Assembly: GCA_031375105.1 (NCBI GenBank)
Contig: JANMHJ010000040.1
Span: 37,798-101,797, forward strand
DNA from: Variovorax sp.
GTDB lineage: Bacteria; Pseudomonadota; Gammaproteobacteria; Burkholderiales; Burkholderiaceae_C
Length of the DNA stretch: 64,000 nt
Direction of reading: 5' to 3'
The notes beneath the pieces are model-generated. The model was not told where the DNA came from and did no database searches. It was given only the letters and a program-made list of their open reading frames with translations. Both the position numbers and the translations under genes were made by a program. Each line of letters opens with the position of its first letter. Positions within the stretch are counted from its first letter, which is position 1. Shown here in pieces: positions 1-64,000 of this stretch.

Positions 1-454
1 CTAGAAAGCCCACCGTGGGCGCAATGGCGATGCGCAGCGCTTGCGGCAAGATCACATGGCGCAGCTTTTCTGTGAACGAGAGCGAGAGCGAATCGCAGGC
101 TTCCCATTGGCCTTTCGGGATGGCCTCCACGCAGCCGCGCCAGATTTCCACAAGAAAGGCGCTGGTGTAGAGCGTGAGCGCCACAAAAGCGGCTGTCCAC
201 GCGCTGGTTTTGATGCCGAAGAGCGCGATGCCGAAATAGATGAGAAACAGCTGCATCAGCAAAGGCGTGCCTTGGAAGAGCTGCACATAGGCATTGACAA
301 ATCGCTTGAGCCACACGGAAGGCGACAGTCGAGTAAACAGCAAACCCAAGCCCACCAAACCGCCGCCCACGAAGGCCATGATGGAGAGCAAGACCGTCCA
401 CCTTGCAGCGAGCAGCAAATTGCGATTGATATCCCAAAGCGTGAATTCGACCAT
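1..454 (-). CDS. Polar amino-acid ABC transporter permease (partial; 3' end lies beyond window start)
   Basis: Minus-strand frame starting with ATG at 452-454 reads MVEFTLWDINRNLLLAA..., a typical HisQ/HisM-type permease N-terminus. No in-frame stop before position 1. Sits directly downstream of a second permease and the binding protein. Confidence 0.55.
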   Translation of the reverse strand, partial: MVEFTLWDINRNLLLAARWTVLLSIMAFVGGGLVGLGLLFTRLSPSVWLKRFVNAYVQLFQGTPLLMQLFLIYFGIALFGIKTSAWTAAFVALTLYTSAFLVEIWRGCVEAIPKGQWEACDSLSLSFTEKLRHVILPQALRIAIAPTVGFL

Positions 455-464
455 GACTCGCTTC

Positions 465-1184
465 TCAGAAAATGAAGCGCTGCCCAAGCCATTGCAGGAG
501 CTTGCGCAGCGCAATAGACAAGGCCAGATAAATCGCCGTGGCAATCAAGAAGGCTTCAAAGGCGCGGAAATTGCGACTTTGAATCAGGTTGGCGGCGTAG
601 CTCAATTCCTGCGTAGAAATTTGCCCGCAAACCGCTGAGCCCAGCATCACGATGATGATTTGGCTCACCAAGGCTGGCCAGACTTTGCGCAGTGCCGGTG
701 GCAACACCACGCGAAGAAAAATCTGCGCAGGGTTCAATGCCAAACTCTGTGCCGCCTCCAATTGCCCACGCGGCGTGACTTCAATCCCAGCGCGGATGAT
801 CTCGGTGGCATACGCGCCGAGATTGATCACCATCGCGATGATGGACGCCAGCTCCGGGCTGAGCTTGATGCCTGCTGCTGGCAAGCCAAAAAACACAAAG
901 AAAAGCTGCACGATAAAAGGCGTGTTGCGGATCAGCTCCACATAGGTGCCCGCAGCCAAGCGCATCCACGCTCTGCCATGCACCCGCGCCCACGCGCAAG
1001 CGATGCCCAACAACACGCCAATGACGGTAGAAACAGCGGTCAATCCCAAAGTCCAAGCCACGCCCTTGGCCAGCAACGGCCATTGCGAAAGCACAGCGCT
1101 GAAATCAAATTCGATCATGGGAGAACCGAGGTGGAAGGAGAGAGATATCTGCCCCAGCAGACACCGTGAATCTGGCTTTGCCAA
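465..1184 (-). CDS. Polar amino-acid ABC transporter permease (His/Glu/Gln/Arg/opine family)
   Basis: 239 aa multi-TM ORF with the binding-protein-dependent permease signature region (…ATEIIRAGIEVTPRGQLEAAQSLAL…). Adjacent to a family-3 binding protein. Confidence 0.8.
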   Translation of the reverse strand: MAKPDSRCLLGQISLSFHLGSPMIEFDFSAVLSQWPLLAKGVAWTLGLTAVSTVIGVLLGIACAWARVHGRAWMRLAAGTYVELIRNTPFIVQLFFVFFGLPAAGIKLSPELASIIAMVINLGAYATEIIRAGIEVTPRGQLEAAQSLALNPAQIFLRVVLPPALRKVWPALVSQIIIVMLGSAVCGQISTQELSYAANLIQSRNFRAFEAFLIATAIYLALSIALRKLLQWLGQRFIF

Positions 1185-1238
1185 TCCACGGATGGCACCC
1201 TCTGGGGGGCGACGGCCACTGGGCCGTCATGGGGGGAT

Positions 1239-2039
1239 TCAATTAGGCAGATCGCCCGCAGGACGGCCGAGCCACTTATTCGCCATCTTGTCGATGTCAC
1301 CATTCTTCTTGGCCTCAGCCAAAATTTCGTTGACTTTCAGGCGCAGTTTGTCCTCACCTTTGCCCACGCCAATGAAATTGGGGCTGTCTTTGAGCAAGAG
1401 CTTGTATTCGGTGTTGAGCTGGGGATTCTTGCCCATCATGTTGCCGGCCACGGATGCGCCCGTAGCAATCGCCTGCACTTGGCCAGCGACGAAAGCAGAT
1501 ACAGTTGCGTTGTTGTCTTCAAAGCGCTTAATGTCCGCCGTGGCTGGCGCAACCTTGGTGAGTTCTTGGTCTTCAATCGCGCCGCGCGTCACAGACACGG
1601 ATTTACCGGCCAAATCAGCAAAGCTTTTGACATTCAGGTTTTTCGCGGCAAACACAGCCTGGAAGAAAGGCGAATAAGCAGCGGTGAAATCAATCACCTT
1701 CTCGCGGTCTGGATTTTTACCGAGCGTGGAGATCACGAGATCAGCTTTTTTGGTTTGAAGATAAGGAATGCGGTTGGCGCTGGTGACGGCCACCAGCTCA
1801 ATGCCCACACCCATTTTTTGGGCGATGTAATTGGCCATGTCGATGTCCAGGCCTTGGGGCTTCAAATCGGTGCCGACGAAGCCGTAGGGCGGAAAGTCCG
1901 TCGGAATAGCAATCGTGATTTTCTTGGCTTTCATCACGTCATCAAGCGCGGTTTGCGCTTGGGCTGCGGTAATAGAAAGCAGGCTGGCTGCGGCCACGGA
2001 GGCCAACATCAGGGCTTTGAAAGAAATGCGTTTGTTCAT
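1239..2039 (-). CDS. Periplasmic polar amino-acid-binding protein (SBP family 3)
   Basis: Signal peptide MNKRISFKALMLASVAAASLLSITAAQA followed by an SBP_bac_3-like body. Start set at the ATG at 2037-2039, which has GGAG 5 nt upstream; the ORF-track start at 2075 is probably too long. Confidence 0.8.
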   Translation of the reverse strand: MNKRISFKALMLASVAAASLLSITAAQAQTALDDVMKAKKITIAIPTDFPPYGFVGTDLKPQGLDIDMANYIAQKMGVGIELVAVTSANRIPYLQTKKADLVISTLGKNPDREKVIDFTAAYSPFFQAVFAAKNLNVKSFADLAGKSVSVTRGAIEDQELTKVAPATADIKRFEDNNATVSAFVAGQVQAIATGASVAGNMMGKNPQLNTEYKLLLKDSPNFIGVGKGEDKLRLKVNEILAEAKKNGDIDKMANKWLGRPAGDLPN

Positions 2040-2148
2040 AGGTGCTCCAAAAAAGTGTATACAGTTTAGAAGCAAACTCCGTGCCAGAGCACCCTGATCG
2101 CGGGTGCAAACCTAGAGCATTCCCTAGCCTAAAGTTTCAAGAGAAAAC

Positions 2149-3135
2149 TCAATCGAGCTTGGCTCCCGATTTCTGCACTGCCGTAGCCCACTTTGGTAAT
2201 TCGGCGGCGATAAACTTGGCGAAGTCTTCTGAGCCCATGAAGGCCGGATCTGCACCTTGGCTGACCATGCGGTTGCGCACATCGGGCATGGCCAGCACTT
2301 GCTTGAAGGCGTCCGACAATTTGTCCACAATCGGCTTGGGTGTGCCCGCAGGCGCGAGAAAGCCATAGAAGCCGACCACCTCAAAATTCTTGGCCAGCTT
2401 GGTTTCCATCACGGTAGGCACATCGGGCAGGGCGGGGTTGCGCTCGCGGCTCGTGACAGCCAAGGCTTTGACCTTGCCTTGCTTGTGATACTGCGCCGCC
2501 TGCGGAATGCTCTCGGCCATGAATTGCACTTGGCCGCCGATCAAATCTTGAAACGCTGGCGCACTGCCGCGATAGGGAATGTGCACCATGAAGAGCCCCG
2601 TCTCGGTTTTGAACATCTCCGGCACCAGATGGCTGATGCCGCCATTGCCGGCTGAGCCATAGTTCACCTTGCCGGGATTGCTCTTGGCGTAGCTGACGAA
2701 TTCTTGAAGCGTGTTGGCTTTTACGCTGGGATTCACCAGCAGGGCGAGCGGCTGCATGGCGGTGCGCGCAATCGGCACGAAATCTTTCAAAGTGCCATAG
2801 GGCAGCTTGGAATACAGGCCGGGGTTGATCACCATCACGCCCGTGTTGGCCAGCATGATGCTGTAGCCATCCGGCGCAGACTTTTGTACATCTTGCGCAC
2901 CCACAATGCCGCCCGCGCCGGCTTTGTAATCCACGATGATGGGCTGGCCGAGCACGCTTTGCAATTTGTCTGTGAGCAAGCGTGCATGTTGATCGAGCGG
3001 GCCGCCGGCGGGGAAGCCGATCACCAAGCGGATGGGTTTGTTGGGATAGGCCGTCTGGGAATAGGCTGTTGGTAGCAGGCCAACAGTCGCCAAGGTGGCA
3101 GCAAGAAGAGTTTTCACAGAGGTGCGGGTTTTCAT
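2149..3135 (-). CDS. Bug-family (TctC-like) tripartite tricarboxylate transporter substrate-binding protein
   Basis: Signal peptide MKTRTSVKTLLAATLATVGLLPTAYSQ, then the PNKPIRLVIGFPAGG…DQHARLL…SAPDGYSIMLAN motifs typical of Bordetella/Comamonadaceae Bug proteins. Confidence 0.8.
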   Translation of the reverse strand: MKTRTSVKTLLAATLATVGLLPTAYSQTAYPNKPIRLVIGFPAGGPLDQHARLLTDKLQSVLGQPIIVDYKAGAGGIVGAQDVQKSAPDGYSIMLANTGVMVINPGLYSKLPYGTLKDFVPIARTAMQPLALLVNPSVKANTLQEFVSYAKSNPGKVNYGSAGNGGISHLVPEMFKTETGLFMVHIPYRGSAPAFQDLIGGQVQFMAESIPQAAQYHKQGKVKALAVTSRERNPALPDVPTVMETKLAKNFEVVGFYGFLAPAGTPKPIVDKLSDAFKQVLAMPDVRNRMVSQGADPAFMGSEDFAKFIAAELPKWATAVQKSGAKLD

Positions 3136-3158
3136 GGCGGTCAATAAGAGCAGATAAC

Positions 3159-4910
3159 ATGCATGATAGCCAGAACACACTATCCGAGACATTGGAGTTT
3201 TCCTTGGAATCCCACAAAAGCGCCGCACACTTTGCGCATTGGCCTGCTCGCCTGCCTCACAGCCTCACACCGCCTGCGGGCTCGCTGTGGAACAACCTGG
3301 CTGTCAACGCACTGCGCTACCCCGATAAAGCAGCGCTGCGTTTCTTTGATAGCTCGGTGAGTTATGCTCAGATGCTACAAAAAGCAGAGCAACTTGCGCA
3401 GGTTCTATGCCGGCTAGAGGCCAAAAAGGGCGAAAGAATCGTGGTCTGCATGCAGAATTGTCCGCAGTTGGTGCTCTCGCACTTTGCGATTCTTCGGCTG
3501 GATGCGGTGGTCGTTCCCGTGAACCCGATGAACAAGGCCGAGGAGCTCAAACACTACATCCTTGACCCCGATACGCGCATCGTGATCACCTCGGCAGATT
3601 TGGCGGCGGAGTGGGCGAGCGCATCCAATGCTTTGCCGCCAGAGCAGCGCTTGAAGCACTTGATCGTCACGCACATGAGTGATGGCTTTGGCGCAGAAGC
3701 AGAGAAAGACATGCCGCCCGCTTGGCGCGATTGGCTGCTCACAAAGCACGCAATGCCTATCATCGAAGGCGCGCAAACCTATACATGGGCTGATGTGATG
3801 TCAGCCCCATCCACGCAAGCTCTGCCGCCCGTGACAGCCACCAGCGAAGATCTCGCCATGCTGTCCTACACCAGCGGCACCACAGGCTTGCCCAAGGGTT
3901 GCATGCACACGCATGGTTCGCTCATGCACAACGCCGTGGCCAGCATTTTGTGGGGCAATGGCACTGCGCAAAACGTCACGCTGGCTGCCGTGCCGATGTT
4001 TCATATCACCGGTATGGTCAGCCTCATGCACGCTTCGCTGTATGCGGGCGCGACGCTGGTGATCATGCCGCGCTGGGATCGTGATTTGGCAGGGCGCTTG
4101 ATTTCGCGCTACAAAGTCACGCACTGGACGAACATTCCTACGATGGTGATTGATCTGCTCGCCTCGCCCAGCTTTGATCAATACGATCTGAGTAGCTTGG
4201 TGTATATCGGCGGCGGCGGCGCGGCCATGCCCCAAGCTGTGGCGCAGCGATTGTTGGAGCAATTTGGCTTGCGCTATGTGGAAGGCTATGGCCTCACTGA
4301 GACGGCCGCACCCAGCCACAGCAACCCCACAGATCGCCCCAAGCAGCAATGCCTAGGCGTGCCCTTCATGAGCTGCGATTCGCGCGTAGTCAATCCTGAA
4401 ACTTTGGAAGAAATGCCTGTGGGCGAGCAAGGTGAGATCGTGATGAACGGGCCGATGAATTTCAAAGGCTATTGGAAAAACGCTGAGGCGACCGCTAAAG
4501 CCTTTTTCGAGCGCGATGGCAAAGTGTTTTTCAGGAGCGGCGATTTGGGAAGAGTCGATGAAGAAGGCTACTTCTTCATCACGGATCGCTTGAAACGTAT
4601 GATCAACGCCAGCGGCTTTAAGGTCTGGCCAGCGGAGGTGGAGTCATTGATGTTCAAACACCCTGCGATTGCCGAAGCCTGCGTGATCGCTACCCGTGAT
4701 GCCTATCGCGGCGAAAGCGTCAAAGCCGTCGTCGTGCTGCGCAGCTCGCATGCAGGGCAGGTGAGCGAGCAAGATATCTTGCAATGGTGCCGAGACAATA
4801 TGGCGATTTACAAAGTGCCGCGTGTGGTGGAATTTGCTCAAGTCTTGCCTAAGAGCGGCAGCGGGAAGGTGATGTGGCGGCTGTTGCAGGAGAAAGAAAA
4901 GACTGCTTAA
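3159..4910 (+). CDS. Long-chain acyl-CoA synthetase / AMP-dependent ligase (FadD-like)
   Basis: AMP-binding motif YTSGTTGLPKGCMHTHGSL and a C-terminal ligase domain. Start placed at MHDSQ (3159), only 23 bp from the divergent TctC start, so the true start may be a few codons downstream. Confidence 0.75.
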   Translation: MHDSQNTLSETLEFSLESHKSAAHFAHWPARLPHSLTPPAGSLWNNLAVNALRYPDKAALRFFDSSVSYAQMLQKAEQLAQVLCRLEAKKGERIVVCMQNCPQLVLSHFAILRLDAVVVPVNPMNKAEELKHYILDPDTRIVITSADLAAEWASASNALPPEQRLKHLIVTHMSDGFGAEAEKDMPPAWRDWLLTKHAMPIIEGAQTYTWADVMSAPSTQALPPVTATSEDLAMLSYTSGTTGLPKGCMHTHGSLMHNAVASILWGNGTAQNVTLAAVPMFHITGMVSLMHASLYAGATLVIMPRWDRDLAGRLISRYKVTHWTNIPTMVIDLLASPSFDQYDLSSLVYIGGGGAAMPQAVAQRLLEQFGLRYVEGYGLTETAAPSHSNPTDRPKQQCLGVPFMSCDSRVVNPETLEEMPVGEQGEIVMNGPMNFKGYWKNAEATAKAFFERDGKVFFRSGDLGRVDEEGYFFITDRLKRMINASGFKVWPAEVESLMFKHPAIAEACVIATRDAYRGESVKAVVVLRSSHAGQVSEQDILQWCRDNMAIYKVPRVVEFAQVLPKSGSGKVMWRLLQEKEKTA

Positions 4911-4932
4911 ACTCCTGTTTTGATAGCACTCC

Positions 4933-4969
4933 GCGCAGGTTCTATGACGGCTAACCTGCGATTTTCTTT
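4933..4969 (+). terminator. Rho-independent terminator after the acyl-CoA ligase gene
   Basis: GCGCAGGTT…AACCTGCG hairpin (8-9 bp stem) followed by ATTTTCTTT. Confidence 0.5.
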
Positions 4970-5196
4970 AAATATTCGATAGTTTGTTCTGTCGCGCCAC
5001 CCGCTCATGTTGGCACGAGGTGTGCGATGTGCTGCGTGGCAATTCACCTCGCGCAGTGATTCTTGTAGCGTGCGAGTATGGTTTGCATCACCACCTAGAT
5101 TGGCGCACAACCTCTGTAGCGAGCGCGAATGGAACAGCCCCGCATCCCATCACCCACCTCGCACCATGTGGCTTGGTGGGTGTTTTGAGATTTAAC

Positions 5197-6087
5197 TCAC
5201 TGTAAGGCATCATTAATTTGCATAGACAAGTTGCTTTTGCCAATATTGCAGACCTCGCAAAGTGGTTGAAGATTTTCGAGCACAGTTTCTCCGCCCCTAC
5301 TCCAAGGCGTGATGTGATCAACATTAAGGACAACTCCTAGATGAGTTGCTGGAGATCTTCCACACGCACAGCATGCAAACCGGTCTCTGCGGTTTACAAG
5401 AAAACGAAGTCTCCAAGATGGATCGCGCTGAGTTTTGCGTTTTGATGGTTGTGGCGTTTGCTCGGCTTGCGTGGGGACGTATTCGTACCCATTGCTGCTT
5501 GTTGCAGGTTGCTCCATTGATAGCACAAAATTTTCGAGCGCACTTCGCCAAGAGCCAAAGCGTCGCACGTAAGAATGTGCAGATGCTTCAGACAAGAGCG
5601 CTGTCATGTCAGTTTTCTTTGGTTGCCGACCAAGCGACTCCCAAACTTTTGCTAGGTTGCTGAGTAATTCTTCATTAGATGCTCTTGGATGCCAGTTTTC
5701 AGATACTTTCAATCCAGCAGCTTCAAGTGCGATAGGCCATGACCCGAAAGCGCGTTGAATCGTAGCGACTGAGAACTTCCCAATAGGTGAATATTCGGTT
5801 CCAGAAAGAGTTTCTGTTTGAAGGCAGCTTGCAACGGAAATTAAGTCTGCCAGAAGCTCATGCTTTGGAATCGTCATCCGCTTCCCAACCAGCAGTCCGC
5901 TCAGTGCAAGAGCTTTGTTCCAAGAGTCAAAACGGTTCTGAATGGTAGCGGTTGAGAATCTGCCGTTTTCGTTGTATTCCGATTTTGTAAGCGTGTGCTT
6001 GCCAAGACGAGTTGCAGTTGCACGCATATCTTCTAGCAGAACCTCATTGGCACAGTCTCGATTGTCTGGTTCAAGTATGTAGTGCAT
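5197..6087 (-). CDS. Free-standing HNH endonuclease with N-terminal homing-endonuclease-associated repeats
   Basis: C-terminal HNH motif (CCACGRS…HLGVVLNVDHITPWSRGGETVLENLQPLCEVCN). Three N-terminal repeats of about 35 aa (…YNENGRFSTATIQNRFDSWNKALALSGL / …YSPIGKFSVATIQRAFGSWPIALEAAGL / …HSYVRRFGSWRSALENF). The gene lies in a roughly 47% GC pocket. Confidence 0.7.
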   Translation of the reverse strand: MHYILEPDNRDCANEVLLEDMRATATRLGKHTLTKSEYNENGRFSTATIQNRFDSWNKALALSGLLVGKRMTIPKHELLADLISVASCLQTETLSGTEYSPIGKFSVATIQRAFGSWPIALEAAGLKVSENWHPRASNEELLSNLAKVWESLGRQPKKTDMTALLSEASAHSYVRRFGSWRSALENFVLSMEQPATSSNGYEYVPTQAEQTPQPSKRKTQRDPSWRLRFLVNRRDRFACCACGRSPATHLGVVLNVDHITPWSRGGETVLENLQPLCEVCNIGKSNLSMQINDALQ

Positions 6088-6425
6088 GATGTTTACTGGT
6101 GCTTAACGAACTTGGATTTGATCTTATCAGTCGCTTGCCAACTAAACCGCAGGGCGTGATAGGCGTGGTCTGGATGGGCGGTGCGGCCATTCGCGCTCGC
6201 TACAGAGTTGGTGTGCAAACAAAGGTGGTGATGCCAATCCATTCAACGCGCTACAAAAGCATCTGCGCGCGGTGCAAACCGACCAGTCAGATCGCGCTCG
6301 CCATGCCAGCGGAATCGGGTCGCGTCAAACCGCCAAGAGTGCAAACAATGCAAAAAATCAGAACGGCAATTTAGGCCTATCACCATCTATTCGGGCAAGT
6401 CTTCTATGCCATCGAGCCCTAAAGC

Positions 6426-6614
6426 CTAACGCTTATCGCTGTTGTCAAACTTGTCTCGCGGCATTAAAAACATCGCCACGCCCAGCACGATCAATACCAC
6501 GGGCCACCACACGCGCAAGACTTCCAACATACTAAAGTTCAGCCAGCCTAGGTTGCTCACTAAAAACGCTGCGCCTACTAGGATCAGCACCAGCGCTGCA
6601 AAGTTGCCTCTCAT
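6426..6614 (-). CDS. Small two-TM membrane protein (62 aa), function unknown
   Basis: MRGNFAALVLILVGAAFLVSNLGWLNFSMLEVLRVWWPVVLIVLGVAMFLMPRDKF. ATG at 6612-6614 with GGAAGG RBS. The ORF-track start at 6695 is likely too long. Confidence 0.4.
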   Translation of the reverse strand: MRGNFAALVLILVGAAFLVSNLGWLNFSMLEVLRVWWPVVLIVLGVAMFLMPRDKFDNSDKR

Positions 6615-6693
6615 ATCTGTAGCCCTTCCGGTGTTGTCAGTAAAAATTATATTATTACTCAGTCTGCTCAAATTGTGCCAAGACCGCCAGAGC

Positions 6694-6810
6694 ACTCGGG
6701 GTGGATGGCGTAAGTAAAGGGGGAGGCGGCGTGATCACTTCACGGAAGACAAATCAAACCTTGATGCCGCCGGAGGACATGGAGCCATCCGCCCCGGGTG
6801 CTCTGGCGGG
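6694..6810. repeat. Long imperfect inverted repeat (about 24 bp arms, about 70 nt spacer) between ffh and the small membrane-protein gene
   Basis: CCGCCAGAGCACTCGGGGTGGATGG (6694-6718) is the near-perfect reverse complement of CATCCGCCCCGGGTGCTCTGGCGG (6787-6810). The interior holds a GTGATCAC palindrome. Confidence 0.5.
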
Positions 6811-6860
6811 CGTTTGAGCCAAGCAAAGGCCATGCACACACGGTTATTTTTACAAGCGTT

Positions 6861-8279
6861 TCAAAAAGGCAATTTAGGTATTCCACCGCCCATACCCGGC
6901 AGGCCTTTCATGCCTCCCATGCCTCCCATGCCTCCGAGTTTTTTCATCATCTTCATCATGCCGCCACCCTTCATTTTTTTCATCATGTCGCGCATTTGAT
7001 CGAATTCGTTGAGCAAGCGGTTGACTTCCTGAATTTGCACACCTGCACCTTGGGCAATGCGGCGCTTGCGGCTGGCTTTGGTTTTGCCATCAAACAAGAG
7101 GCTGGGATTGCGCCGTTCTTTACCACTCATGCTGTTGATGATGCCTTCCTTGCGGATGATGTCTTTCTCCGCGCGGTTCAAATCGGCCTCGGAGGCTTTG
7201 CCAGCGAGTTGGCTGGGGAGTTTGTCCATCAGGCTCGACAAACCGCCCATGTTTTTCATTTGCTGTATTTGCTCTAAAAAATCTTGCAAGGTGAAGCCGT
7301 CGCCGCTTTTGATCTTCTCGGCCATCTTCTGGGCAGCCGCCATGTCGACGTTGGCCGTGACTTGCTCGACCAAGGCGAGGATGTCGCCCATGCCCAGAAT
7401 TCGGCCTGCAAAGCGCTCGGCATCAAAAACTTCCAAACCGTCAATTTTTTCGCTCGTGCCGGCGAATTTGATCGGTACGCCAGTGATCTGTTTCACTGAC
7501 AATGCTGCGCCGCCGCGTGAATCGCCGTCGGTTTTGGTCAGGATGATGCCGGTCAGTGGCAGTGCATCTTTAAAAGCTTTGGCGGTGTTGATAGCGTCTT
7601 GGCCTTGCATGGCATCGACGACGAAGAGTGTCTCGATTGGATTCAAGATGCTGTGGAGCTCTTGAATTTCTTGCATGAGTTGCGCGTCAATCGCCAAGCG
7701 GCCAGCGGTGTCCACCAACAGCACGTCGAAATAATGATTCTTCGCATACAGAAGCGCGGCGCGGGCGATGTCGGCGGGTTTTTGATCAGGAGAGGATGGA
7801 AACCACTCCGCACCCGCCTGTGCCGTCACGGTTTTGAGCTGCTCAATTGCAGCGGGGCGATACACGTCGCCAGACACAGTGAGCACTTTCTTTTTGCGCT
7901 TGGTGATCAGGTGCTTGGCCAGTTTTGCGGTGGTGGTGGTTTTGCCCACACCTTGCAAGCCTGCCATCAGAATCACGGCAGGCGGCTGGGCGGCGAGATT
8001 GATGTCGCTCACGCCTTCGCCAATTGTTGTTACCAGCTCGCGGTTGACGATGCCCACCACCGCCTCGCCCGGCTTGAGCGAGCCCACCACCTCTTGGCCA
8101 AGCGATTTTTCTTTCACCCGTGCAATGAAATCGCGCACCACAGGCAGCGCCACATCGGCCTCCAGCAGCGCCATGCGCACCTCGCGCAGCATGTCGGCCA
8201 CGTTGGATTCGGTGATGCGGGCCTGCCCGCTCATCGTTTTGACGAGTTTTGACAGGCGTTCGGAAAGGGCTGAGGCCAT
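6861..8279 (-). CDS. ffh: Signal recognition particle protein Ffh
   Basis: NG-domain GTPase motifs (GLQGVGKTTT, DTAGR, TKTD) and a Met-rich M-domain with GGMGG repeats at the C-terminus. Confidence 0.95.
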   Translation of the reverse strand: MASALSERLSKLVKTMSGQARITESNVADMLREVRMALLEADVALPVVRDFIARVKEKSLGQEVVGSLKPGEAVVGIVNRELVTTIGEGVSDINLAAQPPAVILMAGLQGVGKTTTTAKLAKHLITKRKKKVLTVSGDVYRPAAIEQLKTVTAQAGAEWFPSSPDQKPADIARAALLYAKNHYFDVLLVDTAGRLAIDAQLMQEIQELHSILNPIETLFVVDAMQGQDAINTAKAFKDALPLTGIILTKTDGDSRGGAALSVKQITGVPIKFAGTSEKIDGLEVFDAERFAGRILGMGDILALVEQVTANVDMAAAQKMAEKIKSGDGFTLQDFLEQIQQMKNMGGLSSLMDKLPSQLAGKASEADLNRAEKDIIRKEGIINSMSGKERRNPSLLFDGKTKASRKRRIAQGAGVQIQEVNRLLNEFDQMRDMMKKMKGGGMMKMMKKLGGMGGMGGMKGLPGMGGGIPKLPF

Positions 8280-8365
8280 GATGGATATTGCTGGTTGGCA
8301 GGCCGCTTGCGCAGCGCTTGCAGAGGTAAACTAGAAGCCATGATTTTATCCAGTAGTTCCTCAAC

Positions 8366-9160
8366 GTGAATTCAGCCGCTTGGTTTTGGGTGCTAGCCGC
8401 CGTGGCCTTGGTGGCGTATGCCCTGCCTGCGCTGATGAAAGCGCCTAAGCCGCAGGCTGTGGCCAGTAGCTTGGCTGTGGCTTGGGGTGCGCACGGCTTG
8501 GTGCTGGGGGTGGCTTTGTTTTCCGGGCGTTTTGGCTTTGGGCCAGCGCTCTCGGTGATGGCCTGGCTGGTGCTCACGGTGTATGCCGTGGAAAGCCGCC
8601 TCTATCCGCAAATGCAAAGCCGCCGGGCTTTGGCAGCGCTGGGCGGCTTGGCTTTGCTGATCGGGCTTGTGTTTCCAGGCGCTTCTCTTGATGCAAAGAC
8701 TTCGATCTGGCTGCCTTTGCATGGTGCGTTTGGCGTGGCAGCGTATGGTTTGCTGGCTGTGGCCACGGTGCATGCTTGGCTGATGCGTCGCGCGGAGGAG
8801 CACATGCGTTCAGCGCAAGGCGCGGCGGATGCCGGCGTGGGCTTGCCCTTGATGACACTGGAGCGCTTGATGCTTGGCTTTGTTTTTGCAGCATTTGTGT
8901 TGCTCACGGGCACGCTGCTTGCGGGGTGGCTGTTTGGCGAGGATTTGTATGGCCCGGGCAAAGCTTGGTCGTGGAATCACAAAACGATTTTTTCTGTACT
9001 GGCTTGGGGCGTGATGGCAGCGCTGCTTGTGGGGCGCTGGCAATGGGGCTGGCGCGGCAAGCGGGCGGCACGCTTTGTTTATGGAAGCGCCTTGCTTTTG
9101 TTGCTGGCTTATGTGGGCTCACGCTTCGTGCTAGAAGTTTTCCTCCAACGCACGGTTTGA
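8366..9160 (+). CDS. Cytochrome c assembly family inner-membrane protein (CcsA/YpjD-like)
   Basis: 8-TM protein with a Trp-rich C-terminal region. The arrangement divergent from ffh is conserved for ypjD-like genes. Confidence 0.75.
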   Translation: MNSAAWFWVLAAVALVAYALPALMKAPKPQAVASSLAVAWGAHGLVLGVALFSGRFGFGPALSVMAWLVLTVYAVESRLYPQMQSRRALAALGGLALLIGLVFPGASLDAKTSIWLPLHGAFGVAAYGLLAVATVHAWLMRRAEEHMRSAQGAADAGVGLPLMTLERLMLGFVFAAFVLLTGTLLAGWLFGEDLYGPGKAWSWNHKTIFSVLAWGVMAALLVGRWQWGWRGKRAARFVYGSALLLLLAYVGSRFVLEVFLQRTV

Positions 9161-9184
9161 TACCTCGTTTTTGAAAGATTCCGT

Positions 9185-9427
9185 TTGAAATACGCTGTTG
9201 TTATTTTGGTTGTGCTGCTGGGCGTATGGTTGTGGCGCAAGAATCGCGCGGATGACCGGCGAGAAGCTGTCAAACCGCCCGCGCGCAAGGATTCGGTGCA
9301 GCCCAGTCAACCGCAGATCATGCTCAGTTGCGCAGTCTGTGGTGTGCATTTCCCAGAGAGCGACGCTATTGTGGGCAAGAAGAATCATTACTGTAGCCTT
9401 GCGCATCGCAAGCAGCGAGAGCCTTGA
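9185..9427 (+). CDS. PP0621-family small protein (TM helix plus C-terminal zinc ribbon)
   Basis: MKYAVVILVVLLGVWLWRKN…CAVCGVHFPESDAIVGKKNHYCSLAHR. Sits immediately upstream of PilS/PilR-like genes, as is typical for this family. Confidence 0.65.
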   Translation: MKYAVVILVVLLGVWLWRKNRADDRREAVKPPARKDSVQPSQPQIMLSCAVCGVHFPESDAIVGKKNHYCSLAHRKQREP

Positions 9428-11190
9428 TGCAAGAAGGTCAAAGTCGCTTCAGTGCGCTGATGGATGTCAATGCCGTAGCCTCGCGTGAATTGGATTTAAC
9501 CGACCGCGAGAGTGGCTTGCCTCGCTTGTGGCGCGGTTTCATGGCCGCGCGTATTTTGGTGGCGGGTGTGTTGTTGCTGCTGCTTTTGTATCTGCGTGCG
9601 ATGGGTCAACCACCTCAGAGCTTGGCGTTGGTGGTTTGTTTGGCCTATCTGGCGTTGACGGTATGGGTACGCGTGTTGGGACGGCCTACGTTGCCAGGTG
9701 CTCGCTTTGATCCTCAATGGCTGGTGACGGTGGGTGTGGATGTGTTGGTGTTTGGTTTGCTGCTGTATTTACAAGTGGGCACGATCAATTACACACCTTT
9801 GTTTGCTTTGCCGGTGCTGCTGGCCGCAGTGCTTGGCCCCTTGCTGCTGGCGCTGGGCACGGCGGCAGCAGTCACAGTGGCTTTGCTGCTAGATGCGCTT
9901 CAATACACCTTGGCAGGCACGCCGGATGCGTCAGGCCGTTATGTGCAGGCAGCCATCACAGGGATGGGGCTTTTTGTCGTGGCCTATCTGACCAACCAAC
10001 TGGCCACACGGCTCGTGCGCCAAGAGCGTGTGGCGCGCGGCAGTGAGATGGCGGCGCGTGCGCAAATTCAGGTGAATCAATTGGTGATTGACAATTTGGG
10101 CGATGGTGTGCTTGTGATCGATGCCAATGGCGTGGTGCATGCGGCCAATCCGGCAGCGCGAGAGATGCTGGGCGCAGGCCCGGTGCCCGATGTGAGTTTG
10201 GCCAAGCCTCCCTTCGTGTTGGCGGGGCGCAGTGCGTGGCAGGGCTTGGCTGATTTGGCTGCGCGCAGCTTGAGTGAGCAACAAGCGCTGAGTCGCGATG
10301 TGGCTGTGAACGATGGGCACAACAGTCAGCGCCAGTTGCATGTGAAGACCTATTTATCGATCTTGCCAGATGCGCCAACGCAGGGCAATCTGTGCGTGAT
10401 GTTCATGGAGGATCTGCGCGAGATGGAGGCGCGTGTGCGCACCGAGAAACTGGCGGCTATGGGGCGCATGTCGGCTGCGGTGGCGCATGAAATCCGCAAT
10501 CCGCTGTCTGCCATCGCTCAGGCCAATGCCTTGCTGGCTGAAGAAATCACACAGCCCCAGCAGCAAAGCTTGGTGCGCATGGTGGCGCAGAATGTGCAGC
10601 GTTTGAATCGCGTTGTGGAAGATGTGCTGGATGTTGCGCGCGCTCAAAGTGGTGCGCGGCACGCCGTTGTGCTGCATGATGCCTCACGTTTTATCAGCCA
10701 GGTGTGCACTGATTGGGCGGGGCAGAATAATGCACAAAAAGTGCTTCTTCCCCCTATAGAATATGCGCAGAGTGCTATCGAATTCGAAGCAGATCATTTG
10801 CGCCGTGTGCTCGTCAATCTCCTAGACAACGCGCTGCGGCATGCAAGCAGGCATGCCAGTGCAATTCAAGTGACTTTCCAGCCAGACCGTACGACCCCAG
10901 GCGGTTGGAAGCTGAGTGTTTGGAGCGATGGCGCACCGATTGAGCAGAGTGTGCAGAGGCATTTGTTTGAGCCCTTCTTTAGTTCGCAAAGTAGATCCAG
11001 CGGCTTGGGCTTGTATATCTGCCGCGAGTTGTGCATGCGCCATGGTGCCACCATAGGCTACCAGCGCAGTCTGCGGCAGCAGCCGGGACGCTCTGCTGCG
11101 CAAGAGGGCAATGATTTTCAGGTGCAGATGCGCCAGAGCCTAGAGGTCACCCAACCGATGCCTTTGATGCCCATGGCATCGCGCGGCTGA
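9424..11190 (+). CDS. PAS-domain sensor histidine kinase (PilS-like)
   Basis: N-terminal polytopic membrane region, then HisKA (AAVAHEIRNPL) and HATPase_c (N box NLLDNALRHA, G boxes SDGAPI…GLGLYIC) motifs. Its stop overlaps the PP0621 gene. Confidence 0.8.
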   Translation: MMQEGQSRFSALMDVNAVASRELDLTDRESGLPRLWRGFMAARILVAGVLLLLLLYLRAMGQPPQSLALVVCLAYLALTVWVRVLGRPTLPGARFDPQWLVTVGVDVLVFGLLLYLQVGTINYTPLFALPVLLAAVLGPLLLALGTAAAVTVALLLDALQYTLAGTPDASGRYVQAAITGMGLFVVAYLTNQLATRLVRQERVARGSEMAARAQIQVNQLVIDNLGDGVLVIDANGVVHAANPAAREMLGAGPVPDVSLAKPPFVLAGRSAWQGLADLAARSLSEQQALSRDVAVNDGHNSQRQLHVKTYLSILPDAPTQGNLCVMFMEDLREMEARVRTEKLAAMGRMSAAVAHEIRNPLSAIAQANALLAEEITQPQQQSLVRMVAQNVQRLNRVVEDVLDVARAQSGARHAVVLHDASRFISQVCTDWAGQNNAQKVLLPPIEYAQSAIEFEADHLRRVLVNLLDNALRHASRHASAIQVTFQPDRTTPGGWKLSVWSDGAPIEQSVQRHLFEPFFSSQSRSSGLGLYICRELCMRHGATIGYQRSLRQQPGRSAAQEGNDFQVQMRQSLEVTQPMPLMPMASRG

Positions 11191-11217
11191 TCACTTCGCT
11201 CAGCCTACAATCTGCGC

Positions 11218-12723
11218 ATGCTTTCTCCTCTTGATCCTTCAGCTTCTTTTCGCGGTACGCCGAGCGTGCTGGTGATTGACGACGAGCCGGATCTGCGCAC
11301 CTTATATGAGCTGAGTCTGACGCGCGAGGGCTACGAGGTGGTCACAGCCGGCAGTGTGGCGCAATCGCTGGCTGCGCTTCATCAGCGGCAGTTCCATGCG
11401 GTTGTCTCGGATATGCAATTGCCCGATGGCTTAGGTTTAGAGGTCTTAAAGTTTTTAGCGCAAACGCAACGCAATGAACGTTGCGTGGTTATCACGGCGC
11501 ACGGCTCGGCAGAAAATGCGGTGGAAGCACTGAAAGCGGGTGCGTTTGATTACTTGAGCAAGCCCGTGGATTTGAAGCAGTTTCGCTCGGTGGTGGCGCA
11601 AGCTGTGCGCCTGAGCCAAAGTTTGCCTCGTGAGCCTGTAGGTGCTTCGACCAGCTCAATCAGTGTGCCCAACGCGCCTCAGACCGAAGCCGTTGAGCGT
11701 CCCGGGGCAGCCGAGCAAGCGCTGGCGGCGATTGTGGGTATCTCAGAAGTCATGAGCCATTTGCGCGCTCGCATCACCAAGGTGGCGCGTAGCATGGCAC
11801 CTGTGTTGGTGCATGGCGAATCAGGCACAGGCAAAGAGCTGGTGGCTCGTGCGATCCATGCATGTAGTCACCGCAGCGAAGGCCCTTTCGTGGCGGTCAA
11901 TTGCAGCGCCATTCCAGAGAACTTGCTGGAAGCGGAATTTTTTGGCGTACGCAAGGGCGCTTTCACTGGCGCTAGCGCAGACCGTGAGGGCTTTTTTCAG
12001 GCTGCACATGGCGGCACTTTGTTTTTGGATGAGATGGGCGATCTTCCGCAAGCCATGCAGGCCAAATTGCTGCGTGCGATTCAGGAGCGCAGCATACGAT
12101 TGCTGGGTGATACCCAGGAGCAGTCGGTCAATGTGCGTATCGTGAGTGCAACGCACCGCGATTTAGCTGCTGCTGTGGCTGCAGGGCAGTTTCGCCAAGA
12201 TTTGTATTACCGCATCAATGTGATTGACATGGCCTTGCCACCCCTGCGTCAGCGCTTGGAAGATTTGCCAGTGCTGGTCGATTGCCTGTTGCGGCGAATT
12301 GCCAGCGAGTCGGGGCAAGCCGTGCCAGCAGTCTCGCCACAATTACTTGCGCATTTGAGCGGGCTGGCATTGCCTGGCAATGTGCGCGAGCTCGAAAATT
12401 TGCTGCACCGAGCGGTGGCACTCTCGGACGGTCAGCATCTGACTTTGGACGATACGCAGCATCCGCTGACCGCTGTGGCAACGACACTAGCACCCGCACC
12501 AGCATCGCGTGAAATGTCAACCAAAGAAGCAGAGGCAGAAAGCGTTTTGCCACGCGATCTTCAGGCTCATTTGGACGAACAAGAGCGGCAAATCCTGATC
12601 AAAGCCTTGAAAGACACAGGCTTCAACCGAACTGCCACTGCCGCCAGACTGAGCATGAGCTTGCGGCAAATCCGCTACCGCATGGCGCGCTTGGGGATTG
12701 AAGCCGATGATGACAAGGCCTGA
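11218..12723 (+). CDS. Sigma-54-dependent Fis-family response regulator (PilR/NtrC-like)
   Basis: Receiver domain (VLVIDDEPDLR…D54-like), AAA+ sigma54-interaction domain (GESGTGKE, GAFTGA, ESELFGH-like) and a C-terminal Fis-type HTH. Confidence 0.85.
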   Translation: MLSPLDPSASFRGTPSVLVIDDEPDLRTLYELSLTREGYEVVTAGSVAQSLAALHQRQFHAVVSDMQLPDGLGLEVLKFLAQTQRNERCVVITAHGSAENAVEALKAGAFDYLSKPVDLKQFRSVVAQAVRLSQSLPREPVGASTSSISVPNAPQTEAVERPGAAEQALAAIVGISEVMSHLRARITKVARSMAPVLVHGESGTGKELVARAIHACSHRSEGPFVAVNCSAIPENLLEAEFFGVRKGAFTGASADREGFFQAAHGGTLFLDEMGDLPQAMQAKLLRAIQERSIRLLGDTQEQSVNVRIVSATHRDLAAAVAAGQFRQDLYYRINVIDMALPPLRQRLEDLPVLVDCLLRRIASESGQAVPAVSPQLLAHLSGLALPGNVRELENLLHRAVALSDGQHLTLDDTQHPLTAVATTLAPAPASREMSTKEAEAESVLPRDLQAHLDEQERQILIKALKDTGFNRTATAARLSMSLRQIRYRMARLGIEADDDKA

Positions 12724-13303
12724 ACACGCAAAGCTTTGGCATGCGGGCTGGTGCAGTGCAGCCAAACGGTTGGATTCTCCCAATTTTGGCCCTAGGCCCG
12801 TGGGCGGGCCGATTGATTTGATTGTTTTGCATTCCATCAGCTTGCCACCTGGGCGTTATGGTGGTCAAGAAGTGCAGGCTTTGTTTACCAATCAGCTGGA
12901 CTGGGATGCCCACCCCTATTTTCAAAGCATCCGTGGCGCGACGGTCTCCTCGCACTTTTACATTCGACGCGATGGCCAGCTCTGGCAATTCGTCAGTGTT
13001 CAGGATCGCGCTTGGCACGCGGGCCGCTCAAGTTTTCGAGGGCGCGAGAACTGCAACGACTTCTCTATTGGCATCGAATTAGAAGGGCTGGAAGGCCAGC
13101 TGTTTGAGTCGGCTCAGTATTTTCAGTTGGCTGCGCTATGCCAAACCCTGCGCTCTGAGTATCCGATCACGCATATCGCGGGGCATGAGCACATCGCGCC
13201 AGGTCGCAAATTCGATCCAGGCGTGGGCTTTGACTGGCCGCGTTTGATTCAAGATGTGGGGTGGTCGCCTCAGTGTTTTCCCGTGCTATCTTTTTTGAAG
13301 TAA
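12698..13303 (+). CDS. ampD: 1,6-anhydro-N-acetylmuramyl-L-alanine amidase AmpD
   Basis: Amidase_2 motifs (HSISLPPG…, AWHAGRSSFRGRENCNDFSIGIELEG, GHEHIAPGRKFDPG). The start may be one of the internal Met codons at 12707/12710, just past the overlap with pilR. Confidence 0.85.
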   Translation: MKPMMTRPEHAKLWHAGWCSAAKRLDSPNFGPRPVGGPIDLIVLHSISLPPGRYGGQEVQALFTNQLDWDAHPYFQSIRGATVSSHFYIRRDGQLWQFVSVQDRAWHAGRSSFRGRENCNDFSIGIELEGLEGQLFESAQYFQLAALCQTLRSEYPITHIAGHEHIAPGRKFDPGVGFDWPRLIQDVGWSPQCFPVLSFLK

Positions 13304-13631
13304 CGAACCACTTACTTCTTTCATGTGCCTGCGTCGCACACAGCGCGCAATGAGGCAGACCCAGCATTGACGCGGGCCGCGCTTGAAAAAGCGTCTGTAA
13401 GCCCCATCTGGATTGGGTTTGGCGCGGCAGCAGCAGATGCTGCTTGGGTCGCTGGCCCGATGTGCCTGAAAACTGTGCATTCATGCCCAGCAAAAGCGAG
13501 CCAAAACTGTGCAGGAGCTGCTTTCTGCATACATCAAAAGTACACATGGATGCCCCCGTTGATCAGGGTTTTTGTAGTGTTTTTTTACGTGTTTGTGAGC
13601 CAAGCACACGCACTCGGTCAAAGAGCCCGAT

Positions 13632-13679
13632 ACACTACCTATAGTGTCTTGCCAAACCAAAAAACACTAGATATAGTGT
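13632..13679 (+). promoter_or_regulatory. Tandem NrdR boxes upstream of nrdAB
   Basis: ACACTACCTATAGTGT (13632-13647) and ACACTAGATATAGTGT (13664-13679) are two 16-bp palindromes matching the NrdR box consensus (acaCwAtATaTwGtgt). They are 32 bp centre-to-centre and about 110 bp upstream of the nrdA start. Confidence 0.7.
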
Positions 13680-13787
13680 CTGACTGTTGCACCCTAGCTT
13701 CAAATTTGATAGCATGTCACATAGTTCAGATACCGAAAAACACTCACTTCGCGACAACATTAATCGAGATCAACTCAAGAGGACGCA

Positions 13788-16754
13788 ATGCAGACGACCA
13801 CCCTTCAATCCGGCTCCAGTGTTTCTTACCTTGCAGGCGACGTGCCTGCCGCTCAGGCTGCGACCTCGCAGGCCGCCAGCAACCCTTACAGCAGCTACCA
13901 AATCATCCGCCGTAATGGTTCGGTAGTGCCATTCGAGCCCAGCAAAATTGCTGTGGCCATGATGAAAGCTTTCTTGGCAGTGCATGGCACACAAGGCGCA
14001 GCTTCGGCCAGCGTGCGCGAGGCGGTTGATTCGCTGACCAGCAATGTGGTGCGCGCTCTGATGCGCTCGCGCCCAGGTGGAGGCACCTTCCATATCGAAG
14101 ATGTGCAAGATCAAGTTGAATTGGGCTTGATGCGCGGTGAGCACCTAGAAGTGGCTCGCTCCTATGTGCTTTATCGTGAGCGTCGCGCACAAGAGCGCGC
14201 CAAAGCACCTGCAACAGCCGTTGTGACCACGCCCACCTTGCACGTTGTCGATGGAGGCAAACGCGTGCCTTTGGATATGGCTCAACTGCAAGGTTTGATT
14301 GAATCGTCGTGTGCCAACCTGAGCAAAGATGTCAGCCCTGCACCTATTCTTGCGGAAACTCTGCGCAATCTGTATGACGGTGTTCCAGTGGATGAGGTCT
14401 ACAAAGCCTCGATCCTCGCCGCTCGCACGATGATCGAGAAAGAGCCCGACTACACCTATGCCACATCGCGCCTTCTCCTGCACACGATCCGCAAGGAAAT
14501 CTTGGGCAAGGAAACCACACAAGCTGAAATGGCCGTGGAATATTTGGAATATTTCCCTCACTTCATTCACAAGGGTGTGAAGAACGAATTGCTCGATGAA
14601 AAGCTGGAGCAGTTTGATCTCAAGCGCTTGGCCGCAGCCTTGAAGCCCGAGCGTGATTTGCAATTTGATTACCTCGGCCTGCAAACCTTGTATGACCGCT
14701 ACTTCCTGCACGTGCGCAAAACCCGCATCGAAATGCCTCAGGCCTTCTTCATGCGCGTGGCTATGGGCTTGTCGCTCAATGAGATTGACCGCGAAGCCCG
14801 TGCAATAGAGTTTTATGAAGTCCTCTCATCATTTGACTTCATGAGCAGCACGCCCACCTTGTTCAACAGCGGCACACTTCGCTCGCAGCTGTCTTCGTGC
14901 TATCTCACCACCGTGCCAGATCACTTAGATGGCATCTACGAATCCATCAAAGAAAACGCGCTGCTCTCCAAATTTGCAGGCGGCTTGGGCAACGACTGGA
15001 CGCGCGTACGTGCCATGGGTTCTCATATCAAAGGCACCAATGGCGAATCACAGGGTGTGGTGCCTTTCCTCAAGGTGGTCAACGACACGGCCGTGGCTGT
15101 GAACCAAGGCGGCAAACGTAAGGGCGCGGTTTGCGCTTATCTAGAAACCTGGCACTTGGATATAGAAGAGTTCTTGGAACTGCGCAAAAACACCGGTGAT
15201 GATCGCCGCCGCACGCACGACATGAACAGCGCCAACTGGATCCCCGATCTCTTCATGCGTCGCGTCATGGAAAAGGGCACCTGGACGCTTTTCTCGCCCC
15301 ATGATGCGCCTGATCTGCATGATCTGTTTGGTTCGGCGTTCGAGAAAGCCTATGTGGCTTATGAGAAAAAAGCGGCAGAAGGCAGCCTCAAGCTGCATAA
15401 AACTGTGTCTGCCCCTGATCTGTGGCGCAAGATGCTCACCATGCTCTTTGAAACTGGCCACCCTTGGATCACCTACAAAGATGCTTGTAATGTGCGTTCA
15501 CCTCAGCAGCATGTGGGTGTGGTTCACTCCTCTAACCTGTGCACCGAGATCACACTTAACACGTCAGATACCGAAACAGCTGTGTGTAACCTCGGCTCAG
15601 TCAATCTCGTGCAGCATTTGAAAGACGGCGCGAACGGCAAAGAGCTGGATCGCGTCAAGCTGCAAAAAACTATCACGACCGCGATGCGCATGCTAGACAA
15701 CGTGATCGATATCAATTACTACGCCGTGAAAAAAGCGCGTGACTCCAATATGCGTCACCGTCCTGTGGGCTTGGGGCTGATGTCGTTTCAAGACTGCCTC
15801 TATGAGCTGCGTACACCCTATGGCTCGGATGCGGCGGTGAAATTTGCCGATGAATCCATGGAAGCGATTTGCTACTACGCCTACTGGGCCTCCTCCGAGT
15901 TGGCCAAAGAGCGCGGCAAGTACACCAGCTACAAAGGCTCGCTCTGGGATCGCGGCATTCTGCCTTTAGACACACTGGACATGCTCGCTAAAGAGCGCGG
16001 TGGTTATGTGGAAGTTGATCGCTCTAGCACGATGGACTGGGATGCTCTTCGCAAAAAGATCGCGCAAGATGGCATGAGAAATTCCAACTGCGTGGCGATT
16101 GCGCCAACTGCCACGATCTCCAACATCATCGGTGTGGACGCTTGCATTGAGCCTTGCTTTGGCAACCTCTCCGTGAAGTCCAACCTGTCGGGCGAGTTCA
16201 CCATCATCAACCACTACCTCGTGCGTGATTTGAAGCGCTTAGGCTTGTGGGACGATGTGATGGTGGTGGATTTGAAGCATTACGATGGTTCGCTGCGCCC
16301 GATTGATCGCGTGCCGCAAGATATCAAAGCTTTGTATGCCACGGCTTTTGAAGTCGACACCACTTGGGTAATCGAGGCAGCAGCCCGTCGCCAGAAATGG
16401 ATTGATCAGGCGCAGTCGCTCAACATCTATATGGCAGGCGCTTCCGGTAAAAAGCTCGATGACACCTACAAGCTGGCTTGGTTGCGTGGCCTCAAGACCA
16501 CCTACTATTTGCGCACGGTTGGCGCTACACATGCAGAGAAATCGACCGTCACATCAAGCACGCTCAACTCGGTGGCCTCGGGCGGTGGAGTGGGTGGCTC
16601 GGGTGTGAGGAGTGCTTCCGTGCAAGCGGCCAAGCCGGCAATGAGTGCTTTAGATGCAGCTGCTGCTGCAGCGCAAATGCAGCTGTCTTCTTCGCCAGCA
16701 ACCGACATCAAGTTCTGCGGTGTGGATGACCCCACCTGCGAATCTTGCCAATAA
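13788..16754 (+). CDS. nrdA: Class Ia ribonucleoside-diphosphate reductase alpha subunit
   Basis: ATP-cone N-terminus (VVPFEPSKIAVAMMKAF), catalytic-site NLCTEI motif and C-terminal Cys pair. 988 aa. Confidence 0.95.
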   Translation: MQTTTLQSGSSVSYLAGDVPAAQAATSQAASNPYSSYQIIRRNGSVVPFEPSKIAVAMMKAFLAVHGTQGAASASVREAVDSLTSNVVRALMRSRPGGGTFHIEDVQDQVELGLMRGEHLEVARSYVLYRERRAQERAKAPATAVVTTPTLHVVDGGKRVPLDMAQLQGLIESSCANLSKDVSPAPILAETLRNLYDGVPVDEVYKASILAARTMIEKEPDYTYATSRLLLHTIRKEILGKETTQAEMAVEYLEYFPHFIHKGVKNELLDEKLEQFDLKRLAAALKPERDLQFDYLGLQTLYDRYFLHVRKTRIEMPQAFFMRVAMGLSLNEIDREARAIEFYEVLSSFDFMSSTPTLFNSGTLRSQLSSCYLTTVPDHLDGIYESIKENALLSKFAGGLGNDWTRVRAMGSHIKGTNGESQGVVPFLKVVNDTAVAVNQGGKRKGAVCAYLETWHLDIEEFLELRKNTGDDRRRTHDMNSANWIPDLFMRRVMEKGTWTLFSPHDAPDLHDLFGSAFEKAYVAYEKKAAEGSLKLHKTVSAPDLWRKMLTMLFETGHPWITYKDACNVRSPQQHVGVVHSSNLCTEITLNTSDTETAVCNLGSVNLVQHLKDGANGKELDRVKLQKTITTAMRMLDNVIDINYYAVKKARDSNMRHRPVGLGLMSFQDCLYELRTPYGSDAAVKFADESMEAICYYAYWASSELAKERGKYTSYKGSLWDRGILPLDTLDMLAKERGGYVEVDRSSTMDWDALRKKIAQDGMRNSNCVAIAPTATISNIIGVDACIEPCFGNLSVKSNLSGEFTIINHYLVRDLKRLGLWDDVMVVDLKHYDGSLRPIDRVPQDIKALYATAFEVDTTWVIEAAARRQKWIDQAQSLNIYMAGASGKKLDDTYKLAWLRGLKTTYYLRTVGATHAEKSTVTSSTLNSVASGGGVGGSGVRSASVQAAKPAMSALDAAAAAAQMQLSSSPATDIKFCGVDDPTCESCQ

Positions 16755-16942
16755 AAACAGATGTCGCTTTGTGCTTTGTTTTCCGTGAGCTACTGATTTC
16801 ATAGCAATCGGTGGTGCGCGAAAGCAAAGCTGTGATTTCAAAGCGATGTAATTCAGCAACACAAAATCGAGTTCAGATGTCGCAAGACTTGCAAGAAATT
16901 TGCATTTGCATTCATCTGCTCTCATAATCGGAGCATTCACTT

Positions 16943-18157
16943 ATGTTGACCTGGGACGAAGAAGTCAAACCCGCACTGCAAACTATTCCTACAAGTGGCT
17001 CCTCGATGAGTCACTTGGATGCAGTGCCTTCCCCGATCGCAGTTGCTGATCGCAAAACATTGGACGATGGCGCACCGATGCCTGCCAATTTTGCTGCCAC
17101 TGCGCAAGCCGCTGAACACTCCAACCAAGCCAACACGCATCGCCGCGTGACCGCTGCAGACAAACGCATCATCAACGGCGCGACGGATGTGAATCAGCTC
17201 GTGCCCTTCAAATACAAATGGGCTTGGGAAAAGTATCTCGCCACCTGCGCCAACCACTGGATGCCGCAAGAAATCAACATGACGCGCGACATCGCCTTGT
17301 GGAAAGATCCCAACGGCCTGACGGATGATGAGCGCCGCCTGATCAAACGCAATCTCGGCTTTTTCGTGACGGCGGATTCTTTGGCTGCCAACAATATCGT
17401 GTTGGGCAGCTATCGCCACATCACTGCACCTGAGTGCCGCCAGTTCTTACTGCGTCAAGCCTTTGAAGAAGCCATTCACACCCATGCCTACCAGTACATC
17501 GTGGAATCGCTGGGCTTGGATGAGGGTGAAATCTTTAATGCCTACCATGAGGTGGCCAGTATTCGCAACAAGGATGAGTTTCTCATTCCGTTCATTGACA
17601 CATTGACCAATCCGCATTTCAAGACTGGCACGCCCGAAAACGATCAGAAGCTTTTAAGAAGCCTGATTGTCTTTGCCTGCCTAATGGAGGGTTTGTTTTT
17701 CTACGTCGGCTTCACGCAGATTTTGGCGCTTGGCCGCCAAAATAAAATGATGGGCGCGGCAGAGCAGTATCAATACATCCTGCGCGATGAATCCATGCAT
17801 TGCAATTTTGGCATTGACCTGATCAATCAGATCAAGCTGGAAAATCCGCATCTGTGGACGGCGGAGTTCAAAACTGAGATCAATGCTTTGTTCATGAAGG
17901 CCGTGGAGCTGGAATACGCTTACGCCGAAGACACCATGCCACGCGGTGTACTTGGCTTGAATGCATCGATGTTCAAAGGTTATCTGCGCTACATCGCCAA
18001 TCGCCGTGCGGTGCAGATCGGCTTAGAAGAATTGTTCCCCGGTGAGGAAAACCCCTTCCCGTGGATGAGTGAAATGATCGACTTGAAGAAAGAGCGCAAT
18101 TTCTTCGAGACGAGAGTGATTGAGTACCAATCAGGAGGTGCGCTGTCCTGGGATTGA
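16943..18157 (+). CDS. nrdB: Class Ia ribonucleotide reductase beta subunit
   Basis: Ferritin-like di-iron/tyrosyl-radical fold (…[11 protein letters not shown]…, …ESMHCNFG…) with the N-terminal extension typical of beta/gammaproteobacterial NrdB. It follows nrdA. Confidence 0.9.
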
Positions 18158-18379
18158 TCCATTGGGTCGATCTGGGTAGGCATACCAAGCGATTGGTCAA
18201 GGAAGGCGGTGGCTGAAAAGCCGCTGTCTTCAGGTTTGCTAAAGCTCAACATAGAGCTGGCAAGCTAACCCTATTCAGGCTGTTGGGCTTTTAGTCCAGC
18301 GGTTTGAATCGCTTGGCGTGCATCTGTACGCGAAGTGTTTTATCTGTTGATCCGTAAACTAGATCTAGGAGAAACAATC

Positions 18380-18784
18380 ATGGCAACTGCGAAAAAAGCA
18401 CCGGCAAAAAAAGCCGCTGTAAAGAAACCCGCTGCGAAAAAAGCAGCAGCTAAGAAGCCCGCCGCCAAAAAGGTAGCAGCTAAAAAAGCACCGGCAAAAA
18501 AAGCCGCTGCTAAAAAGCCAGCCGCCAAGAAGGTAGCGAAGAAAGTTGCGGCCAAAAAGCCAGCAGCGAAAAAAGTAGCGAAAAAAGCGCCTGCTAAAAA
18601 AGCAGCAGCGAAAAAAGTAGCGAAAAAAGCAGCAGCTAAAAAACCTGCCGCTAAAAAGCCTGCTGCCAAGAAAGCCGCGAAAAAGCCCGCTGCGAAAGCT
18701 GCGAAAGCACCCGCTGCCCCTGCGGCTCAGACGACTCTGAACCCGCAGGCTGCTTGGCCGTTTCCAACGGCCAGCAAGCCCTGA
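18380..18784 (+). CDS. Histone H1-like nucleoid protein (Ala/Lys-rich AAKKPAAKK repeats)
   Basis: MATAKKAPAKKAAVKKPAAKKAAAKKPAAKK… is low-complexity and lysine-rich throughout. Start set at ATG 18380; the ORF-track start at 18335 is a TTG-type extension. Confidence 0.75.
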   Translation: MATAKKAPAKKAAVKKPAAKKAAAKKPAAKKVAAKKAPAKKAAAKKPAAKKVAKKVAAKKPAAKKVAKKAPAKKAAAKKVAKKAAAKKPAAKKPAAKKAAKKPAAKAAKAPAAPAAQTTLNPQAAWPFPTASKP

Positions 18785-18805
18785 TAGGGTTTGAGCAACT
18801 GAAAA

Positions 18806-18832
18806 CCCGCCATGCAAATGGCGGGTTTTTTT
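18806..18832. terminator. Rho-independent terminator (likely bidirectional) between the H1-like gene and yqaA-like gene
   Basis: CCCGCCAT-GCAA-ATGGCGGG hairpin with TTTTTTT on the + strand and TTTT on the - strand. Confidence 0.7.
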
Positions 18833-18856
18833 GGCTGTGAGTTTGCTAAAAACTGC

Positions 18857-19341
18857 TCAGCTCGAAGAAGGAAACACCCAAAGCAGCAGTGAGGTCATCA
18901 CCAAATACCGTAGAAACTTCCCAATCAGCATATAGCCCACACAAGGCCAAAACGGTAATCGCAGCCAGCCTGCTACCGCGCACAGCGGATCACCCACAAC
19001 GGGCAACCAAGAGAGCAAACAAGCCTTGGGCCCAAGTTTCTCCAACCATTGCAAAGCCTTGAGCTGGACGGAATGGCCTTTGTATTTATCTACCGCACCG
19101 TGTGCACCATAGCCGATCCACCAATCAATGGCGCCGCCAATCGTGTTGCCAGCCGTCGCTACCAAAATCGCGGGCCAAAACAAATCGGGATTGAGCTTGA
19201 TCAGGCCAAATACGGCGGGCTCTGAGCCCAAGGGCAGCAAGGTCGCAGAGATGATGGAGATGAAGAAGACCGTGGTCAAGCCGAACTGAGGCAGCGCGAG
19301 CCATGCCATGATTTCCAAGAGCCAAGAGGGTAAATTTTCCA
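18857..19341 (-). CDS. YqaA/DedA-family (VTT domain) inner-membrane protein
   Basis: MENLPSWLLEIMAWLALPQFGLTTVFFISIISATLLPLGSEP… with 4 TM helices. Start set at the ATG at 19339-19341; the ORF-track start at 19627 is probably too long. Confidence 0.65.
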
Positions 19342-19410
19342 TAGGGTGACAGTGCTGAGGGAGTATACTCGTGCCTCTTTTTTCATCAATTTCTCTCCCG
19401 CCAAATACCC

Positions 19411-20478
19411 ATGAACACCGAGCTTTTCGGTCCACGCATTGGCCCCTACCAGTTGCCCAGCCCGGTGTTTGCTGCGCCGATGGCGGGCGTGACGGATTTG
19501 CCGTTTCGCAAGCTGTGCAAATTTTTTGGTGCGGGTTATGCGGTGAGTGAGATGGTGACTTCGCGCAAGGAGTTGTGGGCGAGCTTGAAGACATCGCGCC
19601 GCGCCAACCATGAAGGTGAGTCTGCACCCATTGCCGTGCAGATCGCGGGCACGGATGCTTTGATGATGGCCGAGGCTGCGGCCTACAACATTGACCGAGG
19701 TGCGCAGATCATCGACATCAACATGGGTTGCCCTGCCAAGAAGGTTTGCAACAAATGGGCGGGCTCGGCCTTGATGCAAGACGAAAAACTGGCGCTGCAG
19801 ATCATCGAAGCTGTGGTGCTAGCCGCGCAGCCGCATGGCGTGCCGGTGACGCTCAAGATGCGTACTGGCTGGTGTGCCACCCATAAGAATGCGCTGAGCA
19901 TCGCACTGGCTGCGCAAGCGGCGGGCATTCAGATGCTCACGATCCATGGCCGCACCCGCGAGCAGGGCTACAAAGGCGTTGCCGAATACGAAACGATGGC
20001 GGAGATCAAAAGCCGCCTGCATATTCCGATGGTGGCCAATGGCGATGTGGATTCACCGGAAAAAGCCAAAGCAGTGTTAGCGTTTACTCAGGCCGATGCC
20101 GTGATGGTGGGTCGCGCAGCGCAGGGCAGGCCGTGGATTTTTCGTGAGATCACGCATTATTTGCAATCTGGCGAGCATCTTGCGTCGCCCTTGGTGGCCG
20201 AGGTGCGCCGCGCGATGCTGGCACATTTGCTGGAGCACTATGCGCTGTATGGCGAGTTCACGGGTGTGCGCAGCGCTCGCAAACACATTGGCTGGTATGT
20301 GCGTAGTTTGCCCGGTGGCGAAGCGTTTCGCCAGCAGATGAATGCAGTGGAAGATGTGCAGGAGCAACACCAAGCGGTTGCCGATTATTTTGATGATCTG
20401 GCTACGCAGATGGATCGCTTACCCGTGCAACAGACGAGCTTGAATGAAGAAGAAACCGAAGAATTGAGTTTGACATGA
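19411..20478 (+). CDS. dusB: tRNA-dihydrouridine synthase B
   Basis: Dus family TIM-barrel motifs (LAPMAGVTD, DINMGCP). Followed by fis with a 4-nt overlap, the conserved dusB-fis operon. Confidence 0.9.
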   Translation: MNTELFGPRIGPYQLPSPVFAAPMAGVTDLPFRKLCKFFGAGYAVSEMVTSRKELWASLKTSRRANHEGESAPIAVQIAGTDALMMAEAAAYNIDRGAQIIDINMGCPAKKVCNKWAGSALMQDEKLALQIIEAVVLAAQPHGVPVTLKMRTGWCATHKNALSIALAAQAAGIQMLTIHGRTREQGYKGVAEYETMAEIKSRLHIPMVANGDVDSPEKAKAVLAFTQADAVMVGRAAQGRPWIFREITHYLQSGEHLASPLVAEVRRAMLAHLLEHYALYGEFTGVRSARKHIGWYVRSLPGGEAFRQQMNAVEDVQEQHQAVADYFDDLATQMDRLPVQQTSLNEEETEELSLT

Positions 20479-20708
20479 GCAAGAAAAATATTGAAGACTG
20501 TGTGCGCCAAAGCTTAGATGTGTATTTCAAAGATTTGGGCAATGAAACGCCGCACGATCTCTACAACATGATGCTGGAGATTTTTGAGAAACCCATGCTG
20601 GAAGTGGTCATGCGCCAAGCAAGTAACAACCAATCCAAAGCCGCCGAATGGCTGGGCTTGAATCGCAACACGCTGCGAAAAAAACTCACCGAGCATCAGA
20701 TGCTTTGA
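20475..20708 (+). CDS. fis: DNA-binding protein Fis
   Basis: 77 aa, with C-terminal HTH …QSKAAEWLGLNRNTLRKKL…. Confidence 0.9.
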   Translation: MSKKNIEDCVRQSLDVYFKDLGNETPHDLYNMMLEIFEKPMLEVVMRQASNNQSKAAEWLGLNRNTLRKKLTEHQML

Positions 20709-20781
20709 GGCTGTCTTGCAGCAAACATCTCTTGTGACTGATCCATACAACGCATTTTCATAAAACGACAGGGAGCCGCTC

Positions 20782-22371
20782 ATGCGTGCATTGATATCTG
20801 TATCTGATAAAACTGGCGTGCTCGAATTAGCTCGCCAACTGCATGCCTTGAAGGTGGATTTGATCTCCACCGGCGGCACGGCCAAGCTACTGGCCGACAA
20901 CGGCCTGCCTGTCACGGAGATTGCGCAAGTCACCGGTTTTCCGGAAATGCTCGATGGCCGTGTGAAAACCTTGCATCCCAAAGTGCATGGCGGCTTGCTC
21001 GCGCGGCGCGACTTGCCAGCGCACATGGCCGCTTTGAACGAGCATGCGATTGAACCCATCGATCTGCTGATCGTGAATCTTTATCCGTTTGAAGCAACGG
21101 TGGCAAAAGCTGGCTGCACGCTGGAAGATGCGATTGAAAACATTGACATCGGCGGCCCAGCGATGGTGCGCAGCGCGGCGAAGAATTGGAAGGATGTGGC
21201 GGTGCTTACCGATGCGTCGCAGTATGCGGGCGTGATTGCTGAATTGAAAGCGGGGGGCATCAGCCAGATGACCAAATTCGCGCTGAGCGTGGCAGCGTTC
21301 AACCGCATCAGCAACTACGATGGCGCGATCAGCGATTACCTCTCTACTATCGATTTCGAAGCATCTCACGCAGAAAATACGCTGACTAGAAGCCAATTTC
21401 CCTCTCAAACCAATGGCCGGTTTGTGAAATTGCAAGATTTGCGCTACGGCGAAAATCCTCATCAAGCCGCAGCGTTTTACCGTGATTTGTATCCCGCGCC
21501 GGGCTCGCTGGTGATGGCCAAGCAATTACAGGGCAAGGAGCTGAGCTATAACAACATCGCCGATGCAGATGCCGCTTGGGAGTGTGTGAAGAGCTTTTCT
21601 GAGCCTGCATGCGTGATCGTCAAGCATGCCAATCCATGTGGCGTGGCTGTGGGCATGGATGGCTTGGCGGCTTACAGCAAAGCCTTTCAAACCGATCCTA
21701 CCTCTGCGTTTGGCGGCATCATTGCCCTGAACTGCGCGTTGGATGAGCAAGCTGCATTGCAAATTTCAAAACAGTTTGTGGAGGTCTTGATTGCCCCGAG
21801 CTATTCACCCGAGGCGCTGGCGGTGTTCAAGGCGAAAGCGAATGTTCGAGTGTTGGAGATCGCTCTGCCACCGGGCGGAATCACTGCTTGGGACAAAGGC
21901 CAAAACTTGATGGATGTCAAGCGCATTGGCTCTGGGCTGTTGATGCAGACGGCGGATAACCATGAACTGCAACTGACTGATTTGAAAGTTGTGACGAAAC
22001 TACAGCCCACGCCTGCTCAGTTGCAAGACTTGCTGTTTGCTTGGAAAGTGGCGAAGTTTGTGAAATCCAACGCGATCGTGTTTTGCAAAGATGGCATGAC
22101 GATGGGTGTGGGGGCAGGGCAGATGAGCCGCTTGGATTCAGCGCGGATTGCGAGTATCAAAGCCGGGCATGCTCAGCTGAGTTTGCAGGGCACCGTTGTG
22201 GCCTCTGATGCGTTTTTCCCGTTTCGCGATGGCTTGGATGTGGTGGTCGATGCAGGCGCGACCTGCGTGATTCAACCCGGCGGCAGCATGCGCGACAAGG
22301 AAGTGATTGATGCTGCCGACGAACGGGGTGTTGCGATGGTGTTCTCTGGAGTTCGTCATTTCCGCCATTGA
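20782..22371 (+). CDS. purH: Bifunctional AICAR transformylase / IMP cyclohydrolase
   Basis: MGS-like N-terminus ([10 protein letters not shown]…LISTGGTAK) and AICARFT C-terminal domain. 529 aa. Confidence 0.95.
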
Positions 22372-22448
22372 TGACAAACGATTTGCTACTAAATATATAG
22401 CAAATTGTTCAAATCATAAAAGGGCGAGAGCACACTTTTATCATTGAA

Positions 22449-22943
22449 ATGCAAGAATTTCCGCGCACATTGAAAATCCTCACGGTCTATGGCCTGATCT
22501 TCGTGGTGTTGTTCCTCGGATTGCAATGGTGGATGGCTGAGCAGCGCAAGCCTCGCTTGATTGTCGACGCTGCCGGGCAGACGCAGATCGTGTTGCCACG
22601 GGACCGCAGTGGCCATTATTTCTGGATTGCGCAGATCAACGGCAAAGAGGTGGAATTTTTGGTGGACACTGGCGCTAGTCAGACCTCGATCTCAAAGGCC
22701 TTGGCACAAGAGCTGGGTTTGCAGGAGCAGGGCAGTGCGAATTTCAGCACGGCCAATGGCATGGTGCGAGGCGGCTTGTCCCAAGCCACGATTTTCTTGG
22801 AAGGTGGCCTAAAATTTGAGCGCCAGCGCATTGCTGTCTTGCCGCAGATGGAGCGGGTGGGTTTGCTTGGAATGGACGTTTTGGGCAAACTCAAGCTTGA
22901 GCAGCAGGGTAAGGAGCTGCGGATCACCGTGGTTCGCCATTGA
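22449..22943 (+). CDS. Retropepsin-like (clan AA) aspartic protease, membrane-anchored
   Basis: N-terminal TM helix followed by an FLVDTGAS active-site motif. Matches the TIGR02281-type family. Confidence 0.7.
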   Translation: MQEFPRTLKILTVYGLIFVVLFLGLQWWMAEQRKPRLIVDAAGQTQIVLPRDRSGHYFWIAQINGKEVEFLVDTGASQTSISKALAQELGLQEQGSANFSTANGMVRGGLSQATIFLEGGLKFERQRIAVLPQMERVGLLGMDVLGKLKLEQQGKELRITVVRH

Positions 22944-22964
22944 CGGAGCAAAACGAGAAGCACC

Positions 22965-23771
22965 ATGATGACATTAATCGACTATGCGGCCTACCAAACC
23001 TTGAATATCACCCGTTGTGGCGAAGGCGGTTTCGTGCTCGACATTCAAATGAAGGCACTCAACGGAAAACTCCCTACGGCAGGCCATGCCGGTCACAGCG
23101 AGCTCACGGAAATTTGGCGCGATGTGAGCCGAGACGATTCAGTCAAAGTTGCTGTGCTGCGCGGAGAAGGCTTGGGTTTTTCGGGCGGCGGAGATTTAGC
23201 CTTGGTCCAAGACATGGCGCAGGATTTTGAGGTGCGCAGCCGGGTCTGGAAAGAAGCAAGGGATTTGGTTTACAACGTGATCAATTGCGATAAGCCCATC
23301 GTGAGCGCGATGCATGGCCCCGCTGTGGGCGCAGGCTTGGTCGCCGGGCTACTTGCTGATATTTCGATTGCAGCAGACACTGCCAAAATCGTCGATGGCC
23401 ACACGCGCCTTGGCGTGGCCGCAGGCGATCATGCTGCCATCATTTGGCCGCTACTTTGCGGCATGGCCAAGGCCAAGTATTACCTGTTGCTTTGCGAATC
23501 TGTGAGCGGTGCGGAGGCCGAGCGCATTGGCTTGGTGTCGCTTTGCGTACCGCAAGATCAGCTGCTACAGAAGGCTTATGAAGTGGCCGACAGGCTGGCT
23601 GCGGGCAGCCAAAGCGCGATCCGCTGGACGAAATATGCGCTGAATAACTGGTTGCGCCAAGCCGGCCCGAGCTTTGATGCCTCGCTCGCGCTGGAATTCA
23701 TGGGTTTTGGCGGGCCGGACGTGCGCGAAGGTGTGGCCAGCTTGCGCGAGAGGCGTAGCCCGAAGTATTGA
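22965..23771 (+). CDS. Enoyl-CoA hydratase/isomerase (crotonase) family protein
   Basis: Crotonase fold motifs ([27 protein letters not shown]). Confidence 0.8.
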
Positions 23772-23838
23772 GCTTTCCCGCTATGCAATGTGTAGCTTGC
23801 GTGCTAAGCTCGTTGACATCTTCTAGGAGACTTACCTT

Positions 23839-24576
23839 ATGAGCGACAGCAATAACCCCATAAACAGCACCTTTGGCAAGTTTGTCCCAGGCTTTGATTT
23901 CTTGCAAGGCTTGGCCAGCTCGGCGGTGAAGGGTGCGGCCCAAGGTATTCCGCAGCTACCCAATCCGGCGAACTGGGTCGCGCCTACGCTGAGTGTGGAA
24001 GAGCTGGATAAGCGCATTCAAGAGCTGAAAACGGTGCAATTTTGGCTCGATCAAAACGCCAAAGCACTGCAAGCCACTGTGACGGCGCTTGAAGTGCAGA
24101 AAATGACGCTGGCTACCCTCAAAGGCATGAACTTCAATATGGGCGATGTCGCCAATGCCTTCAAGCTCAAAGCCACGGAGACGATGGCGGGCGCGGTGAA
24201 CACTGCCCTAGGTAAACCGACTGCAAAAAAATCTCCTAAGAAGAAGGTCGGCGCGACTTCTGCCAAGAGTGCTGGCTTGGTTGATCCGATGCAATGGTGG
24301 GGTTCTCTCACACAACAGTTTGGCAATATTGCTGCTGAAGCGATGAAAGATGCCGGCAAGAAAACTGCGATGGACACCACGAAAAACATGGCCAAAGCGA
24401 TGACACAAAGCGCCGTGAACACCGCGATGAATACCGCCAAATCTGCTGCACAAGCCGCTTCCACTACGGCGCAGAATGCTAGTAAATCCATAGCAGCTCG
24501 CGCAGCAAAATCAACGGCCAATGCCCAAAAAGCTGCAAAAACAGCCACTAAAAAAGTAGCTGCAAAACGCAGATGA
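23839..24576 (+). CDS. Phasin/PhaM-like protein with Lys/Ala-rich histone-like C-terminal tail
   Basis: Coiled-coil N-terminal half, then KSPKKKVGATSAKSAG… and a C-terminal KAAKTATKKVAAKRR. This resembles PHA-granule/nucleoid tethering proteins; the assignment is tentative. Confidence 0.35.
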   Translation: MSDSNNPINSTFGKFVPGFDFLQGLASSAVKGAAQGIPQLPNPANWVAPTLSVEELDKRIQELKTVQFWLDQNAKALQATVTALEVQKMTLATLKGMNFNMGDVANAFKLKATETMAGAVNTALGKPTAKKSPKKKVGATSAKSAGLVDPMQWWGSLTQQFGNIAAEAMKDAGKKTAMDTTKNMAKAMTQSAVNTAMNTAKSAAQAASTTAQNASKSIAARAAKSTANAQKAAKTATKKVAAKRR

Positions 24577-25922
24577 AATCTTTTTCCTTCGCGCATGCCA
24601 CGCATCCGCAATGGCGCATGTGCGCAGGGCTGGTGATCGCGCAACTTCGCGCCCAGATGGCGCTGCCCGAGCATGCCGCTGCTCCGCCGCTAGGCATCCT
24701 CTATTTCACCGATCATTACGCGGCTGAGGCGCAAGCGCTGCTGGAGTTGCTGCGCCAAGAGCTGCCGCAGGTGAGCGATTGGGTAGGTACGGTGGGCGTG
24801 GGTATTGCGTCGAACAATGTGGAGTATTTTGATGAGCCTGCGATGGCTGTCATGCTCTGCGATCTGCCGCGCGAGCAGTATCGGGTGTTCAGCGGCATCG
24901 CGCCTTTGGTGGCGAGCAAAGCATTCGTGCCACACAGCGCTTTGGTGCATGCGGATGGGCGAACGCCTGATTTGGCAGAACTGCTGGGCGAGCTTGCCGG
25001 GCGCACATCATCCAACTATCTCTTCGGTGGGTTGGCTGCGAGCCGCCATACCGCACCGCAATTGGCGCTGCATCAGGACAGTCAGAACACAGGTGTGTTT
25101 CAAGGCGGTTTGAGTGGCGTGGCTTTCAGCGAAGGCGTGGCGTTGATCTCGCGGGTGACGCAAGGCTGTGAGCCGATTCGATTGCCAGACGGCAAAAAAA
25201 CCAAAGCGCATCGCATCACCAAGAGTGATCAGCATGTGGTGCTGGAGCTGGATGGTGAGCCCGCGCTAGATGTGCTGCTGGATGAATTGGGCGTATCTTT
25301 AAGCGATCCGCAACGTGCGGTGATCAGTTTGCGACAAACTTTTGTGGGGCTGACCAGTGGAGCGCCTGAGCAGAGCTTGGCGCGCAGCCAAGGCAGAGCT
25401 GTGGAAAACCGCCAAGGCAGTGGAATTGAGCGCGGCCAAGGCCGCTTTGGCGCAGACACGCGGGTGCGCCATCTCGTGGGGCTTGATCCGCTGCGGCGCG
25501 GTATTGCTGTGGCTGATCTGGTGCCTGAGGGCAGTGAGTTGACGTTTTGTGAACGCAACAAAGAGGCGGCGCGGCGTGATTTGATGCGCATTTGCGCAGA
25601 GATTCGGGAAGAATTAGAGCCTGAAGAGGAACTTCTAGAGGCGGCTTCTGATTCGCAGAATACTACTGATTTGATAGCATCTAACGAACGCTCTATAACG
25701 GGAAGTGGCCAATTTGGCTCTAAAAACATCATGGGTGCGATCTACGTGAGCTGCGCAGGCCGTGGCGGCCCGCATTTTGGTGGTGATAGTGCTGAGCTAC
25801 AAATTGTGCGCCATGCTTTAGGCGATGTGCCGCTGGTGGGTTTCTTCGCAGGCGGCGAGATTGCGCATCAGCATGTCTATGGCTACACCGGTGTGCTCAC
25901 GGTGTTTACCGCCCCTGCTTGA
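24573..25922 (+). CDS. FIST N/C-domain sensory protein
   Basis: N-terminus (…AGLVIAQLRAQM…LGILYFTDHYAAEAQALL…) is typical of FIST_N. Low-complexity insert in the middle. 4-nt overlap with the upstream gene. Confidence 0.6.
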   Translation: MKSFSFAHATHPQWRMCAGLVIAQLRAQMALPEHAAAPPLGILYFTDHYAAEAQALLELLRQELPQVSDWVGTVGVGIASNNVEYFDEPAMAVMLCDLPREQYRVFSGIAPLVASKAFVPHSALVHADGRTPDLAELLGELAGRTSSNYLFGGLAASRHTAPQLALHQDSQNTGVFQGGLSGVAFSEGVALISRVTQGCEPIRLPDGKKTKAHRITKSDQHVVLELDGEPALDVLLDELGVSLSDPQRAVISLRQTFVGLTSGAPEQSLARSQGRAVENRQGSGIERGQGRFGADTRVRHLVGLDPLRRGIAVADLVPEGSELTFCERNKEAARRDLMRICAEIREELEPEEELLEAASDSQNTTDLIASNERSITGSGQFGSKNIMGAIYVSCAGRGGPHFGGDSAELQIVRHALGDVPLVGFFAGGEIAHQHVYGYTGVLTVFTAPA

Positions 25923-26038
25923 TTGTCTGATTGCTAAACGACCCTAGCGCGGTATCAAATTCTGATACCCATCGCTCTGCGCCATGCGGCTGCACAAGCT
26001 TTTGAGAGCAAACGTGCATTCCCTCAGATGATCCGTTC

Positions 26039-26851
26039 ATGTTCAACCCTTCAGGCCTTCACATGAATCCTTCTCATCTCAACAGCGTTTCTCAGCAGCG
26101 CTTTCATACCGCTTTGATGGCTATGGCCTTCGCTGCGATCAGCTTTGCCGTCTTCTTTCCGCTTCTCGCGCCCCTGCTGCCGCATATTCCTACCAGCGGC
26201 CACAGCCATGTGCATGCGCATGGCCATGCTTTCATTGATGCACGCAGCCTACTAGGCATTCCCAACTGTATCGATGTGCTCTCCAACATTCCTTTCCTCT
26301 TCGCGGGCCTTTGGGGCTTGATTGCACTGCGTCGCCGCAGCTTGCCAAACGCCAGCCGCCGTGCCGCGCAAATCTTCTTCATTGGCCTGATCCTTACCTG
26401 CTTCGGATCGAGCTTCTATCACTGGGCACCCAGTGATTTCGGTTTGATGATTGATCGCTTGGGCATGGCAATAGCCTTCGCAGGTGTGATCTCGTTGGCA
26501 GCGGGTAGCCGTTTGGGTGAATCAGTGGCCAAGCAGGCCATGCCTGTGCTGCTGGTTCTCGCGCCGCTGGCCGCAGTGGCTGCGCATAGCCTGCACAACG
26601 TCTTGCCATGGGCTGTGGTGCAGTTTGGCGGCATCGCGCTGATTTTCTGGCTGGCAACATTGCCGCGCCGCGCAGGCCAAGCTCTGAACCTGTGGGCATT
26701 GATCGCTTGGTATGCATTGGCCAAACTGCTCGAAGCGCAAGACGAAGCCGTATTTCAACTCACACAAGGCATTGTTTCTGGCCATAGCTTGAAGCACATC
26801 GCAGCCAGCCTTGCCGCTGTGCCCGTGATTGCGGCTTTGAAGAAGTCATAA
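26039..26851 (+). CDS. Alkaline-ceramidase-like polytopic membrane hydrolase (tentative)
   Basis: 7-TM protein with conserved His/Asp/Ser/Tyr positions (DARSLLGIPNCIDVLSNIPF, SSFYHW, HSLKH) reminiscent of the ceramidase/PAQR-type fold. The TAATG overlap couples it to the next gene. Confidence 0.4.
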   Translation: MFNPSGLHMNPSHLNSVSQQRFHTALMAMAFAAISFAVFFPLLAPLLPHIPTSGHSHVHAHGHAFIDARSLLGIPNCIDVLSNIPFLFAGLWGLIALRRRSLPNASRRAAQIFFIGLILTCFGSSFYHWAPSDFGLMIDRLGMAIAFAGVISLAAGSRLGESVAKQAMPVLLVLAPLAAVAAHSLHNVLPWAVVQFGGIALIFWLATLPRRAGQALNLWALIAWYALAKLLEAQDEAVFQLTQGIVSGHSLKHIAASLAAVPVIAALKKS

Positions 26852-28806
26852 TGCTCGCAGAACGACCCAACAACATCGAGGAGCCCGCCTTGAGCGAAGC
26901 AAATAAACACAACGACCATCCCAATCAATTCGCCCTGCTCGGCCAACGCCGCTTCGCTCCGTTTTTCTGGACGCAGTTTGCAGGCGCGGCGAATGACAAT
27001 GTTTTTAAATTTGCCTTCACCGTGATGGTCACGTATCAGCTCTCCATCAGCTGGATGCAGCCTGCGATGGCGGGGTTGGTGATTGGGGCGTTGTTTATTT
27101 TGCCATTTTTGTTGTTTTCCGCCACCAGTGGGCAGCTGACTGACAAGTATGAAAAAAGCAAAATCATCCGCTTCGTGAAGAATTTAGAAATTGCGATCAT
27201 GCTGATTGCAGCTTACGGCTTCTTCAATGCCAATGTGCCTGTGTTGCTGGGTTGTACTTTTCTCATGGGCTTGCATTCCACGCTATTTGGCCCAGTGAAG
27301 TTTGCCTACATGCCGCAGGTGCTCAACGAGCGTGAGCTTACAGGCGGCAACGGCATGGTGGAGATGGGCACGTTTGTGGCGATTCTTGCAGGCAATATCG
27401 TTGGCGGTGTTTTGATTGCTCTACCCGGCATCGGTGCTACGTATGTTGCTATCACTTGTATAGCAGCTGCTGTTTTGGGAAGAATCGTTGCGCAGTATAT
27501 TCCGGCCACACCTGCGACCGACCCCACGCTTCAAATCAACTGGAATCCTTTCACCGAGACTTGGAAGAACTTGAAATTAGCGCACGGCAATATCGTCGTC
27601 TTCCGCTCTTTGCTGGGCATCAGTTGGATGTGGTTTTTTGGTGCGGTTTTCTTGAGTCAATTCCCCAGCTTTGCCAAAGACGTGTTGCATGGCAGCTCCA
27701 ATGTGGCTTCGCTCTTGCTCGTCGTTTTCTCGATCGGCATTGCCACGGGCTCGTTGCTGTGCGAGGTATTTTCTCGCAGACATGTGGAGATTGGCCTCGT
27801 ACCGCTGGGCGCGATTGGCATGAGTGTATTTGCGCTGGATTTGTATTTTGCTTCTCGCAGTTTGCCTCAGGCTGAGCTGCTCACCGTGATGCAGTTCATC
27901 AGCATCAGCGCACATTGGCGCGTGATGGCGGATTTGTTTTTGCTCAGCTTGTTTGCGGGGCTCTACAGCGTGCCTATGTATGCGTTGATCCAGCTGCGCA
28001 GCCAGCCCACGCACCGCGCCCGCATCATCGCTGCCAACAATATTTTGAACGCGCTCTTCATGATTGCCAGCAGCCTGATCGTTGGCGCATTGCTCGGCAG
28101 CGGTTTTACGATTCCGCAGGTTTTCTTGTTCACCGCGCTGGCCAATGCGATGGTGGCTATCTACATCTTCCTGCTCGTGCCCGAATACTTCCTGCGCTTC
28201 GTTGCTTGGGTGGCTTCACGCTGCATCTATCGATTCAAAGTCACTGGCGATGAAAACATTCCTACCAGCGGCGCAGCCATCCTCGCTTGCAACCATGTGA
28301 GCTTTGTGGATGCCATTTTGCTCATGGCCGCCAGCCCGCGCCCCATCGTCTTCGTGATGGATCACCGCATCTTCAAAATGCCCGTGCTCGGTTGGTTCTT
28401 CAAACTCGCCAAAGCTATTCCCATTGCTTCTAAAGCTGAAGACCCCGCTGCCTACGAAGCTGCGTTCACAGCCGCTGGTAAAGTGCTCAAAGCAGGCGAT
28501 ATGCTCGCCATCTTCCCCGAAGGCGGTATCACCCGCGACGGTACGTTGCAAGAATTCAAAGGCGGCATCATGAAAATCTTGGAACAAGCCAAGCTACAGG
28601 GTATCGAGCCACCCGTGATTCCCATGGCGCTCACCAATCTCTGGGGCAGCTACTTCAGCCGTATTGAGAAAGACGGCGCGATGATCAGACCGTTTCGTCG
28701 GGGGTTGTTTAATCGGGTGGGGTTGAATGTGGGTATCGCAATTGAGGCACAAGATGTCCAGCCTCAGGCATTGCGCACTAGCGTTCATGCTCTGTTGTCG
28801 CGCTGA
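26851..28806 (+). CDS. Lysophospholipid transporter LplT (MFS) fused to 1-acyl-glycerol-3-phosphate-type acyltransferase (Aas/PlsC-like)
   Basis: N-terminal 12-TM MFS domain. C-terminal acyltransferase with HX4D motif (CNHVSFVDAILL) and FPEGG motif. 651 aa. Confidence 0.8.
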   Translation: MLAERPNNIEEPALSEANKHNDHPNQFALLGQRRFAPFFWTQFAGAANDNVFKFAFTVMVTYQLSISWMQPAMAGLVIGALFILPFLLFSATSGQLTDKYEKSKIIRFVKNLEIAIMLIAAYGFFNANVPVLLGCTFLMGLHSTLFGPVKFAYMPQVLNERELTGGNGMVEMGTFVAILAGNIVGGVLIALPGIGATYVAITCIAAAVLGRIVAQYIPATPATDPTLQINWNPFTETWKNLKLAHGNIVVFRSLLGISWMWFFGAVFLSQFPSFAKDVLHGSSNVASLLLVVFSIGIATGSLLCEVFSRRHVEIGLVPLGAIGMSVFALDLYFASRSLPQAELLTVMQFISISAHWRVMADLFLLSLFAGLYSVPMYALIQLRSQPTHRARIIAANNILNALFMIASSLIVGALLGSGFTIPQVFLFTALANAMVAIYIFLLVPEYFLRFVAWVASRCIYRFKVTGDENIPTSGAAILACNHVSFVDAILLMAASPRPIVFVMDHRIFKMPVLGWFFKLAKAIPIASKAEDPAAYEAAFTAAGKVLKAGDMLAIFPEGGITRDGTLQEFKGGIMKILEQAKLQGIEPPVIPMALTNLWGSYFSRIEKDGAMIRPFRRGLFNRVGLNVGIAIEAQDVQPQALRTSVHALLSR

Positions 28807-28874
28807 ACAACAAACTCAACCAAAGCATGAGTGGGGGTTGGTTTCTCGGAAAAGAATCTCAGCAAGAATGAGGT

Positions 28875-31118
28875 TTATTCAAGCACAGCACGCAATTGGC
28901 GGGTGGTCAGAGCCAAGCGTCGATTGCTCACTTGAGCCAAGCTAGACATGAAGGCCAGCGCATCTGCTGGATGGTTCATCGCCCAAGTGTCAAAGTCTGT
29001 TTTGGCCAACACCAACAGGCGTGCGGCCTGTTCTCGCGTTAGGGAATGTGCGGTGCGCGGCGTGCCGTTGAGAAACGCCATTTCTCCGAAAGCTTGGCCA
29101 CGCCCCACAGTTGCCAAGCGCAGTCCACCGGTGAGTGCGGTTTCCATGGAAATGCGGCCTTGATGAACAAAATACAAATCTGTGCTTTGATCGCCAGCAG
29201 CAAAAACACTTTGATCTGTTTCCAGTTCTAAGATACGCATGCGATTCATCAGAGCAGTGCGCGCTTCATCGCTCAGCGATTGCCCCAGTTCACCCAGTGG
29301 ATCTAACTCATTGGTGGCAACTGAAGGTCGCTCTGCCAATAAACCCTCCTCCGCCCATTCGAGGGCGCGATCCACATCAGCAAACAATTGCAGCCCAGGC
29401 ATGGGGGGAAGGCGTTCGAGGTCTGTCACCGCCAAAGCCAGTGGGATACCTTTGCTATCGAGCTCACGCGCTAAGCTGCGCAAATGCGCCAATCCTGTCT
29501 CGTCCCAAGCGGGAACGCGCGTCGCATCCAAAATCACCCAGCGGTGCTGGGACATCAATCGGGCACGCACCTGTTTAGCGACAAAGGCTGCAACACCAAA
29601 GGACACAATACCTTGCAGCTCAAATACCGCAACTTGATGCATGCGCTCGGCGACCCACTGATCGGCCTCTTTGCGACGTAGTCGGCGGGAACGCATTTGT
29701 CCATTCAGATGCTCGCGGCGCAGTGCACTGGATGCCGATACCTTGAGCAAGGCCACAGTCGCAACCACCAGACCCGTGACCAAGGCGATCACGCCACCTG
29801 CAAATGCAAACACCAAAGCCACCAACCAGCTCTGTAAAAGCGTGTCTTTGGCGCGTTGCCAAATGCTTCGAAGATACATCTCTTTTGGAATTTGACGCAA
29901 TCCTGCTGTGATCAAAGCACCTGCAAAGCAAGCCATGGGCAGCCAAGACAACCACCAATGCCCGGTCAAGGTGATGCCAAGGATCAAGCCTGCATGCCAA
30001 AGGCCGGCATTCGTTGCGAAGATCCCATTTTGACTGGCCATGCGGCTGCGCGAAGCACTGGTTGAGGCTGGAATCCAGCCCATCAATGCACAAGCGGCGC
30101 CTGCCAAGCTTTCCGTCTGCAAGACATTGTTGCCATGGTCAGGCTGAGTCTGTTCAGCAGCCAGTTCTTGCCTGAACACCACTATCTCTAAGCTGTTGAC
30201 CAGCGCAGCGAGAGCAGACAGTGAGAACAAGGTGGGACCCAATTGCCGCACAACATCGAGCCATGGTAAATTTTGCCATGTCGGTATCACAATAAATGAC
30301 AGTGAGTAGGGTTCGGCGGCACGGGCTAAGGTTGGCAGCAAGTCGCCCAGAGTCCATTGCAAGGCTAAGGCAACCAGCGCTACGAGTGCGGTGGCAGCAA
30401 ACAGCCAAGGAAACTGTGGCCACCGAGCTGTCACAAAGCGCTGAAATAACCAGGCCAGCAACACCACGGCACCGGCGACGCTGGCATGCCAAGCCAGAAC
30501 CAAATCCCATACCCACAGATCGGCACCGAAGGCGATTTTCAGTTGGGATAAGACCATGGCCAAACCCACGCCAGCTGCAAAGCCCTGCATCACTGGAACG
30601 GGCATAAAGCGCGCCAAATCAGCCAATCGGAGCACCCCAAAAAGCCATTGCAGCATAAAGGTAAAAGCGATCACCAACGAGGTCACGGCCAAGGCATGTC
30701 CGGGAGACAAGCCCAGTGCATCGGCCTGTCGTACAACCAACCCCAAAACCGTGCCGTAAAGCAAAGCGATTACGGTGCTCGGTGCATAGATGACGCCGCT
30801 ATGGCGAAACAGCACAGCCATCAACACGCAGGGCAATGCAACGGCCCACATGACCATCGCCCCAATCGGAAAATCAGAACTCACCGGCGAGAGCGCCAAC
30901 AAACCCAAACCGAGCGCATGAGGTAGCGTGACAGAAGCTGCCGAAGCGCCGCCCGTAAATCCGGGCCACCGGACTAACGATGCTGGCAAGCTGGGGGCAA
31001 GGGTGGCTTCGGAGTCGATGGACGACATGTTTGAAGCGCTCAGGGACAGGCGCGGGTGCAGGCAACATCCGCGTAAAGATCTAGAGCGACGAACGAGGCG
31101 ATGGCATCCAAAGGCCAA
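28875..31118 (-). CDS. SulP-family anion transporter fused to STAS and cyclic-nucleotide-binding (CAP-effector) domains
   Basis: SulP signature region (…LAGAACALMGWIPASTSASRSRMASQNG…), a STAS domain (VAVFELQGIVSFG…ILDATRVPAWDETG) and a C-terminal cNMP-binding domain (…FGEMAFLNGTPRTAHS…). N-terminal start uncertain (31118 or internal Met at about 31028). Confidence 0.7.
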   Translation of the reverse strand: MAFGCHRLVRRSRSLRGCCLHPRLSLSASNMSSIDSEATLAPSLPASLVRWPGFTGGASAASVTLPHALGLGLLALSPVSSDFPIGAMVMWAVALPCVLMAVLFRHSGVIYAPSTVIALLYGTVLGLVVRQADALGLSPGHALAVTSLVIAFTFMLQWLFGVLRLADLARFMPVPVMQGFAAGVGLAMVLSQLKIAFGADLWVWDLVLAWHASVAGAVVLLAWLFQRFVTARWPQFPWLFAATALVALVALALQWTLGDLLPTLARAAEPYSLSFIVIPTWQNLPWLDVVRQLGPTLFSLSALAALVNSLEIVVFRQELAAEQTQPDHGNNVLQTESLAGAACALMGWIPASTSASRSRMASQNGIFATNAGLWHAGLILGITLTGHWWLSWLPMACFAGALITAGLRQIPKEMYLRSIWQRAKDTLLQSWLVALVFAFAGGVIALVTGLVVATVALLKVSASSALRREHLNGQMRSRRLRRKEADQWVAERMHQVAVFELQGIVSFGVAAFVAKQVRARLMSQHRWVILDATRVPAWDETGLAHLRSLARELDSKGIPLALAVTDLERLPPMPGLQLFADVDRALEWAEEGLLAERPSVATNELDPLGELGQSLSDEARTALMNRMRILELETDQSVFAAGDQSTDLYFVHQGRISMETALTGGLRLATVGRGQAFGEMAFLNGTPRTAHSLTREQAARLLVLAKTDFDTWAMNHPADALAFMSSLAQVSNRRLALTTRQLRAVLE

Positions 31119-31264
31119 TGCAAGGTGGATTTCATGGCGCGAAGCATAACACCGCCTTTACACCAAAACGCTCTCACATAGGCAAGCAGGAACACAGTGC
31201 GTACAGCAGCGTTGATCAACTGATTTCATGGGTGATGAGCTTGATCGCAGATGCCAAAAAGTGT

Positions 31265-32671
31265 TTAACTTTTGTTTTCGAAATAGGGTTGAGATTCGGG
31301 TTGATGCCAGCCCCGCGTCTTGCCCGGATTCATCAAACCATGCGGGTCGGCGATTTTTTTGAAGTCGATTTGAGCAGGGTCAATTTCTTTCATGCCGCCG
31401 TCTTCTATGGTGACAACGTGGTTGTCGAAAACCATACAACCGTCTTGCTCGAATTCTTTGATGATTTCGTAAAGGCGAGCTTTGTCGAAATAGCTCACCA
31501 GCGGTAAGCCGAAGGCGACACAACCGCCGTATTGGCGGCCGAATTCGTGGTGTTGCAAAACTTCATCGCCCCAGCGCGCCATTTGCTTTTCTACCAAGGC
31601 GATGTCGATGCCAATGCCTTGTGTCCATGGTGCGACGGTTTGTAGATTCGTCCAGCTTTTGTCTTGCTTAAGTGCGATGAGGGTGGTGTGGTTGTAGGCG
31701 CATTCAAAAGCGGGGGAGAGCTTTTCGACTTTGAGTTGCTCTTCGGTGAAGGCCATGGATTCGTAGCCAGCGTGTTTGGCGACGAGGGCACGCCAAGCCT
31801 CTAAGCTTGTGGGGTTGACCATAGAGAACACGGCATCTTTGTTGGCCGGAAAACGTGCGCCAAACTCAGCTTCGTAATACGGAGCAATGCGCCGCTCCAC
31901 TGCGGTGATGAGGAAGGCATCGACCGAGCTACCAATCGCTTCCGTGGCCTCACAGCCAAAGCGTAGGGCGGCACTGTAACTGTCAAACAGGGCGATGTGG
32001 TGCACCCAATCGACAGCGGGCTTGAGGCTTAAAGTGAGCGCGGTGATGATGCCGTTGGTGCCGTAAGCATGATGCACTTTTTGAATGTCGGCATCTTTCA
32101 ATTCAATGATGCGCGGAGTTTCTTCCAGCGTGACGACGCGAATCATCGTGACATTGCCTGCGTCTTTCAAAATCCCATTGCGCACACTGCCCGCGCCAGC
32201 ATAGCCGCCTGCGATGAACCCGCCGATGGTGGCGATGTCGCGCGTACTGGGGTACATGAGAATTTCTTGGCCGCCTTCTACGCAGCCGTCAGCTCGCACG
32301 GTTTTCTCTAAATCAGCGATCAAGATGCCCGCTTCGCAGGTCACCTTTCCAGGCGCAATACTGATCACGCGATTGAGCTGCGTGACATCCAAAATCACGC
32401 CACCTTCGAGCGGCACGCATTGGCCGTAATTGCCTGTGCCGCCGCCTCTTATCGTGATGTTGAGGCGGTGCTTGGCGCAGGCGGCAGCGACTTGGATGAC
32501 TTCCTGTTCATCGCGCGGGCTGACCATGATGTCGCCCATCTTGTCATCGAGCTCGGCTTTGAGAATGGGGCTGTACCAGTAGTAGTCTTTCGATTTCACA
32601 GCGAGCGTGTGTGCATCGCGGGTCAGCTGGATACCTTGGATGTCTTGGAGGAAGGCTTCGAAGTTTTTCAT
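31265..32671 (-). CDS. FAD-linked oxidase (PCMH-type FAD-binding domain)
   Basis: FAD_binding_4 motifs (RGGGTGNYGQ…) plus a C-terminal oxidase domain. Confidence 0.7.
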   Translation of the reverse strand: MKNFEAFLQDIQGIQLTRDAHTLAVKSKDYYWYSPILKAELDDKMGDIMVSPRDEQEVIQVAAACAKHRLNITIRGGGTGNYGQCVPLEGGVILDVTQLNRVISIAPGKVTCEAGILIADLEKTVRADGCVEGGQEILMYPSTRDIATIGGFIAGGYAGAGSVRNGILKDAGNVTMIRVVTLEETPRIIELKDADIQKVHHAYGTNGIITALTLSLKPAVDWVHHIALFDSYSAALRFGCEATEAIGSSVDAFLITAVERRIAPYYEAEFGARFPANKDAVFSMVNPTSLEAWRALVAKHAGYESMAFTEEQLKVEKLSPAFECAYNHTTLIALKQDKSWTNLQTVAPWTQGIGIDIALVEKQMARWGDEVLQHHEFGRQYGGCVAFGLPLVSYFDKARLYEIIKEFEQDGCMVFDNHVVTIEDGGMKEIDPAQIDFKKIADPHGLMNPGKTRGWHQPESQPYFENKS

Positions 32672-32763
32672 GAGGTTAGGGGTGTGAAGTCAAGTTGCCG
32701 GGCGCGAAGGGTGCGTAACTTTCGCGCCCTTCGCGTCCGGTATTGGTATTCGGTTGTTAAATC

Positions 32764-34005
32764 TCAAATCGTTGACAGTCTCTGCACAAGAGGCGCATTC
32801 ATCAAATCGCGTGCATCACTCGCATGCACGAGTAGTAAATCATTCACAGCGCAGCCTTCGCGGATCAAACCATCCCAAGGCAGACGCATGGCTTTGGAGG
32901 GCGCGCTGGTGATGCTGCTGAGCCAATCGATGGGCTGCGATAAATGGCCCATTTGAACGGCTAGCGCATAACTGGCCAAAGGGTTGTAGCTGCCGTAGGG
33001 ATAGAAGCCATCTGCGACGTTGTCTGTGGCAATGGAGCAGTTCACGCCCAGCTCGCGCGCTTCACGCAGGCGGGTGAGGCCGCGCTCTAGGGGCGTGCGG
33101 TTCCACGCGCCTTGTAAGTAGAGATTGGTGGCGGGCAGTGCGACTATATGGATGCCTGCTTGGGCGCAGAGCTTGAGCGTAGCCATGGCTTCCGCGTCGC
33201 TTTGTACGGCGAGTGAGCAGGCGTGGCCGCAGGTGACGCGGCCATGCCAGTTGTTTTTGATCGTGAGCTCGGCAATGGCTTTCAAGCCGCGTGCATCAGC
33301 GTCTAGGCCTTCGTCGGCATGGAAATCTAGATCGAGTTGGTTTTTGATGGCCAGATCAAAGACGCGCTGGAGTTTGTCGTAGATGCGTTCGTTGCGGTAA
33401 ACGAACGCGCCGAGCAGGGCAGCTTCGCCTTGGCTTTGATCACAAGTGAGGTTTGCAGTGGCGACTTCGAGCGCGAGCTCTTCGCCGTTGAAGGCAGCAT
33501 CAAAACCTTCGCCAAAAAAATCCAATGGCGTGAGGCTCACGCATTGCAGTGTGAGTCTGCCGCGCCACTGAGTGCGCAGCTTTTCAAACACGGCGAGAGA
33601 TTTCGGCGCATCTTTGTTCATCCAATCCAGATGCGTGCGCAGGGCTCGGCAGCCGTTGGTATAGGCTTCCGTCAAGGCGCGTTGCATGCGAGATTCAATT
33701 TGCGCAGCGCTCCAGCCGTCGCGGTGTTGGGCCATGCGCTCAATCGCTGCATACAAATCGCCTTCTGCTGCGCCCACTTCATCCACGACGAAAGTTTTGT
33801 CAATGTGCAGATGCAAATCGACGAAAGCAGGCAGCAGCATCTGCGCCTCATTCACTATTGAATTAATAGCATGCTGTGCAGGTTTTATAACGGCTAGAAG
33901 CCCTTTTTCTATATAAATATCGAACGCAGTTGCCTCAACAGAGAAGCCACGCACGCTGTGCGGAATCTGCACACCCGTGATAACACGTGAGCTTGCATCC
34001 ATCAA
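32764..34005 (-). CDS. Cytosine-deaminase-family amidohydrolase (CodA/creatinine-deaminase-like)
   Basis: Metal-binding HxH (PAFVDLHLHIDKTF), aligning with CodA PPFVEPHIHLDTT, and a downstream HADE… motif. Its stop overlaps the ABC permease start. Confidence 0.7.
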   Translation of the reverse strand: MMDASSRVITGVQIPHSVRGFSVEATAFDIYIEKGLLAVIKPAQHAINSIVNEAQMLLPAFVDLHLHIDKTFVVDEVGAAEGDLYAAIERMAQHRDGWSAAQIESRMQRALTEAYTNGCRALRTHLDWMNKDAPKSLAVFEKLRTQWRGRLTLQCVSLTPLDFFGEGFDAAFNGEELALEVATANLTCDQSQGEAALLGAFVYRNERIYDKLQRVFDLAIKNQLDLDFHADEGLDADARGLKAIAELTIKNNWHGRVTCGHACSLAVQSDAEAMATLKLCAQAGIHIVALPATNLYLQGAWNRTPLERGLTRLREARELGVNCSIATDNVADGFYPYGSYNPLASYALAVQMGHLSQPIDWLSSITSAPSKAMRLPWDGLIREGCAVNDLLLVHASDARDLMNAPLVQRLSTI

Positions 34006-34847
34006 CGACTTGCCTTGACTTCGCTCTCATGCCATTTGCCGAGAACGAGTTTGGAGATGAAGTTAAACAACACAAAAATCATCACACCTGTGAGCGAAAC
34101 GAGCACCAGCGCCGCAAACATTTTCGGAATTTCGGTGCGAAAGCTCGCTTCCAAGATGCGTGATGCCAAACCCGTTTGCTTACCAGCCGCGCCTGCGGTG
34201 AATTCTGCCACCACAGCGCCAATCAAGCTCAGGCCGCCGGCGATTTTCAAGCCGGCGATGAAGTAAGGCATGGCCGAGGGAATGAGCAAATGGCGCAGTG
34301 TTTGCCAAGGCGAGGCGCGATACAGCGTGAAGAGATCGCGCAAATTATGATCTGCGCTGCGCAGGCCGATCACGGTGTTGGAAAGAATGGGGAAGAAAGC
34401 CACGATCCAAGCGCAGAGTAAGAGCGCGGCCATGGTGCTGTCGATGAAAATCAAAATCAAAGGCGCAATCGCCACAATCGGCGTGACTTGCAAAACGATG
34501 GCAAACGGGAAGAGGCTGGCTTCAACCCATTTGTTGAGCGCAAATAGCGTGGCCAGAATCACGCCGCCAGTGACGGCTAAAAACAGCGCGCCAAAAGTCA
34601 CTTTCATCGTGAACCACCAGCTCTCCATCAGCGAGCCGAGATTCTCCCAAAGCGTTTGCAAAACGAGCGTGGGCGCGGGAAGGATGTAGTGCGGAATGTT
34701 GTTGATTCGCACTAAGGCTTCCCAGCCTACCAAGGCAGCAGCGAACACCACGAAAGGCAGAATTTTTAAGAGAAAAGTGCTTCCACCCGTTATATTCTGT
34801 GCGCTAGGTGCTATTAAATTCATAGTATTTTGCGAATCTTCAGACAT
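34002..34847 (-). CDS. ABC transporter permease (NitT/TauT aliphatic sulfonate/nitrate/pyrimidine-type)
   Basis: 6-TM BPD_transp_1 permease with the EAA-like loop. Overlaps the ATPase gene by 8 nt. Confidence 0.8.
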   Translation of the reverse strand: MSEDSQNTMNLIAPSAQNITGGSTFLLKILPFVVFAAALVGWEALVRINNIPHYILPAPTLVLQTLWENLGSLMESWWFTMKVTFGALFLAVTGGVILATLFALNKWVEASLFPFAIVLQVTPIVAIAPLILIFIDSTMAALLLCAWIVAFFPILSNTVIGLRSADHNLRDLFTLYRASPWQTLRHLLIPSAMPYFIAGLKIAGGLSLIGAVVAEFTAGAAGKQTGLASRILEASFRTEIPKMFAALVLVSLTGVMIFVLFNFISKLVLGKWHESEVKASR

Positions 34848-35601
34848 GATGCTCTCCCGCTTTTTGTAGTTCTTGCGAGACTTTCACGCAAAGTTGCGCA
34901 TAGCGCTCGGTGCTCCTAAAAGCGTCCGTGCGCGGATACGGTTCGTCAATGGCAATATCTGCGATCACGCGGCCTGGCCTTGCGGCCATGATGATGATGC
35001 GATTGCTCAAATACACGCTCTCGTAAACGCTGTGGGTGACGAAAACTGTGGTGAATTGCTTCGCATGCCAGAGGGACAACGTGTCGTTATTGAGCTTGAA
35101 GCGCGTCATCTCATCGAGCGCGGCGAAAGGCTCATCCATCAACAAGAGACGCGGCTCGGTGACCATGGCTCGCGCTATCGAGACGCGCATTTTCATGCCG
35201 CCGGAAAGCTCGCGCGGATAGACATGTGCAAACTGCGCCAAGCCTACTTTCTTTAATGCGTCTTCTACCTGCGAACGCGCTTGCTCGCGGTTTTTCCCTT
35301 TGAGGCGAAGCGGCAACCACACATTGTCAAACACCACCGACCAAGGCATGAGCGTAGGCTCTTGGAAGACGAAAGAAATGTCTTTGGAATGATCCTTCGA
35401 TGGATCGCTCCAAGCGATCTGACCTGAAGTCATGGGCAGCAGGCCTGCCATCATCTTGAGAGCTGTGCTCTTGCCACAGCCTGAAGGGCCGAGCAGGCTG
35501 ACGAATTGATGTTCACCAATGGCCAGATCGACATCTTGCAGAGCAAGTGTGCCGTTGTCATAGCGTTTCACGACGCGCTGGAGTTCAAGGAGTGTGCTCA
35601 T
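34840..35601 (-). CDS. ABC transporter ATP-binding protein (NitT/TauT family)
   Basis: Walker A GPSGCGKST, signature LSGGMKMR, Walker B LLLMDEPF. Confidence 0.85.
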   Translation of the reverse strand: MSTLLELQRVVKRYDNGTLALQDVDLAIGEHQFVSLLGPSGCGKSTALKMMAGLLPMTSGQIAWSDPSKDHSKDISFVFQEPTLMPWSVVFDNVWLPLRLKGKNREQARSQVEDALKKVGLAQFAHVYPRELSGGMKMRVSIARAMVTEPRLLLMDEPFAALDEMTRFKLNNDTLSLWHAKQFTTVFVTHSVYESVYLSNRIIIMAARPGRVIADIAIDEPYPRTDAFRSTERYAQLCVKVSQELQKAGEHHV

Positions 35602-35614
35602 GCTTGGGGAGAAT

Positions 35615-36445
35615 TCAAACAGGGATTTCAGGATGCTGCCGCAACGTGCTCATCGGCAAGCTGCTGATCTCTTGCAAGACTTGCGCCAGTTTTTGCGCAG
35701 AAGCGTTGATCACCGCATGGCCTTTCTCTGCTGTGGCAATAGATGCATTGCCGCAAGCACCCAACGGGTTGTAATCCTGCGTTTGCCAGCCCATTTTGGC
35801 GCTGCTTCCGTTACCTAAGATCGGGTATTTTTCATGCCGCGCTTGCGAGCTGCTTTTGAAATCACGCGCTTGAGACATGTCCACTGTCTGCGGCGCGAGA
35901 GCCAGCATCATGGAAGTTTCCATGTCGCCGCCATGTATGCCGAAGCGGTGCTCGTCTGCGCTGAAGAGACCATTGACTTCGTCGCCCAAAGGCAACGTGA
36001 ACCAGTTGACGCTGAAAACCAGCATGTCGAGTCGCACGCGTAGATCTCGCGCCACGATATCCATCACGCTGATTTGCCCGCCATGCGAATTGAGCAGCAC
36101 GAGTTTTTTGATACCTGCGCGATGCACACATTCGCCTAGCTCTGTCCACAGCGCAATCACCGTCTCAGCCTTCAAAGTGAGCGTGCCTGGAAAGCGCTGG
36201 TGCTCATTGCTTTTGCCCACTTGTTGTGTGGGTAAAAACAAAGCGCGGGTGTTGCCGAGCAAGGGCAGGGTGGCTGATACCACGCCGTTGACCAAGGTCG
36301 TGTCCACCGAGGTTGGCAAATGTGGTCCATGTTGTTCAATGGCTGCAACAGGAAGCACGGCGACGATGTCGTCTGCGCCACTGGCAGCGAGTTGGGCAAA
36401 GTTGCGGGTGGAGAGATCCGCCCAAGAGTGAGAAGGAAGTTTCAT
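35615..36445 (-). CDS. Creatininase (creatinine amidohydrolase) family protein
   Basis: LPVAAIEQHGPHLP…, a creatininase-fold metal-binding motif. First gene of the minus-strand operon. Confidence 0.75.
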   Translation of the reverse strand: MKLPSHSWADLSTRNFAQLAASGADDIVAVLPVAAIEQHGPHLPTSVDTTLVNGVVSATLPLLGNTRALFLPTQQVGKSNEHQRFPGTLTLKAETVIALWTELGECVHRAGIKKLVLLNSHGGQISVMDIVARDLRVRLDMLVFSVNWFTLPLGDEVNGLFSADEHRFGIHGGDMETSMMLALAPQTVDMSQARDFKSSSQARHEKYPILGNGSSAKMGWQTQDYNPLGACGNASIATAEKGHAVINASAQKLAQVLQEISSLPMSTLRQHPEIPV

Positions 36446-36606
36446 TTCCAGATGTTAAACGGGAAAGACGATGTCGCAGCACAGGGGGGCGGACAAACCC
36501 TGTTGGCATATTGGCCTGACTATTGCTAGTATCTTTGCTGAAACTTGACCAAACGGTCAGTTTTAAGCCATTGCACTGTTGATGCATAGCCCAAGGAGTT
36601 GCCAGC

Positions 36607-37956
36607 GTGTCTGCCCATATTTCCCCCGATATCCGCCCCGCCCGCCTGAGTGCGCAAGAATATGCCGCTCGCTTTGGTGATGCCACGCCGCGCCTCACGC
36701 CTTCTCAAGCGCTGCTAGAAGCCGAGCGCTGCTTGTATTGCTTTGATGCACCCTGCGCCAAAGCCTGCCCCACCAGCATTGATGTGCCATCGTTCATCAA
36801 ACGCATCGCAGATGGCAACCTGCGCGGTTCGGCGCGCACCATTTTGGAATCCAACCCGCTGGGCGGCATGTGTGCCCGCGTTTGCCCGACGGAAAATTTG
36901 TGTGAGGCTGTGTGCGTGCGCACCACGCAGGAAGACAAGCCTGTGGCGATTGGCCGCTTGCAGCGCTATGCGGTGGATGCGCTGATGGAAAGCAAGCAGC
37001 CCCAGATATTTACTCGCGCAGCAGTGACGGGTAAAAAAATCGCGGTGGTGGGCGCAGGCCCAGCAGGCCTCTCATGCGCTTACACGCTCGCTCGCGAAGG
37101 CCATGGCGTGGTTATTTTTGACGCTCGCCCCAAAGCGGGTGGACTCAACGAATATGGCTTGGCAAGCTACAAAACACCGAATGATTTTGCGCAGCGGGAG
37201 ATCAAATGGCTGCTAGATATTGGTGGCATTGAAATTCGCCACGATTGGAAACTAGAAACCGCGCAGCAATTGGCTACATTGCGCCAAGATTTTGATGCGC
37301 TGTTTTTGGGCATGGGCTTGTCCAGCACGCACCAGCTTGGCGTGCCCGGCGAAGATTTACAGGGCGTGCAAGATGCGGTGGATTTCATTGCTACTTTGCG
37401 GCAAACGGTTGATCTGGCCACCTTGCCTGTAGGCAGGCGCGTGGTGGTGATTGGCGGCGGGATGACGGCTGTGGATGCTTCTGTGCAGTCTAAATTACTG
37501 GGTGCAGAAAGCGTGCACATGGTGTACCGGCGTGGCGCAACAACGATGACGGCTTCTAAAGACGAGCAAGAGTGGGCACAGACGAATGGCGTGGTGATCT
37601 CTCACTGGCTTTCGCCGGTGGAAGTGATCGGAGCAAACGACCATGCAACAGGGGTGAAATTCGCGCAGCAAGCTCTTGTTGGCGGCAAGCTCGTGCGCAC
37701 CGGGCAAACGCAAGTGATCGAAGCCGATATGGTGCTCAAAGCCATTGGCCAGCAATTGGGCAACCCTGTGCTCTCGCAAGCAGGTTTCCAGCTGGAAGGT
37801 GGGCGCATAGTGACGAATACTGCTGGTTTGACCAATTTGCGCGGAGTTTGGGCAGGCGGCGACTGCCGCGCAGGCGGGCTGGATTTAACAGTGGAAGCCG
37901 TGGAGCATGGCAAGCAGTCTGCCTATGCGATCCACGCCCATCTTGGTAACGCTTGA
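36607..37956 (+). CDS. preT: NAD-dependent dihydropyrimidine dehydrogenase subunit PreT (GltD-like)
   Basis: N-terminal 4Fe-4S cysteine cluster (CLYCFDAPCAKACP…CARVCPTENLCEAVC) followed by FAD/NAD(P) Rossmann motifs (VVGAGPAGL, VIGGGMTAVD). Confidence 0.85.
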   Translation: MSAHISPDIRPARLSAQEYAARFGDATPRLTPSQALLEAERCLYCFDAPCAKACPTSIDVPSFIKRIADGNLRGSARTILESNPLGGMCARVCPTENLCEAVCVRTTQEDKPVAIGRLQRYAVDALMESKQPQIFTRAAVTGKKIAVVGAGPAGLSCAYTLAREGHGVVIFDARPKAGGLNEYGLASYKTPNDFAQREIKWLLDIGGIEIRHDWKLETAQQLATLRQDFDALFLGMGLSSTHQLGVPGEDLQGVQDAVDFIATLRQTVDLATLPVGRRVVVIGGGMTAVDASVQSKLLGAESVHMVYRRGATTMTASKDEQEWAQTNGVVISHWLSPVEVIGANDHATGVKFAQQALVGGKLVRTGQTQVIEADMVLKAIGQQLGNPVLSQAGFQLEGGRIVTNTAGLTNLRGVWAGGDCRAGGLDLTVEAVEHGKQSAYAIHAHLGNA

Positions 37957-39287
37957 ATCACGGAGTGAAAACGATGGCAAATCTCAACACCACTTTCGCT
38001 GGCATCCAAAGCCCCAATCCCTTTTGGCTTGCCTCTGCACCACCCACAGACAAAGCCTACAACGTCAACCGCGCTTTTGAGGCGGGCTGGGGTGGGGTGG
38101 TCTGGAAAACACTGGGCGAAGCGGGGCCGCCTGTGGTCAACGTGAACGGCCCGCGCTATGGCGCTTTGCTCACACCCGATCGCCGCATGATGGGCTTCAA
38201 CAACATTGAACTCATCACCGATCGCGATCTGGAGATCAACCTGAAAGAAATTACCGAGGTCAAACGCAATTGGGCAGATCGAGCCATGATCGTCTCGCTG
38301 ATGGTGCCTTGCGAAGAGCAAGCTTGGAAGGCGATTTTGCCGCGCGTGGAAGATACAGGTGCAGATGGCATTGAGCTCAATTTTGGTTGCCCGCATGGCA
38401 TGAGCGAACGCGGCATGGGCGCGGCTGTGGGGCAAGTGCCTGAATACATTGAGATGCTCACGGCTTGGTGCAAGCAGTATTCCAAGTTGCCAGTGATCGT
38501 CAAGCTCACGCCAAACATCACCGACATTCGCCTGCCCGCACGTGCGGCGAAGCGCGGCGGCGCGGATGCTGTCTCACTCATCAACACGATTAACTCCATC
38601 ATGGGTGTTGATCCCGCCACGCTCACCATGTCGCCATCCACCGGTGGCAAAGGCTCGCATGGCGGCTATTGCGGCCCTGCTGTCAAACCGATTTCACTCA
38701 ACATGGTGGCTGAGATTGCGCGTGACTCAGAGACGGCGGGCATTCCCATCTCTGGCATCGGCGGCATAGGCAACTGGCGAGATGCGCTGGACTACATCGC
38801 CCTCGGCTCAAGCAATGTGCAAGTTTGTACCGCTGCAATGGTCTATGGTTTCAAAATCGTCCAAGAGATGAAGGATGGCTTGTCGAACTACATGGACGAG
38901 ATGGGTTTTAAGAGCGTGCAAGAGATCGTCGGCAAGGCATTGCCTACAGTGTCTCCTTGGCAATATTTGAATCTCAATACCATTTCGAAGGCCGTGATCA
39001 ATCAAGACACTTGCATTCAATGTGGCCGCTGCCATATCGCCTGCGAAGACACATCGCACCAAGCAATCACATTTGTCAAAAATGGCAAACGGCATTTTGA
39101 GGTGATGGAAGACGAATGCGTGGGCTGCAATCTCTGCGTCACGGTTTGCCCTGTGCCTGAATGCATCACGCTGCGCGATTTATCCGTAGGAGAGACCGAT
39201 CTGCGGACTGGCAAGAAAGTCAGCGATGCACATGCGGATTGGACGATGCATCCGAATAATCCCATGCGTGCAAGCGTGCCTGCCTAG
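37953..39287 (+). CDS. preA: NAD-dependent dihydropyrimidine dehydrogenase subunit PreA (DHOD-like plus 2x4Fe-4S)
   Basis: Dihydroorotate-dehydrogenase-like TIM barrel and two C-terminal ferredoxin CxxCxxCxxxCP motifs. 4-nt overlap with preT. Confidence 0.9.
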   Translation: MNHGVKTMANLNTTFAGIQSPNPFWLASAPPTDKAYNVNRAFEAGWGGVVWKTLGEAGPPVVNVNGPRYGALLTPDRRMMGFNNIELITDRDLEINLKEITEVKRNWADRAMIVSLMVPCEEQAWKAILPRVEDTGADGIELNFGCPHGMSERGMGAAVGQVPEYIEMLTAWCKQYSKLPVIVKLTPNITDIRLPARAAKRGGADAVSLINTINSIMGVDPATLTMSPSTGGKGSHGGYCGPAVKPISLNMVAEIARDSETAGIPISGIGGIGNWRDALDYIALGSSNVQVCTAAMVYGFKIVQEMKDGLSNYMDEMGFKSVQEIVGKALPTVSPWQYLNLNTISKAVINQDTCIQCGRCHIACEDTSHQAITFVKNGKRHFEVMEDECVGCNLCVTVCPVPECITLRDLSVGETDLRTGKKVSDAHADWTMHPNNPMRASVPA

Positions 39288-39330
39288 GTTCACAATACCG
39301 CATAGTTCGTCTTTTTTATCCGCTTATTGA

Positions 39331-40797
<1,467 letters not shown>

Positions 40798-40823
40798 TCG
40801 TTTAATCTTTTGGAGTCAAGATC

Positions 40824-42098
40824 ATGAGCACTGCAACACTTGAAGCCAAGGTCGACGTGAACAGCCTGCGCATCAATGGTGATCGCCTCTGGGCATCGCT
40901 GATGGAGTTGGCGCAGATTGGCGCGACACCGAAGGGTGGTGTGTGCCGCCTCACATTGACCGATCTGGACAAGCAAGGCCGAGATTTGGTGACGCGCTGG
41001 GCAAGGGAAGCTGGCATGAGCGTGACCATCGACAAGATTGGCAATGGCTTCATGCGCCGCCCCGGGCGCAACAACAGCCTGCCTCCGATCATGACCGGCA
41101 GCCATATTGACACCCAGCCCACAGGCGGCAAGTTCGATGGCAACTATGGCGTGCTCGCGGGCATCGAGGTGGCGCGCACTTTGAATGATTTGGGCATTGA
41201 AACCGAAGCGCCAATTGAAGTGGCGTTTTGGACGAATGAAGAAGGCTCTCGCTTTGTGCCGGTGATGATGGGCTCAGGCGTGTTTGCCAAGGCGTTCACG
41301 CTGGAGCATGCCTATGCAGCGAAAGATACAGAAGGCAAATCTGTGAAAGATGAGCTGGCTCGGATTGGCTATGTGGGCGATCAAGAGCCGGGCGATCATC
41401 CGATTGGCGCGTATTTTGAAACGCATATCGAGCAAGGCCCGGTGCTGGAAGACCACGACGTCACGATTGGCGTGGTGCAAGGCGTGCTGGGCATTCGCTG
41501 GTTTGACTGCACCGTGACTGGCATGGAAGCGCATGCAGGCCCTACACCGATGGCGTTGCGCAAAGATGCGCTGCAAGTGGCTACGCATTTGATGCAAGAG
41601 GTGGTGGCATCTGCGCTGCGGCATGCGCCGCACGGGCGCGGCACGGTGGGCATGGTGCAGGTGCATCCGAACAGCCGCAATGTGATACCTGGACGGGTGA
41701 AATTTTCGATGGATTTGCGTAACAGCACCGATGCGCTGGTGGATCAAATGGTCACCGAAGTCAAAGCCTATGCCGACAAGCTGAGCAAAGAGTCTGGCCT
41801 GCCGATTCAAATTGAGATGGTGTCAAGCTATTCGGCGATTGGCTTTCATGCCGATTGCATTGATGCGGTGGCGCGCGCTGCTAAGAAGCTGGGTTACTCC
41901 AACATGCCTGTGGTCTCTGGCGCTGGCCATGATGCGGTGTACATGGCCAAGCTGGCTTCCAGTGGCATGATTTTCATTCCCTGCAAAGACGGCATCAGTC
42001 ACAACGAGATTGAAGATGCCAAGCCGGAGCACATCACGGCGGGTTGCAATGTGCTCTTGCATGCGATGCTTGAGCGAGCTGGCGTGGTGGGCTCTTAA
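40824..42098 (+). CDS. M20-family N-carbamoyl amino-acid amidohydrolase (beta-ureidopropionase / allantoate-amidohydrolase type)
   Basis: Amidase, hydantoinase/carbamoylase family (…GSHIDTQPTGGKFDG…, …HAGP…). Follows the dihydropyrimidinase gene. Confidence 0.8.
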   Translation: MSTATLEAKVDVNSLRINGDRLWASLMELAQIGATPKGGVCRLTLTDLDKQGRDLVTRWAREAGMSVTIDKIGNGFMRRPGRNNSLPPIMTGSHIDTQPTGGKFDGNYGVLAGIEVARTLNDLGIETEAPIEVAFWTNEEGSRFVPVMMGSGVFAKAFTLEHAYAAKDTEGKSVKDELARIGYVGDQEPGDHPIGAYFETHIEQGPVLEDHDVTIGVVQGVLGIRWFDCTVTGMEAHAGPTPMALRKDALQVATHLMQEVVASALRHAPHGRGTVGMVQVHPNSRNVIPGRVKFSMDLRNSTDALVDQMVTEVKAYADKLSKESGLPIQIEMVSSYSAIGFHADCIDAVARAAKKLGYSNMPVVSGAGHDAVYMAKLASSGMIFIPCKDGISHNEIEDAKPEHITAGCNVLLHAMLERAGVVGS

Positions 42099-42739
42099 AG
42101 GGCTAAATCGCTCAAGCCGCAGCCACGCAAAATCAGCGACACCACATGCTCTGTGGCGCGGCTGTGCGCCTTGGTGCTCAGATTGTTATGCCCCAGCACC
42201 GCGCTGACCTGCACATCAAAATCAGCATAGGTTTGCGTGGCCGCCCAGATCGTGAAAAAGAGATGCGTGCCATCGACCTTGGCCATGCGGCCTTGATCCA
42301 TCCAAGTTTGCAGCACTGCGGCTTTGGTTTTGACGAGCTTGCGTAGCTCGGTAGCCAGCAACTCTTGCACCACAGGCGCACCATGCAAAAGTTCGTTGGC
42401 AAATACTTTTGACGCATCAGGGCGTTGGATCGACAATGCCATCTTGGCGCGGATGTATTGCTCAATGGCCGTGCGTGGATCAGCATCAAAAACAATCGCA
42501 TCTGCGGGCGCGAGCCAATCGCTCAAAATACGCGCCAACACAGCGCGATAAATCGCCTCTTTGCTGCCAAAGTAGTAATGCAGATTGGCTTTGGGCAAAC
42601 CACTGGCCTGCGCAATCGCAGCCATGGTAGTGCCCGAAAAACCGGCGCGTGCAAACATGGCTTCCGCTGCTGCCAAAATCACGCGTTCATTGGTTTGACG
42701 AATCTGGCTTTGGCCAGCTTCGTCGTTGGGTTTTGTCAT
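42095..42739 (-). CDS. TetR-family regulator, RutR-like (pyrimidine utilisation)
   Basis: N-terminal TetR HTH (RVILAAAEAMFARAGFSGTTMAAIAQASGLPKANLHYYFGSKEAIY) with RutR-like C-terminus. Start set at the ATG at 42737-42739. Confidence 0.7.
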   Translation of the reverse strand: MTKPNDEAGQSQIRQTNERVILAAAEAMFARAGFSGTTMAAIAQASGLPKANLHYYFGSKEAIYRAVLARILSDWLAPADAIVFDADPRTAIEQYIRAKMALSIQRPDASKVFANELLHGAPVVQELLATELRKLVKTKAAVLQTWMDQGRMAKVDGTHLFFTIWAATQTYADFDVQVSAVLGHNNLSTKAHSRATEHVVSLILRGCGLSDLAL

Positions 42740-42851
42740 TGTTGATTGTGATTTACAAGATAGAAGGGCTTGCTGCATTTCAACAGCAAGCCCTGCTATT
42801 TTCATCTGCCTAACCCTCACCAGAAGCAGGGTATTCAGATGTGTTCAGAAT

Positions 42852-43868
42852 TTACTTCTGAGCAGCTTCCCACACAGCATGCGAGTAAGCAGCTTTGCCT
42901 GGATCTTTCTTTATCACAGGTGAGCTGCCAGCGGCCATCAAAACTTTGACGGTACGCTCAAAAGCTGCTGGCTCAAGATAACCCACTTTGGGTGTGCCGG
43001 CATTGGTGATCAGTTTGGCCACGTTTTGCATCTGGCGCAATTGCACTTTTTCAGAAGCGCTGCCCGATGTGTCAGCTGCAACCACGATCTTCGCAGCAGC
43101 TGCTGGATTTTTCACGGCCTCATTCCAGCCCTTGAGTGTGGCTTTGACAAACTTGCCCATGCGAGCCACAAAAGCAGGATCTTTCAGCTTGGATTCGAGC
43201 ACATACAGGCCGTCTTCCAAAGATGCTACGCCTTCTTTTTCATAGAAGAAAGTGACCAGATCGCTTTCTTTCACGCCCGCATCAATCACTTGCCAATATT
43301 CGTTGTAAATCATGGTGGAAATACAAGCGGCTTGGTTTTGCAACAGCGGATCGACGTTGAAGCCTTGCTTCATGATCTTGATGTCGGTATCGGGCTTGTA
43401 GCCGAGCTTGGCCATCCAGTTGAGAAACGGATACTCATTGCCGCCATACCAAACACCCAAGGTTTTGCCCTTCAGATCTTTCGGGCTGGCAACGCCGCTG
43501 CTCTTTTTGCAGGTCAGCATCAGGCCAGATTGGTTGAATACTTGAGCGATATTGACCAACGGCACACCGGCTTCGCGTGCGGCGAGTGCATCTGGCATCC
43601 AGTTCACCACGACATCGGCTTGGTTGCCAGCAATGACTTGTACAGGCGAAATATCGGGGCCGCCGGGCTTGATGGTGACATCCAATCCTGCTTCTTTGTA
43701 ATAGCCTTTGGCTTGCGCCACATAGTAGCCTGCAAACTGCGCTTGGGGCAGCCATTTCAGCTGCACCGTCACTTTTTCAGCTGCCACTGCAACGCCACCC
43801 AAGGTGAGGCTGCAAGCGGCAACTACTGTCGCCAACAGGCGAGAAGTGAGTCGAGAAGAACGCATCAT
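42852..43868 (-). CDS. ABC transporter substrate-binding protein (NMT1/THI5-like, NitT/TauT family)
   Basis: Signal peptide MMRSSRLTSRLLATVVAACSLTLGGVAVAA, followed by a periplasmic binding fold. Confidence 0.75.
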   Translation of the reverse strand: MMRSSRLTSRLLATVVAACSLTLGGVAVAAEKVTVQLKWLPQAQFAGYYVAQAKGYYKEAGLDVTIKPGGPDISPVQVIAGNQADVVVNWMPDALAAREAGVPLVNIAQVFNQSGLMLTCKKSSGVASPKDLKGKTLGVWYGGNEYPFLNWMAKLGYKPDTDIKIMKQGFNVDPLLQNQAACISTMIYNEYWQVIDAGVKESDLVTFFYEKEGVASLEDGLYVLESKLKDPAFVARMGKFVKATLKGWNEAVKNPAAAAKIVVAADTSGSASEKVQLRQMQNVAKLITNAGTPKVGYLEPAAFERTVKVLMAAGSSPVIKKDPGKAAYSHAVWEAAQK

Positions 43869-43940
43869 GAAAACTCCTTTAAGTTAAAAACACAAGCACA
43901 AAACAAATCAACCACTAGGTACATCTATGCATCCATCGCT

Positions 43941-44909
43941 TCAGGTTTCCCTGACTGATGGATGCCAAAAAATCGCACGCCGCTCCAACTGAACTAGCAA
44001 GGCGTATGCCACCGAGCCCGTGATTGCCGCCACCACAATCGCGCCCCACACCAAAGCCATATTCATCTTGGCAGATTCTGTGGAAATACGAAACCCCAGC
44101 CCTTGTGTGGGTGAACCAAAAAACTCCGCCACGATAGCCCCGATCAGCGCCAGAGTGGCATTGATTTTGAGCGCACCAAAGATAAAAGGCAATGCCGCTG
44201 GCAAGCGCAGCGCTAGCAATGTGCGCGGATAACTGGCGGCATAGCCATGCATCAATTCACGCTCTAGCTTACCTGCCGCTTGCAACCCGGCAATGGTGGA
44301 AACCAGCATGGGAAAGAAGGTCATGAGCACCACCACCGCTGCTTTGGAAGGCCATTCAAAGCCAAACCACATCACCGCAATCGGCGCTACACCCACCAAG
44401 GGAATCGCGCTGGTCAGCGAAGCCACGGGCATCAAGCCGCGCTGCAAGAAAGGCATTTTGTCAATCGCCAGCGCCACCGCAAAACCCAAGGCGCAGCCCA
44501 GCGCCCAGCCCACCAACACGGCCTTGCCCACGGTTTGCACAAAGTCGCCCCACAAAGTGGCGCTGTGCTCCAGCATGGAGCGCACGATCAACCAAGGTGC
44601 TGGCAACAAAACGCGGGGCACTTCAAACGCTGTCACCAACAGTTGCCAAAAATACACCACCCAAATGCCAAACAAACCCGCTGTGAGCAAACCCACCGTG
44701 CGCGATGCGCCCGGCAGAGAAGCGGTGCGCTGAATGCTCCAGATGGCGGCACAAGCCAAGGCGAGAGTCGCTAACCAGAAAGCAAAAGGCAAGCCGCCTT
44801 CGCCGCTCTCGGGCGGCGTGGCGAATGGAAGCAGCAGCGCCGCGCTAGATGCGCAGGTGGCTATTAGTACAAGCGTCAGCATGGAGGTTGATTTTGGCGC
44901 TGTGCTCAT
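43941..44909 (-). CDS. ABC transporter permease (NitT/TauT family)
   Basis: BPD_transp_1 permease. Start set at MSTAPKS… (44909), overlapping the upstream permease stop by 4 nt; the ORF-track start at 45005 is too long. Confidence 0.7.
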   Translation of the reverse strand: MSTAPKSTSMLTLVLIATCASSAALLLPFATPPESGEGGLPFAFWLATLALACAAIWSIQRTASLPGASRTVGLLTAGLFGIWVVYFWQLLVTAFEVPRVLLPAPWLIVRSMLEHSATLWGDFVQTVGKAVLVGWALGCALGFAVALAIDKMPFLQRGLMPVASLTSAIPLVGVAPIAVMWFGFEWPSKAAVVVLMTFFPMLVSTIAGLQAAGKLERELMHGYAASYPRTLLALRLPAALPFIFGALKINATLALIGAIVAEFFGSPTQGLGFRISTESAKMNMALVWGAIVVAAITGSVAYALLVQLERRAIFWHPSVRET

Positions 44910-45814
44910 ACACGCCCCCGGTTGCGCAAAAAGTAACGTTCTGACAAAGCCACTAGCGAGGTGAGTGCCAATCCCAGCAGCGCAGACATCACCAAGGCCG
45001 ACCAAATCTGCACCGTGTTGCCGTAGTACGAACCGGTGAGCAACCGCGCCCCCAAGCCCGCTTGCGCCCCCGTGGGTAATTCAGCCACCATCGCGCCCAC
45101 CAATCCCGCAGCCACGCCTACCCGCAAAGCAGGAAACAAAAATGGCAACGAAGCTGGCAAACGCAAAAACCACAGTGCTTGCCAAGGGCTGGCGGCATAG
45201 GTGTGCATCATCTCGGTTTCAATGCGCTGGGGCGAACGCAGGCCTTGCACCATCGCCACCGTCACAGGGAAAAAGCACAAATACATCGCAATCACCGCTT
45301 TCGGCGCAATGCCTGAAAAACCCATGCTGCCTAAGATCACCAGCACGATGGGCGCAATCGCCAACACTGGTACAGTTTGCGAGGCCACGATCCAAGGCAG
45401 CAAGGCACGATCTAGCGTGCGCGAATGCACAATGGCAATCGACAAGATCAAGCCCAGCGCCGTACCCATCACAAAGCCGAGCAGGGTTGATTGCCCAGTC
45501 ACGGCCACATGAAACAGCAAATTGCGTGGCGAATCGAGCGGCCAATCGGTCAGGCTTGACCACATGTCCAGCGCCACCTGATGCGGTGCAGGCATCAAAG
45601 GGCGCTCCATCGACATCGTGGCTTGCAGCAAGTCTTGCCAGCCCCAACCCTCTTGATCGTTCAACACGCGCTCAATCGCACCTGGGGAATTCAGCACCCA
45701 AGCCGCCACATACCAAACCAAGAACAGCACCGCCAAGACCACCGCCACAGGCAAGCCTTGATGCAGCAGCCGCGATGTGGAAGAAGGGGGCAAGGTTTTA
45801 CTCATGGTGGCCAT
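44906..45814 (-). CDS. ABC transporter permease (NitT/TauT family), second subunit
   Basis: BPD_transp_1 permease. Likely start MATMSKTLPP (about 45814). Confidence 0.7.
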   Translation of the reverse strand: MATMSKTLPPSSTSRLLHQGLPVAVVLAVLFLVWYVAAWVLNSPGAIERVLNDQEGWGWQDLLQATMSMERPLMPAPHQVALDMWSSLTDWPLDSPRNLLFHVAVTGQSTLLGFVMGTALGLILSIAIVHSRTLDRALLPWIVASQTVPVLAIAPIVLVILGSMGFSGIAPKAVIAMYLCFFPVTVAMVQGLRSPQRIETEMMHTYAASPWQALWFLRLPASLPFLFPALRVGVAAGLVGAMVAELPTGAQAGLGARLLTGSYYGNTVQIWSALVMSALLGLALTSLVALSERYFLRNRGRV

Positions 45815-46628
45815 CTGCCAAAGCCTCGCGCACCTCATGCGCCAGCGCGATGAACTCTGGGCTATCGCGCAGCCCCAAATACCGCTCATTCGGTAAGGTG
45901 GAATCGATCACTTTCACAATGCGCCCTGGGCGCGGCGACATCACCACAATGCGGGTGGACAAATACACCGCCTCGGCAATCGAGTGCGTCACAAACACCA
46001 CCGTGCGCTTTTCGCGCTGCCAGAGCTGCTGAAGCTGCTCATTGAGCCGATCGCGGGTGATTTCATCGAGCGCTCCAAAGGGCTCGTCCATCATCAAGAG
46101 CTTGGGCTCAAACGAAAGCGCCCGCGCAATCGAGACGCGCTGCTGCATGCCGCCCGAGAGCTGCCAAGGGTATTTGTTTTCAAAACCTGTGAGGCTCACC
46201 CGCGCCAAATGCTCCATCGCAGTAGCGCGCGCCTTCTCGCGCGAATGCCCCTGAATCTGCAAAGGCAGCGTCACGTTAGCCAACACGGTGCGCCAAGGAA
46301 ACAAGGCGGGCGACTGAAACACATAGCCATAAGCGCGAGCCAGCCGCGCATCTTGCGGCGACACGCCGTTGACCAACACTTCGCCACTGCTGATTTGCTC
46401 TAAATCTGCAATCACGCGCATCAGGGTGGTTTTGCCGCAACCCGAAGGGCCAATCAGAGAGACGAATTCGCCTTGCGCAATATCCAAATCAATGTCGCTC
46501 AGCGCGTGAACGGGTTGATCGGCCGTTTGATAAATCACGCTGGCATGGCGCACCTGAACAGCACGGGCTTGCTCTTTGGTGGCGGGTGCTGCTTGATGTT
46601 GTGCAGGAGGAAGGTCAGATAGGGTCAT
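45798..46628 (-). CDS. ABC transporter ATP-binding protein (NitT/TauT family)
   Basis: Walker A GPSGCGKTT, signature LSGGMQQR, Walker B LLMMDEPF. Confidence 0.85.
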   Translation of the reverse strand: MTLSDLPPAQHQAAPATKEQARAVQVRHASVIYQTADQPVHALSDIDLDIAQGEFVSLIGPSGCGKTTLMRVIADLEQISSGEVLVNGVSPQDARLARAYGYVFQSPALFPWRTVLANVTLPLQIQGHSREKARATAMEHLARVSLTGFENKYPWQLSGGMQQRVSIARALSFEPKLLMMDEPFGALDEITRDRLNEQLQQLWQREKRTVVFVTHSIAEAVYLSTRIVVMSPRPGRIVKVIDSTLPNERYLGLRDSPEFIALAHEVREALADGHHE

Positions 46629-46852
46629 TGGCGAAAATGGTGGAAATCAAAGGCAAACCGCCATCAAGGCAGCTTGCAAGCGCAGCTCGTGATCGAAAAG
46701 TTAACCATTTGGTCAACTATTTCAAAAGAATGTAAGCGATTTTCGTGCCAGACAGCACAGCAAAAACCCCCATTCAAAAGGATGAGTCAGTGCAGCGGCG
46801 GGGCGATTGGCTGCACAGCTGACGCTGCGAAGTGGCCATCAGCGCGTTTGTT

Positions 46853-49481
46853 TTAGGCTGCCGCTGCCACAATGCTAGCAGCGTCCACATGGAAGAATTT
46901 TCGTAAGGCTGCTCGCGTATCGCTGCGGCCAAAGCCATCGGTGCCGAGGGTTTTGTAGCTGCGGCCTGCGGGAATACAAAAGCGCACCTGCTCCGGAACA
47001 GAGCGCACATAGTCGGTGGCGGCGATGATGGGGCCTTCAGTCTGCGACAAGATGTGTGCGAGCCAAGGCGTTTGCTGGCTTACTTCGCAGGCTTGCGCAT
47101 CGCGTGCGAGCTCGCTCCAACTGGTGACGCTGATGACGTGAACGCAACAGCCGCCGCGCTGCAATTGCTGGGCTGCTTGGATCACTTCGGTGAGAATCGC
47201 ACCAGAGCCGAGTAGGGTGATATTTTTTATCTCATTTTTAAGGCTTGTAGGCGCTTGGCCGACATCATCATTGCGTAACTTGCTATCAAATAAATAGCAT
47301 CCACGAATCACACCTTCATGCGCTGCTTCAGGCAAATCAGGCTGCGCATAGTTTTCGTTCATCAAGGTGACGTAGTAGAAAACGTCTTGTTGCTCGATCA
47401 GCATCTCGCGTGCGCCGTGATCGATGATGACGGCCATCTCGCCTGCGAAAGCAGGATCGTAGGCTTTGCAGTTGGGGATGGTGGCGGCCACCAAATGGCT
47501 GGAGCCATCTTGGTGCTGCAAGCCTTCGCCGCCCAAAGTGGTGCGCCCCGAGGTTGCGCCGAGCAGGAAGCCGCGAGCGCGTTGGTCTGCCGCAGCCCAG
47601 ATGGCATCGCCCACCCGCTGGAAGCCAAACATGCTGTAGTAAATGTAGAAAGGCAGCATGGACAAGCCGTGCACACTGTAGCTGGTGGCCGCAGCCGTCC
47701 AGCTGGCAATCGCGCCAGCTTCGCTGATGCCTTCTTCCAAAATTTGACCGTTGAGTGCTTCGCGATACGAGAGCACCGAGCCGATGTCTTCAGGGGCGTA
47801 TTTCTGGCCAACGCTGCTGTAAATGCCGACTTGCTTGAACAAATTGGCCATACCAAAAGTGCGCGCTTCGTCTGCCACGATGGGCACGACACGCGGCCCG
47901 AGCTCGGCATCTTTGAGCAAATTGCCCAGCAGGCGCACGAAGGCCATGGTGGTGCTCATTTCTTTGCCGTTGGTTTGCAGCGCAAATTGCGCATAGCTGG
48001 GCAGCGCGGGCATGGGTAAGGCCTGCGCATGGGTTTGCCTTTTGGGCAGATACCCGCCGAGTTGTGCGCGCTTCTGATGCAGGTAATGCATCTCGGCGCT
48101 GTCTGCTGCGGGTTTGTAGTACTCAAGATTTTTTGCTTGCTCGTCTGTGAGTGGCAGATTGAAGCGATTGCGGTAGTCGATCAAATCGGTGTCGTCGAGT
48201 TTCTTTTGGCTGTGGGTCGTCATCTTGCCTTGGCCGGCTGTGCCCATACCGTAGCCTTTTTTGGTGTGCGCGAGGATGACAGTGGGCTGGCCGCTGTGGG
48301 CAGCGGCAGCAGCGTAGGCGGCGTGGATTTTCACGATGTCGTGGCCGCCGCGCTTTAAGCGGTCTATTTGCTCATCGGTCATGCCTTGGGCGAGGGCGGC
48401 AAGCTCTGGGTTTTGACCAAAGAAATGTTCGCGGTTGTAGCGGCCATCTTTGGCAGCGAAGGTTTGCATTTGGCCATCCACCGTGTGGCTGAAGGCTCGC
48501 GTGAGTGCGCCTGCATGATCGCGGGCGAAGAGGCCATCCCAATCGCTGCCCCAGATGAGCTTGATCACATGCCAACCTGCGCCTGTGAAGAGTTGCTCCA
48601 GCTCGTCAATGATGCGACCGTTGCCGCGCACCGGGCCGTCCAACCGCTGCAAATTGCAGTTGACTACCCACACGAGATTGTCTAAGCCTTCGCGCGCAGC
48701 AAGTGTGAGTGCACTCATGGACTCAGGCTCATCCATCTCACCATCGCCAAACACGCCCCATACTTTTCTTGCGCTGCAATTGAGCAATTGGCGATGCGTG
48801 AGGTAGCGCATGAAGCGGGCATGGTAAATGCTACTGATCGGGCCGATGCCCATGGAGCCCGTAGGGAACTGCCAAAAATCGGGCATGAGCCAAGGATGCG
48901 GATAGCTGGATAAGCCGCGTGCACCATGTTGCGGCGCTTCGATTTCGCGGCGATAAAAGTTCAGATCGTTCTCCGTCAAACGGCCTTCGAGAAAAGCGCG
49001 TGCATACACGCCGGGTGCGCTATGCGGTTGGAAAAACACCAAATCGCCGCCATGGTGCGCATCTCGCGCATGGAAAAAATGGTTGAAGCCCACTTCAAAC
49101 AAATCTGCCGCACTGGCATAGCTGGCGATATGGCCGCCGAGTTCGCCATAGGCTTTGTTGGCCCGCGCCACCATCGCCAGCGCGTTCCAGCGCATGAGTG
49201 AGCCGAGCTTTTCTTCGATGGCCAAATCGCCTGGAAAAGCGCCCTGCTGGCTCACATGAATTGTGTTCACATAAGGCGTGGCCAGCTCAGGCTTCCATTG
49301 CACTTGCGCGGCATGCGCTGCGCGCACCAGCTCATCGAGCACGAAGCGCGCGCGCTGGGCGCCTTGCGTGGCCACCAGCGCTGCAAAGGCATCGCGCCAT
49401 TCAGCAGTTTCTTGAGGGTCGGCATCCAAGTTTGTTTCGGTGCTGGCGAGCAAATGATGGTGTGAGGTAGGTGCATTCATA
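46853..49481 (-). CDS. aceE: Pyruvate dehydrogenase E1 component, homodimeric type (AceE paralogue; no adjacent E2/E3)
   Basis: About 876 aa with transketolase-like ThDP fold (…GDGEMDEPES…). Start set at MNAPTSHHH (ATG at 49479-49481). Confidence 0.85.
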
Positions 49482-49567
49482 CAGCTGAATTGTGGATAAA
49501 TCACTGAAAAATGTGCTGCCGAATTCAGCTTCTTGATGGGATAAATTGAGCATAAAATGCCGTTTAT

Positions 49568-50032
49568 ATGCATTTAGACAGCATTGATTTCAAGATTTTG
49601 AGTGAATTGCAGCGTGAAGGTGACATTTCCAATGTGGAGCTGGCGCGTCGCGTGCATCTCTCGCCATCGCCCTGTCTCGCGCGTGTGAAGGCGCTTGAGG
49701 CTACAGGCGTGATCAGCCGATATGTGGCCTTGGTCAATGCATCAGCGATGGGTTTGGGTTTGAACGTGTTCATCAACATCAGCCTCAAAACCCAAAGCAA
49801 ACAAGCGCTGGCTGATTTTGAGCAGCGCATCGCTGAGCATGACGAGGTGATGGAATGCTATTTGATGACGGGCGACAGCGATTACCTCATCCGTGTGGCG
49901 GTTGCAGATATGGCGGCGCTGGAGCGCTTTATTTTGGATCAACTCACACCGATACCCGGCTTAGAAAAAATTCGCACCAGTTTCACACTCAAGCAAGTGC
50001 GCTATAAAACGGCATTGCCGCTGCCGCGCTGA
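49568..50032 (+). CDS. lrp: Lrp/AsnC-family transcriptional regulator
   Basis: IDFKILSELQREGDISNVELARRVHLSPSPCLARVKALE HTH plus a RAM domain. Divergent from aceE. Confidence 0.85.
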   Translation: MHLDSIDFKILSELQREGDISNVELARRVHLSPSPCLARVKALEATGVISRYVALVNASAMGLGLNVFINISLKTQSKQALADFEQRIAEHDEVMECYLMTGDSDYLIRVAVADMAALERFILDQLTPIPGLEKIRTSFTLKQVRYKTALPLPR

Positions 50033-50051
50033 TCTAACTCGAGAAGATGCT

Positions 50052-50816
50052 ATGACCCAAGATTTGTTTCGCCAAGATGCCTATTTGAGCGAATGCAGCG
50101 CCACTGTGCTGGCCGTCACTGAGCAGGGGGTGATTCTGGATCGCACCGTGTTTTATCCGCTTGGCGGCGGGCAGGCGGGAGATGCGGGCTGGCTGGTGTT
50201 GCCCGATGGCCACGAGCTGGTGGTGAGCGATACGCGCAAAGCCAAGGATGCTACGGGGTTGCCCACAACAGATATTTTGCATGTTTTGGCTCCTGAGCAT
50301 CTACAAATCCTACATAGTTTGCTATTAAATTCAGAGCAGACAGGCGCTGCGATACAACTCACCGCTCGCATCGACTGGCCGCGCCGCTATTCGCTGATGC
50401 GCTTTCACACCACTACACATCTGCTGTGTCATCTCGTGCCCCAGCTTGTCAACGGCTGCTCGATCACGGCTGATTACGCACGGCTGGATTTCAACATGAC
50501 CGAGCCGTTAGACAAAGAGCTGCTGAGCGCCGGCATCGCCCAGCTCGTGCAAGCCGCGCATCCCGTCACTTTGAGCAGCATCACTGATGAAGAGCTCGAT
50601 GCCAACCCCGCCCTCGTCAAAAGCATGAGCGTTAGCCCCCCGCGCGGTAGCGGCGTGATCCGCACGATTCGCGTGGGATCCAAGCAACTGATTGACCTGC
50701 AACCCTGCGGCGGCACACATGTGGCCAACACGTCTGAGATTGGCGATGTGCGCGTGATCAAAATTGAGAAAAAATCCGCCACGACGCGGCGAGTGGTGTT
50801 AGGATTTTGCCCATGA
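50052..50816 (+). CDS. alaX: Alanyl-tRNA editing protein AlaX-M (Ser-tRNA(Ala) deacylase)
   Basis: tRNA_SAD-type editing domain with HxxxH (FHTTTHLLCHLV) and CxxxH (CGGTHV) zinc motifs. Confidence 0.8.
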   Translation: MTQDLFRQDAYLSECSATVLAVTEQGVILDRTVFYPLGGGQAGDAGWLVLPDGHELVVSDTRKAKDATGLPTTDILHVLAPEHLQILHSLLLNSEQTGAAIQLTARIDWPRRYSLMRFHTTTHLLCHLVPQLVNGCSITADYARLDFNMTEPLDKELLSAGIAQLVQAAHPVTLSSITDEELDANPALVKSMSVSPPRGSGVIRTIRVGSKQLIDLQPCGGTHVANTSEIGDVRVIKIEKKSATTRRVVLGFCP

Positions 50817-50836
50817 ATCTACAAAGAAAACGCAGC

Positions 50837-51868
50837 ATGCAACCAGATCGTAGGCTGTTGTGCTGGCTGGCTTTGCTGCTTTGCTTTAGTTGGGGTCAGG
50901 CCTCAGCGCAAAGTCCTCAGAGCTTGGTATGGTTGACAGCCGTTCGCTTGTCGGCAGGGATGGTGATGGATCCGATGATGCCTTTGGCCGGCTGCGAGGT
51001 GGCCGCACGTCAGGCGATTGCACAGCGACAAGAGGCGATGGGTGAGCGTCTCAGATCGGAAGCCGGACAATGGTCGCTGCATCCTTTGTCGATGCCCGCT
51101 TCTGCAACGCACTCTGCCGCATTGACAGCCTTGATGCAAGCACCGTTGTGGGTTGTGGATGAAAAAGGCAGCAGACCCGTACAACTGACGCAATTGGTGG
51201 GCGCGCTGGTGCTGTCGAATGGCCCATGCTTGCATCTGAGCAATTTTGAATTGCCGCAGATGCGGCGCTTCAATTTGGCTGACGATGCAGATTTGCTGAT
51301 CTCGACACGGCCCTTGTCCAGCAGCACGCGGCTGGTACGCGCTAGGCAGCCGACGCATCAAGCCTTTGCAAACAATGAATTCAACCCTCGCCTCGAGCGT
51401 CCTTTGGCAGCTTGGTTTTCCTCTCAAGCTGAATTGATGCAGGCGTTTGCCAAAGATCTGCCCAAGCCGAACGATGCTGCTGATCGAGAGATCTGCATTG
51501 CCTCGCATCAAGCCTTCAATGCCACGCTGGACGGCGCATTGAGACCATTGATCAGCCTTCGGGTTCAGTGGTGTGAATGTGCGCAACGTGAAGCGGGCGT
51601 TTGCCGCAGACTGAACGATCCGCGCGGCAAACTAGCGCAGTGGCTCGCCGTGGTCGAGCGGCGAACGGGCGCGATCTGGCACAGCACCGTGGGCGGTGCG
51701 GATGATCTGCAGTTTATGAGCGTGATAGCTTTGGCTACCGGGGGTGATCTGAAAGAAGACGTGATTTGGCTGCTCGAAGAGCGTGCGCAAGGCGTGCAAA
51801 GCTCAGTCTTGATGCGCGAAGACAGGCAGCTCAAGCGGCAAATGATTTCCAGCTACTCGGGCCTGTGA
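50837..51868 (+). CDS. Secreted protein of unknown function, paralogue A (tandem pair)
   Basis: Signal peptide RLLCWLALLLCFSWGQASAQS. Shares conserved blocks with the next ORF (HQAFNATLDGALRPLISLRVQWCECAQ, WLAVVERR, C-terminal ISSYSGL). No recognisable domain. Confidence 0.5.
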   Translation: MQPDRRLLCWLALLLCFSWGQASAQSPQSLVWLTAVRLSAGMVMDPMMPLAGCEVAARQAIAQRQEAMGERLRSEAGQWSLHPLSMPASATHSAALTALMQAPLWVVDEKGSRPVQLTQLVGALVLSNGPCLHLSNFELPQMRRFNLADDADLLISTRPLSSSTRLVRARQPTHQAFANNEFNPRLERPLAAWFSSQAELMQAFAKDLPKPNDAADREICIASHQAFNATLDGALRPLISLRVQWCECAQREAGVCRRLNDPRGKLAQWLAVVERRTGAIWHSTVGGADDLQFMSVIALATGGDLKEDVIWLLEERAQGVQSSVLMREDRQLKRQMISSYSGL

Positions 51869-51902
51869 GTCTGTGTTACTCCACTGATCTGATGGAGCAG
51901 CG

Positions 51903-53045
51903 ATGAGCAGCCGACCCGAACCGACAAAATTACATCTGCTGGTAATCATTTTTCTTCTGATTTCATACGTTATGGCGTGGCAAAGCGCTGTCGCGCAAGA
52001 CACTTCATCCGCACCGATCAACGCGCGTTCGACTGCTTATATAAAACCGGCTTTGGTAGCTCCCGAGTGGTTCGTTGCATATCGGACTGACGCGGGTTAT
52101 ATGCTTGATCCAATCGATGAAATGACAACTTGCCCTCAGGCTTTGGAGGCGGAGATATCTCAAAGGCATTTCACATCCAATGGTGCATTGCAAGATGGTT
52201 TGCGGCATTTCTGGGTGCATCCCGTCTCCATCCGGTTACCTGCACAGCAGCAAGCAGATTTAGCGAGGTTTCAAAAAAAGCCTTTGTGGCTCATTGAGGA
52301 AACGGGTGTTCGCCCAATTCGTTTGCCTAATTTGTTGGCCAGATCGTTCGAGACCTACGGGCCATGCATGCATCTGTCTAGTTTTCCAGTAACTGAACCC
52401 AAGCGCGTCAATACGGCTGATTTTTCTGAAGTGATAGTGTCTGTTAAAGCGCAACCTGCTGGAACGCGAATAATTCGCGCGATAAATCCTGCGCACAATG
52501 CATTTAATCAATTGCCAGAAACGAATAGCGGCACAACACCTGAGGAGCGAGCCATAGCGGCTTGGGTATTGAAGCAGCCGAGTGTGCTCAAAGCGTTTGA
52601 AAAAGACTTGCCTAAGCCAGAACCAAAAGAACGTCATCACCTGTGCGTGCCTTCATTTCAGCCCTTCAACGCCACGCTTGATGGCCAATTGCGCAGCATG
52701 CTCAGCTTGCGTTTGCAATGGTGCAATTGCGAGCAAGCCTCGTCCGATGTGCCGAATGCACCATGTGCGAAGTTTGAGTTTCCTTACAACAATAAAGTGC
52801 ATTGGCTGGCAATTGTGGAACGTCGCGGCCAGTCTGCGGGCATAGTTTGGGCAAGCAGCTTGCAATCTGGTGATGCTTTGCAGTTCATGCACTTGAAGGG
52901 CATAGTCACTCGGCCGAGTATTGGAGACGACATACTTTGGATCGGCGACATTCATTACGAAGGTTACTCAACCAGCTTGATGCAACGAGTGCCCCGAGCT
53001 ACCAAGCTGCGCTCCATCAAGATTTCCAGCTACTCGGGACTGTGA
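51903..53045 (+). CDS. Secreted protein of unknown function, paralogue B (tandem pair)
   Basis: Signal peptide LHLLVIIFLLISYVMAWQSAVAQD. Blocks FQPFNATLDGQLRSMLSLRLQWCNCEQ, WLAIVERRGQ and C-terminal ISSYSGL are shared with paralogue A. Confidence 0.5.
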   Translation: MSSRPEPTKLHLLVIIFLLISYVMAWQSAVAQDTSSAPINARSTAYIKPALVAPEWFVAYRTDAGYMLDPIDEMTTCPQALEAEISQRHFTSNGALQDGLRHFWVHPVSIRLPAQQQADLARFQKKPLWLIEETGVRPIRLPNLLARSFETYGPCMHLSSFPVTEPKRVNTADFSEVIVSVKAQPAGTRIIRAINPAHNAFNQLPETNSGTTPEERAIAAWVLKQPSVLKAFEKDLPKPEPKERHHLCVPSFQPFNATLDGQLRSMLSLRLQWCNCEQASSDVPNAPCAKFEFPYNNKVHWLAIVERRGQSAGIVWASSLQSGDALQFMHLKGIVTRPSIGDDILWIGDIHYEGYSTSLMQRVPRATKLRSIKISSYSGL

Positions 53046-53116
53046 TGGAGTAGTTTGACCAGAAGCTAGACTTTGCCCTACAATTTGGGGATCAATTCTA
53101 GTTGAGGAGCCCCACC

Positions 53117-53443
53117 ATGCAAACTTTCAGCATCCGCGATCTGCGCGACCGCTCGGGTGAGCTTACGCATGAGGCCGAAGCGGGGCGCATGTCTTTGGTG
53201 ACCAAGCATGGGCAGCCGTTGTTTGTGACTTTGCCTTTTACCGAGGATTTGTTGCAGCATGGGGTGCGCAAAGCGCTGGCGATGTCATTGCTGCGTGCGG
53301 GTGATATTTCTATTGGCAAAGCTGCTGAAATTGCAGGCATGCCGTATTTGGATTTTTTGCCACTGGTGAAGGCCATGGGGATGTATGTGGTGGATTGCGA
53401 TCCTGCCGAATTGGCAAATGAGCTGAAATTATTGGGCGGCTGA
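53117..53443 (+). CDS. Type II antitoxin: Phd/YefM-like N-domain fused to UPF0175-family domain
   Basis: MQTFSIRDLRDRSGELTHEAEAGRMSLVTKHGQPLFVTLPF is Phd-like; …LLRAGDISIGKAAEIAGMPYLDFLPLVKAMG is UPF0175. ATG with GAGGAG RBS, and an ATGA overlap with the next gene. Confidence 0.65.
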   Translation: MQTFSIRDLRDRSGELTHEAEAGRMSLVTKHGQPLFVTLPFTEDLLQHGVRKALAMSLLRAGDISIGKAAEIAGMPYLDFLPLVKAMGMYVVDCDPAELANELKLLGG

Positions 53444-53949
53444 TGCAGACGCGCTTGGATATTTTGGTCTCAGACACGGGGCCATTGGTTGCGTTGGCAA
53501 AGTTGCATTTGCTGCTGCAATTGCATCGCGTTATTTCGCGTTTGTATTTGCCTAGGGCGGTGTTCGTTGAGGCCACGCAAGCTGGTAAACCGTGTGCCCA
53601 AGAATTGGCTCAGTTTGTTCAAGCGAACCCAGATTGGGTCATTTGCCAAACGGAGATTGAGCATGTGTTGATTGATGCGCTGTCTGGGCGCTTTGGCGCA
53701 GGCGAAGTGCAGGCGATGTATTGGGCAGGGGAGCTGAAAGTTGCGTTGTTGCTCGATGAGCGCAGAGCGCGAGCTGCTGCCAAAGAGCTGGGCTTGCAAG
53801 TGGTAGGCTTAGGAGCGGTTTTGCTCAGATGCAAACAGCTTGGCATCTTGCCGTTTGTGCTGCCCGCACTGAAGGAGCTGGAAAAAATGGAATATTTTCT
53901 ATCTCCTCAAGTGATCAAAGCAATCGCAGCGATGGCTGATGAACAATGA
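53443..53949 (+). CDS. DUF3368-family (PIN-like) toxin
   Basis: LVSDTGPLVALAKLHLLLQL… is PIN-like. Cognate partner of UPF0175 antitoxins. Confidence 0.65.
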   Translation: MQTRLDILVSDTGPLVALAKLHLLLQLHRVISRLYLPRAVFVEATQAGKPCAQELAQFVQANPDWVICQTEIEHVLIDALSGRFGAGEVQAMYWAGELKVALLLDERRARAAAKELGLQVVGLGAVLLRCKQLGILPFVLPALKELEKMEYFLSPQVIKAIAAMADEQ

Positions 53950-56191
53950 ACTATCGCCGCGGATGCGTACTCCACACATGATGTATTTTTCTTCTCACTT
54001 TATCAGGCATTTTGCTACTTTTTTAATAGCATTCTTCGCAGTATTCACGTCGGCTATCGCCCAAAATAGCTCAAAAAACTTAGTATCAACCGCTGCGAGC
54101 GCCGTGGTGACTACGCCGCAGGTGCGCGCTGAGTTGCTGGCTTACGCGCCTGATGGCGTGGGCTCGGGTAAGCAGGTCTGGGTGGGTTTGCAAATCGCGC
54201 ATCAACCCGAGTGGCACACCTATTGGAAGAATTCTGGCGATTCGGGGCAGCCGACGGAGATGCAGTGGCAGCTTCCTGCCGGCGTGCAGGCGGGGGAGAC
54301 GCGCTGGCCTGTACCTAAGAAGATTTGGATTGGCTCGCTGGCCAATTACGGTTATGAAAACACCGTGCTGCTGCCTGTGCCTTTGGAAATTTCCTCCATG
54401 TACAAGGCGGACTTTTTGAAGCCTGATTTGGATGTGAAGCTCAAGGCGGTGTGGCTGGTATGCAAGCAAGAGTGCATTCCGGAGGAGGGCGAGTTTGCTT
54501 TGAAAATTCCGGCGACCAGTTCCACGGCTTTAAGCAAGGCGGCTTTTGATGCGGCGTTTGCCGCGTATCCGAAGGATGTGGCCTCAGATGCGAAAGCGAA
54601 GATTGCGGGCAAGGAGCTACAGTTCAGCGTGCTGAATTTGCCTGCTGCTTTGCGCGGCAAGAGTTTGCAGATGTTTCCTGAGACACCGGAAGTGCTGGAA
54701 AACGGCGCGAAGCTCGCTTCTGAATCGCAGGGTAAAGCGGGGGCAAGCTGGCAACAGGCTTGGGCAGGCGATGTGTGGACGGCATCGTATCCGCTCTCAG
54801 CGCAGCGCAGCGCCAGCCCCGAGCAGATGGCTTTGGTGTTCACAGCTGATGGCAAAACCGCCTACCGCGTGCAGGCCAAGGTGGAGGGCGAGTGGCCCAA
54901 GCTGGCTGCCAAAGCGCAAATGAGCCCTGAGCTGGCGGCGGCTTTGCAGGCGAATGCGAATGCTTCCAAAGCACCTGTGAATCTAGATGGCGATGTCACC
55001 GGGCTGCTTGCTGCGCTGCTGTTGGCGATGCTCGGCGGCTTGATTTTGAATTTGATGCCTTGTGTGTTGCCCGTCTTGGCGATCAAGGTGCTGGGTTTTG
55101 CAAATGCGTCCAACCAGAAGGCGCGGGTAGCAGGCGGTGTGGCTTACACGGCGGGTGTGGTGCTGAGTTTCTTGGCGCTGGGTGGCTTGATGCTGGCGCT
55201 GCGTGCGGGCGGGCAGGCATTGGGCTGGGGTTTTCAGTTGCAGTCGCCAGCGGTGGTGGCGGCTCTGGCCGTGCTGTTTACCTTGATTGCGTTGAATTTG
55301 CTGGGTGTGTTTGAGCTGGCGAATGTGTTGCCTTCTTCGGTGGCCACGTTGCAGGCGAAGAATCCTCAGGCCGATGCTTTTCTCTCGGGCGTTTTGGCGG
55401 TGGCCATTGCCTCGCCTTGCACTGCGCCTTTCATGGGCGCATCTCTGGGCTTTGCGCTGGGTTTACCGGCTTGGCAGGCTTTGGCGGTCTTTGCGGCGTT
55501 GGGCATGGGTATGGCGCTGCCTTACCTTGCCGCCAGCATCGTGCCCGCTGTTGCTCGCCTGCTGCCGCGCCCCGGTGTGTGGATGGATGTCTTTAAGAAA
55601 TTCATGGCCTTTCCGATGCTGGCCACCGTGGTCTGGCTGCTGTGGGTGATCGGCCAGCAAAGCGGGATTGACGGCGCTGCGGCCTTGCTGGTGCTGTTGC
55701 TGTGCGTGACTATGATTGCTTGGGCGCTTTCCTTGCAAGGCCGTACTCGCACTTGGATTACTATCATTTCTATAGCACTCTTTGCAGGTTCTATAGCGGC
55801 GATTGGCTCAAATGTCTTAAAAATCCAAGATGCAGCAGTAGCTCAGCAAAGCGCTGGCTGGCAAGCCTGGGAGCCCGGAAAAACCGAGCAACTGCTGGCG
55901 CAAAACAAACCCGTCTTCGTCGATTTCACCGCCGCTTGGTGCGTCACCTGCCAATACAACAAAAAAACCACGCTCTCAGACAGCGCCGTGTTAGAAGATT
56001 TTGCAAACAAAAAAGTGCAGTTGCTCAGAGCTGATTGGACGCGGCGCGACCCCGCCATCTCCCAAGCGCTCACTAGCTTAGGCCGCAGCGGCGTGCCCGT
56101 GTATGTGCTCTACAAACCGGGCAGTGCCCCTGTTGTCTTGTCGGAAATTTTGACAGTCACACAGTTGCAAGCGGAACTTGCGAAACTCTAA
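53939..56191 (+). CDS. dsbD: Thiol:disulfide interchange protein DsbD (c-type cytochrome/periplasmic disulfide reductase)
   Basis: N-terminal periplasmic domain, central 8-TM domain with CxxC, C-terminal thioredoxin domain (WCVTC). The true start may be one of the internal Met codons at about 53963-53978, avoiding the overlap with the toxin gene. Confidence 0.85.
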   Translation: MNNELSPRMRTPHMMYFSSHFIRHFATFLIAFFAVFTSAIAQNSSKNLVSTAASAVVTTPQVRAELLAYAPDGVGSGKQVWVGLQIAHQPEWHTYWKNSGDSGQPTEMQWQLPAGVQAGETRWPVPKKIWIGSLANYGYENTVLLPVPLEISSMYKADFLKPDLDVKLKAVWLVCKQECIPEEGEFALKIPATSSTALSKAAFDAAFAAYPKDVASDAKAKIAGKELQFSVLNLPAALRGKSLQMFPETPEVLENGAKLASESQGKAGASWQQAWAGDVWTASYPLSAQRSASPEQMALVFTADGKTAYRVQAKVEGEWPKLAAKAQMSPELAAALQANANASKAPVNLDGDVTGLLAALLLAMLGGLILNLMPCVLPVLAIKVLGFANASNQKARVAGGVAYTAGVVLSFLALGGLMLALRAGGQALGWGFQLQSPAVVAALAVLFTLIALNLLGVFELANVLPSSVATLQAKNPQADAFLSGVLAVAIASPCTAPFMGASLGFALGLPAWQALAVFAALGMGMALPYLAASIVPAVARLLPRPGVWMDVFKKFMAFPMLATVVWLLWVIGQQSGIDGAAALLVLLLCVTMIAWALSLQGRTRTWITIISIALFAGSIAAIGSNVLKIQDAAVAQQSAGWQAWEPGKTEQLLAQNKPVFVDFTAAWCVTCQYNKKTTLSDSAVLEDFANKKVQLLRADWTRRDPAISQALTSLGRSGVPVYVLYKPGSAPVVLSEILTVTQLQAELAKL

Positions 56192-56222
56192 GCCCTCAGA
56201 AACGAAGTTTTAGGAGTCTCGC

Positions 56223-56849
56223 ATGCAACGCCGCCAATTCGCCACATCCACACTCACTGCAGCTGCCCTGCTGGCCACCACCTCAGCATCTTGGGCGCAA
56301 GCTAGCGCCACCGTCGGCCAAGCCGCCCCGAATTTCAGCGCGAAAGATGTGAACGGCAAAACCGTCTCGCTGGCTGATTTCAAAGGAAAAACCGTGGTGC
56401 TCGAATGGGTCAACCCCGGTTGCCCTTATGTTCGTAAGCATTACGACGGCGGCAACATGCAAGGCACGCAACAAGAGGCTGCAACCAAGAATGTGGTCTG
56501 GCTTGCCGTCAACTCCACGGCCACCGATCATCCCGATTACCTCAAACCCGCTGATCTAGCTAGATGGATGAAAGAGAAAAAGGCGCCCGCCACACACACC
56601 CTGATGGACGAAGACGGCAAGATCGGCAAAGCCTATGGCGCTCGCACCACACCGCATCTTTACATCGTTGATGGCAAAGGCATGTTGGTTTACGCTGGCG
56701 GCATTGACAGCATTCCCTCGGCCAGCGCGGCAGATATTCCCAAGGCCACGAATTACGTGAAAGTCTCTTTGACAGAAATCGCTGGTGGAAAGCCTGTGAG
56801 CAACAGCGTCACACGTGCTTACGGCTGTTCGGTGAAATACAAATCTTGA
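56223..56849 (+). CDS. Periplasmic thioredoxin-fold (redoxin/TlpA-like) protein
   Basis: Signal peptide plus AhpC/TSA-like fold (…KTVVLEWVNPGCPYV…). Located downstream of dsbD. Confidence 0.65.
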   Translation: MQRRQFATSTLTAAALLATTSASWAQASATVGQAAPNFSAKDVNGKTVSLADFKGKTVVLEWVNPGCPYVRKHYDGGNMQGTQQEAATKNVVWLAVNSTATDHPDYLKPADLARWMKEKKAPATHTLMDEDGKIGKAYGARTTPHLYIVDGKGMLVYAGGIDSIPSASAADIPKATNYVKVSLTEIAGGKPVSNSVTRAYGCSVKYKS

Positions 56850-56852
56850 TCA

Positions 56853-57620
56853 TCATCGCGTAAAGCCTGTCGCCGCGCGGCCACTGCCCTTGGTCACCAT
56901 TGGGGGCACTTCGATCATGCCCATCTCGTCTAAAAACACGCTGGAGCGCGCCTCTTCTGTGGGCCAAGCCTGATCCCAACGATCTGGTTTTGCTGTACTT
57001 GATTTTTTCTTGGGCACATTGGCTTCGCGCAACTCCAACCGTGTGGCCTGCCATTCCGATTCGGGATGCTGCATCGACATCATTTGAGAATGCTGCTCGG
57101 CGGCTTGCAATTCAGGCATCACCATCGCGCGGATGGTTTTCGTGTCAGGCAAATCGTCACTGGTGATTTGCCAAATAGGAATTTGCGCCATCTCCAGTGC
57201 TTTGAGCTTGCGTTGCGTGCCCTCGGATGCCTGTCGTCCCGGCTTACCCGATTGCAACTGAATCACGCCCAGCACATCCCCCTGCTCAGAGCAGATCAAG
57301 AAATCCACGCAGCGTCGCCCCACGCTGCCAAACCATTGGTTGTAGGAGCGGTTTTGCGTCACGCTCAAGAATCGCGCGAGTGCAATCTGCGGCATCAAAA
57401 GGCATTCTGGCAATGCACGGCGCAGCAACACCAACACGCGCAGCTCGGCAGGTGTGAGTGGGCGCATCGTGCGCGGCTGCCAGTCGTCTAAGCGAAATGG
57501 CCGAACCTTGCCGCTGTGCACCACAGGCGCAGAGCGCTGCCACAAAACCCAAGTGATTGCAGCCAACCCAAGCACCACCAAAGCCGCCAGGGGCCAAACC
57601 CAAGTTGAGAGCATATTCAT
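56853..57620 (-). CDS. DUF2726 (NERD/restriction-endonuclease-like fold) membrane-anchored protein
   Basis: N-terminal TM helix, then …LRVLVLLRRALPECLLMPQIALARFL…WFGSVGRRCVDFLICSEQGDVLGVIQL… matching the DUF2726 pattern. Start set at the ATG at 57618-57620. Confidence 0.6.
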   Translation of the reverse strand: MNMLSTWVWPLAALVVLGLAAITWVLWQRSAPVVHSGKVRPFRLDDWQPRTMRPLTPAELRVLVLLRRALPECLLMPQIALARFLSVTQNRSYNQWFGSVGRRCVDFLICSEQGDVLGVIQLQSGKPGRQASEGTQRKLKALEMAQIPIWQITSDDLPDTKTIRAMVMPELQAAEQHSQMMSMQHPESEWQATRLELREANVPKKKSSTAKPDRWDQAWPTEEARSSVFLDEMGMIEVPPMVTKGSGRAATGFTR

Positions 57621-57749
57621 AACACCCCATATAAGAAAGTTATTGCCAAGATGCCGCGCAGACACAATTGCCAGCTCGGCAGCGTTTGTTGCATTATGTG
57701 GCCGAGAATGCAAGCGCAGGCAAGCACACGTATGGAGTGTGACGGAGTG

Positions 57750-58973
57750 TTAACCCTTCACGCACACTACTTGCTTGAGCGTGTGCACCACGTCGACCAG
57801 ATCGCTTTGCGCCGCCATCACTGCGTCAATGTCCTTGTAGGCAGCAGGTGTCTCGTCAATCACGTCTTTGTCTTTGCGGCATTCCACGCCTTCTGTCGCA
57901 TTGCGGTGATCTGCCAGCGTGAAGCGGCGCTTGGCTTCGCCTCGGCTCATGATGCGCCCCGCGCCGTGTGAACACGATTCAAACGACTCCGGATTGCCTG
58001 TGCCGCGCACGATGTAGCTGCGCGCGCCCATGCTGCCGGGGATGATGCCCAACTGGCCTTTTTTTGCGCTCACTGCACCTTTGCGTGTGACGAATACGTC
58101 TTCCCCAAAATGCGTTTCCTTTTGCACATAGTTGTGGTGACAGTTCACCGCTTCGATATGCGATTGAAAACTCTTGTGGATCACAGTTTTCGCAGCATCA
58201 ATCACGCGGCGCATCATTACCTCGCGATTGGTGGCTGCAAACTTCTGCGCCCAGCCCACAGCGCGCACATAGTCGCCAAAATAACGTGCGCCTTCCTCGA
58301 AATAAGCCAGATCACGATCCGGCAGATTCGCGTTGTTGCGCAGCGCATCTTGCTTGGCCAGCTCGATAAACATCGTGCCGATGAAGTTACCCACACCGCG
58401 CGAGCCCGAATGCAGCATGAACCACACAAAGCCCGCTTCGTCTAGGCACACTTCAATGAAGTGATTGCCTGAGCCTAGCGTGCCCAAATGGTTGCGATGA
58501 TTCGTCTTGCCGATCTTCGGATAGTCTTTGCATAGCTCGGTGAATTCAGGCTCAAGTTGAGCCCAAGCCGTGTCCACCGAGCCCGGCACTTTATGCCAAG
58601 CCCCCGGATCACGCGTACCCGGCACTCGCCCATGCGGCACAGCGCGCTCAATCGCCGAGCGCAGCGGCGCCAGGTTGTCTGGCAAATCCTCCGCGCGCAG
58701 CGTCGTCTTCGCCGCCATCATGCCGCAGCCAATGTCAACACCGACAGCGGCGGGAATGATGGCTTTGATCGTCGGAATCACCGAGCCAATCGTCGCGCCA
58801 ATGCCGAAATGCACATCCGGCATCACCGCCACATGCTTAAACACAATTGGCAGCCGAGCCGCATTCGTCAGTTGACGACGCGCCTCATCCTCCACCGGCA
58901 CACCGCGCGTCCACATCTTAATAGGCACACCGCCGGGGGTTTGTTCTTCAATATAGTTAGTTTCCATGTCCAT
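57750..58973 (-). CDS. rtcB: RtcB-family RNA 3'-phosphate ligase
   Basis: RtcB motifs throughout (…MPDVHFGIGATIGSV…, …GSGNHFIE…, …HGAGR…). Start MDMETNY with AAGGAG RBS. Confidence 0.9.
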   Translation of the reverse strand: MDMETNYIEEQTPGGVPIKMWTRGVPVEDEARRQLTNAARLPIVFKHVAVMPDVHFGIGATIGSVIPTIKAIIPAAVGVDIGCGMMAAKTTLRAEDLPDNLAPLRSAIERAVPHGRVPGTRDPGAWHKVPGSVDTAWAQLEPEFTELCKDYPKIGKTNHRNHLGTLGSGNHFIEVCLDEAGFVWFMLHSGSRGVGNFIGTMFIELAKQDALRNNANLPDRDLAYFEEGARYFGDYVRAVGWAQKFAATNREVMMRRVIDAAKTVIHKSFQSHIEAVNCHHNYVQKETHFGEDVFVTRKGAVSAKKGQLGIIPGSMGARSYIVRGTGNPESFESCSHGAGRIMSRGEAKRRFTLADHRNATEGVECRKDKDVIDETPAAYKDIDAVMAAQSDLVDVVHTLKQVVCVKG

Positions 58974-59034
58974 GATTTTCTCCTTGAAACTTGGGGTGTG
59001 CTTTGCAGCACGCCCCAAGCCCTAATGATTGTGC

Positions 59035-60178
59035 TTAACGAAGCTTTACCAGCCCATTCAGCACCTGATCCAAACCTCCGAACACGGAGATCTTGTCGAT
59101 ACGCTCAGCCACGCGCTCCAGTGTCTCCAGCTCTTTCAGGCGCAGTGCGATGGGGTTGTCCTCCATCACCTTGGCCGTGTTGAGCAGAGAGCGAGTAGCA
59201 GCTGTTTCTTCGCGGCGGCGGATCACGTTGGCTTCAGCGGATTTACTCGCTTCCACCACCTGAGCGAAGATGGTTTTCATCTCGCCAGGCAGCACGATAT
59301 CTTTCACGCCCACGCTTTGGAGCTGTAGGCCTTGCGCGGAAAGCTTAGCGCGAACATGCCCGAGAACGACCTCGTCGATGACGGTTTTGTTCTCCAGCAG
59401 CTCGTCGAGCGTGCGCGTGCCAACGGCAGCGCGCAGGCCGAGCTGCAGCTCGCGATACAGATGCTCTGCTGGCTTGGCCAGTTGGGCAAATGCCTCACGC
59501 ACATCGGTGTAGCGCCACGTTGCAGACAGGTTCAGACGCAGGCCGACTTTATCGCGCGTCAGAATATCTTGCCCTGAAACTTCCAACGTTTGCAGACGCA
59601 AATCCACCAGCTCCACGGCCACTTGGCGGCCAAACTTCCAGAAAGCGTAAGCACCGGGTACGAGCAGCTTGTCAATCTTGCTGTCCACCGTGAGCACGCC
59701 CACGTTGTGTTCAGGCACTTGGCTCATGAGCAGGCCGGTGAGCCCCTGCACCGCGCGTTGGCGCAGTTGGGTTTGCGTCAGGCGCTGCGCGAGAGCAGCA
59801 GTGAGTTCAAAAGTCTCAACGATCTCCAGCACCTCGATGCGGACATCCACCAAGCCTTTCCAATACAGGCGGCGAGTAGCAGGCGCGAGGATTTCGACGA
59901 GGACGCCGTTTTCCACGCGCAGACCCACTTGCGTCTCCGTCAGTTCGACGCGCACGAACTCTTCAGCTACCACTTCAGGCTCTTTGGCCATGAGGTAGTC
60001 TGCCAAGCTGTGCGCGAAGGCGGTTTGGTCGATAGCAAAAGTATCGATGCGCAGCTTGTCAAAGCCCTCAAACAGCCAGTAGCGGCCAGGCTTCATGATG
60101 CGCTCGAAATCGCCATTGCGTAGCAAGATGCCGCGCTCGTTTTTCTTGATGGTCACACGTTTGAACATGTTGTTCTCC
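59035..60178 (-). CDS. SPFH/band-7 domain protein (cytoplasmic, no TM)
   Basis: MFKRVTIKKNERGILLRNGDFERIMKPGRYWLFEGFDKLRIDTF is SPFH-like, followed by a long coiled-coil C-terminus. AAGGAGA RBS 7 nt upstream of ATG 60178; 13-nt gap to rtcB. Confidence 0.7.
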
Positions 60179-60474
60179 TTATGAAATGTGTAAGAGTGAA
60201 TAAAGGTGCCGTTACAGGAGCTGCAGTGGATGATGAATGCCTGCCTGAAGGTGATGCCGTGCGCTTTAAGCGTTTGCGAAGTGCAATCAAGACATTCGCG
60301 CTGGCTCAAGCTGGCGGCTCACGCCCAGGCCGCGTGCCCATCACACGGGCCGCAGTCGCTGACAGCGTTTGATTGGGCTCTTTGAATCAGCAAGCTGATT
60401 CGTTGAACTGCATCTCGCGCTGCGTTCGGCGGGTGGTCTTGCGACCGTTTGGTTAGCTTGGCTTTTCAGACCAA

Positions 60475-60548
60475 AGTTTGGAACAGGAGTCGAACCTGCG
60501 ACAGACGATTTATCAGATCGTTGCTCTTACCAACTGAGCTATCCAGTG
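60475..60548 (-). pseudogene. Degenerate tRNA-Ile(GAT)-like gene (acceptor stem disrupted; no CCA)
   Basis: Canonical D-arm (TAGCTCAGTTGGTAAGAGC), anticodon arm (ACGAT-CTGATAA-ATCGT) and T-arm (GCAGG-TTCGACT-CCTGT). Only 4 of 7 acceptor pairs form (5' CACTGGA vs 3' TCCAAAC). The 5' end overlaps the CCA of the upstream minihelix by 2 nt. Confidence 0.4.
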
Positions 60549-60600
60549 GTGGTCATGGCGGGACTCGAACCCGCGCCTTACGGCACACCATGTCATGACC
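60547..60600 (-). other. tRNA-like minihelix (acceptor stem, T-arm and GNRA hairpin; no D or anticodon arm), CCA encoded
   Basis: GGTCATG-ACATGGTGT-GCC GTAA GGC-GCGGG TTCGAGT CCCGC-CATGACC-A-CCA. Perfect 7-bp acceptor stem, canonical T-arm, and a GTAA tetraloop hairpin in place of the anticodon arm. Confidence 0.3.
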
Positions 60601-60730
60601 CTATCTGAGCTTGAAACTGTGCGGCATACGTAGCACCGATCTTTCAAAAGAGATGCTGCGCACCGGCGGAGCGCGCTTTCGCGCCAACCCCTGACCTGTT
60701 AGCGTTCAGTTCTTCACAACAGATTCTTGT

Positions 60731-60759
60731 GCGGTTGAACTAGTGCTTAGTTCAACCGC
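60731..60759. terminator. Perfect 12-bp-stem hairpin at the 3' end of the array-embedded HNH gene (terminator or processing site)
   Basis: GCGGTTGAACTA-gtgct-TAGTTCAACCGC. The HNH stop codon lies in the loop. Followed on the + strand by GATCCTTTT. Confidence 0.4.
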
Positions 60760-61319
60760 GATCCTTTTGGCAGGCGAGCTGCCAGCCATTCATGCACGTC
60801 GGCGCGAATGTGTCGACCTGCGAGTAGGAAGTCTTCGAAGCGGTTGGGCACATAGGGTGCGTAGAGCAGCGGCATACCGGCTTCTTCCGGTGTGCGCGCT
60901 GCTTTGCGTCCGTTGCATGCGCCGCAAGCTGTGACCAGATTCATCCAGCTCCATGCGCCGCCGCGTGATGCGGGCAGGATGTGCTCGCACTGCAGATCAC
61001 GCTCATGAAACTGGTCGCCGCAGTAAGCGCAGGTGAATCGGTCACGCCGAAACAGCTTGTGTTTACTGAAGCCGGGTACGATGTCAAACAAATTGACCCG
61101 TGCCGAGCCATGTAGCGCGATGATGGGATAGACCTCCAGTACCGAGGGCTTGCCGCGCGGCACATTGAAGCCGCCACGCAGCACAGCAAGCGGGCTCGCG
61201 CCCTCGCACCAAGCCACAGAATCTGCAGCCACATGCGTTGCCGCTTGTTCAAGAGAAATCCAAGCCTGCGGCGTGCCTTGAATATCGAGTTGCAGCACAT
61301 GGCTGCGATGGGTTTGCAT
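60747..61319 (-). CDS. HNH endonuclease embedded in the tRNA array
   Basis: CAYCGDQFHERDLQCEHILPASRGGAWSWMNLVTACGACNGRK HNH motif. AAGGAG RBS. Located between the tRNA-His gene and the minihelix. Confidence 0.75.
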   Translation of the reverse strand: MQTHRSHVLQLDIQGTPQAWISLEQAATHVAADSVAWCEGASPLAVLRGGFNVPRGKPSVLEVYPIIALHGSARVNLFDIVPGFSKHKLFRRDRFTCAYCGDQFHERDLQCEHILPASRGGAWSWMNLVTACGACNGRKAARTPEEAGMPLLYAPYVPNRFEDFLLAGRHIRADVHEWLAARLPKGSRLN

Positions 61320-61351
61320 GGCTGACTCCTTTCTGGCATGCGGTTTTGATA

Positions 61352-61426
61352 TGGGTTGTTCAACCAGATTCGAACTGGTGTCTTCAGGGTCACATCCTGA
61401 AATGCTGCCGCTGCACCATGAACAAC
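61352..61426 (-). tRNA. tRNA-His (GTG), with G-1 and encoded CCA; non-host-like sequence
   Basis: G(-1)-TTGTTCA-TG-GTGC…; anticodon arm TCAGG-ATGTGAC-CCTGA; T-arm ACCAG-TTCGAAT-CTGGT; acceptor TGAACAA; C73; CCA. G-1:C73 is diagnostic for His. Confidence 0.65.
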
Positions 61427-61431
61427 ATATT

Positions 61432-61509
61432 TGGTATCTCGTGAAGGATTCGAACCCTCAACCCCCGACTTCGTAAGACGGTGCTCTGATTCCGTTGAGC
61501 TAACGAGAT
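61432..61509 (-). tRNA. tRNA-Arg (ACG), CCA encoded; A1-U72, AT-rich acceptor
   Basis: ATCTCGT-TA-GCTC…GAGC-A-CCGTC-TTACGAA-GTCGG-GGGTT-GAGGG-TTCGAAT-CCTTC-ACGAGAT-A-CCA. One T·T mismatch in the anticodon stem. Confidence 0.7.
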
Positions 61510-61518
61510 AAAAACTGA

Positions 61519-61591
61519 CGCCCCGAGAAAGTCTCGAACTTCCAACCTGCGGATTTCGAGGCCGCTGCTCTGCCAATTGAGCAATCGGGAC
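61519..61591 (-). tRNA. Class-I (short variable loop) tRNA with CGA (Ser-type) anticodon; no encoded CCA; identity uncertain
   Basis: GTCCCGA-TT-GCTC-AATTGGCA-GAGC-A-GCGGC-CTCGAAA-TCCGC-AGGTT-GGAAG-TTCGAGA-CTTTC-TCGGGGC-G. Full cloverleaf but a 5-nt variable loop, which is incompatible with canonical tRNA-Ser. Confidence 0.45.
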
Positions 61592-61595
61592 ATAT

Positions 61596-61671
61596 TGGCG
61601 TCTCTTATCGGAGTCGAACCGATGGCTTTCTCCTAGACAGGGAGACACTCTGGCCACTGAGTTAACGAGAC
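61596..61671 (-). tRNA. tRNA-Asp (GTC), CCA encoded; pyrimidine at position 37
   Basis: GTCTCGT-TA-ACTC-AGTGGCCA-GAGT-G-TCTCC-CTGTCTA-GGAGA-AAGCC-ATCGG-TTCGACT-CCGAT-AAGAGAC-G-CCA. One G·A acceptor mismatch. Confidence 0.6.
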
Positions 61672-61677
61672 GAAAAT

Positions 61678-61752
61678 TGGCAAACCGCAGGGGTATCGAT
61701 CCCCTCTCTACAGATTGAAAGTCTGCTGGCCACACCTGCTGCCTCGCGGTTC
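61678..61752 (-). tRNA. tRNA-Glu (TTC)-like, CCA encoded; unusual A54 T-loop (ATCGATA)
   Basis: GAACCGC…GCAGA-CTTTCAA-TCTGT-AGAG-AGGGG-ATCGATA-CCCCT-GCGGTTT-G-CCA. The acceptor pairs include a G1·U72 wobble. Confidence 0.5.
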
Positions 61753-61757
61753 ATAAA

Positions 61758-61835
61758 TGGTCTGGGTGGCTGGCTTCGATCCAGCGGCCTCCTGCTTCCA
61801 AAGCAGGCCGTCTACCTGACTGACATTACACCCAG
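61758..61835 (-). tRNA. tRNA-Pro (TGG)-like, CCA encoded; C1-G72, extra nucleotide at 8-9, A54 T-loop
   Basis: CTGGGTG-TAA-TGTC-AGTCAGGTA-GACG-G-CCTGC-TTTGGAA-GCAGG-AGGCC-GCTGG-ATCGAAG-CCAGC-CACCCAG-A-CCA. Confidence 0.5.
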
Positions 61836-61841
61836 AAAAAT

Positions 61842-61918
61842 TGGTGCCCCAGGGGAGATTCGAACTCCCAGAATCCTGTGTCTGAGACAGGCATGTATGC
61901 CGGTTCCATCACCGGGGC
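61842..61918 (-). tRNA. Class-I (short variable loop) tRNA with CAG (Leu-type) anticodon, A73, CCA encoded; identity uncertain
   Basis: GCCCCGG-TG-ATGG…ACAT-G-CCTGT-CTCAGAC-ACAGG-ATTCT-GGGAG-TTCGAAT-CTCCC-CTGGGGC-A-CCA. First gene of the array (promoter-proximal). Confidence 0.45.
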
Positions 61919-61936
61919 GTGAAGTGTTGTGATTTC

Positions 61937-62076
61937 ACTTCGGCTGTGTCCACACGCGAAGACCCGCACATGCGGATCAAACTGTTCGCTGCACAGGCAA
62001 GAGCGACTTGCATGCACATGCGCTGCATCGCAGTTTGCGAGAATTCGAGCAGCGTGGTGTGTGGGCACACCCGAAG
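61937..62076. ncRNA. Structured leader or putative ncRNA upstream of the tRNA array: about 22-bp inverted repeat arms flanking about 100 nt rich in internal palindromes
   Basis: CACTTCGGCTGTGTCCACAC (61937-61956) matches the reverse complement of GTGTGTGGGCACACCCGAAGTG (62055-62076). The interior holds GCGAAGACCCGCACATGCGG…, TGCATGCA and related palindromes. Confidence 0.3.
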
Positions 62077-62195
62077 TGAAACGGCGTTTGATCTAACGAT
62101 CAAAACAGCCGAACTTCTTTTCAACAAATTGTTAAAGAACAGTGACGCATTTGCACAATGCAAAGCTGCGCCCTCATGGCACGATGACCACGATG

Positions 62196-62239
62196 AAAAA
62201 AGACAACAAAAAAGCCCGATCTCGTTTCCAAGACCGGGC
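62196..62239 (-). terminator. Orphan Rho-independent terminator on the minus strand, upstream of the tRNA-array promoter region
   Basis: Minus strand reads GCCCGGTCTTGGAAACGAGATCGGGC followed by TTTTTTGTTGTCTTTTTT. No convincing minus-strand ORF lies upstream of it. Confidence 0.5.
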
Positions 62240-62537
62240 CTACAGAGGTAGGTGAAGACGGTACGTGAGTTACACGTGACCCTCGCCCGGTGGGGCTGAA
62301 TAATCCAATGCCTTCGGCTCAAAGCCTAGGCGCGAGCTATGCATGACATTCAGCCGCGCACAGCCACACCAAGCCTGAGCGGCTAAGCGTGTGGGGGATG
62401 CGATACGGTTAAACATATGAAGCTCTTGAAAAAATTAAAATGCAGAAAACTGCGATAGAACGTAATGTAAAGACTCTTTACTGGATCGTCAACATCTGCG
62501 ACAATTATTTTTTGATTTCGTTGCGAATTTTCAACAC

Positions 62538-62933
62538 ATGCAAGACTTTTCCGTCAACGCCACAGTTGTGCGCCGCACCAATCTCAATATGCTTTTGCAT
62601 GAGTTTGTGAAAACCCGCATCGCGCAAGGTGCAGCGCCCAAAGGCTTGGAGCAGGAGTTTGCGCAGCAAATACAAATCTCCCCCAGTATGCTCAGCCAAA
62701 TCAAAAGCTCACGCCCGATTGGTGACAAGCTCGCGCGGCAAATTGAGGTGCTCTGCGGCTTGGCGGCACATTGGCTGGATGAGACGCAAGCTGTGGCAGA
62801 AGATTTGCCCAATGAGGCGGAAGATCACATCGCGGATTTGGCGCGCCAAGCTTGGCGGCAATGCAATGCCGAACAGAAACGCGAGCTGCGCTTGCATTTG
62901 CGTGCCTTGGCGCAGCCAGAAAAGAAAGCCTAA
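62538..62933 (+). CDS. XRE/Cro-type helix-turn-helix DNA-binding protein
   Basis: …EFAQQIQISPSMLSQIKSSRPIGDKLARQIEVLCGLAAHWLDE… is an HTH_XRE-like motif. Preceded by an AT-rich promoter region. Confidence 0.55.
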   Translation: MQDFSVNATVVRRTNLNMLLHEFVKTRIAQGAAPKGLEQEFAQQIQISPSMLSQIKSSRPIGDKLARQIEVLCGLAAHWLDETQAVAEDLPNEAEDHIADLARQAWRQCNAEQKRELRLHLRALAQPEKKA

Positions 62934-63592
62934 GCCATCAACGCTGGCAAATCTGCCATGCTGGTAAACACATGGGTTGCACCCACATCGCGCATGGCTT
63001 GCGCGCTCGAATGGCCGATTTCATCAGGGCAGTACGCGAAGACGGTGCAGCCAGCGGCCACGCCTGCTGTAGCGCCCGTGGTGCTGTCTTCAATCACGGC
63101 GCAGCGTTTGGAATCCACGCCCAGCGCTGCCGCCGCAGCTAAATACACATCGGGTGCAGGTTTGCTTTTGGGCATCTCTACGCCGCTGAAAATACGGCCT
63201 TCAAAGAAATGCAAGAGTCCGGTCTTGGTCAACTGCAACACGACCTTACCGCGATCAGCGCCGCTGGCGCAAGCCATTTTAGTGCCGTACACAACTTGCA
63301 GTTTGTTGAGTGCAGACTCAATATGTGGGATGGCTACTAGAGAGGCATGCAGCGCAGCATTGCGTCGTTTGCGGAAGGCTTCGATCCAAGCGTCATCCAC
63401 CTTCTGGCCTGTCTTGGCTTCGATCAATGGGCCTTGGTCTTGCACGAGTTTGCCGATGAACAGGCGCATGCATTCAGCCGATGTGAGCTGCCAGCCCATC
63501 TCGCCTAGCATCTGGCGCAGCACGCCATTGGAGATGTGTTCGCTGTCTACCAACACCCCATCGCAATCAAACAAAATCGCGTCAAACTTCAT
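62930..63592 (-). CDS. HAD-superfamily hydrolase (subfamily IA, beta-phosphoglucomutase-like)
   Basis: MKFDAILFDCDGVLVDSE (motif I DxDG), …S/T motif II, and K…DD motif (AVIEDSTTG). Confidence 0.8.
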   Translation of the reverse strand: MKFDAILFDCDGVLVDSEHISNGVLRQMLGEMGWQLTSAECMRLFIGKLVQDQGPLIEAKTGQKVDDAWIEAFRKRRNAALHASLVAIPHIESALNKLQVVYGTKMACASGADRGKVVLQLTKTGLLHFFEGRIFSGVEMPKSKPAPDVYLAAAAALGVDSKRCAVIEDSTTGATAGVAAGCTVFAYCPDEIGHSSAQAMRDVGATHVFTSMADLPALMA

Positions 63593-63674
63593 ATCTGCTT
63601 CCGATAAAACTGTATTCTAATTGCTATCAATAAATGAGCAATCCGCGCTTATTCTATAACGGCGTGTGGCTGAT

Positions 63675-63887
63675 TTAGATCGAAACATCCGGCTTGAGCG
63701 GTAGATTGCTCTCGATGGCTTGCATCACGCCTGTGCTGTGGGGTGCGATGCCGTATTCGCGTAGATTTTTACGCAGCTCATAAGCATCCACTTCATTCCA
63801 AGTCAGCCCGCATTCGAGGCAGGCATGCGAATGCGCGTTGTCTAGAAACACGGGTTTGCCTATTGCTCCGGCCCGATGAAGTATCAA
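63675..63887 (-). CDS. Hypothetical small protein (70 aa; TTG start in ORF track)
   Basis: MILHRAGAIGKPVFLDNAHSHACLECGL… with no recognisable motif. May be the 3' part of a frameshifted or longer gene running into the window edge. Confidence 0.2.
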   Translation of the reverse strand: MILHRAGAIGKPVFLDNAHSHACLECGLTWNEVDAYELRKNLREYGIAPHSTGVMQAIESNLPLKPDVSI

Positions 63888-64000
63888 GCCGCATACTGAA
63901 CTCGCTTGTCTTGAAAGTAGCGCATCACACGCTCAGGGTTTTGCTCCAACATCGTCATATGCTCGACTGTTGCAGCGCGTAACTTGGCTTTTGTGCGCAC

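Follow-up and report, generated by a model that had tools for sequence, protein, structure and literature searches.

A conserved HNH nuclease gene at the end of a tRNA array in Variovorax, probably a core part of a portable cassette and not a wandering homing gene

Arrays of tRNA genes are widespread on plasmids, phages and chromosomes; it has been proposed that they supply back-up or decoy tRNAs when translation is under stress or when toxins attack tRNA. Their companion nuclease has so far been labelled a 'homing endonuclease' without any test. In Anabaena sp. PCC 7120, the nuclease All8564 (178 aa) is plasmid-borne and adjoins a co-oriented long tRNA array, and its family is 74–94% conserved across cyanobacteria. 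It is conserved beside L-arrays and induced together with the trn operon and rtcB (PMC8421152), and it belongs to the TrcR translational-stress regulon, the array itself being co-induced under translational stress (PMC8421152, PMC10272220). The regulon partners rtcB and slipin lie elsewhere in the Anabaena genome. In Mycobacterium, about 87% of G2 arrays contain an XRE regulator and an HNH gene (Morgado & Vicente 2018, PMC5966550). The association of HNH genes with tRNA arrays is therefore not new in itself, having already been published, and the example described here is an unusually complete one. A parallel with phage T4, drawn in the preliminary description of this locus, holds in so far as segB is likewise a nuclease gene within a tRNA gene cluster; SegB, however, is a GIY-YIG enzyme, and for that reason an analogue of the HNH protein and not a relative. 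In PMC8421152 it is cited as promoting inheritance of the tRNA cluster. Finally, a system of Band-7 protein, band-7-associated tRNA-like element (b7a-tRNA) and RtcB is known from Burroughs & Aravind (2016), here as cited in bioRxiv 10.1101/312249.

The locus lies in a 64,000-nt stretch of a Variovorax sp. contig (JANMHJ010000040.1), hereafter the window, and its features are collected in Table 1. The HNH protein resembles All8564 in size and architecture, it also adjoins a co-oriented array, and its conservation in Burkholderiales is similar to that of All8564 in cyanobacteria. All8564 is encoded upstream of its array and has its own promoter, whereas the HNH gene follows its array, 32 nt beyond the last tRNA gene (His); the Anabaena regulator is the RHH protein TrcR, while here it is an XRE-like HTH protein; and the N-terminal domain of All8564 is highly diverged from that of the HNH protein. 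In contrast to Anabaena, the rtcB and slipin genes are physical neighbours of the HNH gene. The Burkholderiales locus carries every partner of the cyanobacterial TrcR regulon on a single strand and offers a compact genetic system, and it also suits the study of the uncharacterised Band-7-associated tRNA-like RNA. The Mycobacterium units likewise unite an XRE regulator, a tRNA array and an HNH gene, and are carried by plasmids and phages, as are relatives of the present HNH gene; arrays on Mycolicibacterium and Mycobacterium plasmids hold HNH homologues of 36–43% identity. They belong to another phylum, however, and have the HNH gene in mid-array, not at the 3' end of the array as here. The one Mycobacterium-type locus examined has neither Band-7 nor RtcB annotated, in contrast to the locus described here, which has both.

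Table 1. Features of the HNH locus, in window coordinates.
Feature	Position	Strand	Basis and details
DUF2726 protein, last gene of the strand	56853–57713	−	Pfam DUF2726 3.4e-10
RtcB RNA ligase	57750–59018	−	Pfam RtcB 2.6e-127
SPFH/Band-7 protein (slipin-like), 377 aa	59035–60168	−	Pfam Band_7 8e-30
3' part of intergenic RNA / SPFH leader, motifs ACGGTCGCAAGACCACCCGCCGAACG and CTGTAACGGCACC	60169–60475	−	Alignment of 39 loci
tRNA-like element, ARAGORN 'tRNA-Ile(GAU)'	60476–60547	−	D, anticodon and T arms; 4-bp acceptor only (TGGA/TCCA)
Mini-tRNA, 54 nt	60547–60600	−	7-bp acceptor stem, small GNRA hairpin, T arm, discriminator, encoded CCA
Multi-stem structured RNA domain	60607–60719	−	RNAalifold consensus
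Stop-codon hairpin	60731–60759	−	Two perfect 12-nt arms, 5-nt loop; last HNH codons form the 5' arm
HNH nuclease gene	60747–61319	−	ATG start, 190 aa, TAA stop 60749–60747
7-tRNA array: Leu-CAG, Pro-UGG, Glu-UUC, Asp-GUC, Ser-CGA, Arg-ACG, His-GUG	61352–61918	−	ARAGORN; Rfam tRNA 50–55 bits
Conserved long hairpin just 5' of first tRNA	61933–62081	−	23-nt arms, 91% complementary
Strong intrinsic terminator in leader, between promoter and first tRNA	62212–62241	−	13-bp stem, then TTTTTGTTG
Sigma-70-like promoter TTGACG-17-TACATT	62464–62492	−	Promoter scan; overlaps palindrome GTAAAGAGTCTTTAC
Invariant palindrome GTAAAGAGTCTTTAC, putative operator	62467–62481		Inside sigma-70-like promoter
orf131, small XRE/Cro-type HTH regulator	62538–62933	+	Divergent from array

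The ORF is a real and intact HNH nuclease gene, as the preliminary description had supposed. A Shine-Dalgarno sequence (GGAG, 61329–61326), a good match, stands 6 nt 5' of the ATG, and the identical protein occurs in the same gene order on three public contigs; no GC anomaly is seen at the locus within the window. The protein scores above the gathering cut-offs of Pfam HNH_5 (1.2e-15, 57.6 bits, cut-off 27.5) and HNH (9e-12, 45.4 bits, cut-off 21.4), both over residues 97–151, and only HNH families match, with no GIY-YIG domain. It consists of an N-terminal domain (about residues 1–85), a Cas9/IscB-type HNH domain (86–158) and a conserved C-terminal tail. Eight residues (C97, C100, E112, H113, N127, C132, C135, N136) do not vary among 22 homologues; they make up the catalytic and zinc-binding motif CxxC...EH...N...CxxCN, which is intact in all of the aligned sequences, and most of them stay invariant once cyanobacterial members join the alignment. 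The HNH domain has the beta-beta-alpha-metal fold, and its top matches in sequence and fold are the HNH domains of Cas9/IscB and the Geobacter Gme HNH nicking endonuclease (PDB 4H9D). The protein is predicted to be an active nuclease of this type, although it differs from these enzymes in being a stand-alone protein of 190 aa without a RuvC domain or guide RNA, and in its N-terminal domain. For the latter, Pfam gave no match and two PDB fold searches gave no similar solved structure; presumably it confers specificity.

More distant relatives (35–45% identity) are found in tRNA arrays of cyanobacteria, actinobacteria, alphaproteobacteria, megaplasmids and a jumbo phage. Those of 35–44% identity that lie inside arrays come from plasmids of Variovorax, Burkholderia, Acidiphilium, Mycolicibacterium and Frondihabitans and from Salicola phage SCTP-2, while the 4 kb around the homologues in Ralstonia phage RsoM2USA and Gordonia phage Forza hold no tRNA gene. 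The preliminary description is supported to the extent that relatives do sit in tRNA arrays on mobile DNA, namely megaplasmids and the jumbo phage SCTP-2. All8564 aligns with the HNH protein by BLASTP over residues 81–158 only (45% identity), and by hhalign at 99.3% probability over 145 columns (columns 5–160) that span both domains, the N-terminal part being aligned with low confidence.

The reading favoured here, and judged somewhat better than even in probability, is that the HNH gene belongs to the conserved core of a portable cassette built around a tRNA array, is kept under purifying selection and serves the cassette, and is not a homing gene that wanders. The cassette would consist of an XRE-type repressor, followed by an operator/promoter and leader with terminator, the tRNA array and the HNH gene; in this lineage its immediate downstream neighbours are a tRNA-like structured RNA and the Band-7(SPFH)–RtcB RNA-repair module to which that RNA belongs. 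The selected role of the nuclease is most likely array maintenance, recombination or spread, or else stress-induced DNA cleavage; it would be expressed with the array and would not move independently as a free-standing homing gene. A selfish role of the whole cassette at the DNA level may be compatible with the strong conservation.

In the upstream half of the cassette, the block of promoter and palindrome is invariant in 7 loci of different genera, and the palindrome, a putative operator, is found a single time in each of 42 loci, 5' of the array. The leader terminator keeps its sequence and position in 7/7 aligned loci, which suggests conditional read-through, and both arms of the long hairpin before the first tRNA are kept in 6/7; the leader matches no Rfam family. 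The tRNA genes are separated by spacers of 3–7 nt. A consensus scan, which is weak evidence, found no promoter-like site on the minus strand between 60170 and 62460, though an internal promoter may exist there. The regulator orf131 (45–84% identity) is found upstream of the array in most loci, three megaplasmids included; its match to Pfam HTH_3 is below threshold (E = 0.033), and that to a PHROG 'transcriptional repressor' is 6e-8. Transcription would start at the sigma-70 promoter, would have to read through the leader terminator, and would then cross the seven tRNA genes. Processing of the tRNAs would free an HNH mRNA beginning about 30 nt after tRNA-His and translated from its own GGAG. 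Beyond the HNH gene, transcription would go on into the structured RNA and the SPFH, RtcB and DUF2726 genes.

Downstream of the cassette, the genes for RtcB and a Band-7 protein lie together with that for a tRNA-like RNA, as in the Band-7/b7a-tRNA/RtcB system so far as the cited account describes it. RtcB is found 3' of the HNH gene in most loci and the SPFH gene is syntenic in about half. Compared with the RtcR-sigma54 rtcBA operon, the XRE–array–HNH cassette stands where array-less loci carry RtcR and a sigma-54-type promoter (TGGCACG-N4-TSGCA). This arrangement raises the possibility that the locus is one integrated translational-stress/RNA-repair operon with the HNH protein as a working partner. 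A repressor-controlled, terminator-gated transcript would then deliver spare and partly non-canonical tRNAs, the nuclease, a composite tRNA-mimic RNA of ~580 nt, a Band-7 scaffold and RtcB; the nuclease would act on tRNA genes, tRNA or ribosome-bound nucleic acid, and the cassette would have displaced RtcR/sigma-54 control. If so, the dispersed TrcR regulon of Anabaena would be physically united here. Such an operon is judged unlikely. In 13 Band-7/RtcB loci with the same RNA there is no HNH gene, but RtcR and sigma-54 instead, and the HNH gene is not an integral part of the Band-7/b7a-tRNA/RtcB system.

The position of the HNH gene bears on the idea that it encodes an active, free-standing homing endonuclease with a function like that of T4 SegB or the HNH enzymes of the T5 tRNA region. 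Alleles without the array or without the HNH gene would be cut, and recombinational repair would copy the gene into them along with flanking tRNA genes; linkage to arrays would then reflect a target preference for tRNA genes. This has been proposed for related genes (PMC8421152, PMC5966550), and it fits the patchy distribution of arrays with HNH genes on megaplasmids and a jumbo phage, the few arrays that lack the gene, and an HNH domain of the DNA-cutting Cas9/IscB type. There are, however, more than 1,100 full-length homologues (75–94% identity), and in a set of about 80 species-level genomes, one per species, 80/80 loci belong to Burkholderiales and have the same local order, so fixing the position of the gene; SegB-type genes, in contrast, are sporadic among related phages. 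Gene content was taken from tblastn with the window proteins and from gene calls on the matching contigs. The HNH gene directly follows a co-oriented array in about 50 of the 53 Burkholderiales loci scanned, with the array end less than 100 nt from the HNH start. The preliminary description had the ORF embedded in the array; it does adjoin the 7-tRNA array, but at its 3' end, and the elements downstream are not array members.

Selection and divergence tell the same way. The HNH gene has a median dN/dS of 0.20 and RtcB, in the same loci, one of 0.21; within the HNH gene the values are 0.26 for the N-terminal domain, 0.19 for the HNH domain and 0.10 for the tail. Pairwise dN of HNH correlates with that of SPFH (Spearman 0.63) and RtcB (0.61) as closely as those two do with each other (0.60). 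The gene shows neither decay nor an evolution decoupled from its flanks, and this congruence also argues against homing. A sample of loci anchored on SPFH, and so not selected for HNH, holds 18 loci with HNH and array, 2 with HNH only, 4 with array only and 13 with neither (Fisher p = 5e-5). The linkage is strong but not absolute, because four arrays (L121, L155, L156 and L165) lack an upstream HNH gene and a few loci have the gene without an array. Presence and absence among relatives had been put forward as a check on homing, and the outcome is unfavourable to it: 18/22 arrays of the sample have the upstream gene, and the clearest HNH-less array, in L155, is a deletion allele that still contains the last HNH codons and not an empty site. 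No sporadic presence and absence of the homing type is seen among equivalent loci. The gene also persists where the array is down to 0–2 tRNAs; in relatives, the number of tRNA genes at this position ranges from 0 to 23, in partly shared order. Further, the Anabaena gene is under its own stress-regulated promoter (PMC8421152). Overall, homing is given a low probability. The conserved position and the purifying selection are what the preliminary description itself had named as grounds for abandoning its intervening homing-type endonuclease, a reading that is thus not supported.

In the comparative data the HNH gene is the most constant part of the cassette, as against a tRNA content of 0–23 genes. 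Its constraint equals that of RtcB, and it travels with the XRE regulator; three megaplasmids have orf131, array and HNH gene without SPFH or RtcB. The question moves from a 'selfish insert' to why such a cassette needs a nuclease of the DNA type.

DNA is the most likely substrate of the nuclease, and its nearest structural relatives are DNA nickases and DNases. An RNA-directed nuclease of a translational-stress/RNA-repair pathway, processing the tightly packed polycistronic tRNA precursor or trimming or cleaving damaged tRNAs together with the tRNA-like RNA, Band-7 and RtcB, would agree with the linkage of all these in one strand-consistent cluster, with the co-regulation of HNH, rtcB and slipin in Anabaena, and with several loci, one of them array-less, in which the HNH gene abuts RtcB with a gap of 112 nt. 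It is nevertheless given the same low probability as homing. The presence of the HNH gene is tied to the array rather than to the Band-7/RtcB module, which often occurs with no HNH gene, and on the megaplasmids gene and array do without RtcB. HNH enzymes leave 5'-phosphate and 3'-OH ends, while RtcB needs a 3'-phosphate or 2',3'-cyclic phosphate plus a 5'-OH; ends of the HNH type are not joinable by RtcB. Least probable is a defence-type DNase effector (PtuB/Septu-like or restriction-like), which would degrade invading DNA and be switched on along with the spare tRNAs by an attack on translation, such as that of a phage: stress-inducible expression in Anabaena, the discussion of arrays as counter-measures to tRNA-targeting systems (PMC12803027), and domain-level PADLOC and NCBIfam matches to PtuB, retron HNH and Cas9 would suit it, but these matches are confined to the generic HNH core (17–34 bits against a cut-off of 150 bits for PtuB), neither a PtuA ATPase nor any other known defence gene was recognised among the locus genes checked, genes for modification or immunity are not evident, and a recognisable defence system was rejected.

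Under the cassette reading, the hairpin at the HNH stop codon would mark the cassette junction. The perfect 12-bp hairpin reported before is confirmed, and it is conserved: across 29 loci, 89.6% of cells are paired, with compensatory changes at 8/11 pairs, a level reached by 0/500 shuffles, while slid controls are 26–42% paired. The surrounding 101-nt fold has z = −3.8, and a scripted count found 2 perfect stems of at least 12 bp with loops of 3–8 nt in the window, against 0.05 expected per Markov-shuffled window. The stop codon is inside the hairpin but not wholly in its loop, as had been stated; the TAA straddles the 5' arm and the loop, with 2 nt in the stem and 1 in the loop. A role as terminator does not hold up. 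On the minus strand the stem is followed by CACAAGAAUCUG and no U-run, so the hairpin is, from its sequence, not a canonical terminator of the coding strand; a terminator scan flags it for the plus strand only, and relatives whose operon stops after the HNH gene use a different, classic GC-stem-plus-T-run terminator. Lacking the U-tract, it would not end transcription. It looks like a cassette junction or a stabiliser of the mRNA 3' end, and a processing or stabilising role is plausible: once the transcript is cut at the tRNA-like elements further down, it would probably shield the 3' end of the HNH mRNA. Array-less loci carry CACGCATCTGGCA and HNH-bearing loci CACGAATCTG. Descent of the 3' arm from a sigma-54 promoter was considered and rejected; the spacing to the conserved CGCTCACAGG is off by ~18 nt, and therefore positional replacement alone is claimed.

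The elements 3' of the HNH gene belong, by their sequence, to a separate conserved structured RNA of ~580 nt outside the array (60169–60746, minus strand), preceding SPFH/Band-7, RtcB and DUF2726. Its multi-stem domain has many compensatory pairs (for example in 11, 10 and 12 sequences at three pairs, by RNAalifold), is also present in HNH-less Band-7/RtcB loci, and has no Rfam match at E ≤ 1. The mini-tRNA shows acceptor-stem covariation and a conserved NCCA across relatives; its Rfam scores for tmRNA (TLD only; 31.6 bits, gathering 47) and mascRNA (30.3 bits) are both below gathering. As identities for this RNA, tmRNA and YrlA (30 bits, gathering 69) were rejected, the matches being to generic tRNA-like arms. 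The 'tRNA-Ile' was likewise rejected as an array member on account of its 4-bp acceptor and its place in the separate RNA, and the Rfam tRNA model covers positions 4–67 only. In relatives it occupies a fixed site ~200 nt 3' of the HNH stop with covariation in the anticodon and T stems, while its 'anticodon' varies (Met, Ile, Phe, Cys, Val, Lys, Glu, Ser). On these sequence features it is a band-7-associated tRNA-like element. In a further difference from the Band-7/b7a-tRNA/RtcB system, the RNA here is far larger than a single tRNA-like gene, comprising the multi-stem domain, the mini-tRNA with CCA, the tRNA-like element and a 3' extension. The true start of the SPFH gene that follows is the ATG at 60168, with an AAGGAG Shine-Dalgarno sequence, and gene calls on identical contigs concur. 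The DUF2726 gene is also found in loci L004 and L087.

The open reading frame that follows the tRNA array is a genuine HNH nuclease gene, as the preliminary description proposed, and the coordinates given there were exact. Its product matches the Pfam families HNH_5 (1.2e-15) and HNH (9e-12) over residues 97–151, and its NCBIfam matches are at the level of the IscB and Cas9 HNH domain. The start codon is preceded by a GGAG motif (61329–61326). In the AF2 model (mean pLDDT 75), a beta-rich N-terminal domain (pLDDT 80–90), for which PDB fold searches gave no convincing counterpart, precedes a catalytic domain whose fold and sequence matches are the HNH domains of Cas9, IscB, Gme, McrA and Cap5. 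An alignment of 22 homologues shows no variation at the catalytic and zinc-binding residues, and the enzyme is probably active.

Features of the HNH locus and its neighbourhood, in window coordinates
Feature	Position	Strand	Remarks
Sigma-70-like promoter TTGACG-17-TACATT	62492-62464	-	promoter scan
Palindrome GTAAAGAGTCTTTAC	62467-62481		between -35 and -10 of array promoter
Strong intrinsic terminator	62241-62212	-	leader end, between array promoter and first tRNA
Long hairpin, ~150 nt	62081-61933	-	immediately 5' of first tRNA; conserved
7-tRNA array	61918-61352	-	tRNA gene calls; Rfam tRNA 50-55 bits
HNH ORF	60747-61319	-	190 codons; ATG 61319, stop TAA 60749-60747
Stop-codon hairpin	60731-60759	-	perfect 12-bp arms, 5-nt loop
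Conserved structured intergenic RNA	60169-60746	-	~580 nt, between HNH and SPFH
Multi-stem domain	60719-60607	-	many compensatory pairs
Mini-tRNA, 54 nt	60600-60547	-	directly 5' of tRNA-like element
tRNA-like element	60547-60476	-	'tRNA-Ile' per ARAGORN
SPFH/Band-7	60168-59035	-	AAGGAG SD
RtcB	59018-57750	-	after SPFH
DUF2726 protein	57713-56853	-	directly after RtcB

The seven tRNA genes (Leu-CAG, Pro-UGG, Glu-UUC, Asp-GUC, Ser-CGA, Arg-ACG, His-GUG) are separated by 3–7 nt, and HNH starts 32 nt 3' of tRNA-His. The genes for tRNA-Leu (61842–61918) and tRNA-Ser (61517–61592) are only 77 and 76 nt long, and so lack the long class II variable arm; those of relatives are of normal length (85–93 nt). 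The short forms might not be chargeable, and could serve as decoys.

Homologues of the HNH protein are numerous. A word-indexed search returned more than 1,150, the best 120 of which are full length with 75–94% identity, while the fifty-percent clusters from an exhaustive search numbered 101 (E ≤ 1e-30) or 2,548 (E ≤ 1e-10), many of these being full length with 36–55% identity. Genome loci were collected for 80 of these genes, one per species and nearly all Burkholderiales by title. About 50 of the 53 loci scanned have a co-oriented array of up to 23 tRNA genes ending less than 100 nt before HNH begins, and at many a 'tRNA' whose anticodon differs between loci lies about 200 nt 3' of the stop. 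The recurrent order, from tblastn with the window proteins, is a divergent small ORF (orf131, a putative XRE-like regulator), tRNA array, HNH, the SPFH (Band-7) gene, sometimes a ClpP/SDH-like protease, and RtcB. Variants have a classic terminator after HNH with RtcB about 4 kb off, or HNH abutting RtcB (112-nt gap), or, on megaplasmids of Methylibium, Variovorax and Polaromonas, orf131, array and HNH with neither SPFH nor RtcB. Homologues of 35–44% identity lie in or at the end of co-oriented arrays on plasmids of Variovorax, Burkholderia sp. M701, Acidiphilium, Mycolicibacterium and Frondihabitans, and likewise in the Salicola jumbo phage SCTP-2; two other phage homologues (RsoM2USA, Forza) have no tRNA gene within 4 kb. 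A PcfJ-domain gene (382 aa) lies 5' of HNH in L090–L093 (L090/L091:8152–9300). The arrays of L009, L026, L031, L041, L044 and L047 have gaps at comparable offsets, each about 1.2 kb long, which may contain this gene too. In the Methylibium megaplasmid array, AlkB and HD-domain genes stand between tRNAs.

To judge from sequence comparisons, the behaviour of HNH is that of a core gene under selection, within a cassette comprising XRE regulator, array and nuclease, and not that of a sporadic homing element; HNH is the constant part, and tRNA content the variable part. Median pairwise dN/dS is 0.20, against 0.21 for RtcB at the same loci, with 0.26 in the N-terminal domain, 0.19 in the HNH domain and 0.10 in the tail. 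Pairwise dN of HNH is rank-correlated with that of SPFH (0.63) and that of RtcB (0.61), the benchmark being RtcB–SPFH, two undisputed operon genes, at 0.60. Presence and absence were scored in 80 metagenomic loci fetched via SPFH rather than HNH, restricted to loci with 2.5 kb or more of upstream sequence: 18 have HNH and array, 2 HNH only, 4 an array without upstream HNH, and 13 neither (Fisher p = 5e-5). Arrays without upstream HNH are rare (L155, L121, L165, L156); in L156 an HNH of 48% identity lies 3' of SPFH instead. The best of them, L155, has 22 tRNAs; its missing stretch opens about 48 nt 5' of the HNH start codon and closes about 14 nt short of the stop codon. Since this locus keeps the last HNH codons and the hairpin (3500–3560), it represents a clean deletion and not an unoccupied site. 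The preliminary description took the gene for a homing-type insert, and named a conserved position under purifying selection unrelated to mobility as what would refute this; selection, co-inheritance, presence/absence, L155 and the invariant residues together give that pattern, which by the standard set there makes an independently homing endonuclease unlikely.

Array-associated HNH genes are an already recognised class, to which this one belongs. The Anabaena HNH All8564 is reported to be conserved beside L-arrays and co-induced with array and rtcB under translational stress, a SegB-like role being the authors' speculation (Santamaría-Gómez et al., PMC8421152). The TrcR regulon includes the trn operon, all8564, rtcB, a slipin and a second HNH (PMC10272220), and about 87% of Mycobacterium G2 arrays have an XRE regulator and HNH (Morgado & Vicente, PMC5966550). 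All8564, a neighbour of the trn operon (24 tRNAs) on pCC7120delta, has 45% identity to the present protein in the HNH domain, and a profile–profile alignment of the two spans 145 columns (99.3% probability, the N-terminal part being low-confidence); the All8564 family is as conserved across cyanobacteria as the present HNH. A DNA-level function serving the cassette, with expression together with the array, is the favoured reading, ahead of independent homing, RNA processing and defence.

The gene is not embedded inside one tRNA array, as had been thought: the 'tRNA-Ile' downstream, together with a mini-tRNA, is part of a separate intergenic RNA. This RNA is conserved across genera, also occurs in Band-7/RtcB loci without HNH, and has 67 pairs predicted by RNAalifold, 42 with compensatory changes. 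In order, the elements are the stop-codon hairpin, the multi-stem domain (which has no Rfam family), the mini-tRNA and the tRNA-like element, after which conserved sequence continues as a 3' extension up to the SPFH SD. The mini-tRNA combines an acceptor stem of 7 bp with a small GNRA hairpin and a T arm, and carries a discriminator base as well as an encoded CCA; its Rfam matches to the tmRNA tRNA-like domain (31.6 bits) and mascRNA are sub-threshold. The tRNA-like element aligns to Rfam only over model positions 4–67, and its acceptor stem has just 4 pairs (TGGA/TCCA); anticodon and T stems covary, while the anticodon loop is hypervariable. It is the probable band-7-associated tRNA, predicted beside Band-7 and RtcB by Burroughs & Aravind, as relayed in bioRxiv 10.1101/312249.

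The perfect hairpin reported at the end of the ORF is present, with 0.05 such stems expected per shuffled window; the only other one, at 18802–18829, has a 4-nt loop. One nucleotide of the stop codon lies in the loop as described, the other two in the 5' arm. Over 29 loci 89.6% of cells are paired, and both sides have changed in 8 of 11 pairs, values reached by 0 of 500 shuffles (slid controls, 26–42% pairing). The last codons (…S-R-L-N-stop) form the 5' arm, whose changes are compensated in the 3' arm. As no U-run follows on the transcribed strand, it is not a canonical terminator, one of the two roles that had been suggested; loci where the operon ends after HNH have a different element, a GC stem with a T-run. 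We infer a junction element that would stabilise the 3' end of the HNH mRNA and allow read-through: the mRNA would be processed at the downstream tRNA-like structures, and its end then protected by the hairpin.

Upstream of the array, the palindrome GTAAAGAGTCTTTAC is invariant, with a single copy at each of 42 related loci. This palindrome is a putative operator of orf131 (62538–62933), which has a weak HTH_3 match and the PHROG annotation 'transcriptional repressor'. The leader terminator keeps its position in 7 loci from different genera; lying between promoter and first tRNA, it implies that the leader of about 250 nt may act as an attenuator or by conditional read-through. A 48-codon ORF (62416–62270) ends 29 nt before this terminator. 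The 23-nt arms of the long hairpin are 91% complementary. The consensus promoter scan gave no further minus-strand promoter-like site before SPFH.

The window shows the cassette fused to an RNA-repair module of the Band-7/RtcB type. An nhmmer profile of the intergenic RNA aligns from its first position at HNH-bearing loci, and only from position 33–55, after the hairpin, in 13 loci lacking HNH and array. Such loci (L095, L136–L153) have a sigma-54-type promoter, TGGCACG-N4-T(C/G)GCA (sequence form TGGCACGCATCT[CG]GCAAT), immediately 5' of the structured RNA, and L136, the one checked, has a divergent RtcR gene (Pfam RtcR 1e-80, and Sigma54_activat). In the lineage of the window, the cassette therefore sits in place of RtcR/sigma-54 control. 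The DUF2726 gene, which also follows RtcB in the nearest relatives, L004 and L087, may likewise belong to the operon. Many loci (L090:12255–13283) encode between SPFH and RtcB a 342-aa protein, absent from the window, whose match to SDH/ClpP-class serine proteases is faint; the pairing with SPFH is reminiscent of stomatin–NfeD protease pairs.

Follow-up and report, generated by a model that had tools for sequence, protein, structure and literature searches.

The 64-kb window (the whole stretch of DNA analysed, 64,000 nucleotides) contains a cluster of seven tRNA genes, all on the minus strand, which ARAGORN, run over the whole window, places exactly at positions 61352-61918, in agreement with the array and the anticodons listed in an earlier note on this DNA: by coordinate, His(GTG), Arg(ACG), CGA, Asp(GTC), Glu(TTC), Pro(TGG), and CAG. 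Six of the seven genes score 50-55.4 bits against the Rfam tRNA model RF00005 (gathering score, 29; E ~1e-8 to 1e-9 with the whole window searched), which places the array far beyond chance, whereas Glu(TTC) falls under the Rfam tRNA threshold. The packing is as tight as had been claimed, with spacers of 4-6 nt rather than 4-9 nt when measured between boundaries defined by the acceptor stems, each of them A/T-rich (ATTTTT, TTTAT, ATTTTC, ATAT, GTTTTT, and AATAT). Seven genes in 567 bp correspond to a density of ~12 tRNA genes per kb, and ARAGORN discloses no other tRNA genes in the window beyond the array and a downstream tRNA-like unit; the latter, an eighth tRNA-like gene together with a mini tRNA-like element, is located 0.8 kb downstream of the array and belongs to the same unit. 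Several peculiarities listed in the earlier note are confined to some members of the array: (i) the CCA end is encoded in six of the seven genes, the CGA gene terminating in G-UCA; (ii) starts other than G1 occur in Arg (A1-U72), His (U1-A72), and Pro (C1-G72), the other four genes starting with G1; (iii) the A54 T-loop is found in two genes only, Pro (AUCGAAG) and Glu (AUCGAUA); (iv) the pyrimidine at position 37 is found in Asp only (CUGUCUA); and (v) AT-rich acceptor stems are found in His and Arg and not in the remaining five genes.

The CAG gene (61842..61918, minus strand, as for all members) comprises 77 nt with a class I architecture, including a 5-nt variable loop, G1-C72, A73, CCA, and A37 (54 bits), the last in contrast to the G37 of E. 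coli Leu(CAG). Its orthologs, 83-99% identical and with anticodon CAG or TAG, are found in L001, the closest relative of this locus, and in L076, L059, L047, and L045; other loci carry a class II Leu(CAG) of 83-88 nt, and E. coli leuT comprises 87 nt. The CGA gene, of 76 nt, also displays a 5-nt variable loop, and with such short loops neither gene is a canonical class II tRNA-Ser or tRNA-Leu. The tRNA-Pro(TGG) gene (61758..61835; 50 bits) combines C1-G72, as in E. coli proM, with A73, CCA, the A54 T-loop, and an A at position 37, where 20-23 of 24 family copies have G; it is 94% identical to the L056 copy and has no counterpart in L001. The Glu(TTC) gene (61678..61752), recognized by ARAGORN only, is aberrant, with G1.U72, no U8, a 3-bp D stem, A54, G73, and CCA; its best match in the Rfam clan is tRNA-Sec (33 bits; gathering score, 47). 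The gene shares 87% identity with the L001 copy but no more than 66% with the Glu genes in other arrays, which look canonical. The tRNA-Asp(GTC) gene (61596..61671; 55.4 bits), with G73, CCA, and a G6.A67 mismatch, displays the anticodon loop CUGUCUA (U37, A38), an arrangement found in 35 of 38 array Asp genes and differing from the CUGUCAC (A37/C38) of E. coli aspV, the canonical loops being in every case those of E. coli and not of a betaproteobacterium.

The CGA gene (61517..61592; 50.3 bits) is a mosaic pseudo-tRNA, with a Phe-like D arm and body, an Asn-like acceptor stem, and a C.U mismatch in the anticodon stem; no ortholog occurs in the other loci, where the best match is a Trp gene at 74%, and the mosaic aligns over Phe plus Asn of L001. 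The tRNA-Arg(ACG) gene (61432..61509; 55 bits) comprises A1-U72, A73, and CCA, and the tRNA-His(GTG) gene (61352..61426; 55 bits) comprises U1-A72, C73, CCA, and an encoded G-1 (61426) that pairs with C73, as is standard for bacterial tRNA-His. Both the G-1:C73 pair of tRNA-His and the C1-G72 pair with A73 of tRNA-Pro are identity elements for charging. Across the family, the array His genes vary at positions 32 and 33, and the cloverleaf is kept in the Arg and Glu array genes, with compensatory changes in 11 of 21 and 13 of 21 pairs, respectively. Two genes of the window array, Glu and the CGA mosaic, look defective, and their defects, together with A37 of Pro, fit a partial decay of the array. 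The anticodons read the commonest codons of the window, including CGC/CGT (75% of Arg codons), CTG (30% of Leu codons), and both codons each of Asp, His, and Glu.

Immediately downstream, 33 nt past tRNA-His, starts the gene of an HNH endonuclease of 190 aa (60747..61319, minus strand), comprising an HNH_5 domain (Pfam, E 1.2e-15) and family-specific N- and C-terminal regions; residues 87-156 are the sole part matching solved HNH domains, and the predicted structure is of low confidence (pLDDT 43). More than 1,150 homologs were found, the top 120 being 75-94% identical, and the CxxC...H...N...CxxC...N/K core is invariant in 41 of 41 homologs compared. At the loci with RtcB downstream of HNH, identity amounts to 75-94% for HNH and 72-92% for RtcB; the endonuclease, with its invariant catalytic residues, is as conserved as the ligase.

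The HNH gene is followed by a conserved, structured RNA of ~280 nt (60423..60706, minus strand). An RNAalifold consensus from 38 loci contains 52 pairs, and compensatory changes are seen at 28 of these. The RNA comprises (i) a GNRA hairpin (60435-60446); (ii) a band-7-associated tRNA (60476-60547; 'Ile' GAT according to ARAGORN) with a 4-bp acceptor stem and a variable anticodon; and (iii) a 54-nt mini tRNA-like element (60547-60600) formed by an acceptor and a T arm with a 3' ACCA. The band-7-associated tRNA scores 52.8 bits against the Rfam tRNA model, over model positions 4-67 only, and is 84-88% identical between loci despite its varying anticodon. The mini element overlaps sub-threshold Rfam matches to tmRNA, mascRNA, and YrlA, the last (RF02553) at 30.2 bits (gathering score, 69), and a combined ORF and Pfam scan of the operon disclosed no Ro60 (Rsr)-like ORF. 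Further downstream, an SPFH/Band-7 protein of 424 aa (59035..60309, minus strand; Pfam Band_7 PF01145, E 8.1e-30) is encoded by a gene ending 16 nt ahead of that of RtcB, an RNA 3'-phosphate ligase of 422 aa (57750..59018, minus strand; PF01139, E 2.6e-127, profile positions 1-426 of 426). A DUF2726 protein (56853..57713, minus strand; Pfam E 3.4e-10), encoded 36 nt past RtcB, is found elsewhere only in L001, at 60% identity, and its membership in the operon is uncertain. No hairpin of more than 7 bp with a T-tract was found on the operon strand between the array and SPFH in a terminator scan, and PADLOC displays no matching models for the SPFH, RtcB, or HTH proteins. The linkage of HNH, tRNA-like RNA, SPFH, and RtcB is absent from the earlier note.

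On the upstream side, a divergent gene (62538..62933, plus strand) encodes a small HTH protein of 131 aa (Pfam HTH_3, weak, E 0.033), whose orthologs, 45-84% identical, occupy the same divergent position in 49 of the 63 loci with enough upstream sequence, making it a candidate repressor of the operon. The sigma-70-like promoter TTGACG-17-TACATT (62464..62492, minus strand; promoter scan) is overlapped by the perfect palindrome GTAAAGAGTCTTTAC (62467-62481), present once in the window against 0.05 expected occurrences; a strict regular expression for GTAAAG-N3-CTTTAC preceded by TTGAC matches 27 of 50 loci, the alignment shows the block to be conserved, and the palindrome may be the operator. 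Next comes a small ORF of 48 codons (62270..62416, minus strand; translation MFNR...APPGEGHV*), a candidate leader peptide; an ORF of 40-80 codons with the end ..PG(E)G(S/H)(A/V)* occurs in 48 of 50 loci, and its substitutions are nearly even over the three codon positions (0.43/0.44/0.46), so that the peptide sequence is weakly constrained. Between the small ORF and the array lies an intrinsic terminator with a 13-bp stem and a U-tract (62208..62241, minus strand), found in most loci as GGCCCGG...CCGGGCC-T(3-6). No second promoter was detected, and from its position between promoter and array the terminator would block array expression unless read through. A conserved segment of the ORF, ACCGGGC (62285-62291), is complementary to the 5' arm of the terminator, giving a possible attenuator helix with a 6-bp core and a single covarying pair, and the terminator is accordingly considered a possible attenuator.

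A boxB-like hairpin followed by an rrn-type boxA, GTTCTTTAACAA, comes next (62125..62171, minus strand; boxA, 62129-62140). The 20-mer CACTGTTCTTTAACAATTTG, unique in the window, is identical to CACugcucuuuaacaauuua of E. coli rrn at 18 of 20 positions, and 34 of 50 loci contain GCTCTTTAACAA with at most one mismatch, each time downstream of a hairpin; the arrangement of rrn-type antitermination, a hairpin and then boxA GCUCUUUAACAA in the leader of a stable-RNA operon, is present at the sequence level. Finally, a structured leader (61926..62085, minus strand) with a closing stem of ~25 bp (62059-62083 with 61931-61955) folds at -108.6 kcal/mol (z = -6.06) and is conserved in L001 by compensatory changes; the closing stem abuts the first tRNA and is a possible processing stem. 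The region resembles the rrn leader (boxB-boxA-boxC) in the hairpin followed by CACUGUUCUUUAACAAUUUG, but its elements precede a tRNA array and protein genes instead of rRNA. It also resembles the trp/his leader-peptide attenuators in that a small ORF precedes a terminator and a competing helix may form, but no run of regulatory codons occurs in the ORF and the attenuator is a candidate. The complete cassette comprises the divergent HTH gene, the promoter with its palindrome, the small ORF with the terminator, boxA, the array, HNH, the structured RNA, SPFH, and RtcB.

The HNH protein has 327 matches in a collection of one genome per species. The 80 loci examined are almost all labelled Burkholderiales or Betaproteobacteria, and all are of Burkholderiales type, notwithstanding two MAGs labelled Planctomycetota and Chitinophaga. 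Among the 63 loci with at least 5 kb of upstream sequence, 58 display tRNA genes (1-23) directly ahead of HNH. Array length ranges from 0 to 23 genes over the orthologous loci and reaches 20-23 genes in 6 of the 63, so that the window array is a short representative of a lineage in which true L-arrays occur. Retention is headed by Arg(ACG) and His (43 of the 63 loci each), followed by Leu(CAG) (37), Asp (33), and Glu (32); all five are present in the window array and also rank among the commonest in arrays of at most 8 genes. In L001, Phe, Asn, and Lys take the place of Pro and the CGA mosaic, and the array tRNAs of the window are 65-82% identical to orthologs beyond L001 and 58-77% identical to their E. 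coli counterparts. Related loci also include anticodon loops of 6 or 8 nt, C33 in His and Gly, and a class II Cys. Among the 60 loci with at least 5 kb of downstream sequence, RtcB lies downstream on the same strand in 45 and SPFH follows HNH in 28; ARAGORN detects the lone tRNA in 22 of these 28, and among the 60 loci it never occurs in the absence of SPFH. The content that varies even against L001, the range of lengths, the fast divergence, and the noncanonical structures bear out the earlier view of the array as accessory rather than housekeeping, and the variability among relatives suggests that it duplicates housekeeping genes.

Horizontal acquisition, also put forward earlier, is supported for the family but not for this locus. 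HNH-linked arrays reside on conjugative or megaplasmids of Methylibium, Variovorax, and Polaromonas, and HNH relatives flank arrays in distant phyla, in cyanobacteria and mycobacteria. The relative directly upstream of the Anabaena trn operon, on pCC7120delta with 24 tRNAs alongside, displays 45% identity over the core (tblastn, E 4e-14); a second is found inside a 28-tRNA array of a Mycolicibacterium alvei plasmid, and a third, 70% identical, after 27 tRNAs on the Methylibium PM1 megaplasmid RPME01. On the other hand, the GC content of the window locus (0.55-0.56) is like that of the rest of the window and its flanks are ordinary chromosomal genes; both the HAD and the DUF2726 flanks are common to L001, from which the locus is stable within the lineage. 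The patchy distribution and mobile replicons associated with L-arrays are therefore seen in the family and not at the window locus.

By one definition, L-arrays contain 20 or more tRNA genes packed at 2 or more per kb (Tran et al. 2016, PMC4758250); by another, they are arrays longer than gene accretion predicts (Santamaria-Gomez et al. 2021, PMC8421152). The window array exceeds this density and is linked to an HNH gene of the kind conserved by L-arrays, but with seven genes it stays below the required number. In Anabaena sp. PCC 7120, the trn array is silent, translation inhibitors induce the array, the HNH gene, and rtcB, and the array aids survival, with 23 of 26 tRNAs charged in vivo (PMC8421152); its repressor, TrcR, is an RHH protein (Wang et al. 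2023, PMC10272220). Both systems comprise dense same-strand tRNA genes with short spacers, presumably supernumerary in the window as well, an association with RtcB, a flanking HNH of the same family (all8564 in Anabaena), array members that include a class I 'Leu' and a short 'Ser(CGA)', and a promoter-overlapping repeat suggesting repression. They differ in that the window operon (i) displays 7 genes instead of 26; (ii) carries HNH downstream of the array, with an extra conserved N-terminal region of ~85 residues; (iii) includes RtcB, Band-7, and the tRNA-like RNA, rtcB being unlinked in Anabaena; (iv) has a divergent HTH protein and a palindrome as candidate regulation in place of TrcR and direct repeats; and (v) has a leader with three elements not reported for Anabaena, namely the small ORF, the terminator, and the rrn-type boxA. 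The RPME01 unit of Methylibium petroleiphilum PM1, listed without mention of HNH or RtcB (Tran et al. 2016, PMC4758250), belongs to the same order, Burkholderiales, and shows HNH directly after the array and a similar gene order, but it is plasmid-borne, with 27 tRNAs, inserted AlkB and HD-domain genes, and no SPFH or RtcB nearby.

Burroughs and Aravind 2016, as cited in bioRxiv 10.1101/312249, used bioinformatics to describe a neighbourhood in which RtcB occurs next to Band-7 and a predicted 'b7a-tRNA'. All of its components, the ligase, the Band-7 protein, and a tRNA-like gene, adjoin each other here too; compared with the three-part arrangement given in the citing text, a regulated array and HNH come first, and the tRNA is one domain of a ~280-nt RNA with a second mini element ending in ACCA. 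The Salmonella rsr-yrlBA-rtcBA operon, comprising Ro60, the tRNA-like Y RNA YrlA, RtcB, and the regulator RtcR, is likewise an RtcB operon with a tRNA-mimicking noncoding RNA, echoed here by the weak YrlA-like signal; the window operon differs by the absence of Ro/Rsr, RtcA, and RtcR/sigma-54 and by the presence of true tRNA genes. The work of Hughes et al. 2020 reportedly links the Salmonella operon to tRNA damage. Phage tRNA clusters are similar in their packed genes and changed loop flanks, a pattern proposed to shield phage tRNAs from anticodon nucleases (van den Berg et al. 2023, PMC10264068), and the T4 tRNA region (SegB, Pnk/Rnl) in linking a nuclease to the array and tRNA supply to an RNA ligase; in contrast, the present operon resides on a bacterial chromosome or megaplasmid and carries RtcB instead of Rnl and HNH instead of GIY-YIG. 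The seven genes are a short HNH-linked accessory array fused to an RtcB / Band-7 / band-7-associated-tRNA module, two known kinds of system combined in one operon, and it is this linkage to HNH, tRNA-like RNA, SPFH, and RtcB that explains the array.

The operon is probably an inducible unit that backs up and repairs the tRNA pool by replacing or mending damaged tRNAs. Transcription would start at the sigma-70 promoter, with the palindrome in the spacer and -10 and the divergent HTH protein as likely repressor; the small ORF and terminator may form a leader-peptide attenuator through which RNA polymerase passes when ribosomes slow, and boxA would render the elongation complex termination-resistant, carrying it across the long untranslated array to HNH, SPFH, and RtcB. 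The A/U-rich spacers of 4-6 nt and the encoded CCA ends would facilitate the release of mature tRNAs. Upon damage to the tRNA pool or to translation, caused by tRNA-cleaving toxins, toxin-antitoxin nucleases, or ribosome-targeting antibiotics, the operon would supply extra copies of the tRNAs most at risk, reading abundant codons and some of them with altered loop flanks that possibly escape the nuclease, whereas RtcB, the tRNA-like RNA, and the Band-7 protein would reseal cleaved tRNAs. HNH may serve to maintain or spread the array, or have nucleic acid as its target in the course of the response. The analysis shows the gene anatomy with its conservation, the family links, and the sequence motifs, and from these we infer induction, charging, nuclease resistance, and the attenuator, the source of extrapolation being one cyanobacterium with a different regulator (TrcR, RHH) and an unlinked rtcB.

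A narrower version, possible if doubtful, would assign the operon to self-protection against tRNA-cleaving toxins, that is, anticodon nucleases of the colicin, CDI, or toxin-antitoxin type, by three joint parts: (i) spare copies of exactly the tRNAs attacked, with loop flanks that would make them poor substrates, such as U37/A38 in Asp, A37 in Leu-CAG, and the variable positions 32 and 33 in His; (ii) RtcB, which would reseal cleaved housekeeping tRNAs together with a Band-7 scaffold and a tRNA-like RNA of two domains serving as guide or sensor; and (iii) a leader-peptide attenuator that would switch on at slowed ribosomes, followed by rrn-type antitermination. Colicin D attacks tRNA-Arg, and colicin E5 attacks the tRNAs of His, Asp, Asn, and Tyr. 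The retained tRNA set would thereby be linked to known toxin targets; no tRNA-cleaving toxin of the colicin D/E5 kind was found in the 64-kb window. If self-protection were true, it would provide a physiological role for both bacterial RtcB and the enigmatic accessory tRNA arrays.

The backup and repair reading has to be weighed against other origins and uses of the array. That it is an ordinary housekeeping tRNA operon is scarcely credible: the encoded CCA, the abundant codons read, the similar amino-acid mix of the E. coli housekeeping operon argX-hisR-leuT-proM, and the rrn-type boxA, a hallmark of core stable-RNA operons, would suit it, but content differs between closest relatives and across orthologous loci, identity within one order and to E. 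coli is as low as given above, a class I Leu, an aberrant Glu, and a mosaic pseudo-tRNA are present, and the promoter-overlapping palindrome (a possible operator) and the terminator point to conditional expression. Highly improbable, and already largely refuted, is the derivation from phage proposed in the earlier note, by which a prophage remnant or a phage-transferred block would supplement the codon usage of accessory genes. Tight packing, non-G1 starts, and unusual positions 37 and 54 do resemble phage clusters; nevertheless, no phage gene is present within 8 kb on either side of the array, where the neighbours are HAD, HTH, HNH, SPFH, RtcB, DUF2726, redoxin, and DsbD, and a blastn comparison with 50,697 phage records gave single-tRNA-sized matches only, at 72-75% identity over at most 19% of the array, a generic tRNA similarity. 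The codon usage of the window speaks against it as well, since the anticodons match abundant codons and not rare ones. Close HNH relatives (72-73% identity) do occur in 3 of 2.9 million viral contigs (IMG/VR), but these three carry no tRNAs and have HNH at the contig edge beside an integrase, which indicates a provirus boundary; distant homologs (30-41% identity) occur in jumbo phage and actinophage genomes, of which the two inspected (RsoM2USA and Mareelih) have no tRNAs nearby, whereas close relatives are chromosomal or megaplasmid-borne in about 300 Burkholderiales genomes. A phage or prophage tRNA cluster is not supported, the array having no adjacent phage genes, no more than generic similarity to the phage tRNA sets compared, and no codon compensation.

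It is distinctly improbable, too, that the array is a selfish cassette in which an HNH homing endonuclease spreads itself and the tRNA genes, as SegB does in the T4 tRNA region, the window array being a decaying remnant of no benefit to the host and the RtcB linkage incidental. A homing role has been proposed for the L-array HNH (PMC8421152), and the occurrence of HNH-linked arrays on conjugative and megaplasmids and in distant phyla, the wide variation of array content (0-23 genes), and the mosaic pseudo-tRNA and aberrant Glu of the window are compatible with it; against it stand the recurrence of the order HTH, array, HNH, tRNA-like RNA, SPFH, and RtcB in most loci, the dedicated candidate operator, terminator, and boxA, an HNH as conserved as RtcB with an invariant active site, the strongly non-uniform retention of anticodons, and a locus that is stable in its lineage and shows no GC anomaly. 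Unlikely, with a little more in its favour, is a use of the array RNAs mainly outside translation, as decoys for tRNA-cleaving nucleases or as sensors or cofactors, for example if cleaved RNAs signalled to, or were used by, HNH, Band-7, and RtcB, as proposed for the tRNA-like YrlA of the Salmonella rsr-yrlBA-rtcBA operon. The authors of the Anabaena study raised a 'sponge' role for array tRNAs (PMC8421152); in the window, the sub-threshold Glu and the CGA mosaic without CCA look unfit for decoding, odd tRNAs occur in related loci, and the tRNA-like RNA of the operon, with its truncated acceptor stem, variable anticodon, and weak YrlA-like match, is hardly a decoder. In contrast, six of the seven genes combine a full cloverleaf with CCA, G-1:C73 of His and C1-G72 with A73 of Pro are kept, and 23 of 26 array tRNAs of Anabaena are aminoacylated; moreover, anticodons are conserved within orthologous groups while the stems covary, which argues for selection on decoding.

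The seven tRNA genes at 61352-61918 (minus strand) form an accessory, HNH-linked tRNA array embedded in an operon that also comprises RtcB, a Band-7 protein, and a tRNA-like RNA. ARAGORN detects eight tRNA genes in the whole window, all on the minus strand, and recovers at 61352-61918 the same seven-gene set that the earlier note had read from the sequence, with the anticodons, in transcription order, CAG, TGG, TTC, GTC, CGA, ACG, and GTG; the eighth, an 'Ile' gene with a GAT anticodon, lies at 60476-60547. Six of the seven array genes score 50-55.4 bits with the Rfam tRNA model (threshold 29), the Glu(TTC) gene being absent from the above-threshold matches; its best match within the clan, at a permissive threshold, is tRNA-Sec, with 33 bits against a family cut-off of 47. 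CCA is encoded by six of the seven genes, the CGA gene ending in G-UCA, and the intergenic spacers are 4-6 nt long and A/T-rich. The atypical first bases and loop positions highlighted in the earlier note are real when the cloverleaves and the raw sequence are inspected, but each is true of two or three genes and not of all seven. They include (i) the acceptor stems of tRNA-His (U1-A72, with G-1 encoded and paired to C73), tRNA-Pro (C1-G72, with A73), and tRNA-Arg (A1-U72); (ii) A54 in the T-loop of the Pro and Glu genes; and (iii) U37 in tRNA-Asp. The variable loop is only 5 nt long in the CAG and CGA genes, and neither is therefore a class II Leu or Ser tRNA.

Direct alignment with L001, the closest of the related HNH-bearing loci, discloses that the CGA gene covers a stretch where L001 has two distinct genes, Phe and Asn. 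Phe is the likeness of the D arm and body of the CGA gene, Asn that of both acceptor strands; we read it as a probable recombinant pseudo-tRNA. In addition, the Glu gene of the window, which L001 shares, is missing U8 and most of what characterizes the canonical-looking Glu genes of other arrays, and the window Pro gene alone among the family copies has A37, so that these three copies of the window appear partly degenerate.

The array is followed, 33 nt after tRNA-His, by an HNH endonuclease ORF (61319-60747, minus strand; Pfam HNH_5, E 1.2e-15), a 437-nt non-coding stretch that contains the 'Ile' tRNA gene, an SPFH/Band-7 protein (60309-59035, minus strand; E 8e-30), an RtcB protein matched over its full length (59018-57750, minus strand; E 2.6e-127), and lastly a DUF2726 protein, also on the minus strand, whereas a divergent gene upstream of the array encodes a protein of 131 aa that matches HTH_3 weakly. 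The GC content stays level over the region, and the wider flanks comprise ordinary genes, including those for a HAD hydrolase, an AhpC/TSA redoxin, DsbD, an AlaX-like editing protein, and a UPF0175/DUF3368 pair. PADLOC returned no match for the SPFH, RtcB, and HTH proteins and generic matches only (PtuB, Cas9) for the HNH protein, and the NCBIfam search gave nothing above its cut-offs. The AlphaFold2 model of the HNH protein, built on a 41-sequence alignment, reaches a pLDDT of 43, and the PDB sequence search matched the HNH core only.

The HNH gene connects this operon to known accessory tRNA arrays. A tblastn search against plasmids found copies about 70% identical on megaplasmids of Variovorax, Polaromonas, and Methylibium PM1, together with 35-45% matches over the HNH core on plasmids of Nostoc/Anabaena, Acaryochloris, Mycobacterium, and Mycolicibacterium. 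Adjacency to an array was inspected for three of these copies: the Methylibium copy comes after 27 tRNA genes, the Anabaena pCC7120delta copy stands directly before the trn operon, in which 24 tRNA genes were detected (an array located at 50-55 kb of the delta plasmid), and the M. alvei copy lies inside a 28-gene array. Like the window, these plasmid arrays include 'Leu' genes of only 75-78 nt and a 'Ser(CGA)' gene that is likewise short. The Methylibium array, on plasmid RPME01, also contains, at 4185-5537 of locus L082 and within its 27 tRNA genes, the genes of an HD-domain protein and an AlkB dioxygenase. AlkB-type enzymes can repair alkylated RNA, and their presence in this array would fit a nucleic-acid-repair theme. 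Such arrays have been defined as supernumerary, horizontally spread 'L-arrays', whose neighborhoods hold a conserved HNH gene and frequently RtcB (Santamaria-Gomez et al., PMC8421152). For Anabaena, the same study showed that translation inhibitors induce the array together with rtcB and the HNH gene, that survival benefits from the array, and that 23 of the 26 tRNAs are charged; a later paper describes TrcR as the repressor of the array (PMC10272220). The Methylibium array had been listed by Tran et al. (PMC4758250), with no mention of HNH or RtcB.

Homologs of the HNH protein number more than 1,150 in databases, the top 120 being 75-94% identical, and a scan of one genome per species gave 327 matching stretches. 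The best 80 of these 327 are almost all titled Burkholderiales or Betaproteobacteria and include the genera Rubrivivax, Piscinibacter, Rhizobacter, Ideonella, Aquabacterium, Variovorax, Ottowia, Ramlibacter, and Methylibium. ARAGORN and tblastn were used to count the components of the cassette in these best 80 loci, with at least 5 kb of flank required, which 63 loci provide upstream and 60 downstream. tRNA genes directly precede HNH in 58 of the 63 loci, with at least 5 genes in 42, at least 10 in 20, and at least 20 in 6, and a divergent HTH gene is present in 49. Downstream of HNH, RtcB is found in 45 of the 60 loci and SPFH in 28; a lone tRNA detected by ARAGORN lies between HNH and SPFH in 22 of these 28, and among the 60 loci it was never seen without SPFH. 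Long arrays display a common order, Gly-Thr-Glu-Ala-Asp-Phe-Arg(ACG)-Tyr-Trp-Cys-Arg(TCT)-Asn-Ile-Pro-His-Lys-Leu(CAG)-Met-Ser-Lys-Gln-Val-Arg(CCG), with which the run Glu-Asp-[Phe-like mosaic]-Arg(ACG)-His of the window is colinear. The closest locus, L001, comes from a 'Variovorax' MAG, shares both flanks with the window, and encodes an HNH protein 91% identical; its array reads Leu(CAG)-Glu-Asp-Phe-Asn-Arg-His-Lys, SPFH is absent, and direct alignment identifies Pro as an insertion or deletion difference between the two.

Arg(ACG) and His are each retained in 43 of the 63 loci, Leu(CAG) in 37, Asp in 33, Glu in 32, and Gln(UUG) in 31, while Tyr, Val(TAC), and Arg(TCT) are kept in only 7-8; the most retained genes are also among the commonest in arrays of up to 8 genes, and the array of the window essentially corresponds to this core set plus Pro. 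The anticodons of the array match abundant codons of the 43 long ORFs of the window, and the array therefore adds redundancy and not new decoding capacity. For the Glu and Arg(ACG) genes, the cloverleaf is kept across loci, with compensatory changes in 13 and 11 of 21 pairs, respectively, and almost all array genes encode CCA. The array genes evolve fast, those of the window being 87-99% identical to those of L001, only 65-82% to those of other loci, and 58-77% to their E. coli counterparts. Relative to E. coli, taken as a canonical reference although not a betaproteobacterium, deviations flanking the anticodon are family-wide: (i) the Asp anticodon loop is CUGUCUA in 35 of 38 family copies, compared with CUGUCAC in E. 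coli; (ii) Leu(CAG) has A37 instead of G37; (iii) the His loop varies at positions 32 and 33, C33 included; and (iv) the Phe loop is mostly UUGAAGG. In phage tRNAs, such a pattern in the loop flanks has been read as nuclease evasion (van den Berg et al., PMC10264068).

The arrays of related loci display further peculiarities. In most of them, the His genes carry T at position -1 and end in ...CACCCCCA, one C beyond C73-CCA (e.g., L002:4878-4950), many with C at position 33; the standard G-1:C73 form occurs in the window and in L001, L035, L045, L047, L050, L056, L059, and L061. A class II tRNA of 86-87 nt with the Cys anticodon GCA is present in L002, L007, L009, L010, L014, L019, L020, L022, L034, and others, comprising a long variable arm, a 3-bp D stem, C1-G72, and U73 (e.g., L002:4364-4450), with two copies in L034 (428-513 and 4478-4563). 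A long-arm tRNA-Cys is unusual. Some array members have anticodon loops of 8 or 6 nt, reported by ARAGORN as 4- or 2-base anticodons (L007:3522 and L020:3586, 'atga'; L044:3480, 'gtta'; L015:4235, 'ct'; L024:5425, 'tt'), and usually occupy the place of Gly(GCC) in other arrays.

The HTH gene and the first tRNA gene are separated by a 620-nt leader, beyond the coordinates of the earlier note, in which a permissive Rfam search detected no known RNA family. Five elements, all on the minus strand, can be distinguished: (i) a promoter, TTGACG-17-TACATT (62492-62464), with a perfect palindrome, GTAAAGAGTCTTTAC, over the spacer and -10 region, which occurs once in the window and is conserved in other loci; (ii) a small ORF of 48 codons (62416-62270) with the C-terminal sequence PPGEGHV; (iii) an intrinsic terminator (62241-62208), about 28 nt past the small ORF and present in most loci; (iv) a hairpin followed by CACTGTTCTTTAACAATTTG (62125-62171), which shares 18 of 20 positions with the 'cac-boxA-spacer' of E. 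coli rrn; and (v) a strongly structured segment (z = -6.06) whose closing stem of about 25 bp abuts tRNA(CAG) and is preserved by compensatory changes in L001. An rrn-type antitermination site (boxA GTTCTTTAACAA) precedes a tRNA array and protein-coding genes, not rRNA; no second copy of the region occurs in the window, and 34 of 50 related loci carry the boxA motif. A decayed first tRNA at 61926-62085 was also considered and rejected, this region being a long stem conserved in L001.

In 48 of 50 loci, the small ORF retains both its frame and the ..PGEG.. motif at its C-terminus; its codon-position bias is weak, and substitutions are not concentrated at third positions. The small ORF and the terminator may constitute a leader-peptide attenuator sensing translation capacity. 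An invariant CCGGG in the last codons of the ORF is complementary to the 5' arm of the terminator, and the adjoining pair covaries (UA 21, AU 4, UG 2, CG 1), with a covariation score equalled or exceeded by 7 of 500 shuffles. As a working hypothesis, the arrangement would be trp-like, a ribosome at the stop codon masking the antiterminator, although the helix is short and the covariation test only suggestive.

As reported in a bioRxiv paper on YrlA that cites Burroughs and Aravind 2016 (10.1101/312249), one RtcB neighborhood combines a Band-7 protein with a predicted 'band 7-associated tRNA'; the 'Ile' gene of the window is this tRNA. An alignment of 38 loci places it within a structured RNA of about 280 nt (60423-60706, minus strand) with 52 consensus pairs, 28 of which show compensatory changes. 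This RNA comprises (i) two 5' hairpins; (ii) a mini tRNA-like unit (60547-60600) with a 7-bp acceptor stem, a small hairpin, a T arm, and ACCA; (iii) a directly adjoining tRNA body with an acceptor stem of only 4 bp; (iv) a GGUCGCAAGACC GNRA hairpin; and (v) a closing 3' strand. The tRNA body varies in its anticodon between loci (GAU, CAU, GAA, GCA, and others), and the mini unit gave sub-threshold matches to tmRNA, mascRNA, and YrlA. The loci share 84-88% identity over the tRNA part, which is better conserved than the array genes. The band-7-associated tRNA is, by the comparative alignment, one domain of a larger conserved RNA and more than a tRNA.

The most likely function predicted for the cassette is that of an inducible reserve-and-repair unit for the tRNA pool, a reading based on the gene content, the Anabaena experiments, the regulatory motifs, and the non-random, loop-modified set of tRNAs. 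The main alternatives are a role of the RNAs as decoy or sensor; a selfish, HNH-driven cassette; housekeeping; and phage origin, which the earlier note had raised as a possibility. The loop flanks do recall phage tRNAs, but the array is not phage DNA: blastn of the array against phages gave only generic tRNA similarity, tblastn of the HNH protein, with inspection of Ralstonia phage RsoM2USA and Gordonia phage Mareelih, only generic HNH similarity, and the scan of viral contigs provirus-edge artefacts. 'Phage-like' tRNA features on a chromosome need not, for annotation purposes, denote a prophage. In three of the IMG/VR contigs (L087-L089, predicted proviruses), positions 1-3100 hold HNH as the first gene followed by a tyrosine integrase, which suggests that a prophage integrated just downstream of HNH, the usual place of the tRNA-like RNA.

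Each half of the reserve-and-repair cassette is already known, L-arrays with their HNH and RtcB association on one side and RtcB with Band-7 and the band-7-associated tRNA on the other. The literature searched, with partial coverage, held no description of their fusion into a single regulated Burkholderiales operon, of short 'core' arrays under the 20-gene definition, of an rrn-type boxA before the array, of the small-ORF/terminator leader, or of the two-domain tRNA-like RNA. The components are known in outline, every function is a prediction, and the array of the window looks degenerate in part. Two puzzles, the purpose of supernumerary bacterial tRNA arrays and the in vivo substrate of bacterial RtcB, are joined here in one regulated operon with a conserved tRNA-mimicking RNA, in the window and in about 300 Burkholderiales genomes. 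This provides a compact system for testing both questions in relatives that are likely culturable, such as Variovorax (V. ginsengisoli carries L059), Rubrivivax (R. rivuli carries L024), and Methylibium, and the core retained set (Arg-ACG, His, Leu-CAG, Asp, Glu, Gln), together with the family-wide loop changes, yields a prediction of the tRNAs attacked in nature.

Other features of the window deserve mention. At 27566-27687 on the plus strand, the Burkholderia sRNA family Bcj11 (RF02835) is matched over its full length (63.4 bits, threshold 49), which points to a probable betaproteobacterial host. About 4 kb past the end of the operon, the UPF0175 and DUF3368 genes overlap (53102-53949, plus strand) and are of the predicted antitoxin and PIN-like toxin type. 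The plus strand also holds two adjacent paralogous ORFs (50807-51868 and 51903-53045; 353 and 380 aa), the first without a match in the Pfam scan, both displaying an N-terminal hydrophobic, signal-peptide-like stretch and ending in ..SSYSGL; a protein with an AlaX-like tRNA-editing domain (50052-50816) adjoins them.

What the first reader, a model, noticed from the sequence alone, without database searches (positions are those of the whole stretch)
61519..61591. Class-I tRNA carrying a Ser-type CGA anticodon
The cloverleaf is complete, with a 7-bp acceptor stem, D-, anticodon- and T-arms. The variable loop is only 5 nt (AGGTT), whereas every bacterial tRNA-Ser needs a long variable arm for SerRS recognition. 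The anticodon loop CTCGAAA gives CGA. This could be a decoy, a recoding or mis-acylated tRNA, or a degenerate gene. It also lacks an encoded CCA, unlike its neighbours.
Basis: seen in the sequence. Interest (0 to 1): 0.7.

Follow-up and report, generated by a model that had tools for sequence, protein, structure and literature searches.

The report
Trp tRNA with mutated anticodon
The odd "serine" tRNA is a spare tryptophan tRNA gene in an accessory tRNA cluster that has picked up a one-base change in the middle of its anticodon (CCA to CGA) in this strain only, so it is most likely a crippled spare copy and not a new decoding device.

Summary
On the minus strand at 61519-61591 there is a well-scoring class-I tRNA (Rfam 50.3 bits; ARAGORN) with anticodon CGA, a 5-nt variable loop and no encoded CCA.

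It is not a serine tRNA. Two sister contigs, 99.2-99.3% identical, carry the same gene with anticodon CCA. The only difference across 1.56 kb (HNH gene plus seven tRNAs) is window base 61557, which is anticodon position 35. Orthologues in the same chromosomal context (L091, L093) are tRNA-Trp(CCA) with G73 and an encoded CCA. The nearest relatives among 733 tRNAs from related loci are all tRNA-Trp.

The gene sits in a 7-tRNA accessory array followed by an HNH endonuclease, a tRNA-like RNA, an SPFH protein and RtcB. This is a known kind of horizontally spread "L-array". TrpRS reads C35 directly and SerRS needs the long arm, so the product is probably poorly charged or uncharged: a recent, tolerated loss-of-function allele. 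UCG→Trp mistranslation is not excluded but is unlikely.

Interest is low.

Other features of these arrays look more interesting:
- a conserved class-I tRNA-Leu
- a class-II-looking tRNA-Cys
- a composite tRNA-like RNA whose anticodon varies between loci

The parts
61519..61591 (-). tRNA-Trp-derived gene carrying anticodon CGA (class I, G73, C31-U39 mismatch)
   Evidence: ARAGORN. Rfam tRNA 50.3 bits. Identical to the tRNA-Trp(CCA) of L004 and L006 except at one base. Orthologues L091 3464-3539 and L093 3379-3454 are Trp(CCA), 67/73 and 66/73 identical.
61556..61558 (-). Anticodon CGA. The middle base (window 61557; C on + strand, G in the RNA) is the only polymorphic site
   Evidence: Pairwise alignments of the window with L004 and L006 show 61557 as the only difference between 60784 and 62344.
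61516..61518 (-). 3' trailer UCA where orthologues encode CCA
   Evidence: Sequence. L091 and L093 read ...GGGATG CCA GTTTT, whereas the window reads ...GGGGCG TCA GTTTT.
61352..61918 (-). Seven-gene accessory tRNA array: Leu(CAG, class I) 61842-61918, Pro(UGG) 61758-61835, Glu(UUC) 61678-61752, Asp(GUC) 61596-61671, Trp*(CGA), Arg(ACG) 61432-61509, His(GUG) 61352-61425
   Evidence: ARAGORN and Rfam. Related arrays of 5-27 tRNAs sit upstream of the same HNH gene in Burkholderiales genomes and megaplasmids.
60747..61319 (-). HNH endonuclease gene immediately downstream of the array
   Evidence: Pfam HNH_5, HNH and HNH_4. 327 relatives in genome contigs and 913 protein clusters at E<=1e-60.
60436..60650 (-). 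Conserved composite tRNA-like non-coding RNA. It has a minihelix (acceptor stem + T arm + ACCA, ~60548-60600), a cloverleaf with only a 4-bp acceptor stem and 'anticodon' GAU (60476-60547), and small hairpins
   Evidence: ARAGORN and a partial Rfam tRNA hit. Sub-threshold YrlA, tmRNA and mascRNA hits. Conserved with covariation in 16-31 loci.
59035..60309 (-). SPFH/Band-7 protein gene (longest ORF; the gene called in L004 is shorter, 377 aa)
   Evidence: Pfam Band_7. Found downstream of HNH in 45 of 87 sequences (86 loci plus the window).
57750..59018 (-). RtcB RNA ligase gene
   Evidence: Pfam RtcB, E = 2.6e-127. Linked to HNH in 62 of 87 sequences (86 loci plus the window).
56853..57713 (-). 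DUF2726 protein gene, the last gene of the inserted block before the chromosomal AhpC and DsbD genes
   Evidence: Pfam DUF2726. Same order in L007, L091, L093 and L094.

Best explanation
The gene is a supernumerary tRNA-Trp. It belongs to a small, horizontally acquired accessory tRNA array (tRNAs - HNH endonuclease - tRNA-like RNA - SPFH - RtcB) inserted in a Comamonadaceae-like chromosome.

Shown:
- In the lineage of this window the gene first lost its encoded 3' CCA (now UCA) and changed at positions 9, 71 and 72.
- In this particular strain a single C->G transversion then hit anticodon position 35, turning CCA (Trp) into CGA (reads UCG, Ser).

Inferred:
- Bacterial TrpRS reads C35 base-specifically, and SerRS needs the long variable arm. 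The RNA, if made, should therefore be charged poorly or not at all. It would then act as a null or near-null allele.
- The allele is tolerated because the array is redundant with the housekeeping tRNA set. By analogy with the L-arrays studied in Anabaena and Acidithiobacillus, the array is also probably little expressed under normal growth.
For: Origin of the gene:
1. Contigs L004 (NCBI MAG GCA_031430675.1) and L006 (SRR20217180), 99.3% and 99.2% identical to the window, carry the same 73-nt gene with CCA. Position 61557 is the only difference between 60784 and 62344.
2. Orthologues in the same HAD - array - HNH - SPFH - RtcB - DUF2726 - AhpC context (L091, L093) are tRNA-Trp(CCA) with G73 and an encoded CCA. 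They are 66-67/73 identical overall and 37-39/41 identical over positions 8-48.
3. Among 733 tRNAs from 90 related loci, the best matches are tRNA-Trp of other arrays, and Trp has the highest median identity. The core also resembles E. coli tRNA-Trp, 31/41. The genuine array tRNA-Ser(CGA) of M. petroleiphilum is class II and unrelated.

The CGA state as a rare tip mutation:
4. Across 25 orthologue clusters, anticodon columns are more conserved than the rest (0.13 versus 0.36 extra states per column). Anticodon-shifted copies are rare tip variants (one or two sequences per cluster): Lys CTT->CGT, Met CAT->CAC, Ile GAT->GAC. This is the pattern expected of sporadic, unfixed mutations.
5. Only 15 tRNA-Trp genes turned up in the ~90 loci of the first survey, some of them truncated, so Trp is a dispensable array member.

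Expected loss of charging:
6. In the E. coli TrpRS-tRNA structure, C35 is H-bonded by Lys274, Thr225 and Asp226. The anticodon and G73 are the major Trp determinants (PMC12135181 and PMC9976931). Serine identity depends on the size of the long arm.
7. In the Anabaena L-array, 3 of 26 tRNAs are undetectable pseudogenes and the operon is normally silent (PMC8421152).
Against: - Nothing here measures expression or charging.
- The cloverleaf is intact and the score is as good as that of its neighbours, so the RNA could be made and processed. A CCA-adding enzyme could restore the 3' end.
- One SNP in ~570 bp of array landing on an anticodon base has a prior of only about 4% (21 of ~570 positions). 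This could hint at selection.
- Residual Trp charging of a C35G mutant cannot be excluded without kinetics for this organism's TrpRS.
- The CGA allele is seen in the window and in L005, which are 100% identical and may come from the same sample. Its population frequency is therefore unknown.
Confidence: 0.78

Rival explanations
1. It is a working missense tRNA. It is still charged with Trp (or with another amino acid by a relaxed synthetase) and inserts it at UCG codons when the array is induced. That would be a natural mistranslation device like Streptomyces tRNA-ProX.
For: The cloverleaf is intact with a good Rfam score. G73 and the rest of the Trp body are retained. The array is linked to RtcB, so it is plausibly stress-induced as in Anabaena. 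Precedent exists for dual-identity tRNAs (PMC10404621).
Against: - C35 is a major, directly read TrpRS determinant.
- The CGA state occurs only in the window and its identical contig L005 and is not conserved.
- No aaRS paralogue lies next to it. The only aaRS-related ORF in the ~26 kb scanned (38-64 kb) is an AlaX-like editing protein 10 kb away, in housekeeping context. tRNA-ProX genes, by contrast, are typically next to a ProRSx gene.
- UCG is the second commonest Ser codon here, 11.9 per 1000, so efficient Trp insertion would be costly.
- The 3' CCA is lost.
Confidence: 0.07
2. The tRNA acts without decoding, as a sponge or decoy for a tRNA-cleaving toxin or anticodon nuclease. The anticodon change alters which nuclease it baits or escapes.
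For: The array neighbours RtcB, a ligase that repairs cleaved tRNA. A sponge role for array tRNAs was proposed for Anabaena. Phage tRNAs escape nucleases through anticodon-loop changes (PMC10264068). A neighbouring tRNA-like RNA shows a freely varying 'anticodon'.
Against: Escape mutations described for phage tRNAs keep the decoding triplet, whereas here the triplet itself is changed. The change is a tip mutation seen only in the window and its identical contig L005. No nuclease gene specific for tRNA-Trp or tRNA-Ser was identified in the window.
Confidence: 0.08
3. The G at position 35 is a sequencing or assembly error, or a minority variant that was promoted to consensus.
For: Only one base differs. 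The two sequences that show G (the window and L005) are 100% identical over 4.7 kb and may derive from the same reads.
Against: L005 is an independent Logan assembly of run SRR20217215 and reproduces the base. The flanks show ordinary strain-level SNPs relative to L004 and L006, so these are distinct strains and not one template.
Confidence: 0.05
4. It is a true serine tRNA recognised by SerRS in a mitochondrion-like, arm-independent way.
For: Animal mitochondrial tRNA-Ser lack the long arm. G73 is present.
Against: The body is orthologous to tRNA-Trp(CCA). G2-C71, which is conserved in bacterial tRNA-Ser, is replaced by U2-G71. Genuine class-II tRNA-Ser genes exist in sister arrays.
Confidence: 0.01

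Closest known systems
Anticodon-shifted ('remoulded') tRNA genes: a tRNA body of one isotype carrying another isotype's anticodon after a point mutation. Gene finders flag these as isotype/anticodon disagreement (general knowledge).
   Same: A single substitution in the anticodon of an otherwise unchanged tRNA body. The ancestral state is directly visible in sister strains. The same kind of event recurs in related arrays: Lys->Thr, Met->Val and Ile->Val anticodons.
   Different: Successful remoulding usually involves synthetases that ignore the anticodon, or synonymous/isoacceptor shifts. Here the donor isotype (Trp) depends on the anticodon and the recipient isotype (Ser) depends on a long arm that is absent. 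The shift therefore most likely inactivates the gene.
Long accessory tRNA arrays (L-arrays) linked to an HNH homing endonuclease and co-regulated with rtcB (Anabaena trn operon; Santamaria-Gomez et al. 2021, PMC8421152)
   Same: Tandem same-strand supernumerary tRNAs next to an HNH gene and RtcB. Gene content varies between close relatives. The arrays also occur on megaplasmids. Some members are pseudogenes.
   Different: This array is short (7 genes against up to 43). It is chromosomal, in Burkholderiales, with HNH downstream of the array and not upstream. Its regulation is unknown.
E. coli tRNA-Trp anticodon mutants such as the amber suppressor, which is mischarged with Gln (cited in PMC9976931)
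   Same: A mutation at tRNA-Trp position 35 removes the TrpRS determinant and changes the codon read.
   Different: The amber suppressor has U35, which creates a GlnRS determinant. G35 creates no obvious determinant for any synthetase: ThrRS also needs U36, and ProRS needs G36 and A73 (general knowledge of identity sets). No new acceptor identity is therefore predicted.
Streptomyces/Kitasatospora tRNA-ProX dual-identity tRNAs with ProRSx (PMC10404621)
   Same: A tRNA body of one identity carrying the anticodon of another amino acid.
   Different: Those tRNAs are conserved across genera, sit beside a dedicated synthetase isoform, and are shown to mistranslate. The CGA tRNA occurs only in the window and its identical contig L005, and it has no partner enzyme.

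Membership tests
Bacterial tRNA-Ser | Long variable arm (class II); its size is the major SerRS identity element | tested here: not met
   The variable loop is 5 nt, AGGUU. For the identity rule see PMC9976931.
Bacterial tRNA-Ser | G1-C72 and G2-C71 conserved in the acceptor stem, and G73 | tested here: not met
   G1-C72 and G73 are present, but position 2-71 is a U-G wobble.
Bacterial tRNA-Ser | Sequence relatedness to other tRNA-Ser genes of the same array family | tested here: not met
   Median identity to 24 array tRNA-Ser is 43 nt, against 54 nt for tRNA-Trp. It does not align with the class-II Ser(CGA) of L001.
Bacterial tRNA-Trp | Anticodon C34 C35 A36 | tested here: not met
   The window has C34 G35 A36. 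Sister contigs L004 and L006 and orthologues L091 and L093 have CCA. Membership is therefore by descent, not by current decoding.
Bacterial tRNA-Trp | Discriminator G73 | tested here: met
   G73 is at window 61519. All array tRNA-Trp and E. coli tRNA-Trp have G73.
Bacterial tRNA-Trp | Orthology or closest similarity to tRNA-Trp genes | tested here: met
   It differs by one base from the Trp(CCA) of L004 and L006. It is 66-67/73 identical to L091 and L093 Trp. The top hits among 733 tRNAs are Trp.
Bacterial tRNA-Trp | A1-U72 first pair (minor element in E. coli and B. subtilis) | tested here: not met
   The window has G1-C72. Orthologues L091 and L093 have G1-U72. This is a minor element only.
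Bacterial tRNA-Trp | Aminoacylation by TrpRS | not testable with these tools
   Needs in vitro charging or acid-gel northern blots.
Accessory tRNA L-array with HNH endonuclease (PMC8421152) | Tandem, same-strand, closely spaced supernumerary tRNA genes | tested here: met
   Seven tRNAs lie in 567 bp with spacers of 3-6 nt.
Accessory tRNA L-array with HNH endonuclease (PMC8421152) | Adjacent conserved HNH endonuclease gene; RNA-repair genes (rtcB) in the neighbourhood | tested here: met
   The HNH start codon (61319) lies 32 bp after the end of the last array tRNA (His, 61352). RtcB is 1.7 kb further on. HNH-RtcB linkage holds in 62 of 87 sequences (86 loci plus the window).
Accessory tRNA L-array with HNH endonuclease (PMC8421152) | Patchy distribution and variable content consistent with horizontal transfer | tested here: met
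   Arrays of 5-27 tRNAs with different gene sets occur in close relatives and on megaplasmids.
Accessory tRNA L-array with HNH endonuclease (PMC8421152) | Silent in normal growth, induced by translational stress | not testable with these tools
   No consensus sigma-70 promoter was found between the upstream terminator (62212-62241) and the first tRNA. Expression data are needed.
Dedicated mistranslation tRNAs (tRNA-ProX type, PMC10404621) | Mismatched anticodon conserved across species | tested here: not met
   CGA occurs only in the window and the identical L005. All other lineage members have CCA.
Dedicated mistranslation tRNAs (tRNA-ProX type, PMC10404621) | Encoded next to a dedicated synthetase isoform | tested here: not met
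   Pfam scans of the ORFs of at least 200 aa between 38 and 54 kb and of selected ORFs from 54 to 64 kb found no aaRS. They found only an AlaX-like editing-domain protein at 50052-50816, in housekeeping context.

The most novel reading that the evidence does not exclude
The CGA allele is not junk. It would be an expressed variant kept in part of the population. Either it still accepts some Trp, giving stress-inducible UCG(Ser)->Trp mistranslation when the array and RtcB module is switched on, or it serves as an altered bait for a tRNA-cleaving toxin. On this reading, accessory arrays would be a place where bacteria try out new anticodon/identity combinations. That would fit the recurrent anticodon shifts, the class-I tRNA-Leu and the class-II-looking tRNA-Cys seen in the same array family.
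Probability: 0.05. Interest if true: 0.65.

Novelty: new member of a known kind. Interest (0 to 1): 0.2.

Why it matters
By itself it matters little. It is a caution that an anticodon-based isotype call ("tRNA-Ser") can be wrong in accessory arrays. It is also a clean natural snapshot of an anticodon-shift mutation caught between strains 99.3% identical, with the ancestral state in hand.

It offers a ready-made natural test of how strictly a betaproteobacterial TrpRS depends on C35.

The wider value lies in the array family it led to: tRNA arrays joined to an HNH endonuclease and RtcB, present in hundreds of Burkholderiales genomes. These arrays hold conserved non-canonical tRNAs and a tRNA-like RNA that merit their own study.

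Tried and rejected
- Deletion derivative of a class-II tRNA-Ser(CGA): rejected. The class-II Ser(CGA) of the M. petroleiphilum array does not align with it.
- Derivative of the tRNA-Phe(GAA) that occupies the same slot (Asp-X-Arg) in many arrays, by a shifted loop register: rejected. The acceptor and anticodon stems differ, and Trp orthologues were found.
- Exact-pattern scans for the lineage with a free anticodon (GCAGCGGCCTNNNAAATCCGCAGG) in JGI metagenome contigs and viral contigs: no hits. A looser Trp-body pattern gave 4 unrelated contigs with odd loops, which were uninformative.
- Phage and plasmid BLAST of the 2-kb region: phages gave only generic tRNA similarity. Plasmids gave the HNH-plus-array relatives.
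- Promoter scan: no consensus sigma-70 promoter upstream of the array, only the upstream gene's terminator.
- Partner aaRS near the array: none.
- MFE folding: the CGA variant's minimum-energy fold pairs C34 and G35 with G42 and C41, whereas the CCA variant keeps an open loop. The cloverleaf-to-MFE gap differs by only 1 kcal/mol (4.6 versus 3.6), which is too weak to use.
- My first structure string for the class-I Leu alignment was mis-registered and was redone.

Full report
**1. The observation.** ARAGORN finds eight tRNA genes in the window, all on the minus strand between 60476 and 61918. One of them is a 'tRNA-Ser (cga)' at 61517-61592. Rfam's tRNA model matches 61519-61591 end to end at 50.3 bits (gathering score 29, E = 8e-8), within the range of its neighbours at 50-55 bits.

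Read on the minus strand the gene is GUCCCGA-UU-GCUC-AAUUGGCA-GAGC-A-GCGGC-CUCGAAA-UCCGC-AGGUU-GGAAG-UUCGAGA-CUUUC-UCGGGGC-G. It has a 7-bp acceptor stem (with a U2-G71 wobble) and a 5-nt variable loop. The anticodon is CGA, the discriminator is G73, and there is a C31-U39 mismatch at the bottom of the anticodon stem. The gene is followed by UCA, not CCA. The six other tRNAs of the array all encode CCA. The only thing missing was the strand.

**2. What it is.** An exact-sequence look-up of the HNH protein encoded 200 bp downstream returned three short contigs.
- L005 (Logan assembly of SRR20217215) is 100% identical to the window over 4.7 kb and has CGA.
- L004 (NCBI MAG GCA_031430675.1) is 99.3% identical and carries the same tRNA with anticodon CCA. 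ARAGORN calls it tRNA-Trp.
- L006 (SRR20217180) is 99.2% identical and also has CCA.

A base-by-base comparison shows ordinary strain SNPs in the flanks. Between window 60784 and 62344, which covers the HNH gene and all seven tRNAs, the only difference is position 61557, the middle base of the anticodon.

More distant relatives were reached through the 90%-identity cluster of the HNH protein. They have the same chromosomal arrangement: HAD hydrolase - array - HNH - SPFH - RtcB - DUF2726 - AhpC. In L091 and L093 the slot after tRNA-Asp holds a tRNA-Trp(CCA) that is 67/73 and 66/73 identical to the window gene. Both have G73 and a proper encoded CCA end.

Compared with these orthologues, the window lineage (window, L004-L006) has changed position 9 (A->U), positions 71 and 72, and C74 (CCA->UCA). 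The window strain alone has the further change C35->G.

I extracted 733 tRNAs from 90 related loci. The best matches to the window gene are the tRNA-Trp genes of other arrays, and Trp is the isotype with the highest median identity. Positions 8-48 are 36-39/41 identical to array Trp genes and 31/41 identical to E. coli tRNA-Trp. The genuine tRNA-Ser(CGA) of the Methylibium petroleiphilum megaplasmid array is a 92-nt class-II tRNA and is unrelated to this gene. The 'class-I serine tRNA' is a tryptophan tRNA with a one-base anticodon mutation.

**3. Context.** The array is Leu(CAG), Pro, Glu, Asp, Trp*, Arg(ACG), His. It is followed on the same strand by:
- an HNH endonuclease (60747-61319)
- a tRNA-like non-coding region
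- an SPFH/Band-7 protein
- the RNA ligase RtcB
- a DUF2726 protein

The genes further out are housekeeping ones: DsbD, AhpC, pyruvate dehydrogenase E1 and pyrimidine catabolism. The same insertion site is occupied in a Variovorax MAG (L007) and in the JGI contigs. This is therefore a chromosomal island in a Comamonadaceae-like bacterium.

The HNH gene with an upstream tRNA array is widespread in Burkholderiales. There are 327 relatives in one-genome-per-species contigs, arrays of up to 27 tRNAs, and copies on megaplasmids of Methylibium, Variovorax and Polaromonas. RtcB is linked in 62 of the 87 sequences examined (86 loci plus the window). In one locus type (L015 was examined) the partner is the full RtcR / Ro60 / RtcB / RlaP repair operon.

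This matches the 'L-arrays' of Santamaria-Gomez et al. 2021 (PMC8421152). Those are horizontally spread supernumerary tRNA operons, linked to an HNH homing endonuclease and co-regulated with rtcB. In Anabaena and Acidithiobacillus, the two L-arrays studied, expression is normally kept low, and in Anabaena the array is induced by translational stress. Three of its 26 members are pseudogenes.

**4. How it most likely works (inference).** TrpRS uses the anticodon and G73 as major determinants. In the E. coli TrpRS-tRNA co-crystal, C35 is read through three hydrogen bonds, to Lys274, Thr225 and Asp226 (PMC12135181; PMC9976931). A G at position 35 removes these contacts. [quoted passage not shown]

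From the published identity sets (my knowledge of them, not a test), I see no synthetase for which G35 + A36 + G73 on this body forms a good determinant set:
- ArgRS needs C35 and A20, but position 20 here is C.
- ThrRS needs U36.
- GlnRS needs U35.

The RNA, if made, should therefore be mostly uncharged.

The population picture agrees with a recent, unselected or mildly deleterious mutation. Across 25 orthologue clusters of array tRNAs, anticodon columns are more conserved than the rest of the molecule (0.13 versus 0.36 extra states per column). The exceptions are rare tip variants of the same kind (one or two sequences per cluster): Lys CTT->CGT in L011, Met CAT->CAC in L020, and Ile GAT->GAC in L029 and L050. 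tRNA-Trp is present in only a minority of arrays, so losing it costs little. The earlier loss of the encoded CCA in this lineage points the same way.

**5. Rivals.**
- *Programmed mistranslation device.* This is unlikely. The state is not conserved and no synthetase paralogue is nearby. The only aaRS-related ORF in the ~26 kb scanned (38-64 kb) is an AlaX-type editing protein at 50052-50816, in housekeeping context. UCG is a common codon here, 11.9 per 1000 and 19% of Ser codons, so efficient Trp insertion would be costly. UCG is not enriched in the island genes. Known dual-identity tRNAs (tRNA-ProX) are conserved and sit beside a dedicated ProRS isoform.
- *Decoy role.* This cannot be excluded at the level of the whole array, since it was proposed for Anabaena. 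Nothing ties it to this particular base change, however. The phage tRNA escape mutations described so far spare the decoding triplet.
- *Sequencing error.* This is unlikely because an independent Logan assembly reproduces the base, but the two CGA sequences may come from one sample.
- *Mitochondrion-like serine tRNA.* This is excluded by the orthology to Trp.

**6. Comparison and novelty.** This is a new instance of a known phenomenon: an alloacceptor anticodon shift in a redundant tRNA gene, inside a known kind of element (accessory tRNA array with HNH and RtcB). It fails the defining tests for tRNA-Ser. It is a tRNA-Trp by descent but no longer by anticodon. It also fails the tests for a dedicated mistranslation system. 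I rate it of low interest.

**7. Things seen on the way that look more interesting than the finding.**
- *The neighbouring 'tRNA-Leu(CAG)'.* It lies at 61842-61918 and is also class I (77 nt). Unlike the CGA tRNA it is a conserved family. Six distinct sequences come from Variovorax, Ottowia and other genomes. All 120 pair cells are paired, compensatory changes occur in 7 pairs spread over all four stems, the discriminator is A73, the D arm looks Leu-like, and the anticodon is CAG or UAG, both leucine. The review literature states that tRNA-Leu carries a long arm everywhere except in animal mitochondria. It also reports that E. coli LeuRS does not need the arm. This looks like a natural bacterial class-I tRNA-Leu.
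- *Long tRNA-Cys genes.* The arrays also carry 21 distinct 85-87-nt tRNA-Cys(GCA) genes with U73 and about 10 extra nucleotides in the variable region. I did not confirm that these form a paired arm.
- *A composite RNA between HNH and SPFH/RtcB.* It consists of a minihelix, a cloverleaf with only a 4-bp acceptor stem, and hairpins. The stems covary. The cloverleaf's 'anticodon' differs from locus to locus, with 13 different triplets among 35 elements. U33 is kept in all the loops and A37 in nearly all of them. The region gives sub-threshold YrlA, tmRNA and mascRNA hits.

Noticed in passing
window 61842-61918 (-); also L007 9048-9124, L051 9083-9159, L053 8120-8196, L065 9337-9413, L082 9364-9440, L091 3050-3126, L093 3047-3123, L096 2977-3053: A conserved class-I (77-nt, 5-nt variable loop) tRNA with a leucine anticodon (CAG, or UAG in L051), A73 and a Leu-like D arm. 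In six distinct sequences, 100% of pair cells are paired, with compensatory changes in 7 pairs across all four stems. The review literature says bacterial tRNA-Leu always has a long arm, so this looks like a functional arm-less bacterial tRNA-Leu.
   Followed up: partly
window ~60436-60650 (-); e.g. L010 9700-9900, L017 10660-10860, L044 10660-10860: A conserved composite non-coding RNA lies ~200 nt after the HNH stop and before SPFH/RtcB. Its parts are a CAYATGCCGC box, a minihelix (7-bp acceptor-like stem, small hairpin, T arm, ACCA), a tRNA cloverleaf with only a 4-bp acceptor stem, and a GTCG(A/C)AAG hairpin. The cloverleaf 'anticodon' varies between loci (gat, cat, gaa, cac, cgc, gca, ttt, tgg, ctc, gga, cgt), while U33 (always) and A37 (nearly always), the D arm and the T arm stay fixed and the anticodon stem covaries. 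Rfam hits are sub-threshold only: YrlA 30.2 bits (gathering score 69), plus tmRNA ends and mascRNA.
   Followed up: partly
L008 5844-5930, L013 7478-7563, L016 8735-8820, L020 8731-8817, L025 7107-7192 and others (21 distinct sequences): Array tRNA-Cys(GCA) genes are 85-87 nt long, with about 10 extra nucleotides in the variable region, a Ser/Tyr-like D arm and U73. This would be a class-II tRNA-Cys, but I did not confirm that the extra nucleotides form a paired arm. None is present in the window itself.
   Followed up: partly
L011 174-249; L020 9507-9581; L029 7861-7934 and L050 7566; L045 1616-1689; L050 7480: Other sporadic anticodon shifts on otherwise conserved array tRNA bodies: Lys CTT->CGT (1 mismatch to L013 Lys), Met CAT->CAC, Ile GAT->GAC, Lys TTT->TCC, and an Asn tRNA with an 8-nt loop. 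They are the same kind of event as the window's Trp CCA->CGA.
   Followed up: partly
L015 10658-16854: In L015 (and, judging from the larger HNH-RtcB spacing, probably similar loci) the HNH gene abuts a complete RNA-repair operon: RtcR (sigma-54 activator), a Ro60/TROVE-vWA protein, RtcB and RlaP. The window type has SPFH-RtcB-DUF2726 instead.
   Followed up: partly
window 61930-62082: A long-range inverted repeat (TTTCACTTCGGCTGTGTCCACAC ... GTGTGGGCACACCCGAAGTGAAA) brackets ~100 nt just upstream of the first tRNA of the array. It sits between the array and the upstream gene's terminator at 62212-62241 and could be a regulatory leader.
   Followed up: no
window 50052-50816 (+): A stand-alone AlaX-like protein (tRNA_SAD domain plus a fragment of the class-II AlaRS core) lies 10 kb from the array, among housekeeping genes. 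It is probably the ordinary trans-editing factor and unrelated to the array.
   Followed up: no
window 27566-27687 (+): Rfam match to Burkholderia sRNA Bcj11 (63.4 bits, gathering score 49). This is consistent with a Burkholderiales host.
   Followed up: no
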